Shown here: positions 1 through 64,000 of the stretch, in pieces
Layout of the letters: each line of letters opens with the position of its first letter
How positions within the stretch are numbered: position 1 is the stretch's first letter
Assembly (NCBI GenBank): GCA_002269645.1
Contig: NIVC01000754.1
Coordinates: forward strand, 385,520 to 449,519
DNA from: Macrostomum lignano
Taxonomy: Eukaryota
Reading direction: 5' to 3'
DNA: 64,000 bases
Position numbers and translations under genes: made by a program
The notes under the pieces: model-generated
Database searches by the model: none
What the model was told of the DNA's origin: nothing
What the model saw: the letters and a program-made list of their open reading frames with translations, nothing else

Positions 1-309
1 AGATCTTGTCGGTAAAAATTTAGTATTTTCGCGACCCATTTATAACAAAAACTTGGTCTAAACAACGATCGTATGAAAGAGATGACTAAGATGTCCTTAT
101 ATTTTGCAGTGCAGATAGTTATGAGCATATGTGACTCACCTGACTGGTTAGCTGCTTAATTATTGATTGTGAAAGGTAGCAAAATTAGCATGGAACAACC
201 ATGCGGGAGAGAGCCTCAACTATAAAATATACATTGAGAAGCATCTCGCATCGACTCAAGCTGGAATTCAGAAGAGCAAAGACTGCACACTGAGTAACTG
301 ACCAGGCTG

Positions 310-1230
310 ATGGGGCGAAAACTTTGTACTGCTGTTGTACTCACTGCTTTGATCCTGATTTTCCTGACTGCTCAAGCAGACCAGTCGTCGGGTAAGCAAG
401 TTTTGTATGTTTAGGTTGATGTAGAATGCATAATACGTACGATTTGCATTTACAAATTTACACCTGATTTCAAGCTTCTTGTGCTGTACAAGAACTGCTT
501 CATGCACTCAGCACCAATATGTTGGTGAAACATAAACCATTCAGTGATCTACAAATCCATCAGTGACCCACCGATCTGTCAGTGACCCGATTCTATTCAC
601 TGAGTGACCTCAGATCTGCAATGACCCCCATATCCTTCATTCAGTGACCTCATATCATTTAGTGACCCCAATATCATTCACTCAGTGACCTCAGATCTTC
701 AGTGACCCAAATATCATTAACTCAGTGACCTCAGATTCATCAGTGACCCCAATATCATTCACTCAGTGACCTCAGATCTTCAGTGACCCAAATATCATTA
801 ACTCAGTGACCTCAGATTCATCAGTGACCCCAATATCATTCACTCAGTGACTTCAAATCGTGCTACTCCATCATCCAGCCGCAGTTTGCTTCACGCTGTA
901 CCTCAGCCGAGCCACAAGCTTGGCAACGCGTCAGCAGCTGCGGGTGCAGTTCTGCGGCCAAGCCGACTCCATGCTGGCTTTTGAATTTGCCGACGAAATC
1001 GTTAGCGGAGGTCGGCCGGGAGCTGGCCTGAGACTGCGGCTGCCAGCGGGGGAGTTCAGGGCCAACTTCAGCCTCAGGGCGTGTCGCTACACAGTTGCCT
1101 GGCTTAGCGGCTTCCAGGTAAGCATCGGCGAATCAGTCAGTCAGTCAGTCAGTCAATCAATAAATCTATCTATCTATCTATCAATCTATCTATTTATCTA
1201 TCTATCTATCTATCCATCTATCTATCTATC

Positions 1231-1290
<60 letters not shown>

Positions 1291-1291
1291 C

Positions 1292-1331
<40 letters not shown>

Positions 1332-1605
1332 GTCTGTCTATCTATTTGTCTATCTATCTATCTATCTATCTATATATCGATCATCTATATATCATATTAT
1401 ATCAAGTTTTTAATTTACTACTTTTACTACTTTTTCTTTCAGACCTGTTTCTAATACCCAATGAAAAGAGCGAATTTCTTTGGTGGGCACTACTTCAAGT
1501 AAACTGTGTGCATGTCACAGTGGCTCGCTGGTCTATTTTCTTATTTCTTTTCTTTTTTTACATCTTCAGGCCCGTAGGCCAGTTACTTCATTGGAATATG
1601 ATTAA
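310..1605 (+). CDS. Small putative secreted protein (~118 aa), unknown function
   Basis: Exon 310-391 encodes a signal-peptide-like [23 protein letters not shown] and ends G|GTAAGC (phase 1). Exon 879-1117 is phase 1 in and ends CAG|GTAAGC. Last exon 1570-1605 ([11 protein letters not shown]) is followed by AATAAA at ~1613. No family recognised. Confidence 0.55.
545..850. repeat. Intronic higher-order tandem repeat built on TCAGTGACC
   Basis: Alternating 40- and 41-bp subunits start at 681, 721, 762 and 802; each holds two CAGTGACC cores. Confidence 0.85.
1132..1400. repeat. (TCAG)n/(TCTA)n microsatellite in intron
   Basis: Directly visible. Confidence 0.95.
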
Positions 1606-2055
1606 CCACTGAAATAAATCTGCCATTAAAGTAAAATGCTTTAAAGTAACGCAGCATGAAGTTCTTTGTAAATCTGCAATGCGACTGAGTTTCATTCAAA
1701 AGTTTTGTAATATACAGTACTGTATGTCATGCAGTTACGGGCCCACTCATCATTGCAAATCAGCTCAATTGATGCAGCTCTAAATGAATGTACGGGCTGG
1801 GCTGTACATTGGATAAAGAGATAAGAGAGACAAAGCTGCATTATCCTCATCTGAGGCTCGCCTGCAGCTTGGAGAGCAACTTTTGGGAAAAGAGAATATT
1901 CCTGGCTTTTATTTCCTGGCTGGTCATAAACTCTTCTTCCCCTTGTCCTGCGGTTGTCGTAGCAACATGGGGATGAGGGGACACGAAGCGATTGAGGAAA
2001 TAAAAAAGAGAGGCCCGCTGGCTCATGAGATGCGGTGTGGCACCCCGAGGCCGAG

Positions 2056-4072
2056 ATGACAGCCCAGCAGCTGCAGCAGCAGACGTCTGCTCTTGCTCAA
2101 GCAGAACGTCGCAATAAGGCGGAGTCTGAGGCCCTGCAACATCGCCTGAGCTACCTGGAGTGGCGCCAGCGCGGCCTAGTCACCAGGCACAACTTCCGGG
2201 CAGACGATCTGCGAAGGAATGCCAAGATTTTCGACTACACTTCGGGTAAGCTTTGCAGAGTATTTTGCGATGCCTTTCCTAGCAATCGACTGTATAGTCC
2301 GACACTATATCTTTCCGACACTGCATATCTCCGACACTGCATATCTCCGACACTGCATATCTCCGACACTGCATATCTCCGACACTGCATATCTCCGACA
2401 CTGCATATCTCCGACACTTCATATTTTCGACACTGCATACCTTCGACACTGTATATCTCCGACACTGCATATCTCCGACACTGCATATCTCCGACACTGC
2501 GTATTTCCGACACTGCTTATCTCCGACACTTCGTATTTCCGACACTGCATATCTCCGACACTGCATATCTCCGACACTGCATATCTCCGACACTGCATAT
2601 CTCCGACACTGCATATCTCCGACACTGCATATCTCCGACACTGCATATCTCCGACACTGCATATCTCCGACACTGCATATCTCCGACACTGCATATCTCC
2701 GACACTGCATATCTCCGACACTTCATATTTTCGACACTGCATACCTTCGACACTGCATATCTCCGACACTGCATATCTCCGACACTGCATATCTCCGACA
2801 CTGCGTATTTCCGACACTGCTTATCTCCGACACTTCGTATTTCCGACACTGCATATCTCCGACACTTCGTATTTCCGACACTGCATATCTCCGACACTGC
2901 ATATCTCCGACACTGCATATCTCCGACACTACATATCTCCGACACTGCATATCTCCGACACTACATATCTCCGACACTGCATACCTCCGACACTGCATAT
3001 CTCCGACACTGCATATCTCCGACACTGCATATCTCCGACACTGCATATCTCCGACACTGCATATCTCCGACACTGCATATCTCCGACACTGCATATCTCC
3101 GACACTGCATATCTCCGACACTGCATATCTCCGACACTGCATATCTCCGACACTGCATATCTCCGACACTGCATATCCGTGACAGGCCTAACCTTCGCCC
3201 TAGCTCTAAAGGAAGTATGAAGTGCCGAAGTTATGAGAGAAGATACGAAGATATGGAGATGTGTAATTTTGGAGATATGAAGGGTCGGAGGTATGAAGTG
3301 TATGCCATGAAATTTTGGAGAAATTAAACTCCTTACTTAGAAAATGTCGAATTTTTATGTCGAGGCTGGTGGCCTGGTGTTAGGGAGATTTTCTGTTCTA
3401 TCTCAAGTTTTTAGCTGTCCATGTTTCGAAGTCCTAGCAGAGTCCTAAGCGGATAAATGAGAATGAGAAACAAAAACCACTCTCAATATTCAATGCTCAA
3501 TCAGGTGAATGAAAGGCCCGAGTCAACTCATGACGCACTCAATTCCAACAGGCAGCAGTCACTGCTCGGAGGCCTGTGAGTCAAAGCCCAGCGGCTATCC
3601 TCAGCTGCACGTCAGGAAGGACTACTCAACGCCCAAGCTGATGAGTTCCAGCGGTTTCCAAACCCCGGAGCCAATCAAAGAGCAGTCAGGACAGCAGCGC
3701 ACTCTCAAATGGGACTCAAAGTGCGCCCGGACTCTTGCCGAACCCGCTCTAGACGAGCAGCTATTCTCCATGGCCAACATGCGACGCTGGAGAAGCCAGG
3801 GCGGTTCGGGTCTCGGTCGTCAGGCCAATCACCTTCATCTGCCCAGCCTGGAAGCCATCAACGAAGGTGCCGCCGTTCGTAGCTACCGACTCAGCCGACG
3901 GAGAGCTCAATTCTTGGCAACCAGGGCGCGTCACTGCTCTGGACGGTTGCGCCTGCTTGAGCTGAAGAAGCGACAGGCAGTTGCCGACCAGGCCGATGCT
4001 GCCTCCACAACCAGCGAGGTCGAACTGCTGCCGAAATTGAAAGGCTTTGGAGAGCTGATGAACCTTCGCTAG
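2056..4072 (+). CDS. Two-exon orphan protein (~236 aa) with a Q/E/R/A-rich, coiled-coil-like N-terminus
   Basis: Exon 2056-2245 ends TCG G|GTAAGC (phase 1). Acceptor TTCCAACAG|GC at 3552 joins in frame to ORF 3509-4072. No recognisable domain. Confidence 0.5.
2299..3180. repeat. 16-bp minisatellite CCGACACTGCATATCT (~55 copies) filling the intron
   Basis: Directly visible; generates the spurious ORFs at 2035-3327. Confidence 0.97.
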
Positions 4073-4770
4073 ACAGTCCATATAAGCGTCTGAAGCTCGT
4101 GCAAAACAATTTTAAGCATAAGGACACGGGTTTTCATTGTATTAGCGCGATAGTAACATTGCCCAGTTCTTTAGCACTAAATTAAACATGACTCGACTAA
4201 TACACTTTCGAGTTAAGAATAAAACAACTGTATGTGTTTCGCCAAATAAAGTCAAAGAAATATTGTTGGAGTTAAGGAATAGTTGACTGCAGGAGACAGG
4301 AAACATGTACGCTGTGTTAGTATACATGCAGGACGAAGCGTTGGATTTCGCCATAGACTAAATCCATCGAAATGCGCTATGATAGAGACAGGAATTGAAG
4401 AGAATCAACTTTAGACATTCCGGCAAGTTTTGCAATGAAGTGAGTGAGTGCAGAGTTTGTCTATTTGGGTTTTTTAATACAATGCGTTTGAAAAAAAATT
4501 TTGTGTGTTAGCAGATAAAAGAAAATACGAGCTAAATTATATACTCGCTTCACACCTCATTTCCACAAAAAAATTCTCATAAAGACTTGTTGATATTTGT
4601 TATCTGCAAAGCTGCTAAAGTGAAAATGATGGTAAGAATCGAGAGTGCTAAACTGTGCGTTACGGGTTAGAATACAGAGTCAGACCATTTTGACAAAAAC
4701 ATTTCGTTGTCATTAGTTGTGTCGATGTATCAGAGGCGAGACTCAGTAAGCCATACACAGCATCCGGAAT

Positions 4771-6548
4771 CTACTTCCTCGCTGCGTTCATCGCTCGTGC
4801 ACGTCGCAGATGCATCTCCTCGTCGGGAGCCACCAGACTGTGCCAGCAGCACTTCGACACCGCCTGCTGCTGCTGCTGCGCCTTTGACTCGGTGATGCTC
4901 AGCCAGTGTTCCCGAGCTAGTCGGAAGCGCCGATCGCTCTCGCCACTCGCTCCGTCATCATCGGCTGAAAGCTCAACCGAGCCGACCGCTTGCTTACTGC
5001 GCAGGAAGTCGCTGACGTGCACCAGGCTGAGCCGGAGGGCGCAGTGCCGAAGTCGATCAGCTGGCATGGCTGGGAAGCTGAACTCCTCGTTAAAGTAGGG
5101 GTTGCGGCTCTTATCCACAGTGTCGCTCCGTTTGACGTGGATCGGTCCGTTCGGCTCCATCAGCATCAGCTCAACGTAGGTGTTGGGCAGGTTGTGCTTG
5201 TCCAACTGTCCGTCGGACTGTTTCAGGTGAACACCTGTAGGTTTATTCAGCAATTTAATAAACTTTCTGCTGCATAGAATGACTCAGGCTACTTAATTAG
5301 GTCACATTGCCTAAACAGGGTAAAAGCTACATTCTGCAAAGCTCCTATCGCAGCTATAGGGGATTAGGGTCGCAATTTAGTCTAGAAAATGGGAGTTTAG
5401 AGTGTTCAGGCTCGAGTTGTCTCTGGCTTAAAGTTTCTACTCCATATACTTTCTGGGCCAGTGCCAAAGTTCTTCACACCTTTGCACTCGATAACTCGTA
5501 CCATCAGCGGCGCTTCATCAGCGCCGCCCCGACGCAGCAGCACGCAGATTTCGCCTGGGCCGCAGTCTGCCGCCAAGCCGCGCTTCAGCCTGCGGCGGAA
5601 CACGTGCTTCTCATCCGTCGCAGTGTTGAGCAGCAGGTCGTCGATCTCATTTCCGTAGCGCCGATCCTCCAGATTGTGCCGGCACCGGGCCAGGAGCGCC
5701 GGCTCCTTGGACACTTCGTCGCGGTCGTAAACTTCGAACTTCACCGCGGCCTTGGTGAGGTCGGCCTTGGCCAGCTTGAAGCTGCAGGGATAGTTGAACT
5801 CCGGACTGGTTGTGCCTCGCTCCACAGGCGTGGCGATTGCCTCCGTCTCGCTCAGGGCAGCGCCGGCCCCGTCCTTGCTCACAATCCGGACCAGAATATA
5901 AGGGTTGAGCGTGCCCGATATGTTTCTAGGCAGATCTGTGCAGCCTTTCACAAGCACGGTGAGTTCTTCAGTATCCTGGTTGTAGGTCATCAGGTACCGG
6001 ATGACACCGTAGGGCGAGGGGCAGTCAGCGATGGCGGCCTCCTGGCAGAGTGAGCCGCCGTCGGACGAGCCGTCTCCCAAATCGGCCTTGCCACCGGATG
6101 AAAATCCTTTCCGACATGGGCAGTCGACGCTGTTGCACAGCGGCGTGCAGACGATGCACAGAAGCACCAGGACGACAAGCGACACGCATCCGGCGGAGAT
6201 GCTGGCGATGAAGAATGGCTTGGAAATCCACCAGTACTTCGGTTTCGATGTAGTCTTGCCCCGTGATTTCGTTTCAATTGGCGACGCACTGCCGATGGCT
6301 GATTCCGTAGATCCGTTGATGCGGCTTGTCGACGATGATTTCAAAGCACTGGTAACGATGCTCTTCAGCTGGAGCAGTTGCTCTCGCTGCTTCCCGGTGG
6401 CATGGTGCTTGACGGGAGTCGGGACAGGAGTTGAGTACTCCAGCTCACATGTCACCGGTTGCGCGATATGAACGATGAAGAAAATCAAAAGAAATAGTTT
6501 AAATCTGCTGAAAACTCTAACAGAGTTTGTCAAAGGTGGCTTCACCAT
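4771..6548 (-). CDS. Synaptotagmin-like protein (~520 aa): hydrophobic N-terminus, TM helix with Cys cluster, two C2 domains
   Basis: Exons 6548-5450 (GAA A|GTATAT) and 5234-4771 (CTACAG|GT) are phase-1 compatible. C2A: GVIRYLMTY..LNPYILVRI..TTSPEFN..VKFEVYDRD. C2B: NTYVELML..KSRNPYFNEEFSF..GSVEL..REHW..WHSL. Confidence 0.8.
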
Positions 6549-7932
6549 CTTCTAATCCGAGTCTTGACAGCAGAATCTCTTTCACTGCTTTGAGAGTTTA
6601 CGCTTTTATGACAAAGATTTCTTTACCTTGACCCATTCAATATCAGCTAAAATTGGACTGCCTAAAGGTAGATGCTTGAATGAAGCGAAGAATCTAAATA
6701 ATATAGACTTTATTGTGCTCTGGCCCAGATGCAGAAAGTTGTTGCAGTATAAATCTCAAAATTCTTCTCTTATTGTCCAGTCCACCTAATTTGCCTATCT
6801 TGAGTGTCTCAGACCTCGACTGGGCCTGGCTGGCAGCGCAGCGACAAAAGAAGCACGTTAAAGCAGAGCAATGTGCAGAGCTGCTCAACTTTTCCGGCCC
6901 ACTCCCCCTTATTTACATTTACGCCCCACTGCGCCTGCATACCTGCAATTGTTGCTAGTTTGAAGCAACCTCGTTAATCTAAGCATGCTGCTTGTTGTTT
7001 CGCCGACAACTTAAAAAACGAATATTTTACTACTAGTAGCGTATATAAAATACATTTTCATTGTCTTTTGGGATCGTGGGAAAGAATCACTGTAGAACGA
7101 TGGTTTCGCAGGGAAGTGACTTCGAATGAATTCAATATTGCTGAGTATTTGGCTGCCTATCCTTAACTCTTCTTAACTGTCGTGCGATTTACACCCATAA
7201 AGACACCCTACAGCCCTCCTCGAACATGATTACTAGCCTAAAGCTTCTGTCCTTACGTTTGTGGAGTCGTGGATTCGTGTGGATTCTTGTGGAGAACGTG
7301 TGAATTCTACCTCCGTCAGTCAGGACAGCCTACCTGATCTCTGAAAGAATCTGCGGCGTTGCTTGCAGGGTTGCCCTTCACTCTATGAGAGCGGTCCTGC
7401 AGTCTGAGGCGCTACCAAACCACCAGAGGTTGGTGGTCCAGACCGTCTTGTTTTGCAACAACGATGAGATTTTGGGGCCGACGGACGTCGATCTTTGGGC
7501 ATAGAAGTCACGGCAAGTCACACCGGGCTGGTCCATCTAATCGACCTTTTCAAGCTATATCAACTGCTTCTAGTCCTCCTAAAGTCTAAAATTTGAACTT
7601 CAATTCAAACATAGATTCTATTTCTGTAGAATTAAATTGTCTGCATCAGAAAATCAATTCCAATCCAGTCCTATCCAAGAATTAACCACATAAAGAGACA
7701 ATCCGGTGTGGAGCATGTACATGTAGATAAACACAGACTTCTTCAACACGACTACACTACTGCAGTTAAGTAGCAACATGAGATTGTTTATGACTGCGTG
7801 TTTCTCATACTAGACATATACAATAGAGTCTATAAAAGCTTGAGCAGTCAAAAGCCTCCGCTCTCAGCTCAACACCAGGCAATAGCAGTTCAATTTTTCC
7901 TCTCGAAAAAATCCGCTTGTTTCCAAACGATA

Positions 7933-10900
7933 ATGGGCTCTGGTAGCTCAGTAAATTCCCAGGTAAGAAGCTTATGAAGCACGTCTAAGTACCATTCTTT
8001 TACAATAGTCAAGATGTATTAAAGGTATAATGCTATTTGAGGATCGTTATTACAGGCATATTGCCGTTTGAGGATCGTTAGTACAGGCACAATCCCGCTT
8101 GAGGATCGTTAGTACAGGCACAATCCCGCTTGAGGATCGTTAGTACAGGTACAATGCCGCTTGATAATCGTTAGCACAGGTACAATGCCGCTTGAGGATC
8201 GTTAGTACAGGTACAATGCCGCTTGAGGATCGTTAGCACAGGTAAAATGCCGCTTGAGGATCGTTAGCACAGGTACAATGCCGCTTGAGGATCGTTAGCA
8301 CAGTTACAATGCCGCTTGAGGATCGTTAGTACAGGTACAATGCCGCTTGAGGATCGTTAGAACAGGTACAATGCCGCTTGAGGATCGTTAGTACAGGTAC
8401 AATGACGCTTGAGGGTCGACTGACGAAGCTCTTTTTAGAACGTATCATTCTTTCGCTTTGAATCTTAAACTTTATTCTTAGGCAAAATCTGACACGGTTG
8501 ATGAGTCAGCAGCCTTGCAGCGACTCGCTAAGCTTGTCATTCAAGGCGACTTTGGACAAGTGCGACAGCTGGCGATGCGCCGGTTAGTAAAGTCAAAAGA
8601 TGGAAGTGGACGCACCGTTTTGATGCTAGTGGCTGACACTCGTGGAACTCCTTTGCAAGCTGAAAAGTGCATCTTGTACTTGTTTGAGCTCGGCGCGGAT
8701 CCTAAAGCATCTGACGCAGAGGGCAACACGGCTGCTCACCTGGCAGCCCGCCGGGACCACGTGCGAGTGCTGGCGCTGCTGCCTTTCGAGGCGAAGTGGC
8801 TGCAGAACGAGCGGGGACGCACTCCGCTGATGGAGGCGGTGCTTTTTGGCAGCTGGAAATGCGCCAAGCACCTGCTGCACCTGCTGAGGCAGGAGAGGTT
8901 CATAGACGAGTACAGAGGCGTCAGTACAGCACGACAACTAGGCAGGTTTCTAAAGGCCAGCTACACTGGCGATATGAGTCGAAACCCGATGAGGCAGAAG
9001 TTTTTTGGAATGAAGGACCAAAATGGTCAGACGGCGCTGGAGCTGGCGAAATTCAAGGGCTACTCAGAGCTGGCCAGCTATATAGAACGGTGAGTGAGTC
9101 TGGTGTGTAATCTGCCCTGCTTTACTTTCTGGCTTTACAGAATATCATTCTCAAGAATAGCTGGTTTTGTCAATACGAGCGTATAACACGAGATTTTTTG
9201 GATTTTTTCTGCAGCGAGATGCGTCTGGATGTGGTCGCGATTGGGTTAATCAACGGTCTGACGAAGCAGGTAAGCCTCGTTCGCTGGTGCGTGTCTCTTA
9301 TTTACCATGTGGCAATGCATCTACTACTTAAGGGATCGGCAAACTTTTTTACCTCAAGGAAGGGCCAGATAAAGAACCTAGCTGCGGTCTAGATGAGAGA
9401 GGAAATGAGATAATAGATGAGGGAGAAGATGGGGAGAGAGGAGAAAAGAGAGTTGAGAAGAAACCTCCTGATCTACTTAACGTCGATTTCCTGTTAACTA
9501 ATCGCTGCAGGAAGAGGCCGACAGAGAGAAGCTGGAGTGCCTGGCCCGGGAGGGCAACGTGGCGACGCTGCTGCGGCTGGTGACGCGCGCCAACTGCGAT
9601 CTGCCTAGCAGAGCCGGTCACACCATGCTGATGCATCTAGTTCGGAGTGTCGAAATTGAAAACGCGTCCGTTTGGAAGCAGCTGCTGAACCTGGCTGACC
9701 CAACCTGCGCCGATATAAATGCCAACACCTGTGTGCATCACGCAGCCGAGGCAGGAAACGACTCGGCGATTGTCGCACTGCTAAATGCAGGAGCCGCCGC
9801 CAATGCCACAAAGGACAACGGCGAGACTCCCCTGATCGCGGCAGCCTCCAACACGCCCATTCGAAGAGCCTTCTTGACAGGGTGGTTCCTGTTGGCTGGA
9901 GGCGCCGATTGGAGTCTGAAAGACTCCCGTGGCTGCACTGCCTATGAAATTGCCCTCGAATATGATAAGGAGGATCTGACCGACTTACTGCAACCGTGAG
10001 TTTACATTTACCGCTCTTTATGGGCAAGTAATTTGCTCTGAAGGTGTTTCTACGAGCGTAAGTTGCCCTTGACTTCACTTGCTGATCGAAGTGACACGGG
10101 AAGATATTAATATAACAATCAAGTTCAATATAGCTCGCATGACCTGCAACATCGAAAAGTCGCCATCACAGAAGATTCCGTCTGTGATCGCTACTTTCGA
10201 AAGCGCTGGTAAAGTCTCAATCTTTGCGAGTGACGCAACTCAGCTACGCCACGGCAGACTTGAGTTGAGGAATGAAGTGGGGGGAAGCGGTGTGCGAGGG
10301 TTGGACGGATTAAAGCTACCCGAGTGGCGACGTTGCTATGTTGCTGAGTATATTTTAGGACTTTCGGATGTTTTAGTACATTTCCCATCGAAAAAAGGTT
10401 ATCAAAGAGTTGATTTTGTACTTGGCTCATATTGTCCAACTGCAAAACTGCTTGACAAATCTAACGTGCATCAGTAACAATTACCTTTTCGCTTGCCTGT
10501 TTCAGGTACCAATCGAAAAAATTCTTTGACGAGACTCCGAATCTGCCGTAAGTGTTGATTGAGATTTGTCTTGTACTTATAGCTCGTACTAGTAATTTTA
10601 AGTATAGGCGGATTGTTTAGAACAATGCTCTCATCCTTGTAGATGGAAAACGCGGCGAGGAGCTCAGACAGACGACATCTGGGACGAAGATGAGAGCTGG
10701 CAAGTCATACTACTGCAGATTGAGAGTTGGACCAGTGAAGGACACTCTGGTTTTATAGATTTATGCGACCTATTTCTAGATTCAGAAAGCTAAAAATTGA
10801 TAAAAAGCAACAGGTTAACGAGTATAGTTAGTACTTGAATTTAATCTGATTTAATCAATTTCAGGTCGCCTGAAAGAGCGGAATTTCCGGAAGTTCAGCC

Positions 10901-12467
10901 GTCAACAGGCTCTCAAAGCGGTGCTACGACCAGACAGACGAACTGGTAAGCCACGAGGTCTCGCTTGCTTGCTTAAATGTACTATTGGATTTTTTATTTG
11001 AGACATCGTCGAGACTATAAATAAGGTCTAAGTTAGGCTTAGTGTTCTTTTATTGGCTTAAAAAGACTGAATCTGAGGAAGTCCATAGACCCGAGGAAGG
11101 CCAATGATCTAATGAAGTCCATAGATCTGAGCTATGGAAGCCCATAGACCTGAGAGGAAGCCCATAGATCTGAGGAAGCCCATAGACCTGAGAGGAAGCC
11201 CATAGACTATAAACTTTTAAATCTGTGAAAGCAGCTTTTCTCGTGAATAAATTATATGAACCCACGAAATTATTTTACCTTTTTATAAAAACTATTAGGT
11301 ATATAAATAATAAAATATAGAAAAATATATAAGGTTGGAGAGAATTTCTCGGGTTTGGTAATATATAATTCAGTTTCAATCGCTATGCCCAATTCCAGGA
11401 GCGAAGAGGAGTTCTACCCAGTTACGAACCGCAGGGATTCTGCATCATCATCAACATTGGCAAATACGAAGAGTTAAAGCACAAGGAGGGAGGCACAGCC
11501 ATCATCGATCCAGAGATACGTGAAGGATCGGCGAAGGATGTGCAGCTAGTGAGACAAGTATTCGAGGAGCTTCGTTTCATTGTCAAAGTTCGGGAAGACC
11601 TCAAAACTCAGGAGATCGACGACTATCTCAATGACGTAAAGAGATCAGAGGAGCTCAACAAGCACGGCAGTTTTGTCTGCTTTTTAATGGCTCACGGCAG
11701 CCACGACTGCATCTACGGAGCCGATTGGGTTCCTTATCCCATCGATAGGATCGTTGATAAATTTCAGGTAATTTAAAAATGCAGATTTTTATTGACAAAA
11801 ACTACGGTAATTAGTCTACCAGTCTTATTGTCGTCAATGGTAATTATTTGTATTGTACTTTTCTGAGTATCTGGGTGGTCTTAAGCGGGTTGAGGGACGC
11901 TACACAATCGCAAAAAATGTGTAATTTGTTACTCTAGGGAAAAATCTGCAAACTAATTTTCACGAATTCGCTGTTTCAGTCCTACTTCTGCCAGGCTCTG
12001 TCCAGGAAACCGAAAATCTTCTTCATTCAAGCCTGTCGCACCAACACTTTAGCCGCTGCACGCTCCACCATTCGCTCCGACCGAGTCCCAGCCATGGGAC
12101 AAGGCCAGACTCGCTCCACTCAAGAAGCTGGAGAGTCCAGCGTGACCTTCGATGCAGCCGCACTTGCTCCCCTGAGAAACCGAGACTTATGTCCGGCCGA
12201 AGGCGACTTTCTGCGCTGTTTCGCCAGCACACCGGGCTCCGTCGCCATAAGAGACACCCACAGGGGCTCGCCATTTGTGCAGATTCTTTGCCGCTTCATG
12301 CAGCAGCACTACAAGGTGCACGACGTGTCGCACATCATGACAAAGTAAACAACTTTCTGCAGAAGAATTCTGTTGAGACCGGCGATGGCAAGTTGCAGTC
12401 TATTGTGACGCAGAAGGTGGACCAGCTGGCACGCCGGGTCAGCTTTGATCCCAGCAGGGCCAGCTAG
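7933..12467 (+). CDS. Ankyrin-repeat-caspase fusion (~738 aa after correcting two 1-nt frameshifts), N-terminal MGSGSS myristoylation motif
   Basis: Exons 7933-7962, 8482-9089, 9215-9269, 9511-9995, 10506-10547, 10643-10699 (GC donor), 10865-10945, 11399-11767, 11980-12467, all phase compatible. About 8 ANK repeats (GRTVLM, GNTAAHLAA, GRTPLMEA, GQTALELA, GHTMLM, NTCVHHAA, GETPLIAA, GCTAYEIA). Caspase motifs GFCIIINI, REGSAKD, FLMAHG, KPKIFFIQACRT, DFLRCFASTPGSVAIR, GSPFVQ. Frameshifts at ~11430 and ~12345. Confidence 0.8.
8037..8415. repeat. 31-bp minisatellite GCCGCTTGAGGATCGTTAGTACAGGTACAAT (~12 copies), intron 1 of the ANK-caspase
   Basis: 31-bp period seen directly (8101, 8132). Confidence 0.95.
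11070..11210. repeat. Short intronic tandem repeat (GAGGAAGCCCATAGACCT-like)
   Basis: About 7 degenerate 18-20-bp copies. Confidence 0.75.
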
Positions 12468-13639
12468 GCCTCTCAAAGCCGGGTGACGTCTCAGTGAAGA
12501 TTTTTTCTGAAGGAACTTGTTGTCAAATTGTTGTTAAAATGTACTCTTTATTCAGAATTTGACAGACCGTGATGATACGAAGTACGTTTTTCACCGGTCT
12601 CCTGCCCTTTAGGCCTATTTAATCTCGTCTTTTACGTCGTACTTTTTCGGTAGATTGATTTAAACAGTGTTTATTTGTTAAATTTTTTGTTTGTATTCTT
12701 GAAATCTCAAAAACTGATTGCTGTTTTTTCGTTCTTGTTTTAGATGTGAAATCGAGCATCTTAAGATTCTGTGAACTGTGCTTTTGTGCTTAAAAGAATA
12801 TTTATTTGTAACTACGCAATAATATATCTGCTTATTTCAAAATATTTATCAATTTTGCCCCCACCCTTGTGTTGTCGCTAAGGAAAAAATTGTGTCGCTA
12901 AAAGTGCATAAAAATGACGATGCTGTAAATATTTGAAACCGTTTTTTATTTATCCTAAATCCTTAGATATAGATTAATGCCTTAATTCATAGTCTTTCGT
13001 GTAGTAGCAAGCCGTGTGTGCGATGAAATGCAAGCTGCTAGACAATGAATGGAGCGGCTTCTCCCTCAGATCTGATGTGCCGAAAAGGTGCTTGGCATAT
13101 TTTTACAACCCTGGGTCGCGCCTGGCCCAACCAACAAAAGGCTTGCACAACAATGGGCATAGAGTGAGTTCAATAGCGGCTTTAACTGCAAGCGGTTACC
13201 ATAGTAACTGTACAGGAAATTGTCCAGGCCTCTCGGGCGCTGCTATGCTGATGTTCAATATTAAATTATAACAGTACTGTACAGTTTAACTGCCACACAC
13301 TTCCGTCTCCTCTCCCTGTACTGTACACACCGCTTTATCGATCGTCCCAAACCCCTTCTTGACTCCTAATTCCAGCCACCCCTGTCCCTTTATCTCTAAA
13401 TAGGATGTCATTGGTTACGCTCAGGACAGGCTTCTTGCTCCAATACCTGGCTGCTCCTGCATTCTCGTTAATTTCACCCAGTAACAATAACAATAAAAAA
13501 TAGTTCTGCCCGCGACTCTATAGACCATAGCGCTCACGTGATTTAAATTTTTTTTGTGCTTTAAAAGTACGTATAGAGTGAAACCATCTGCAACTATTAC
13601 TGTTGTTAGTAGGCATTTGTGATTCGTTAGTGGCTTTAG

Positions 13640-13760
13640 CACAAGGGGGCTTTAGCATTAATGGCTTTAGCACTAGGAGCTTTAGCACCAAGGGGCTTTA
13701 GCACCAGGGGTTTAGCACCAGGGGTTTAGCACCAGGGGGCTTTAGCACCAGGGCTCCAGC
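13640..13760. repeat. GGGCTTTAGCACCA-like 14-16-bp tandem repeat
   Basis: About 8 copies visible. Confidence 0.85.
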
Positions 13761-14059
13761 TCAGTTCTAAGATAATCGATTGTTATCGTCACTTCATTTC
13801 AGAATTTCGAACCACTTGAGGTACTAAATTCACTAATAAATCGAAATTCTGGTCACTAAATATATCAAGCAGTTGGTCGGACCCGCAAAACTCATCCTTA
13901 CTATACACCAGAATTTAGAAATACCCGAATAGAGATTCCCTTTTCCATTTAAAGAAGTATTGTAGTATGAATGGAAAATAATAGCAATTCCTTAATATTT
14001 CAGCCAATTACTTTCTCACTGAAATTGACGGACAATAATAGAACGAAGACCTCAAAAGA

Positions 14060-14262
14060 GGAGACAGGAGAGCAGATGAGATGAGAGAGGAGAGGAGAGG
14101 AGATGAAAGGAAAGGAGAGCAGAGGAGGGGGGAGAGGAGAAGAGGAGAGGACAGGAGAGGTGAGAAGATGAGAGGAGAGCAGAGGAGAGGAGAGAGGAGG
14201 AGAGGAGAGAAGAGAGGAGAGAAGGAAAGGAGAGGAGAGAAGGGAAGAGGGAAGAGGAGATT
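14060..14262. repeat. GA-rich low-complexity tract (GAGAG/GAGGA)
   Basis: Directly visible. Confidence 0.9.
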
Positions 14263-14266
14263 CGAC

Positions 14267-14450
14267 TAGGGAGCTGCAAAGAGACACAAACCTCGTGCGG
14301 GCCGGATTGCAATGCTAATGCGAAGTTTTAAAGGACCAGAGAGCCAGACAAGGACTACTTAACAACAACAATGTTAAGTAGTACTTGGAGCCGGATAGAT
14401 AGCCTTCGCGGGCCGCATGTGGGCCGCGGGCCAATGTTTGCTGTCCCCTA
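14267..14450. mobile_element. Possible hAT (Charlie-like) MITE remnant
   Basis: Right end GCCGGATAGATAGCCTTCGCGGGCCGCATGTGGGCCGCGGGCCAATGTTTGCTGTCCCCTA resembles Charlie-type termini. Left TAGGGAGCTGCAAA matches its reverse complement at 11/14 positions. No 8-bp TSD seen. Confidence 0.45.
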
Positions 14451-14628
14451 CCTTAAAAGACAAATAAAAGTGCATTGATGACGCATTGCAAAATTGTACA
14501 GTATTATTCTCTATCTCCTACTTACGTCAGTAGCAAAAAGCTATTGCACGGAAAAAGAAATGACAAGTAATGTACGAGTACTTCTAGAATAGAGTAAGAG
14601 ATGGTAGGATAAAGTAACCCCCATTCTC

Positions 14629-16395
14629 ATGGCAACCTGCACAAGCCTACAAAAGCAGTCACTGGGGCAGGTGCGCTAGTGGAGCGGATTCTGCTTTTTG
14701 TGCAAGCCAGCTCAGCTAAGAGATTTGACAAGTCCAATGTCTTCTAAAAGAGCCACTGGTGTTGCAAGTCTCAATTTGGAAGTGAAAGAAATGTCTTCTA
14801 AAAGAGCCACTGGTGTTGCAAGTCACAATTTGGAAGTGGAAGCAAAGCTTAGCGGCACTACACGGTCCACTAGCCAATCTTCTAGTAATTATTCGACCCG
14901 AAGAACAAGAACACAGGTTGACGATGTGGATGAGCTATCAAATTACGAGAAACAGGAAAATTAGTATGTTTTTTACACAAATTTTGAAGAAGTCTCGTAT
15001 TTTTCGTCTTTAAAAAGTTAATAAAATTTGGCCAATATTGTTTGAGCAGCCGGAGTACGTCGTACGCAAAACCTCGGGAGACGGACATTAACAATCCTGG
15101 GAGTTACGAGAGTCCAGACCTGTATCCACAAGGTGCCACCGGAGTCTCTCGAAAAAGTGGAGGACCGTCAATATGGTAATCTCAGAAGCTTCTCTCTGAA
15201 ACTCTCTGAGTGTTCACTGAATGATTTCTTTCGTACTCGTATTTTAGGCTAGACGAGGACTACTACAAAGTGACCAATCCTCAAGGATTCTGCATCATTG
15301 TCAACATCAACAAGTACACGGCTACTAGCGATATCACAGTCAGCCACGAGGAGCGCGAAGGTTTCCAGCGGGATGTAGATCGAGTGACCGAACTCTTTGG
15401 GAAGCTCCAATTCCGCGTCAAAAAGCAGGAGGACCTCACTGCCGAGGAGATCGACGACTTTCTCAGCGAGGTGAAGCGATCGAAAGAGCTGGCCAGACAC
15501 GGCAGCTTTGTTTGCTTTTTTATGGCTCACGGCAGCCACGACTGCATATACGGCAGCGACGGCGTCCCGTATGAGATCCGTAAACTTACCGAGAGGTTTC
15601 AGGTTAGCATTGAACATTCTGTCTGAACTCCTTGTTATTAGCAATTGGAAGAATGATCTTGCCCGACATTTGAGCACGCAGCCAAACCCAGAATTCCACA
15701 CAGCTGGTGCACATATGCATCGTCTCTTTCATCGACGGACCTCTCGGCTGATGACGGTACATGTACAGTGTTCTACATACTCTAGCACAATGGTGGCATG
15801 AGTCAAAGAAACTTCCACTTGCTGAGATGCCGTTAAATTTACTTTTGCTCTGGTCTGCTTTTTTAAAAACATATTTTGTTCAAGCAATCTTAGCCTATGC
15901 TCAACCATACCTTCTCAGGCCTCCGTCTGCAAAAGTCTGGCTGGGAAGCCAAAGATTTTCTTCATCCAGGCCTGCCGCGGCAACAGAATCGGTAGTCGGA
16001 GCTCAAGAATGAAAACTGACAAGCTTTCTGCGCCAGCCTGCCGAAATGCTGCATCGGCAGTCGAATACTCCACTATGAGAACTGATGAGCCGCCAGCCCC
16101 AGTGCTCGACCCGGCCATCCACCCCGCTGAAGGAGACTTCCTGCTCTGCTTCGCCAACACCCCGGGCTCAGTGGCGTTCCGAGACACCGCCGAAGGCTCC
16201 GTATTTGTGCAGACTCTGTGCAGTTATATTGAAACAGATTTCAAGCGGCACGATCTCGGCTACATCATGACCAAGGTGAACCGGCACCTGCAGAAGGAGC
16301 CAGTCCAGATCGATAACAAACTGTACCACGTCGTACCGCAGAAGGTTGACCAGCTCGCTTATAAAGTCAGTCTCGATCCCAGGAGGGCTCTTTAG
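14629..16395 (+). CDS. Caspase (peptidase C14A, ~418 aa) with Ser/Thr-rich prodomain; tandem paralog of the upstream caspase
   Basis: Exons 14629-14670 (tentative), 14707-14963, 15050-15175, 15248-15602, 15919-16395, frame intact. Motifs GFCIIVNI, REG..RD, FFMAHG, KPKIFFIQACRG, DFLLCFANTPGSVAFR. Same intron positions as the upstream caspase domain. Confidence 0.88.
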
Positions 16396-16560
16396 AAACT
16401 GAGACTGCAGCTTAAATGATAGCAAAAATTTGACAAAAGCAAAATAAACTTTTTTTGCTTGATCAAAACTTTTTTATCCGTTTGTAACCTTCTGTAACCA
16501 GCATATTGATACATATCTGCGAGTATATTCAATTTATGAACAAGTTAAGTTTAACCCAAG

Positions 16561-16850
16561 GGGGTTGCAGCCTTTGTGGTTAGAGCGTCTGACACACGAC
16601 TGAAAGGTCGGGGGTTCGATTCTCGACCCATTCGCGACAATTTTTGTCCTTGAGCAGGACGCTTAACTCTACATTGCTTCAGTTCACCCAGCTGTAGAAT
16701 GGCTGCCAGCATTAGCTGGGGTAATTGACTGTGGCGACCCCCCCCCCCCCAGTGCTTGGACTGAACAGCCGTACGCAGCCTTCAGATGCACCGCGCAATA
16801 GCTGTCGGTTGCTCATCCGCCCATTTGGGCAAATGTAATTAAATAATGTT
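16561..16850 (+). mobile_element. tRNA-derived SINE with CORE-like central domain
   Basis: A-box TGGTTAGAGCG and B-box GGTTCGATTC. 16644-16702 TGTCCTTGAGCAGGACGCTTAACTCTACATTGCTTCAGTTCACCCAGCTGTAGAATGG resembles the CORE/MIR consensus as I recall it. AT-rich tail. Confidence 0.75.
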
Positions 16851-17017
16851 TTAATTTTAATTTTAACAATTATAATTAAACCTCTTTAGCCTCTATAAAA
16901 CTCGAAAAAATGCCTCGTATTCCCTGGTTTTAAATTTTGCAACGCACCGTACAATGTATACAATATTTTTGCCTCTAATATAAATGTATTATCGATACCA
17001 AATCCGCGAATTTACTG

Positions 17018-17391
17018 ATGGAACGGCAAATTTTGTTTGGGATTTGTTCCCTAATTCTGTTTTCAATCTTATCAAGCGCTGAGGCAAGATCTACCGCTAT
17101 TATACAGCGTTGAGTAAATTAAACCTGACAGAGATGTATTCCTTGATCCCATTCCTTGGCTACAACCCACACCCACACTTAGGGGTTCTCGGGTTCGCTA
17201 ACGCTTTCGAACTCAAATTCCATCCTGCATCAGAAAGCCCTGGTGTGCTCACAATCAGAATCCAATATAGCTCTGACAGCAATATTGATGGAGATGATGG
17301 ATATTGGGATAACAATGGCTCTATTGCCTAGTTAAGAATTTACAACATCAACTGCAGGCTGCCTAACTAAGGCTATCGTATGAGTGCACAC
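17018..17391 (+). pseudogene. Frameshifted candidate secreted protein with a CBM21/CBM25-like YWDNNG motif
   Basis: MERQILFGICSLILFSILSSAEA looks like a signal peptide. Adding one T at ~17110 joins it to ORF 17110-17331 (..IRIQY..GYWDNNG). A KNYNINC-like reading follows only after further frame changes. Confidence 0.3.
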
Positions 17392-17544
17392 CAGCCACTA
17401 GGGTAAACCGAACCATGCTCTGCATTCAAAGTACATTAAATCCAGTTGCGTACACAGCAACTTTAACTGGAGGAGTGGCAACATTAATGGGGGTACCAAT
17501 ATTTGGTTTCTTAGTTCGCGCATCTATCTCGTACTTGTAGTTTG

Positions 17545-18365
17545 GTGCCCCTGTCTCTTGGTGTGGGTGCACTGTCTCTTGGTGTGGGTGCACTGTCTCT
17601 TGGTGGGTGTCCCTGTCTCTTGGTGTGGGTGTCCCTGTCTCTTGGTGTGGGTGCACTGTCTCTTGGTGGGTGTCCCTGTCTCTTGGTGTGGGTGCCCTGT
17701 CTCTTGGTGTGGGTGCACTGTCTCTTGGTGTGGGTGCCCTGTCTCTTGGTGTGGGTGCCCTGTCTCTTGGTGTGGGTGCCCTGTCTCTTGGTGGGTGTCC
17801 CTGTCTCTTAGTGGGTGTCCCTGTCTCTTGGTGAGTGTCCCTGTCTCTTGGTGTGGGTGCCCTGTCTCTTGGTGGGTGCCCCTGTCTCTTGGTGTGGGTG
17901 CCCTGTCTCTTGGTGTGGGTGCCCTGTCTCTTGGTGTGGGTGCACTGTCTCTTGGTGTGGGTGCCCTGTCTCTTGGTGTGGGTGCCCTGTCTCTTGGTGT
18001 GGGTGCACTGTCTCTTGGTGTGGGTGCCCTGTCTCTTGGTGTGGGTGCCCTGTCTCTTGGTGTGGGTGCCCTGTCTCTTGGTGGGTGTCCCTGTCTCTTA
18101 GTGGGTGTCCCTGTCTCTTGGTGAGTGTCCCTGTCTCTTGGTGGGTGTCCCTGTCTCTTGGTGGGTGTCCCTGTCTTCTGGTGTGGGTGCACTGTCTCTT
18201 GGTGGGTGTCCCTGTCTCTTGGTGGGTGCCCCTATCTCTTGGTGGGTGCCCCTATCTCTTGGTGGGTGCCCCTATCTTTTGGTGGGCGCCCCTTTCTTTT
18301 GGTGGGCGCCCCTGTGTTTTGGTGGGTGCCCCTGTCTCTTGGTGGGTGCCCCTATCTCTTGGTGA
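17545..18365. repeat. 19/21-bp minisatellite CCCTGTCTCTTGGTG(TG)GGTG(T)
   Basis: About 40 copies; source of many spurious ORFs. Confidence 0.97.
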
Positions 18366-18734
18366 AGCCACGGCTAATGCGCAAGAAAGTTGATAGGTTT
18401 ACAGTAATTTAACAACCCTTTATGTTCTACTGTCGCTAGTAGCATTGCTTGATTTATAACTCTGTAGTTTTGCAAAAACTATATAGTTAGAAGTTGTTGA
18501 CATGTATTAAAATATCGCTCGCGTTTAAACAAACAATAGAGCTTAAAGCGATGAATACATACTTCAACTGCAGAAAAATTGACTCATTCAAGAAGTTTAC
18601 TAACTGAAAAACTTTACCAAGACGGTTGAAAAAAAATGAACTTCATACAAAAGTGCGTTTTCTTTCAATCAATCATCTACACTGCATTTCGAGCTCCGAT
18701 CCTCCATTTTCTCCATGTTCCTTCCAGACACTCT

Positions 18735-19055
18735 CCCTATCTATCTCCCCCTCCCGCCTCTCTATCTCTTCCTCCCCGCCTCTCTATCTCCCCCTCCCGC
18801 CTCTCTATCTCTTCCTCCCCGCCTCTCTATCTCTCCCTTCCCGCCTCTCTATCTCTCCCTCCCCGCCTCTCTATCTCTCCCTCCCCGCTTCTCTATCTCT
18901 CCCTCCCCGCTTCTCTATCTCTCCCTTCCCGCCTCTCTATCTCTCCCTTCCCGCCTCTCTATCTCTCCCTCCCCGCCTCTCTATCTCTCCCTTCCCGCCT
19001 CTCTATCTCTCCCTCCCCGCCTCTCTATCTCTCCCTTCCCGCCTCTCTATCTCTC
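18735..19055. repeat. 21-bp CT-rich minisatellite CCCGCCTCTCTATCTCTCCCT
   Basis: About 15 copies visible. Confidence 0.95.
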
Positions 19056-19887
19056 CTAGGTCTCTTTAGTTTCGGTTAAGGGTTAATATTTAGAAGTTTT
19101 TAAAAGATACGCTCGTAGTATTATAACAATGTAAAATTTCGAGTTTATTAAAAATCGCTCCCTACTTGTGGATAGAGAAATTTTATTTGACTGCTTTTGT
19201 TTTGATTTTTTCAATTCAACATTTTTTAAGTTAGGTTAAGCAGTAACGTCAGTAATCCAAAATAATATCTTAAACGAGCAAAATCGTGTTTGTCCGAGAA
19301 TGCGGGTTTTCTTGAGAATTTACACACTTCGGGGGGCCGTCATATGGGGGCGCGGGTCTGAATGTACAGTCTATATCGTCTCTATAACCCCTCCCCACTG
19401 GGTCGGGTCCGTTAGCCCGCCTCCCCCTGGCACAGCGTACACTCGCGCACAAGCTGTCTCAGTGTACATTGGAGAGAAGAAAGAGAGAGAGAGAGTTTTT
19501 ATTACTGAACTTCCAAACCCAGAGGGCTGGGTGACCCCCTTTTCCAACTATTTATTAGTCGTTTTCAAGCGCAGCGTTCCTCCAGGCAATTACTATTTAG
19601 TTCCCACTTCCCGATATTAAGCCCCTGCAGCTCACGCAGGTAAATGACGCTTAGATTACGAAGATAAGAAAGGAGACAAAGTCAAAGAAGAGCAGAAGAT
19701 CACAGCGCGCAGAGCAGGAGACGCAACAGCTGTTCTGTTGCCTTTGCCTTGCTGCGTAAGCTTTTGTGGTTAAAATGATTTGCAATGCGAGTATTGCAGC
19801 TATTGCTTGTTCTGACTGCGGCTCAACACGCATAGTTCTGTCATTTTACAATCAGAAATCGTTCATCCAGCCCATAGCAGCAAAGTT

Positions 19888-22800
19888 ATGAGCAGTGCAA
19901 CTATTAAAAGTCAACAATCTGCATTGGAGCAGTCGCTTCCATCGATTGAACTGCTAGCATATGCTGCATGGTTTGTCATCGTGCTGGCTAGCGTGGGCCA
20001 TGCTTTCAAGACTCAGATTATTCCTGAGAGCCGTGAGTAGCTATTTCTATTTTAGCTCTGAAGCCTGTTGATTCATGCTCCGTTCTCAGATCCTCAGTTG
20101 CTGGGTCAGCCTCCCAGATCCTCAGTTGCTTGGCCAGCCTCCCAGATCCTCAGTTGCTGGGCCAGCCTCCCAGAGTGTCAGTTGCTGGGCCAGCCTCCCA
20201 GAGTGTCAGTTGCTGGGCCAGCCTCCCAGATCCTCAGTTGCTGGGCCAGCCTCCCAGAGTGTCAGTTGCTGGGCCAGCCTCCCAGAGTGTCAGTTGCTGG
20301 GCCAGCCTCCCAGATCCTCAGTTGCTGGGCCAGCCTCCCAGATCCCCAGTTGCTGGGCCAGCCTCCCAGATCCTCAGTTGCTGGGCCAGCCTCCCAGGTC
20401 CCCAGTTGCTGGGCCAGCCTCCCAGATCCCCAGTTGCTGGGCCAGCCTCCCAGATCCCCAGTTGCTGGGCAGCTGGGCCAGCCTCCCAGATCCTCAGTAG
20501 CTGGGCCAGCCTCTCCCAGATCCCCAGTTGCTGGGCCAGCCTCCCAGATCCTCAGTTGCTGGGCCAGCCTCCCAGATCCCCAGTTGCTGGGCCAGCCTCC
20601 CAGATCCTCAGTTGCTGGGCCAGCCTCCCAGAGTGTCAGTTGCTGGGCCAGCCTCCCAGAGTGTCAGTTGCTGGGCCAGCCTCCCAGAGTGTCAGTTGCT
20701 GGGCCAGCCTCCCAGATCCTCAGTTGCTGGGCCAGCCTCCCAGAGTGTCAGTTGCTAGGCCAGCCTCCCAGAGTGTCAGTTGCTGGGCCAGCCTCCCAGA
20801 TCCTCAGTTGCTGGGCCAGCCTCCCAGATCCCCAGTTGCTGGGCCAGCCTCCCAGATCCTCAGTTGCTGGGCCAGCCTCCCAGGTCCCCAGTTGCTGGGC
20901 CAGCCTCCCAGATCCCCAGTTGCTGGGCCAGCCTCCCAGATCCCCAGTTGCTGGGCAGCTGGGCCAGCCTCCCAGATCCTCAGTAGCTGGGCCAGCCTCT
21001 CCCAGATCCCCAGTTGCTGGGCCAGCCTCCCAGATCCTCAGTTGCTGGGCCAGCCTTCCAGATCCTCAGTTGCTGGGCCAGCCTTCCAGATTCTCAGTTG
21101 CTGGGCCAGCCTCCCAGATCCCCAGTTGCTGGGCGAGCCTCCCAGAGTGTCAGTTGCTGGGCCAGCCTCCCGGATCCTCAGTTGCTGGGCCAGCCTCCCA
21201 GATCCCCAGTTGCTGGGCCAGCCTCCCAGATCCCCAGTTACTGCGCTGCCAGCCTCCCAGATCCCCAGTTGCTGCGCTGCCAGCCTCCCAGATCCCCAGT
21301 TACTGCGCTGCCAGCCTCCCAGATCCTCAGTTGCTGGGCCAGCCTCCCAGAACCCCAGTTGCTGGGCCAGCCTCCCAGATCCCCAGTTGCTGGGCCAGCC
21401 TCCCAGATCCCCAGTTGCTGGGCTACAGCACTCAAGATCACTGCAAGACCCGGAGACCGCATCACCTTCCAGTTCTTCGCCTGGACGCGGCAAGTCTGAC
21501 GGACGGTATGTTCGGATACAAAATGGTATGAAAACAAATTCGTCATAATTTGTTCTCAAGACTTTGTTTTTTTTAAGCCCGACTTCAATCGATTAAATCG
21601 CGCGCAATTATTGCAGGACAACACCTTTATTGACTGGAATCTCTACCTGAGTATGTTTGCTCCCATGCTGGCCTTGCTGGCCTTGCACCTGCTAATTAGC
21701 AGATTAGCGATGCGCTTCTGCAACGCCCAGGTACGAAAAAGGGTCAAAAAAGGTCATTCCAGTCGAAAGAAAAACACAATTTAGGTTTATTTTACTGAAA
21801 TACTGTGATATTTCGGGTTTATGATATTTCGGGTTTATGATATTTCGGGTTTGTGTGATATTTCGGGTTTATGATATTTCGGGTTTATGATATTTCGGGT
21901 TTGTGTGATATTTCGGGTTTATGATATTTCGGGTTTATGGTATTTCGGGTTTGTGTGATATTTCGGGTTTATGATATTTCGGGTTTATGATATTTCGGGT
22001 TTATGATATTTCGGGTTTATGATATTTCGGGTTTATGATATTTCGGGTTTGTGTGATATTTCGGGTTTATGATATTTCGGGTTTATGATATTTCGGGTTT
22101 GTGTGATATTTCGGGTTTATGATATTTCGGGTTTATGATATTTCGGGTTTATGATATTTCGGGTTTGTGTGATATTTCGGGTTTATGATATTTCGGGTTT
22201 ATGATATTTCGGGTTTGTGTGATATTTCGGGTTTATGATATTTCGGTTTATGATATTTCGGGTTTGTGTGATATTTCAGGTTTATGATATTTCGGGTTTA
22301 TGATATTTCAGGTTTTTTTGATATTTCGGGTTTGTGATATTTCAGGTTTGTGATATTTCGGGTTTGTGATATTTCAGGTTTGTGATATTTCGGGTTTGTG
22401 ATTTTTCGGATGTGTGATACTTAGGGTTTGTGATATTTCGGGTTTGTGATCTTTCGGGTTTTTGATTTTTCAGATGTGTGATATTTCGGGTTTTTGTTAT
22501 ATTTCGGGTTTGTGATCTTTCAGGTTTGTGTGATATTTCGGGTTAGTGAAATTTCGGGTTTGTGATTTTTCAGATGTGTGATATTTCGGGTTTGTGTGAT
22601 ATTTCGGGTTTGCGATATTTCGGGTTTGTGTGAAATTTCGGGTTTGTGATATTTCGGGTTTGTGTGATATTTCGGGTTTGTGATATTTCGGGACTCGGGT
22701 TTATGATGATATTTCGGGTTTGTGTGATATTTCGTGTTTGTGTGATATTTCGGGTTTGTGATATTTCGGGTTTGTGTGATATTTCGGGTTTGTGATATTT

Positions 22801-25351
22801 CGGGTTTGTGTGATATTTCGAGTTTGTGATATTTCGGGTTTGTGTGATATTTCGGTTGTGTGATATTTCGGGTTTGTGTGATATTTCGAGTTTGTGATGT
22901 TTCGGGTTTGTGTGATGTTTCGGGTTTGTGTGATATTTCGGATTTGTGATATTTCGGGTTTGTGATATTTCGGGTTTGTGATAAATCGGGTTTGTGATGT
23001 TTCGGGTTTGTGAGATATTTTAGGTTTGTGATGTTTCGGGTTTGTGTGATATTTCGGGTTTGTGATTTTTCGGGTTTGTGATATTTCGGGTTTGTGTGAT
23101 ATTTCGGGTTTGTGATGGCGACCCGTATTCACTGCACATTCAATTTCTCCACTACTTTTGTTTCGCTCAGGTGCACAGCTTACTGTCGGCAATTTTCACC
23201 TTATTTGTCAGCTGTCAGGTGCTGTCAGCTCGCTGTACACTGCTGTATCTCTGCCTGCACCTCATCTGTATTACGACAGCCTCTCTGCTCGGCCACCTGG
23301 CTGTTTGGCTGTCCATCGGCCTGGCGTTCTGGCAGTTCAGCGGTGCCGCATTTGGCGACAACCATCAGCTGAGATCGGCACTCCAGCTGGACTCAAGAGG
23401 CGCTCACCTGTACTACCCCGTCACTGGCTACCTGTACTGCAGGTTCCTGTCAATGGGACTGTGCCTGGCTGCTAGTCCCGCTTTCCTGTCTGACAGCAAC
23501 CCTGTCAGACGGATAGTCAGATACTTACCGGTGTCTCTGCACTATGCATTCTATCTGCCCAACTTCCTCGGCGCCCCAGTGGTCACTATGGATGAGTTTC
23601 TGCGGCAGAAACAGGCCCCGAACCCCGCCGCTGTTCCAGTCCGCCAGATTTTATCTCGGCTGTTGCGCCTGTGCTTCTGGTTGGCATTTACCGTGTTCGT
23701 GCTGCACTGCTTCCATGCTGGAGCCTACCTGGAGACTCTGGGGATTAGACAGGTGAACTGGTGGTGTATTTTGCAGATCTGGTGCATCTCCATTGATTCC
23801 CAATTTATCATGTTCTTGTTTTCCCGGGGAATTCCACAAGAATCCCGATCTTAGATCCCCACAAGAATCCCGATCTTAGATCCCCACAAGAATCCCGATC
23901 TTAGATCCCTAGAAGAATCCCGATCTTAGATCCCTAGAAGCCATCCCGATCTTAGATCCCCACAAGATCCCGATCTTGGATCCCCACAAGATCCCGATCT
24001 TAGATCCCCAGGAAAGTCCCGATCTCAGATCCCCACAAGAATCCCGATCTCAGATCCCTATGAGAATCCTCGAAATCGAATCGCAAAGCTTTAAATTGCT
24101 AATCTTCTATGTTCTCCCCCTACAGATCCGGCACCGCGGGCCCATAGACCCGGCGCACCTGGGCTTTGCACTGTACACCCGTGGCCAGCTGTTCCACCTG
24201 GAATACCTGCAGTACTACGGCTGGCCGGCGTTGTTCGCCAGCCTGGAGGGAGTCCAGCTGCCACACTGGCCCGCCTGCATCTGTGGCGTGGTCTCCTACA
24301 GGGAGATGTGGCGCCTCTTCGACCGCGGCTTGTTCGCTATCGTCCGCGACCACGTGTACATCCCGCTGGGGGCAGCCGGCTCAGTCTGGGCCGCCAGCTG
24401 CTCGCCACCGCAGCCTCCTTCGGCTTCATCTGCGTTTATCATGGCAACTATGACTCAGTGCAGGTCTGGATACTGCTCAATCTGGGGCTCGTCTGCGCTG
24501 AACTGCTGGCTGTCCGACTCTACAGAACTGCGCTCAGGGAATCTTTGGTGAGAGCCACCATCAGCCTCCCAGATCCTCAGTTGCTGGGCCAGCCTCCCAG
24601 ATCCCCAGTTGCTGAGCCAGTCTCCCAGATCCCCAGTTGCTGAGCCAGTCTCCCAGATCCTCAGTTGCTGGGTCAGCCTCCCAGATCCTCAGTTGCTGAG
24701 CCAGTCTCCCAGAGTGTCAGTTGCTGGGCCAGCCTCCCAGATCCTCAATTGCTGGGCCAGCCTCCCAGATCCTCCGTTGCTGGGCCAGCCTCCCAGAGTG
24801 TCAGTTGCTGGGATTAATCAAATATTGCCGTCACCCTCATCCCGCTCTTCAGCTCCAATGGCTCAGCCCGGCGTGTCTCCGCCGTCTGGTGGCGGCTTTC
24901 GCGGCGGCAAACCTCATTCCGCCTTCGATGGGGATTTTCTTTTTATTCTACGGCACCCCAATTGGGTGGCTGGTGATGAGGGAGATGCTGTGGCTGCCGC
25001 TGACAGGACAAGGTGAGTCCGGTTTGAGTCAGGCGGATAAGTAGTCGATTTGTCGGGTCGAAATGCGACTCAAACAACTGGGGTCAATTCGGGTCAAGCT
25101 ACAAATACATATGTACTTTGATATGTTTGGGACTGATTTAGATCGGGTCAAAGTACTGCAATAAAGGTCAAGTCAGTCAGTCCGGGTGAATTATCATTTG
25201 AGATTACTAACCCAGAGCATTCTGCATTGAAATCAACAAACTTTCAGGCTCCATCAAGGGATTCCTGGTGCTTTATTCCGGCTTCTACTGCACTGTTCAG
25301 CTGGCTTTTGAGTACAAACGGAGGCGAAGCCAAGCTTTGAACAAAGACTAG
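19888..25351 (+). CDS. HHAT: Hedgehog acyltransferase-like MBOAT protein; one 1-nt frameshift at ~24386
   Basis: Exons 19888-20032, ~21430-21490 (boundaries uncertain), 21617-21730, 23171-23752, 24126-24547, 24853-25012, 25248-25351. Motifs LPSIELLAY, YAFYLPNFLGAPVVTMDEF, P.CI...SYREMWRLFDRGL, HVYIPLG, catalytic FICVYHG. Confidence 0.85.
20085..21422 (+). repeat. 28-bp minisatellite CCAGCCTCCCAGATCCTCAGTTGCTGGG (family A), HHAT intron 1
   Basis: About 47 copies with variants; the same unit recurs at three other loci in the window. Confidence 0.97.
21805..23115. repeat. GATATTTCGGGTTT(AT/GT/GTGT) 16-18-bp minisatellite, HHAT intron
   Basis: About 75 copies visible. Confidence 0.97.
23830..24060. 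repeat. 25-bp minisatellite AAGAATCCCGATCTTAGATCCCCAC, HHAT intron
   Basis: About 9 copies visible. Confidence 0.9.
24565..24812 (+). repeat. Family A 28-bp minisatellite, second array in HHAT
   Basis: Same unit as 20085-21422, about 9 copies. Confidence 0.95.
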
Positions 25352-25429
25352 TCGAACAATAAAGACTATTGTTTGTTACAATTGCTTATGTAACATCTAC
25401 TAGATGGTAGATGCTCGAACAAAGACTAC

Positions 25430-25782
25430 AAATAGCTGTTGATGCAGAACACAGACTATAAATAGCTGAGGATCCAGACTAAATACTATAAATAGCTGAG
25501 CATCCAGAACAAAGACTATAAATAGCTGAGGATCCAGAACAAAGACTATAAATAGCTGAGGATCCAGAACAAAGACTATAAATAGCTGAGGATCCAGAAC
25601 AAAGACTATAAATAGCTGAGGATCCAGAACAAAGACTATAAATAGCTGAGGATCCAGAACAAAGACTAAATAGCTGAGGATCTAGGACAAAGACTATAAG
25701 TAGCCGAGGATTAAGAACAAAGACTATACATAGCTGAGGATCCAGGACAGACTATAAATAGCTGGGGATTCAGAACAAAGAC
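25430..25782. repeat. 30-bp tandem repeat GAACAAAGACTATAAATAGCTGAGGATCCA downstream of the HHAT stop
   Basis: About 11 copies visible. Confidence 0.93.
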
Positions 25783-26227
25783 TTAGTGCAGTACGTTAGC
25801 AGTTTACACACAAGGTTTTACCCTGACTTGCATGTTATAACTTCATTTAGTCTAATTATATTTAAACTTTCTTCCTATCAACATTGACTGCACTGCATGT
25901 GAGTTTTGCAATTTTTGCAATTGCAAAAATTACTTCCTCGAATAAAGTACATTGTAAGCATAACTGTTTGTACGAGTATATTTAATTTCGATATAAGTCG
26001 CGTGAATGCTGGCGTGAATTTTTCTAGTTTAATAAATATAATGTCAATGTCAATAAGACAATTTTCAAACAAAGATCTGTTAGTTTTGTTAACTGCTAAA
26101 TTGCATTATAATTGCACAAGTTAGTCACAGTAAATGTAAACATTTTTATTTATGACATCGAGACACTAATTGACAAAATAACCATAGAAAAAAGTATTGA
26201 ATTATACAAAAGCAAAGTGCTTTCATG

Positions 26228-26790
26228 ACTTCTAGGGATCAGGGGTCATGACCTCATGATTCTAGGGATCAGGGGTCATGACCTCATGATTCTAGGGATC
26301 TGGGGTCATGACCTCATGATTCTAGGGATCGGGGGTCATGACCTCATGATTCTAGGGATTAGGGGTCATGACCTCATGATTCTAGGGATTAGGGGTCATG
26401 ACCTCATGATTCTAGGGATCAGGGGTCATGACCTCATGATTCTAGGGATTAGGGGTCATGACCTCATGATTCTAGGGATTAGGGGTCATGACCTCATGAT
26501 TCTAGGGATCAGGGGTCATGACCTCATGATTCTAGGGATCAGGGGTCATGACCTCATGATTCTAGTGATCGGGGGTCATGACCTCATGATTTTAGGGATC
26601 AGGGGTCATGGCCTCATGATTCTAGTGATCGGGGGTCATGACCTCATGATTCTAGGGATCGGGGGTCATGACTCATGATTCTAGGGATCTAGGGTCATGA
26701 CCTCATGATTCTAGGGATCAGGGGCCATGACTCATGATTCTAGGGATCGGGGGTCATGACCTCATGATTCTAGGGATCAGGGGTCATGAC
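26228..26790. repeat. 30-bp minisatellite GATTCTAGGGATCAGGGGTCATGACCTCAT between convergent HHAT and GUF1 3' ends
   Basis: About 19 copies visible. Confidence 0.97.
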
Positions 26791-26850
26791 CCGTGGGTCC
26801 AGAGTCCACAGATCACGAACTACAAAACAGGCAGAACGTCAAATCCAGTC

Positions 26851-29800
26851 TCAAGACTTGAGCACCTTGATGAAAGCGTCGCGAGGAATTTCAACGTTGC
26901 CAACCATTCTTAGGCGTCGCTTGCCTTCGCGTTGAGCGGCCAGAAGCTTCTGTCGCCTAGTCCTGTCCGTGCCGCTTTTCTGCATCAAAATAATTGCAGC
27001 AACGCGTGAAAATGCAGGCCCTCTTATCTTAGATGTCTGATAGTACCCCTCTGAGCGATTTGATTGGCTGCGGCCATGCCTGTCTGTCTTGTCTGCCCCA
27101 AACCCCTCTGAGCGATTTGATTGGCTGCGGCCAAAACTCTATTTGGGTATTTCTGTCTTGGCTGACCCGAACCCTTCTGAGCGATTTGATTGGCTGCAGC
27201 CAAAACTCTATTTGGGTATGTCTGTCTTGGCTGAACCCGAACCCTTCTGAGCGATTTGATTGGCTGCGGCCGATTGTTACAACAGATTTAAGCATTATCT
27301 GGATTTGGAACTCACAATTTTTTGCACAACATCCTTTCTGAACGGCTTGATCTGACTGCTTGCCACCACCTTGTTGTTGCCAGCTTTAATTTGCACTTTG
27401 ATTAGAAACTGCTGTCGAGGCAACTCCTCGGCCAGCTTAGTTGCCATGACAACAGCCCTCTGCCTGGCCCTATCAGCCGGGATCATCAGCGTGAGCTCGT
27501 CCACCGGTCGGTCATTCAGATGAGGCACCAGCTTCACCAGCTGGCAGCTCTGCCAGCCGGCCTCCTCGTAGTGGAAGCTGGCATAGCCGGAACTGCGAGT
27601 TTTCAGCACGTCCACCAGGTCGATGACGATCTCGCTGAGCGGCAGGCGGGCCTCCAACAGGATGCGATCGGAATCGATGTAGGACTGGCTTAGGATGCTG
27701 CCGCGGCGCTCCTGGATTCGGGATGTGGGTCGGTGAGGATTGGAGTGGGTTGGAGAGGATTGGAGCGAGTTGGTGAGGATTGGAGTGGGTTGGAGAGGAT
27801 TGGAGCGGGCTGGAAAGGATTCGAACGAGTTGGAGGATTGGAGCGAGTTGGAGAGGATTGGAGCGGGCTGGAGAGGATTCGAGTGCATCGCAGCGCAGCA
27901 CATGTGCAGCTGGTGGCCAGCGCACTCACCAGCATGAGCTGAGCTACAGCATCCAGATACTTGGCCGGGGTGATGACGGTCGCCCTACACAACGGCTCAA
28001 AGTGCTCGGCCACCTCCGAGTCTGGCGGCATCACGGATGGGCTGGTGACATCAACAATGCTGCCAGAGTGCAGCTGCACTCGGTAGGGAATCGAGGGCGC
28101 GGTCAGGATGACGTCAGCGTTGTACTCCTCCTCCAGGCGCTGCCGGAAGACGTCCATGTGCAGCAGGCCGAGGAAGCCAAGCCGCCAGCCGCGCCCCAAA
28201 GCCGGATTCGAGTCCGGGGCCACCGACACGGATGCGTCGTTGAGGGTGAGCTTGGACAGGGACGCCTCGAGGCTGTCGATGTCCTCTTGGGACACGGGGA
28301 ACAGGCCGCAGAACACCATGGGCTGGGCAGGCTGGAGGGGTCAATTAGGTTGGGAGGTATCCGGGCATGACAAAAACTCGAGCTCCCTAGCAATCCGTCT
28401 CTATTTCCTGAAGATCCGCCCCTAGATTTCTACCAAATCCACCCCTAGATTACCTGAAAATCCGTCCGTAGATTACCAGAAAATCCAAACTAGATTCTCC
28501 GAAATCAGCCCCTAGATTCCCTGAAAATCCGCCCCTAGATTCCCTGAAAATCCGCCCCTAGATTCCCTGAAAATCGCCCCTAGATTCACTGAAAATCCGC
28601 CCCTAGATTCCCTGAAAATCCGCCCCTAGATTCACTGAAAATCCGCCCCTAGATTCCCTGAAAATCCGCCCCTAGATTCACTGAAAATCCGCCCCTAGAT
28701 TCCCCGAAAATCCGCCCCTAGATTCCCCGAAAATCCGCCTCTAGATTCACTGAAAATCCGCCCCTAGATTCCCCGAAAATCCGCCCCTAGATTCCCCGAA
28801 AATCCGCCCCTAGATTCACTGAAAATCCGCCCCTAGATTCCCCGAAAATCCGCCCCTAGATTCCCCGAAAATCCGCCCCTAGATTCCCTGAAAATCGCCC
28901 CTAGATTCCCCGAAAATCCGCCCCTAGATTCCCCGAAAATCCGCCCCTAGATTCCCCGAAAATCCGCCCCTAGATTCCCCGAAAATCCGCCCTAGATTTC
29001 CAAAACATCCGCCCCTAGATTCCTCTAAAATCCGTCCTAAGATTTACTAAAACCCGCCCAGATTCCCCAAAACCTCTCACCTGAAACGGTGTCAACGGCT
29101 CGTCTTTGGAATTTTCATCACTCGAACCGCCCCCGCCTACAACAGTATCGCCAACCAGAGCCTCTCTGGTGCTGCGCATACTACTAATTAAGTAGCCAAC
29201 CAGGCCGCAACTTAGCGAGTCGATGGGCTGCGGCTCGGGCCTGAACACGCCGACCTCTTTAACCGTGTGAGCAATTTTGGGTTGATGCAAGCTGCGAAAT
29301 TCGTCACCAGGTTTTAGGAGGCCGGATTTGGCCGCCACAAGACAGACGGCGCCTTTGTAGGGCTCGAACCAGGAGTCAACGATTAGGCCTTTGAAGCTGG
29401 ACGAGCGGTGGTCGGCTTGATCAGCAGTGGAGGGCGGTGGTATTCGGTGAACAATGGCTTCCAGTAGCTGGTCAATGTTGATGGCCTTTTTGGCTGACAC
29501 CTCAATTACCTGGGAGGAGGGGTTAGGCGAGGGAGATGGTAGATAAGGGTGAGGGAGATGGTAGATAAGGAAGTGAGGTAGATAACGGAATGAGGTAGAT
29601 AAGGGAGTGAGGGAGATAACGGAATGAGGTAGATAAGGGAGTGAGGGAGATAACGGAATGAGGTAGATAAGGGAGTGAGGGAGATAAGGGAGTGAGGTAG
29701 ATAAGGGATTGAGGTAGATAAGGGATTGAGGTAGATAAGGGAGTGAGGTAGATAAGGGATTGAGGTAGATAAGGGATTAAGGCAGATAAGGGATTGAGGT

Positions 29801-30444
29801 AGATAAGGGAGTGGGGTAGATAAGGGAGTGAGGGAGATAAGGGAGTGAGGTAGATAAGGGATTGAGGTAGATAAGGGATTGAGGTAGATAAGGGAGTGAG
29901 GTAGATAAGGGAGTGAGGTAGATAAGGGAGTGAGGTAGATAAGGGAGTGAGGTAGATAAGAACAAGAAATGGTGCAGGCAATTCTCACCTGGTCAGGCTC
30001 AATGCCGAACAAACTCTGGAGCTGTTTTTTCACCTCATCCGGTTTGGCATTGGGCAGGTCGATCTTGTTAATCACAGGTATGATCGGCAGCTCGGCCGTG
30101 AAGGCCAGGAAATAGTTGGCGATGGTCTGCGCCTGAACACCATCGTTGGCGTCAACCAGCAGCACGACGCCGTCCGAAGCGGCCACCGAACGGTGCACTT
30201 CGTGGCTGAAATCCACGTGACCCGGCGTGTCCACCAGGTTGAGCAGGTAGGTGGACCCAGTGCTGGGGGACTGGTAGAACAAGGCGACCGTCTGTGCCTT
30301 GATGGTGATGCCGCGGTCGCGCTCGATTTTCAGCCGGTCCAGCACCTGCTGGTTCTGGGGACCGGCCTGGATGGCGCCTGGGGGCAGGGTTGGGATGCTG
30401 GATGACAGACAGACAGACAGACAGACGGACAGACAGACAGGCAC

Positions 30445-30487
<43 letters not shown>

Positions 30488-30892
30488 CACAGCTCACCAG
30501 TGCACTCCAGCAGTCTATCAGAGAGTGTACTCTTCCCGTGGTCCACATGAGCAATGATGCTGAAGTTGCGAATCAAGCTGGTGTCGAACTTGCTGAGGTC
30601 AAGCGGTGCGGGCTGCAAGGTGTTAATGAAATGCTGAATAGAATTAATTATAAAATCTATTTTTAGAACTCGATGGTCAGAACTAAGCAGAGCGCAGGTC
30701 TCACTTTGCTAGCAGGCTTTGAGAACAGTCGATGCAGAGGTTTAAAAGCGAATTGCAGGGATCTGAAAGCAGACAATAACAGGCCAAGTCAATATTGAAC
30801 AACCTACATACCTGCAGATGAAACTATTTTTAAGTTTACACTGTAAATTCTTACCGCAATAACCTTTCACACCTGCCGCATAGATGAATCAT
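26851..30892 (-). CDS. GUF1: Translation factor GUF1/EF-4 (LepA homolog), mitochondrial type
   Basis: Exons 30612-30498, 30377-29989, 29509-29081, 28322-27930, 27711-27316, 26979-26851, plus tentative 5' exons to ATG ~30892. Motifs [83 protein letters not shown]-terminal [24 protein letters not shown]. Confidence 0.95.
27045..27275. repeat. Four ~60-70-bp units containing CTGAGCGATTTGATTGGCTGC in the last GUF1 intron
   Basis: Copies near 27050, 27110, 27177 and 27247. Confidence 0.85.
27725..27880. repeat. ~20-bp GGATTGGAGCGAGTTGGAGA repeat, GUF1 intron
   Basis: About 7 copies visible. Confidence 0.85.
28415..29020. repeat. 23-bp minisatellite CCGCCCCTAGATTCCCCGAAAAT, GUF1 intron
   Basis: About 25 copies visible. 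Confidence 0.97.
29535..29960. repeat. 17-bp minisatellite GTAGATAAGGGAGTGAG, GUF1 intron
   Basis: About 24 copies visible. Confidence 0.95.
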
Positions 30893-31362
30893 AAGTATTG
30901 AGTAGGAAACGCAGGCTGCAATGGGTGCATTGTTGAGGTTACTCGTTGTTTGATTTTTAGTAAATGATTTCCAATCTTATTGCCGAGAGAAAAAAACAAA
31001 GAAAAAAGAAAATTGAAAAAATATTTTTACTCTTATGAGTGCATCACAAGTTTAATAAACAGAAAGGGCTAATTTACAACAGACTTTACAGAGTAGGAAT
31101 ACAAAGTTACAATTAGTTAGATGCCATTGCATCTTTGCATCAATCAATTGATCAACAAATCAGATCTAATCAATCAATTGATCAATCAAGCTTTATTTCA
31201 TCAATCAATCAATCAATCAATTGATCAACAAAGTTTGATTTGATCAACAAAGTTTGATTTCATCAATCAATCAATCAATCAATTGATCATAAAATCATTC
31301 AATTCAGATTCATCAATCACACCTGGAGCAACGCACCAATGCAAACCGGTGGTCACACAAAG

Positions 31363-32871
31363 TTATTTCTTGGTCTCCTCCTTCGCCGTGGCCTCGGCCT
31401 TGAGCTGACTCAGCACTCCCCTAATAAAATCCCCAGCCTCTCCGAGCTTGGTCGCGTCGATCCCAGTCTCGTATCCGTTGCTGTGCAGCATAGCAACCAC
31501 CGCCTCCGTGGCAACATTGCCCGATGCGCCAGGCCCGGCGTACGGACAGCCGCCCAGGCCGGCCACCGAAGCGTCGATGGTCCTGAGTTCGAATCTGAGC
31601 GCGGCGGAAATATTCGCCAAAGCCTGACCGTTGGTGTTGTGACAGTGAGCGGCCAGGTGGGTGGGGCGCAGGCCGGAGTTCAGCAGACTCTCGAGCAGGC
31701 GGCTCATCGTGTCCGGCGTGCCGACTCCGATGGTGTCGCCGAGGGAGACCTCGTAGCAGCCGAGCTCGAGGAGGCGGTGGGCCACGGAGGTGACCGCCGA
31801 GTGGCTGACCTTGCCCTGGTAGGGGCAGCCGAGGACGCAGGAGACATAGCCGCGGAGCGGCACCCTTGTGTATGTGGGGGCGGGGCAGGTGAGGCAGTTG
31901 CTAGGGAGGTTCTGTTAGTTACTTTTTAAGTCACCACCGCAAGTCGCAAGCAAAGTGTCTGGTCAGGAGTTCTGTTCTCAGGGGATGTTTACTCAGGAGA
32001 GAGGAATGTGCTCAGGACTGCGGAGTGTGCTCAGGAGTAAGGGGTTTTCTCAGGAGTGTGCTCAGAAGCGAGATGTGTGCTCAGAAGTGTGCTCAGGAGT
32101 GTGCTCAGAAGCGAGATGTGTGCTCAGAAGCGAGATGTGTGCTCAGAAGCGAGATGCGTGCTCAGAAGCGAGATGTGTGCTCAGAAGCGAGATGTGTGCT
32201 CAGAAGCGAGATGTGTGCTCAGAAGCGAGATGTGTGCTCAGAAGCGAGATGTGTGCTCAGAAGCGAGATGCGTGCTCAGAAGCGAGATGTGTGCTCAGGA
32301 GTAAGGGCTTTTTTCAGTAGTGTGCTCAGGATTGAGTGTGCTCAGGAGTGAGGAGTGTGCTCAGAAGTGTACTCAGGAGTGAGGAGTGTGTTCAGAACTG
32401 TGCTCAGGAGTGAGGAGTGTGCTCAGGAGCCGACACTCACTTGGCCTTCAAAGCAGCCTCGGCCACGGGCTTGAACCGCCGCAGGCTCTCCTCAACATCG
32501 CAGTTGACGTTGCGCCTAGAGAAAGCCTCAGACGCGGCGCCAAAGACGGCCACCTCGTCGGCGCCGGCAGCCAGGGCGGCTTCGAAGCCGCGCAGATTCG
32601 GGGTCAGGGCGGCGTACACCACGCCGGGTTTCTTGGAAATGCCGCCCAGCACCGCGTCGCTGCTGGCCATCTGCGGCACCCACTTGCCCGACACGAAGCT
32701 GCCGGCCTCGATTTTTGTCAGGCCACTGGCCGACAGCAGGTCCACCAGGCGGATTTTGGCCGCCAGCGGCACCGGCTGCTTCTCGTTCTGCAGCCCGTCG
32801 CGGGGCCCCACCTCGTACACTGTGACCCTGCCACGGCCCCTGGCCTGCCCGCTTAGCAACCGGCGAAGCAT
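31363..32871 (-). CDS. HMGCL: Hydroxymethylglutaryl-CoA lyase (~310 aa)
   Basis: Exons 32871-32441 (AA|GTGAGT) and 31864-31363, phase 2. Motifs YEVGPRDGLQNE, IEAGSFVSGKWVPQM, RGYVSCVLGCPY, EVSLGDTIGVGTP, HCHNT, GLGGCPY..ASGNVATE. Confidence 0.97.
32040..32430. repeat. 19-bp GAGATGTGTGCTCAGAAGC and related repeats, HMGCL intron
   Basis: Directly visible. Confidence 0.93.
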
Positions 32872-32929
32872 GGATGGGGCTTCGGGGAGGGCAAACTGGC
32901 TGATGCGGCTGACTGGATGCTGCGGGTTG

Positions 32930-33160
32930 AATAGATAGATAGATTAGATAGATAGATAGATAGATAGATGGATGGATGGATAGATAGATAGATAGATATA
33001 TGGATAGATAGATAGATGGATATATAAGATAAATGGATAGATAGATAGATGGATGGATAGATAGATAGATGGATAGGTAGACAGACAGATAGATAGATAG
33101 CTAGATAGATAGCTAGATAGATAGATGGATAGATAGACAGATAGAAAGATAGACAGATAG
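32930..33160. repeat. (ATAG)n microsatellite upstream of HMGCL
   Basis: Directly visible. Confidence 0.95.
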
Positions 33161-33483
33161 CAAGTCTTGGCCAAAAGAAAAAAGCAATAAGCAGCACTCA
33201 TTGATAATAAATGCGTCTGTTAAAGAACAATTTTACGAATTTCACAATAGATGCGTCATATTTTGATATTTATTTGGTACATATCATCAATAAATATTGA
33301 ACTATTATCCAGTGTAAACTGTATAAATATGCTGACACGAGCTAAAAGTAAATCAAATAACTGATCTGCAGTCATCGGGAAGGATAGAAGGACTTGAAAC
33401 AGTCACGCCCAAACCGTTGAACCCTGAGTACAGGGTGCACATCGGCCCCGACTTTCTTATCTCCAGCTGAGCACACAACTCAG

Positions 33484-36027
33484 TCACACGAAACCATCCA
33501 ACTTTGAGTAAATCTTCAATCGTTCAACCGAAGCTTGAACAGACTGTTTCAACTGGGATCCCTCCGGGTGCACATCCGGGCACAGGCAGGTGAGCACAGA
33601 CTCAGCCCAGGCAGCAGGAGTGAGCAGGCAGCCGCTGAACAGGCGACAGACCTTTGCCAGGCACAACGGGCACAGCTCCAGAGGCTGGGTGAGCGCGGCC
33701 GCCATGGACTCGCTGCCGTTCATGTTGCAGGCGAAGCAGCAGCAGTGGTCCAGGCCCAGCAGGTGGCCCAGCTCGTGGCTCAGCACCTTGCGCACCCGCC
33801 AGTCGGCGCTGGTCAGCGGGTTGCCGCCGGCTCCGTCCGATTCTCCGTCGTCAAGGACGCCATCGTTGATAGGCGCCGAGGAGCCTCGGCCGAAGCACAC
33901 CACCGCCGCTTTGTGCATCGCCGATGACTGGCCGAGAATGAAGGCGCCGTTCTGTCCAGGCCCCAGCATGTCCGGCCCGGGGTACAGGTCCGTGTGGCAC
34001 ACGCCCACCTGGACTGAGGCACCGGTTGCTGCGGTGGCGGTAGGGTGATGCAGCAGCAGGCAGCGGAGCAACGAGCCCGCTTCGAAGCGAATGGAGCCTT
34101 TGATCTCCTGGGTAAGAAGCGGTGCTTGGGGAATTTAATTTGTGTGAGCAGCTCGGGATCTGCGAGGCTGGCCCAGTAACTGAGGATCTGCGAGGCTGGC
34201 CTAGCAACTGAGGATCTGCGAGGCTGGCCTAGCAACTGAGGATCTGCGAGGCTGGCCTAGCAACTGAGGATCTGGGAGGCTGGCCTAGCAACTGAGGATC
34301 TGCGAGGCTGGCCCAGCAACTGGGGATCTGCGAGGTGGCCCAGCAACTGAGGATCTGGGAGGCTGGCCCAGCAACTGGGGATCTGCGAGGCTGGCCTAGC
34401 AACTGAGTATCTGGAAGGCTGGCCCAGCAACTGGGGATCTGGGAGGCTGGCCCAGCAACTGACACTCTGGGAGGCTTGCCCAGCAACTGAGGATCTGGGA
34501 GACTGGCCAAGCAACTGAGGATCTGGGAGGCTTGCCCAGCAACTGAGGATCTGGGAGGCTTGCCCAGCAACTGAGGATCCGGGAGGCTTGCCTAGCAGCT
34601 GAGGATCTGGTAATCAAGCAGACACAACCGCACCCTGCGAACAACATCGTCCCGCGCAGCAAGAAAGCCGCACTCGGGCTGCAGCTGCAGGTCCAGGCAG
34701 GGAAAATAGGCCCTCAGGTAGGGCATGGCGTCCCTCAGGGCGGCCGAGAGCCGAGGCGGCAGCGGCTCCAGCTGGCGAATCAGGACAACCCGCTTGGCGC
34801 CTGACGAATCCGGGTTGAACCAGCTCAGCAGGTGGTTGAGCTGCATGCTCACCTGCGGGATTGATATTGATTAGAGAAATGGGGTGAGATTGATTAGATG
34901 GGAAAAGGGGTGAGATTAATTAAGAAATGGGGTGAGATTGATGGGAAATGGGGTGAGATTGATGGGGAAATGGGTGAGATTGATGGGGAAATGGGTGAGA
35001 TTGATGGGAAAAGGTGAAATTGATTAAGAAATGGGGTGAGATCGATAGGGAAATAGGTGAGGTTGATGGGAAAAGGTGAAATTGATTAAGAAATGGGGTG
35101 AGATCGATAGGGAAATAGGTGAGGTTGATGGGGAAATGGGTGAGATTGATGGGAAAAGGTGAGATTAATTAAGAAATGGGGTGAGATTGATGGGGAAATT
35201 GGTGAGATTGATTAGAGAAATGGGGTGAGATTGATTAGAGAAATGGGGTGAGATTGATTAGAGAAATGGGGTGAGATTGATTAGAGAAATGGGGTGAGAT
35301 TGATTAGAGAAATGGGGTGAGATTGATTAGAGAAATGGGGTGAGATTGATTAGAGAAATGGGGTGAGATTGATTAGAGAAATGGGGTGAGATTGATTAGA
35401 GAAATGGGGTGAGATTGATTAGAGAAATGGGGTGAGATTGATTAGAGAAATGGGGTGAGATTGATTAGAGAAATGGGGTGAGATTGATTAGAGAAATGGG
35501 GTGAGATTGATTAGAGAAATGGGGTGAGATTGATTAGAGAAATGGGGTGGATTGATTGAGAAATGGGGTGAGATTGATTAGAGCAATGGGTGAGATTGAT
35601 TAGAGCAATGGGTGAGATTGATTAGAGCAATGGGTGAGATTGATTAGAGCAATGGGTGAGATTGATTAGAGAAATGGGGTGAGATTGATTGGGAAATGGG
35701 GTGAGATTGATTGGGAAATGGGGTAAGATTGATAGTGTAATAGGGTGAGATTGATTGGAACGTGAGATGAGATTGATAGTTTTGTCTCACCTTCCACCGA
35801 CTGTAGGACTGCATTCTGCGCAGCTCAGCACTGGCTGGCTTCAGCTGCACAGCCAATGAGCTATCGGCAAGCAACCGCCTGAGTTCAGCCTCATCCTCAG
35901 GCTGATCTTCATTTGAGCTCCCAGCCGCCAACAGCCAGCGATGAAATCGGTGCGGCTCCAAACGCAGCAGGGACCGATTGGATCGATAAAAGCCGTCCCT
36001 GGGACAGCAACTGCCGCAGCTGGGCAT
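33484..36027 (-). CDS. AMZ2: Archaemetzincin (peptidase M54)-family zinc metalloprotease (~359 aa)
   Basis: Exons 36027-35791 (start uncertain), 34852-34634, 34107-33484. Motif HELGHLLGLDHCCCFACNMNGS-x13-LCPLC and DLYP..FILGQ. AMZ1 versus AMZ2 orthology is not resolvable here. Confidence 0.85.
34150..34610 (-). repeat. Family A 28-bp minisatellite, archaemetzincin intron 2
   Basis: Reverse complement of the HHAT unit (CCCAGCAACTGAGGATCTGGGAGGCTGG), about 16 copies. Confidence 0.95.
34860..35760. repeat. 23-bp minisatellite GAGATTGATTAGAGAAATGGGGT, archaemetzincin intron 1
   Basis: About 38 copies visible. Confidence 0.97.
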
Positions 36028-36149
36028 GCAATCAAATTCTGGCACTGAATTACCCGCGTTTTGATTGGCATGAAAGCGACAGTTGACTAAATGGTTTGGT
36101 CTGACTGGCTGGGGCAACACTTAGCCACTACTGATCTGTCATTCTCTAG

Positions 36150-36825
36150 AACAACTCTGATTGGCTAAGGCATCTCTTCGCCACTTCTACCCCTAGGAGA
36201 AATCCGATTGGCTAAGGCATCACTTCGCCACCTTTACCCCTAGGACAACTCTGATTGGCTAAGGCATCGCTCCGCCACTTCTAGCCCTAGGGCAACTCTG
36301 ATTGGCTAAGGCATCACTTCGCCACATTTACCCCTAGGACAACTCTGATTGGCTAAGGCATCACTTCGCCACCTTTACCCCTAGGACAACTCTGATTGGC
36401 TAAGGCATCACTCCGCCACTTCTACCCCTAGGTCAACTCTGATTGGCTAAGGCATCACTTCGCCACTTCTACTCCTAGGACAACTCTGATTGGCTAAGGC
36501 ATCACTTCGCCAGTTCTACCCATAGGACAGCTCTGATTGGCTAAGACATCACTTCGCCACTTCTACCCCTAGGACAACTCTGATTGGCTAAGGCATCACT
36601 TCGCCACATTTACCCCTAGGACAACAATGATTGGCTAAGGCACCACTTCGCCACCTTTACCCCTAGGACAACTCTGATTGGCTAAGGCATCACTTCGCCA
36701 CTTCTACCCCTAGGACAACTCTGATTGGCTAAAGCATCACTTCGCCACCTTTACCCCTAGGACAACTCTGATTGGCTAAGGCATCACTTCGACACTTTTA
36801 CCCCTAGGACAACTCTGATTTGACT
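36150..36825. repeat. 47-bp tandem repeat with one CCAAT box per unit, directly 5' of archaemetzincin
   Basis: Unit CTCTGATTGGCTAAGGCATCACTTCGCCACTTCTACCCCTAGGACAA, about 14 copies. Confidence 0.95.
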
Positions 36826-37794
36826 TAAATTATCCAATGCCTACTGCTCAGTCTAGCACTAGAAGACAGCTCTGACTTGCCGCGAGTGTCATAGTGGATG
36901 AAATTACTCAGTCACAAGGAGACGTAACGGTGTCAAATTATCGATGAGAACATATTAATTCGGGGGCACAATAAACGAATCAATCAAACTTTAAATCAAA
37001 GCTGTTTTACTGTAAGATTTTTATTTGCATTTAGTTTTGCTGTTTAAAAAATCTCAATAAATTAGTGACCTACTTAAAGTAGCAAGTGCAAGACAAGAAA
37101 ATTCAATGAAAATTTACTAATGTCTTTCTAAGAAAACAGAAGTGACAGCGTAAAAAGGGATTAATATTTATTTACAAAGCTAGCGAAGGTGCGCCAAATA
37201 AGCAGAAGCAAAACAACAGAAAAGCATAATTTGACTTGGCTAAATTTGTCTATCAAGCGATAACAATTTTTACAAGCACTCAAATTTGGAGTAGTTTAAG
37301 AGAAATAAGTAAATTAACAACAGCGGTCTAAAAGACTAGATATTCATTTGGTTATTAAATAAAATATTACTTTATATTAGGTGCGCCCGGAATACAGCAG
37401 AGATAACAAAGGAAATATTTTGTTCATAAATAATACAAGCGGACACACATGCATCAGAATAAGGGAACAGTAACAATAAGAAAAAGTTTGCATTGTTCTC
37501 AAAGGAAATTTATTCTCTCGCTTACAATCAAGCAGTGTTCGGGTTACTTAATTTATTAAAACTGCTGCATTTGTTCAACACGAAAAAACAATAATTGCAT
37601 TTTTAATTCATAGATAACAGTCATAAATTAGCTGTGCCGATTGCAGTGGGTACAAAACTAACTGAGACAGGGGTTGGTAGCAAGTGTCGCAAATAGGTGC
37701 AGTGCAGAGTCAATTTGCATTTAATACAGGTCACAGGGTGCGCCTTGTACGACTGCGGAAAGCATTGTGTAGCTGGGTTGGTGAGGGGGCGGGC

Positions 37795-37924
37795 ACAGAC
37801 AGATACTAAGACAGGCACTAAGACAGACAGACAAAGACAGAAAGACAGGCAGCACAGCACAGAAAGACGGATACTAAGACAGACAGACAGACAGACAGGC
37901 AGACAGAAAGACAGACAGACATTA

Positions 37925-37961
<37 letters not shown>

Positions 37962-38060
37962 GGCAGACAGAAAGACAGACAGACATTAAGAGAGACATAC
38001 AGACAGACAGTAAGACAGACAGACAGACAGACGGACAGAAAGACAGACAGACAAACAGGC

Positions 38061-38105
<45 letters not shown>

Positions 38106-38112
38106 CACACAC

Positions 38113-38150
<38 letters not shown>

Positions 38151-38174
38151 TCTCTGACAGTAAGACAGACAGGC

Positions 38175-38223
<49 letters not shown>

Positions 38224-38226
38224 CAC

Positions 38227-38264
<38 letters not shown>

Positions 38265-38305
38265 TCTCTGACAGTAAGACAGACAGGCAGACAGACAGAC
38301 AGAAA
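37795..38305. repeat. (CAGA)n microsatellite
   Basis: Directly visible; similar arrays at 30400-30490, 41465-42030 and 45660-45820. Confidence 0.97.
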
Positions 38306-38536
38306 CAAAAACTTTAGCCTGTTTAAAAGAGAATAAACAAAAGTTTATACTAATTGAAACCAACAAAGCAGAGCAAAGCAGAGTGCTTAACCAGCGAGCG
38401 CTGCAGTGACATCATAAGAGAAAATCAATCATATAAAAAATGAATCATTTTTACTGCCAAATTAGGCCAACCCAAGCCGTCTGTCCATAGTGAAGAAAGT
38501 TTTCCAATGGCCACTCACTAGGCAAGTACATTATTG

Positions 38537-41500
38537 TCAGCAAGAAGTTTCATCCAGCGACGCAAATGCGGGATTGTCGCTGGAAGCTGACGCGCTGTTG
38601 TGCTCGCGCCGATGCAGATGGCCGTGCTGATGCCGCAGCCTGTGGTACTGGGCAACGTTGAAGTCGTCTTCTTGATTGTCAGAGCCGTCTGGCTGCTTCT
38701 CTGCTTCTTCTCCTTCTTGTTGCCTCCGTTCGTTGTCGTCATTGTCGAAATTCTCCGGCACGGAGACAACTACGGGAGGCGATCTCGGTCGGCTGTCTTC
38801 ATCTAGCGGCTGCTCAGTCGAAGCGGCAGCTCTGGCTAGCAGAGGCCCGCGACTTTCGTCAATGTCGGCCATTTCGGTGGCAGACTGGGAGACGCCTAGC
38901 AGGGTCTGCTGGGTGTTCACGTTAGTCAGGTGCGAGCTGTCAGCAGGCAGGGTGCTCAAAGGTATTGCGCTGCTGCCGCAGGGGCCTTTATCATCCTGAG
39001 AAACACGAAGTTGTGGCGTTCTGATGCTTAACGTTTCTTAGAGAAGGTTGCAGAAGCTGATGTACATTGGGGCAGAGAGTTAGTGAGGTATTGGGCCTAG
39101 ATATACCTTGGTGCAGAGAGTTACATGTAGTAGGGTGGTTGAGCTAAATCTACATTGGGGCAGAGAGTTTGTGGGTGCTGGAGCTAGATGTACATTGGGG
39201 CAGAGCTAGTGGGCGGTGGAGCTAGATGTACATTGGGGGGGAGAGTTGGTGAGGTGGTGGCGCTAGATGAACATTGGAGCAGAGAGTTGGTGAGGTGGTG
39301 GAGCTAGATGTACATTGGGGCAGAGAGTTAGTGAGGGTGGACCTAGATGTACATTGGGGCAGAGAGTTAGTGAGGGTGGACCTAGATGTACATTGGGGCA
39401 GAGAGTTAGTGAGGGTGGACCTAGATGTACATTGGGGCAGAGAGTTAGTGAGGTGGTGGACCTAGATGTACATTGGGGCAGAGAGTTAGTGAGGTGGTGG
39501 AGCTAGATGAACATTGGAGCAGAGAGTTGGTGAGGTGGTGGAGCTAGATGTACATTGGGGGCAGAGAGTGAAGCGTACACTCACCATGCCGTCAGGCCTG
39601 CTTCGATTAATAGTCTGCCCGCTGCCGCTTGCAGTAGTGCCGCCGCCGCCGCTGGCGCCGCCGCCGCCGCTGGCGCCGCCGCCGCCACCGCACACGGACA
39701 CGAGAAACAGGCGAACCAGCCGCCTGTAGTGAGCACCCCTGCCCAGGTACACAACAGGTTTGAGCAGCAGGCACACAACAAACAGGAAATTGGATACCAC
39801 ATAGAACAGCAGCTCCAGCTGAGTTCTAGCCGCTGGGCCGTGGGATCTGACAATGTGAAATACCAAATTGGGGAATCTGCAGACAAACACGAGGCCTCCA
39901 ATCATGGCTACAATGTCGGCATTGACCGCCTCCTGTCTCAGCGTCCGGTCACGCTTCCGGTCGTCTGACAGAGCTTGACTGCGTCTGCTCGACGCTGCTC
40001 TTGCGTTACCTTCGCCGCTGCCTCCGCCGCGGTTCCTACTGGTGTTCTTGCTCACCATGTACTTGTCCAGCCGCTTGTACAGGCGGAAACAGGTGAACCC
40101 ACCGATGGTGAGGTAGGGAATGAAGAGCTCGATTGGTACCTGTATAGATTTCAGTGAGGATACGGATATAATGATACTGTTCTCTCAGATTGAAAGTGAT
40201 GCACTCAAGGGGGGGCATAGAAAGCTTTATGTAGAGGCAGGTCCGATACAATCAGGACAGAAAACTTCAGGTTCAATACATTCAGGACAGAAAACTTCAG
40301 GTTCAATATACATTCAGGACAGAAAGATTCAGGTGCGATAGATTCAGGATGACAGAAAACTTCAGGTGCGGTAGATTCAGAATGACAGAAAACTTCAGGT
40401 CCGATAGATTCAGAATGACAGAAAACTTCAGGTCCGATAGATTCAGAATGACAGAAAACTTCAGGTCCGATAGATTCAGAATGACAGAAAACTTCAGGTC
40501 CGATATATTCAGAATGACAGAAAACTTCAGGTGCGATAGATTCAGAATGACAGAAAACTTCAGGTCCGATAGATTCAGAATGACAGAAAACTTCAGGTGC
40601 GGTAGATTCAGAATGACAGAAAACTTCAGGTGCGATAGATTCAGAATGACAGAAAACTTCAGGTGCGATAGATTCAGAATGACAGAAAACTTCAGGTGCG
40701 ATAGATTCAGAATGACAGAAAACTTCAGGTCCGATAGATTCAGAATGACAGAAAACTTCAGGTGCGATAGATTCAGAATGACAGAAAACTTCAGGTGCGA
40801 TAGATTCAGGAGGACAGAAAACTTCAGGTCCGATAGATTCAGGAAACAAGCACCCTAACCATCAAGCTGCTCACACGCTCACCTTGAGCAGCTGATCCTC
40901 AATCTTCTGAAAGGTGCTATCAGCTCCCAGCTGGGTGAGACGCAGGGCCCGCCTGCCCTGGCTGTCGCTGTGGAACCAGTAGCGAAACATCTTGGGCATT
41001 GAGTACAGCAGTAGGGCCCCCGCCAAACTGCTCACGGTTGGCAGTACAAATTTGATTTTATTCAATCCGCACCTGTGCTGCACAAAGAGCACTATCAACA
41101 GGTACATACTGACTAGGTCAACCCATTCTAACAGGGGCTGGCCAATGGAGGCCAGGTACACGGTGAAGTTGTGGTACACCTGGCGCTGGACCGCCGCATC
41201 GCCGGGCAGGAAGTGAGTCACCGGCAGAAGCCCCAGCAGCAGGCAGGCGCAGGCGTCGAACAGGCACATGGCCGACAGGTAAAGCGAGGTGGCCGACCGT
41301 ACCGACCTGAGGGACATTTTCATGGGGTTGAGTCCAGTTTTAAATGCACATTTCCGCCGACCCCTCAGGCCTGAGCACGCTTAAAACCATAAGAAATTGA
41401 CACTGGCTAATATTACTAAAACAGTCCCCAAGTTAATGCGAAGGCGCAACAGATTGGACACAAAGACAGACAGGCGGACACATTCACACAGACAGACACA

Positions 41501-41629
41501 TAGACAGACAGACAGACAGATACAGACAGACAGGCAGACACAGACAGGCAGAGACAGACAGACAGACAGGCAGAGACAGACAGACAGACACAGACAGACA
41601 GACAGACAGGCAGAGACAGACAGACAGAC

Positions 41630-41664
<35 letters not shown>

Positions 41665-41717
41665 CAGACAGACAGACAGGCAGAGACAGACAGACAGGCA
41701 GAGACAGACAGACAGAC

Positions 41718-41748
<31 letters not shown>

Positions 41749-41751
41749 GGC

Positions 41752-41786
<35 letters not shown>

Positions 41787-41815
41787 GGCAGAGACAGACA
41801 GACAGACAGACAGAC

Positions 41816-41908
<93 letters not shown>

Positions 41909-44318
41909 AAGACACAGACAGGCAGACACAGACAGACAGACACACAGACAGACAGACAGACAGACACACAGACAGACAGGCAGACACAGACAGACAGACA
42001 GGCAGAGACAGACAGACAGACACAGACAGACATACCTGAAGCGGAACAGGGCCAGGAACACCAGCTGAGAGAACAGCGCGGCCAGGCACAGCACCAAGCC
42101 GAAGGGTCCAAGCAGCTGATGGCCCAGCGCAGCGGTTCTGTCGCTGCTGCACATGTAGGCATCGTAGCAGAGAACTCCAGCACCGGCTGGCTGGGCGGTG
42201 GCAAACTCGGGTGCCGAGGTGGTGGCGGCAGAGGCTCTGAGCTGGCTATCGATGCAGGCGTTGATGCTGTGAAGGCAGTCCAAGTTGACGCCGCTGCCGC
42301 CGCCTGCAGCGCTGGGGCCGTTGGCAGAGTAAGCCGCGGTGGTGAAGTTCGCTCCGCTGCTGGCGAGGTTGCTGCAGGAAACGCGTTGGATTGGTAGTGA
42401 GGGGTGAGTCAGCAGAGAGGTGGGTTCTTGTGTATTTAGGGGATCTACCCTGTAATTCAGTAGGAGCATCCACCTTATCTTCAGTAAGAGTAGGTTTGAG
42501 CATCCACCTTATCTTCAGTAAGAGTAGGTTTGAGCATCCACCTTATCTTCAGTAAGAGTAGGTTTGAGCATCCACCTTATCTTCAGTAAGAGTAGGTTTG
42601 AGCATCCACCTTATCTTCAGTAAGAGTAGGTTTGAGCATCCACCTTATCTTCAGTAAGAGTAGGTTTGAGCATCCACCTTATCTTCAGTAAGAGTAGGTT
42701 TGAGCATCCACCTTATCTTCAGTAAGAGTAGGTTTAAGCATCTACCTGATCTTCAGTAAGAGTAGGTTTGAGCATCCACCTTATCTTCAGTAAGAGTAGG
42801 TTTGAGCATCTACCTGATCTTTAGTAAGAGTAGGTTTGAGCATCCACCTTATCTTCAGTAAGAGTAGGTTTGAGCATCTACCTGATCTTTAGTAAGAGTA
42901 GGTTTGAGCATCTACCTGATCTTCAGTAAGAGTAGGTTTGAGCATCCACCTTATCTTCAGTAAGAGTAGGTTTGAGCATCCACCTTATCTTCAGTAAGAG
43001 TAGGTTTGAGCATCTACCTGATCTTCAGTAAGAGTAGGTTTGAGCATCTACCTGATCTTTAGTAAGAGTAGGTTTGAGCATCCACCTTATCTTCAGTAAG
43101 AGTAGGTTTGAGCATCTATATGATCTACAGTAAAAGGTTTTAGTATCTACCTGACCTTCAGTAAGAGTAGGTTTGAACATCTACCTGATCTTCAGTAAGA
43201 GTAGGATTCAGCATCTGCCTGACCTTCAGTAAGAGTGGATTTGAGCGTCTACCTGCCCTTCAGTAAAAGTAGATTTGAGCGTCTACCTGCCTTTCAGTAA
43301 GAGTGGATTTGAGCATCTACCTGACCTTCAGTAAGAGTGGATTTGAGCATCTACCTGACCTTCAGTAAGAGTGGATTTGAGCATCTACCTGCCTTTCAGT
43401 AAGAGTGGATTTGAGCATCTACCTGACCTTCAGTAAGAGTGGATTTGAGCATCTACCTGACCTTTAGTAAGAGTGGATTTGAGCATCTACCTGACCTTCA
43501 GTAAGAGTGGATTTGAGCATCTACCTGACCTTCCTGTCAAAAACTTAACCGTGACAAGAATCGCTATGAGTCACGAGCGCATCGTGTGTGAGTTGCAGAA
43601 TTGTGAAATAGTCGCGAAAATGTCATTCAAGAGTCGTTGTGTTAGTGCTTAACTTTCTACTAACTCAAGTAGACTAAATAGAGTTGTTATACGCGTAAAT
43701 GCAAGATGCGATTCCAAATCATAAATTGACGCAGATGTGCTTTAGACGCAACTTAGTGATTCTAGCACGCCTCAGATATTACTCTACGGCCCCAGAGTCG
43801 CAAACAATACGACGCAAGTGACTCAGGAACAGTTCTTGGCCTGGGTACCGATTTCCACGGACTTCAGTAAGAGTAGGTTCGAGCATCGACTCCATCTACT
43901 CAGCCCAGTGCCCCACAAAGTACTCGTACGAGAACACCTACGCGGCAACGGTGGTGGCAGCCGCAGCCACAGTGGAAGCCGCGGTGGATGTACCGCCACT
44001 CGAGCCCTCCGGCTGCGACACAGCGGCAGCGGCAGCCTGAGTAAACGCTGTATTGGTTGCTGAGGTGACCAACGATCTGGCAGTAGTATATGCGGTAGCA
44101 GTAGTACTTGGCTGTTGTATTGTAGTCGAAGGAACGGTAGTTGATTCCAAGGACAGATAATCTGCACACGCTTTGGAGTAGATCCTAGGGACAATGCCAG
44201 TGCGACAAAATTTCAGATAGCTGGAGAACAGGCGCTTGCCTGCTTCCTTCTGCTCATCTGTCAGATTGTCGTAGTTTTCGTTAGTAAAATCTGACATTGT
44301 AACCTTTGGAGTAGGCAT
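38537..44318 (-). CDS. Class A (rhodopsin-like) orphan/peptide-type GPCR (~716 aa) with long Thr/Ala-rich N-terminus and acidic C-tail
   Basis: Exons 44318-43942, 42371-42036, 41306-40883, 40139-39585, 38995-38537, all phase compatible. Seven hydrophobic segments, including YLSAMCLFD (TM2), LLYSMPKMF (TM4), FIPY (TM5), CRFPN (TM6), LKPVVY (TM7). A further 5' exon near 44907 is possible. Confidence 0.8.
39060..39570. repeat. 39-41-bp minisatellite AGATGTACATTGGGGCAGAGAGTTAGTGAGGGTGGACCT, GPCR intron
   Basis: About 12 copies visible. Confidence 0.93.
40250..40845. repeat. 33-bp minisatellite GACAGAAAACTTCAGGTCCGATAGATTCAGAAT, GPCR intron
   Basis: About 18 copies visible. Confidence 0.97.
42460..43532. 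repeat. 34-bp minisatellite GAGCATCCACCTTATCTTCAGTAAGAGTAGGTTT, GPCR intron
   Basis: About 31 copies with a gradient of variants; one detached copy at ~43860. Confidence 0.97.
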
Positions 44319-44464
44319 GATTGGCCTGTGAGTCTAGGGCTGTCTCTGAAATAGCAAGTAGTGGAAACCAGTTAACTCCAACTCCAACTCCAACTCCAGA
44401 TTTACTAATATTGTGACTGCATTCTAGCAGATAATCTGGAAGATATTTGGATCTAGATATGTAG

Positions 44465-44895
44465 GTGAGTGTACATTGGGGCAGAGATTGCGGGCTGGGG
44501 GTTGGCTGGCTCGTCGGCAGTGAGTGTACATTGGGGCAGAGATTGCGGGCTGGTCGGCAGCGAGTGTACATTGGGGCAGAGATTGCGGGCTGGGGGTTGG
44601 CTGGCTGGTCGGCAGCGAGTGTACATTGGGGCAGAGATTGCGGGCTGGTCGGCAGCGAGTGTACATTGGGGCAGAGATTGCGGGCTGGTCGGCAGCGAGT
44701 GTACATTGGGGCAGAGATTGCGGGCTGGGGATTGGCTGGCTGGTAGGCAGCGAGTGTACATTGGGGCAGAGATTGCGGGCTGGTCGGCAGCGAGTGTACA
44801 TTGGGGCAGAGATTGCGGGCTGGGGATTGGCTGGCTGGTAGGCAGCGAGTGTACATTGGGGCAGAGATTGCGGGCTGGTCGGCAGCGAGTGTACC
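44465..44895. repeat. 38/53-bp composite minisatellite GAGTGTACATTGGGGCAGAGATTGCGGGCTG...
   Basis: About 10 copies visible. Confidence 0.93.
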
Positions 44896-45664
44896 TTGAA
44901 TATATCATTTGTCTTACGATTACGATTCCTGAACTGATAACATAATTTAATATAAATAATGCAGGCAAAATTAGTATATTTAAAGAGAACATAAGCAAAA
45001 ACAGAGTATTTTCTAGGAAAACACAATAACATCAGTTGCAACGCATCTTCAGTACGTCTTTTTTCCACAGCTTCTGTAAAAATAAATCTTTTTGGGCATA
45101 AAAACAAAGTACAAATAAGAGCGAACGCAACGATCAATCAGCAATATTAGTTATCAACTGGACAGGATAGAACTGAGCCAAATGCTTGCGATTTTACAGA
45201 AAGCAGACACATAAGTAATATCAGATAGCTGGAGCTAGCTCAAGATATACACAACATTGGTCTGATTATGTGCAGACAGACAAACCAAAGCTGATATACT
45301 TCGAGAAGCTGAATTATATATTTAAATGTTAAATCTTTAATGTGTTTGATTATTATAATTGTTCGATTAGCGGTTGTTTAGATCTTGATTAAAGACGGAA
45401 GTAGCAATTAAGGCACAAAAATACGGCTATAAAAATGCAAAATATTGTTGCCTAGAAAAAAAGTTCTTAATTTATTTTAAACTGATATAAATATATATTA
45501 ATAGGAACACGTACAGTCGCTGTCAAAAATTTGCGACCTCATAAAGAACACTAATAAATGGATAAACAGACACAGATACAGATAGACACAAACGGCCGGA
45601 TACGGTGCACGCAGACCGACGGATCAGAAAGACTCGCTAACAGAGACAGACAGCCGAATAGAAA

Positions 45665-45821
<157 letters not shown>

Positions 45822-45822
45822 G

Positions 45823-64000: not shown

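Follow-up and report, generated by a model that had tools for sequence, protein, structure and literature searches.

In humans, CFLAR, CASP10 and CASP8 form a tandem cluster of local duplicates of an initiator-type caspase, in which cFLIP has kept its recruitment domains and lost catalysis. For the ANK-prodomain caspases of flatworms we know of no activator or function, and to our knowledge no FADD-like adaptor has been found for them. Horkan et al. 2024 (Genome Biol Evol, PMC11463336) described these platyhelminth 'ANK caspases', which by its account were first noted in Schistosoma, as limited to parasitic flatworms and proposed that they are an innovation of that group. In the same study (PMC11463336) only a kinase-prodomain caspase is credited to Macrostomum lignano, and a caspase of this species is placed next to the ANK clade as its sister. 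The M. lignano gene pair analysed here adds a member to this already described caspase type. Contrary to a restriction to parasites, we found many ANK-caspase genes in the free-living M. lignano. Word-indexed searches and an exhaustive profile search with the ANK-caspases retrieved no neodermatan sequence.

The window, i.e., the whole stretch of DNA analysed, covers the final 64 kb of contig NIVC01000754.1 in the M. lignano assembly Mlig_3_7, whose annotation is RNA-seq-guided (method in PMC5730564). A Pfam search detected two Peptidase_C14 units in tandem on the + strand, the caspase pair that a sequence-only reading of the window had reported. Both exceed the gathering cut-off of 21.4 bits. 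Copy 1 (E=1.5e-40, 139.8 bits) additionally has Ank_2, Ank_4 and Ank_5 matches, and copy 2 (E=1.4e-43, 149.7 bits) has no further domain. We compared four loci: that of the window itself (L004; 100%, gap-free) and three on sister contigs, L001 (NIVC01004683.1), L005 and L006. The comparison also drew on two paralogous ANK-caspase loci (L002 and L003) and on L007, the locus of the ANK-kinase P0008 (BOX15_Mlig034440g1). We interpret the pair, with a probability of roughly 0.7, as two old tandem paralogs within an M. lignano-specific ANK-caspase expansion, copy 1 being Mlig009377 and copy 2 a truncated former ANK-caspase. The anatomy of the locus, a 2.45-kb deletion, the phylogeny and the exon conservation of copy 2 are established below.

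Copy 1 is a real, annotated, transcript-supported gene, Mlig009377, for which the RNA-seq-guided annotation gives intact 760-aa proteins (P0001 and P0108) at two sister loci. Exon 1 (7933-7962; all exons are on the + strand) encodes MGSGSSVNSQ, and its MGSxxS start matches P0001 and P0108. The paralogs P0004 (MGSAAS) and P0005 (MGSWFS) begin in the same way. Such a start resembles an N-myristoylation signal, and the protein might be myristoylated. Exon 2 (8482-9089) carries the first ANK block and ends in phase 2 (..YIER). It is connected by exon 3 (9215-9269; EMRLDVVAIGLINGLTKQ), which matches P0001, to the second ANK block in exon 4 (9511-9995), which again ends in phase 2 (..DLLQP). The prodomain linker is disordered, acidic and ~60 aa long, and is built from three symmetric phase 2-2 exons: exon 5 (10506-10547; 42 nt; YQSKKFFDETPNLP), common to the ANK-kinase genes, exon 6 (10643-10699; 57 nt), with DDIWDEDE at 10671-10694, and exon 7 (10865-10945; 81 nt), which ends in TG|. 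Exon 6 has a GC-AG type donor (TG|gcaagt) and is included in the transcript-based P0001 and P0108 and left out of the ML2 models P0111 and P0112. Exon 8 (11399-11767) encodes the p20 part, with the His motif MAHGSHD at 11687-11707, and exon 9 (11980-12467) contains QACRT (12028-12042) and VTFD|A (12142-12156). Phase 2 is used by the last ANK exon, the three linker exons and the caspase acceptor. In the AF2 model of P0001 the ANK blocks have pLDDT values of 75-93, and the prodomain and intersubunit linkers fall below 30.

Copy 2 has an unbroken frame of 394 aa, with ~118 aa ahead of the caspase exon that contain no Pfam domain. Exon 1 (14737-14963) encodes two MSSKRATGVAS.. units, then VDDVD (14917-14931), and ends in phase 2 (..QEN). 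The units belong to a tandem duplication at 14736-14842 (+ strand; 54 bp or 18 aa, 2.0 copies, 96% identity) with an ATG in each unit, which confirms the 18-aa internal duplication recognized earlier. A 126-nt phase 2-2 linker exon (exon 2; 15050-15175) ends in TG|, exon 3 (15248-15602) encodes the p20 part with MAHGSHD at 15522-15542, and exon 4 (15919-16395) contains QACRG (15967-15981), MKTD|K (16009-16023), MRTD|E (16075-16089) and the stop codon (16393-16395). The sequence-only reading had noted that the two caspase domains share a phase-2 TG|G junction before the first caspase exon and a phase-0 intron after ..FQ. We located the former at 10945|11399 in copy 1 and 15175|15248 in copy 2, and the latter at 11767|11980 and 15602|15919. 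The motifs VDDVD, DDIWDEDE and VTFD|A that it listed are likewise present at the positions given above.

The comparison with L001 bears on the origin of the short copy 2 prodomain. Upstream of copy 2, L001 contains 2.45 kb of decayed ANK exons (L001 8594-11046), which comprise (CTGA)142, ANK1 fragments, an exon-3-like piece, an ANK2 block and the 5' half of a linker exon. This segment is missing at position 14736 of the window, and the deletion is common to L005 and L006. In L001, the counterpart of copy 2 exon 1 belongs to an internal linker exon (phase 2-2), of which it makes up the 3' portion. In the window, the start codon of copy 2 lies at the deletion junction, as does the 54-bp repeat, whose copy number is ~1 in L001, 2 in the window and L005, and 3 in L006. 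The junction ATG is out of frame in L001, so that the full 394-aa ORF is confined to the three deletion-bearing loci; none of the four loci has a broken caspase exon in copy 2. The earlier description of copy 2 as ANK-less thus holds for the window and two sister contigs but not for L001, with its decayed ANK exons upstream. Judging from these alignments, the short prodomain of copy 2 is a secondary state that arose by deletion in an ANK-caspase. In the history that we propose, copy 2 would originally have been a complete ANK-caspase whose ANK exons decayed and were then deleted. The deletion would have joined upstream sequence to a linker exon cut through its middle, with an ATG still in frame, so that a 394-aa caspase remained whose N-terminus is short, disordered and repeat-bearing. 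The pre-deletion state (L001) survives among the homeologous or allelic copies of the neopolyploid M. lignano.

We placed the two caspase domains, which are 52% identical, in a neighbour-joining tree with bootstrap support (247 columns). The M. lignano family, including both copies, is monophyletic (100% bootstrap). Copy 2 groups with ANK-caspases from other contigs (P0002 and P0069-71; 84%), and this group joins copy 1 at 90%. A clade of caspase-3/7-like sequences from snail, clam, frog and crab (98%) excludes both copies. By this tree copy 1 and copy 2 are not each other's closest relatives, the key node having 84% support. The proposal that the two are local duplicates therefore stands as paralogy within one M. 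lignano-specific clade. The introns offered as its proof are no sign of local duplication because their positions are shared family-wide, L002 and L003 included. The caspase tree suggested as a check agrees with a common clade but places copy 2 nearer to ANK-caspases on other contigs.

Phase-2 introns are common to the whole ANK-caspase family and to ANK-kinase genes with the same N-terminal module. In the ANK-kinase P0008, intron positions and phases are identical to those of the ANK-caspases, including the 42-nt phase 2-2 linker exon, and the N-terminal module of the ANK-kinases (~400 aa) is 44-54% identical to that of the ANK-caspases. That caspases and kinases both carry a phase-2 ANK module supports a history of exon shuffling in which this module is the common unit. 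The idea that a phase-2-bounded caspase module was shuffled onto different N-termini is consequently retained for the symmetric phase-2 exons but not for its direction: it is the ANK module that is shared, and copy 2 acquired its N-terminus by deletion.

We assessed the catalytic residues and possible processing sites in the family alignment. MAHGSHD is present in both copies, and the Cys motif is QACRT in copy 1 and QACRG in copy 2. The P1-Asp pocket is represented by IREGS, QAC and AIRD in copy 1 and by EREGF, QAC and AFRD in copy 2, and the predicted pocket residues R42, Q141 and R215 are invariant in the family alignment. Copy 1 therefore has the complete His/Cys dyad and the Arg-Gln-Arg pocket for the substrate Asp. 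The Asp of VTFD|A aligns with an Asp of all the catalytically intact members compared (MRTD, EQTD, EETD, ETID and LAVD), and this conserved intersubunit Asp lies 13-19 residues ahead of a ..(G/S)DF motif. P0002, which has QAGRG instead of QACRG, has lost it. The candidate sites for intersubunit cleavage are thus VTFD|A (copy 1) and MRTD|E (copy 2). Of the Asp-rich sites to which self- or cross-processing had been ascribed, VTFD|A is borne out by its family-conserved Asp, but VDDVD and DDIWDEDE lie within disordered linkers that vary by indels.

Both copies could be questioned as working genes. Copy 2 might be a decaying, functionless remnant of a duplicated ANK-caspase, its open frame reflecting only a recent loss. 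The RNA-seq-guided annotation calls a gene for it at none of the four loci, its ANK part has decayed or been deleted, and its 5' exon is unstable, with a variable-number repeat, indels and a junction start codon. However, its caspase exons are intact at 4/4 loci while introns differ by 3-4%, every catalytic motif is kept, and the indels in its linker exons (54, 57 and 6 nt, the second a 57-nt deletion in exon 2 of L006) are all in frame. Against L006, we counted 9 substitutions in 1128 aligned exon nt and 54 in 1658 non-exon nt (p=7e-6); against L001, 6 in 832 nt of caspase exons 3-4 and 11 in 316 nt of intron 3 (p=0.0014), so that exons are conserved 4-5x as strongly as introns. The dN/dS values of copy 2 are below 1 (0.17-0.57, from tiny counts of 6-8 substitutions per comparison). 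We note that divergence from L006 is likewise low (0.7%) just upstream of copy 2, so recent gene conversion, and not selection, could account for some of the conservation of the exons. On balance we consider a functionless remnant unlikely. The doubt about copy 1 concerns its frame on the window contig. Read from TG|G, the frame is lost after 29 nt, one base being missing at ~11428 in exon 8 (GAACCGC in the window, GAATCCGC or GAACCCGC on the sister contigs). A second missing base, at ~12341 in exon 9, produces a TAA stop at 12345-12347 and leaves the last 41 codons in a different frame, and the homologous C-terminal tail runs on in another frame until a TAG at 12465-12467. If these frameshifts were real, copy 1 would be a young pseudogene here and copy 2 the sole working caspase of the locus. 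The bases are absent from the deposited contig, and the NCBI protein of the locus (PAA77287.1, P0110) is truncated at 500 aa, exactly at the premature TAA. The loss of redundant copies is also plausible in a neopolyploid: copy 1 of L006 carries a real-looking nonsense substitution, K200*, upstream of the caspase exons, which implies that some copies of copy 1 may be decaying. Yet both 1-base deletions are private to the window contig and absent from the three sister contigs, where the frame of the p20/p10 exons is unbroken, and L005 is identical to the window across exons 8 and 9 except for the two bases. Over 11285-20271 we counted 2 substitutions and 16 single-base indels between the window and L005, and the window lacks one further base at 20181; such scattered 1-base indels over 9 kb are the error pattern of a long-read consensus. 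Relative to L001, the window is biased to deletions over 10.2-13.5 kb (14 of one base and one of 2 bases, with a single 5-base insertion). Because the breaks are private to this contig, and because the window and L005 differ almost only by 1-base indels, these sequence comparisons make consensus errors of the PacBio-based assembly the most likely explanation, and genuine frameshifts quite unlikely.

Two further explanations concern the relation between the copies. They could be transcribed as a single unit with a choice of caspase cassette at the 3' end, so that splicing could join the copy 1 ANK exons to the caspase of copy 2. In-frame splicing is conceivable because every boundary is in phase 2 (exons 4-7 of copy 1 end, and exons 2 and 3 of copy 2 begin, in this phase), the ML2 model A0A1I8IPY8 (P0112) joins the two genes, and precursor mRNAs that span several genes make up ~7% of the transcripts of M. 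lignano (PMC5730564). P0112, however, is a computational model that runs through copy 1's own caspase domain, and Mlig009377 is annotated up to the copy 1 stop codon at all intact loci, which leaves a single unit hardly credible. The sequence-only reading had instead envisaged a two-tier module, in which an ANK-bearing initiator cleaves an ANK-less effector at Asp and linkage keeps the two co-regulated. The short, effector-like prodomain of copy 2, its constrained exons, the catalytic dyad and Asp-binding pocket retained in both copies, and the Asp at the intersubunit cleavage position of every intact family member are all compatible with this. Nevertheless, copy 2 branches within the initiator-like ANK clade and outside the executioner clade (98%), and its short N-terminus is a deletion product that varies between loci. 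No tandem partner lies within 10 kb of the ANK-caspases at L002 and L003, so pairs of this kind do not recur as a module. Caspases in general have an Asp in the intersubunit linker, and its presence is no sign of cross-processing. We therefore regard a dedicated initiator/effector module as improbable.

Under the preferred reading, two old tandem paralogs of which one is truncated, we infer the activities of the proteins, and any coupling between copy 1 and copy 2, from their domain architecture and motifs. Copy 1 probably acts in the manner of an initiator. The ANK module would bring it to a binding partner, perhaps a membrane-associated one, and induced proximity would there lead to its activation and to cleavage at VTFD|A, the linker site whose Asp is conserved in the family. 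Copy 2 could not be recruited in this way without an ANK module and, if expressed, might be a substrate or dimer partner of ANK-caspases. It is a highly speculative extension that the locus records a one-step change, through the 2.45-kb deletion, from an initiator-type to a short-prodomain, executioner-like caspase, with the truncated copy under selection as a downstream or dimer partner of the neighbouring ANK-caspase, and that the ANK module on caspases and kinases marks a lineage-specific, effector-swapping signalling system in a free-living flatworm, at odds with an origin of ANK caspases together with parasitism.

M. lignano is a free-living, early-branching, transgenic-ready flatworm amenable to RNAi, which makes it a tractable system for finding the binding partner of the ANK module. 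If orthology holds, its multi-gene ANK-caspase family would place the origin of such caspases earlier than parasitism. The locus is also useful as a natural comparison of one caspase in two states, with a remnant of the recruitment domain and with none, and documents a phase-2-bounded N-terminal module on both caspases and kinases. For the annotation, the 500-aa Mlig009377g2 product is probably truncated through assembly error, the 394-aa caspase of copy 2 is missing from Mlig_3_7, and A0A1I8IPY8 (ML2) is a fusion of two genes.

We compared the pair to known caspase systems. Like the platyhelminth ANK caspases, copy 1 has an N-terminal ANK prodomain followed by a p20/p10 caspase domain, whereas copy 2 in the window has no ANK prodomain and retains a decayed remnant of one in L001. 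In both the platyhelminth ANK caspases and the M. lignano family, the catalytic domain is nearest to DED-type initiator caspases. The M. lignano ANK region is distinctive in being a split module of two blocks and a connector exon that also occurs on the ANK-kinases, where the C-terminal domain is a protein kinase rather than the caspase of copy 1. With the DED initiator caspases (caspase-8/10), the family shares a long recruitment prodomain, a flexible linker and an intersubunit Asp, although the prodomain is a death-effector domain (DED) there and ANK here. The best long-prodomain matches outside Macrostomum are DED caspases, and the family profile scores about equally against the solved structures of caspase-3 (156 bits), caspase-7 (152) and caspase-8 (152). 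The executioner caspases (caspase-3/7) resemble copy 2 in their short domain-free prodomain, QACRG and an Asp ~14 residues before the p10 ..GDF.. motif, but copy 2 lies outside their clade (98%) and owes its N-terminus to a recent deletion in an ANK-caspase. As in the human CFLAR-CASP10-CASP8 cluster, the flatworm pair consists of tandem duplicates that have diverged in one functional part and that could, by analogy, regulate each other as heterodimers. Copy 2 is the opposite of cFLIP, having lost the recruitment domain and kept the catalytic residues.

Both gene models were assembled manually, using translations in three frames together with the splice sites. Copy 1, the upstream caspase gene with an ankyrin-repeat (ANK) prodomain, has nine exons on the + strand (7933-7962, 8482-9089, 9215-9269, 9511-9995, 10506-10547, 10643-10699, 10865-10945, 11399-11767 and 11980-12467). 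Copy 2, the downstream gene on the same strand, has four (14737-14963, 15050-15175, 15248-15602 and 15919-16395) and encodes an intact 394-aa protein. Pfam places Peptidase_C14 in both copies and ankyrin repeats in copy 1 only, and no other caspase was found anywhere in the window. The features listed by the sequence-only reading were all located: both copies have the TG|G phase-2 junction 5' of the first caspase exon and the phase-0 intron following ..FQ, the 18-aa internal duplication of copy 2 corresponds to a 54-bp duplication at 14736-14842, and the VDDVD, DDIWDEDE and VTFD|A motifs are present.

Copy 1 is an already known but uncharacterised gene, Mlig009377. Its exon structure is borne out by P0001 (g1) and P0108 (g3), intact 760-aa products of the transcript-based annotation at two sister versions of the locus, including the GC-AG intron 3' of exon 6 (window 10699-10705, donor CTG|gcaagt). 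Exon 6 is kept in the transcript-based proteins and skipped in ab initio ML2 models; skipping is possible because the exon is symmetric (57 nt, phase 2-2). The AlphaFold2 model of P0001 comprises two confident ANK blocks (pLDDT 75-93), a disordered prodomain linker (residues 424-485) and intersubunit loop (616-675), and a caspase core of moderate confidence, from an alignment of only 7 sequences. Copy 1 starts with MGSGSS (window 7933-7950) and its paralogs P0004 and P0005 with MGSAAS and MGSWFS; this MGSxxS start resembles an N-myristoylation signal, which suggests that these ANK-caspases may be membrane-anchored. Within intron 1 of copy 1 lies a tandem array with a 31-bp unit (8023-8418; 12.8 copies, 92% identity).

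From its coordinates, the window is the terminal 64 kb of the 449,519-bp contig NIVC01000754.1, and its first 21,477 bases match L004, its entry among the compared loci, at 100% with zero gaps. The assembly, Mlig_3_7, was made with Canu from PacBio reads of the DV1 line, together with Illumina and 454 data; according to its authors, duplicated blocks of ≥95% identity add up to 180 Mb, and its gene annotation is RNA-seq-guided (PMC5730564). Four versions of the window locus are present in Mlig_3_7: g1 on NIVC01004683.1 (L001), g2 in the window itself, g3 on NIVC01000875.1 (L005) and g4 on NIVC01000894.1 (L006). A repeat with a period of ~28-30 bp, present in long arrays and at several positions of the window (20260-21440, and also 24560-24710, 34240-34530 and 51400-51550 on the - strand), was detected as multiple BLAST matches to the end of L001.

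Comparison of these versions shows copy 2 to be ANK-less through deletion of an ANK module. L001 is colinear with the window, except that ~2.45 kb (L001 8594-11046) is absent at window position 14736. This segment contains a (CTGA)142 tract at its left edge (L001 8601-9168), pieces in two reading frames with homology to the first ANK block (9444-9667), an exon-3-like piece, REMRLQISKESKISGLT (10031-10111), and a second ANK block (10202-10594) with ~40% identity to that of copy 1. In L001, the sequence of window copy 2 "exon 1" belongs to an internal linker exon (phase 2-2, with a separate acceptor, ..aatttcag|A), of which it makes up the 3' part, and the window ATG at 14737 therefore sits at the deletion junction. 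As read in L001, the deletion is flanked by GGTCCATGG on the left and GCCCAATGAG on the right. It is common to the window, L005 and L006. The number of 54-bp units also varies among the versions (~1 in L001, 2 in the window and L005, 3 in L006), and L006 has an in-frame 57-nt deletion in copy 2 exon 2. P0112 (A0A1I8IPY8, 1126 aa), a UniProt entry modelled on the earlier ML2 assembly, joins copy 1, the remnant of the second ANK block and the caspase of copy 2 into one protein; we regard this fusion as probably a product of computational gene modelling. A GA-rich (AGGAG)n tract lies 5' of copy 2 (window 14066-14260), and its L001 counterpart (7468-8112) is expanded, with a 15-mer repeated 43.7 times.

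The caspase domains of the two copies are 52% identical. A neighbour-joining (NJ) tree of 247 columns with 200 bootstraps unites the M. lignano ANK-caspases in one clade (100%) and sets the executioner-type caspases apart in another (98%). Copy 2 clusters with the P0002/P0069-71 clade (84%), and copy 1 joins the group thus formed (90%). The full-length members of copy 2's clade, P0002 and P0070, have ANK repeats; the models P0069 and P0071 lack part of the N-terminus, and P0002, an ANK-caspase paralog, is located on another contig. Copy 2 and P0069-71 also have in common the motif TD-E-x-x-AP-V-x-x-x-A-I-x-P-AEGDFLLC. This grouping and the motif indicate that a complete ANK-caspase gene was duplicated in tandem long ago, other members being dispersed or duplicated elsewhere later. 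No tandem caspase partner was found within 10 kb at the paralogous ANK-caspase loci L002 and L003, each of which has one caspase. A second caspase cassette nested in an intron of P0002 was considered and rejected, as L002 and L003 taken separately hold a single caspase each. In P0002/P0072 (Mlig016858; L002 ~15559-15700), QAGRG replaces QACRG and the conserved intersubunit Asp is gone (EESR), and these proteins may be catalytically dead pseudo-caspases.

The reading frame of copy 1 is broken twice on the window contig. With a base absent at ~11428, the frame entered at the TG|G junction reads WSEEEFYPVTN and then leaves the caspase frame; with a second base absent at ~12341, a TAA stop follows ..HIMTK and the last 41 codons are shifted. 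The NCBI protein of the window locus, BOX15_Mlig009377g2 (P0110, 500 aa), accordingly terminates in a frameshifted peptide, ..FYPVTNRRDSASSSTLANTKS. The extra base is present at both positions in all three sister contigs, and save for the two absent bases, exons 8 and 9 of copy 1 in the window are exactly those of L005. Over 11285-20271, comparison of the window with L005 gives 2 substitutions and 16 single-base indels, and at 20181 the window lacks one further base. Relative to L001 over 10.2-13.5 kb, we counted in the window 14 one-base deletions and one 2-base deletion versus a single 5-base insertion. Consensus error in long-read assemblies characteristically leaves indels but no substitutions, and on this substitution-poor pattern we consider both frameshifts very probably assembly errors. 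Clustered 1-base indels, often located in short runs of C or G and accompanied by few substitutions or none, also separate window 6295-7619 from L001 1-1330, and the same pattern is seen in window 18753-22344 compared with L005. Indel-type consensus errors thus seem common in Mlig_3_7, which calls for caution with its other frameshifted genes. In L006, copy 1 is interrupted in its first ANK block (exon 2, L006 ~9264-9871; contig NIVC01000894.1) by a nonsense substitution, K200*, which looks like a genuine change. It accounts for the 524-aa annotation of copy 1 at that locus, which begins at the next Met (MRLDVV..).

The evidence on whether copy 2 is functional is of two kinds. In favour of function, its caspase exons are undamaged in each of the four locus versions and retain all catalytic and pocket motifs. 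Between the window and L006, copy 2 has 9 substitutions in 1128 aligned exon nt versus 54 in 1658 non-exon nt (p=7e-6), and between the window and L001, 6 in caspase exons 3-4 (832 nt) versus 11 in intron 3 (316 nt; p=0.0014). Estimates of dN/dS are 0.17-0.57, from very few changes. An ORF of the full 394 aa, starting at the junction ATG, is present only at the three deletion-bearing loci, because this ATG is out of frame in L001. Against function, the RNA-seq-guided annotation calls no copy 2 gene at any of the four loci, and a word-indexed protein search found no stand-alone copy 2 protein (best match 59% identity). Directly 3' of copy 2, a tRNA-like stretch (..GGTTAGAGCGTCTGAC..GGTCGGGGGTTCGATTCTCGACCC..; window 16560-16640) may be a tRNA-derived SINE; ARAGORN predicted no tRNA in 12000-20000, this stretch near 16560 included.

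The sequence-only reading had raised the possibility of an initiator/effector module with Asp-rich processing sites. By direct sequence comparison, an Asp lies 13-19 residues ahead of the ..(G/S)DF motif in every catalytically intact family member compared, ending VTFD in copy 1, MRTD in copy 2, EQTD in P0069-71, EETD in P0075, ETID in P0006 and LAVD in P0073. It is missing in P0002, where QACRG is also QAGRG. This position corresponds to the intersubunit cleavage site of classical caspases, and VTFD|A is therefore a reasonable candidate for the site between the subunits of copy 1. A second, invariant Asp follows 6-14 residues past QACRx (IRSD|R in copy 1, MKTD|K in copy 2). The linkers that hold the N-terminal acidic stretches are disordered and differ by indels. 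These candidate sites say nothing about cross-processing between the copies. Comparison with solved structures failed to split initiator from executioner types, caspase-3, -7 and -8 all scoring 150-157 bits. The phylogeny, the lack of an annotated copy 2 transcript and the absence of such pairs at the paralogous loci argue against an evolved two-tier module. We instead read the locus as a tandem pair of ANK-caspase paralogs, the downstream of which has lost its ANK module by deletion.

The intron junctions had been taken to mark the copies as local duplicates and the caspase module as shuffled onto different N-termini. Overall, what the sequence-only reading observed was confirmed in part, and its interpretation was supported in part. 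The final ANK exon of copy 1 and its linker exons 5, 6 and 7 (42, 57 and 81 nt) all finish in phase 2, the phase in which the caspase exon begins. The junctions are indeed shared by the two copies, but the acceptor 5' of the caspase exon is also phase 2 in L002 and L003, so the junction is a family trait, and only the Trp codon there is particular to copies 1 and 2. Many M. lignano protein kinases have N-termini 44-54% identical to this ANK region. One kinase gene, P0008 (L007, NIVC01000875.1:145770-165443), has introns at the same positions and phases as the ANK-caspase, and shares the 42-nt exon (G TAC..CTG CC) and a phase-2 acceptor 5' of the kinase exon. This correspondence supports exon shuffling at phase-2 introns; the ANK module is constant and the catalytic domain variable. 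The ~400-aa ANK module forms the N-terminus of many M. lignano kinases (matches P0007-P0030), some of which are tandemly duplicated, one on the same contig as g3, ~240 kb off; in P0031 it occurs with an SH3 domain.

ANK caspases have been described as a flatworm clade sister to DED caspases and are said to be restricted to parasitic species, M. lignano being represented only by a kinase-prodomain caspase sister to the ANK clade (Horkan et al. 2024, PMC11463336). We found at least eight ANK-caspase gene groups of this free-living species in public databases (Mlig009377, 016858, 007583, 006631, 020959, 000705/009621, 001045 and A0A1I8F2E4), a finding at odds with a restriction to parasites. A further type is the Ras/Roc-caspase Mlig000293: P0234 and P0368 (Mlig000293g2, Mlig021837g1) have a Ras/Roc GTPase domain in the prodomain, and their caspase domain is near the ANK-caspase family (249 bits to the family profile). 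Word-indexed protein searches and an exhaustive profile search found no neodermatan ANK caspases, and P0357, one further ANK-caspase among the distant matches, is again from M. lignano. Outside Macrostomum, the best long-prodomain matches in the exhaustive profile search were DED caspases, which fits the DED affinity of ANK caspases in PMC11463336.
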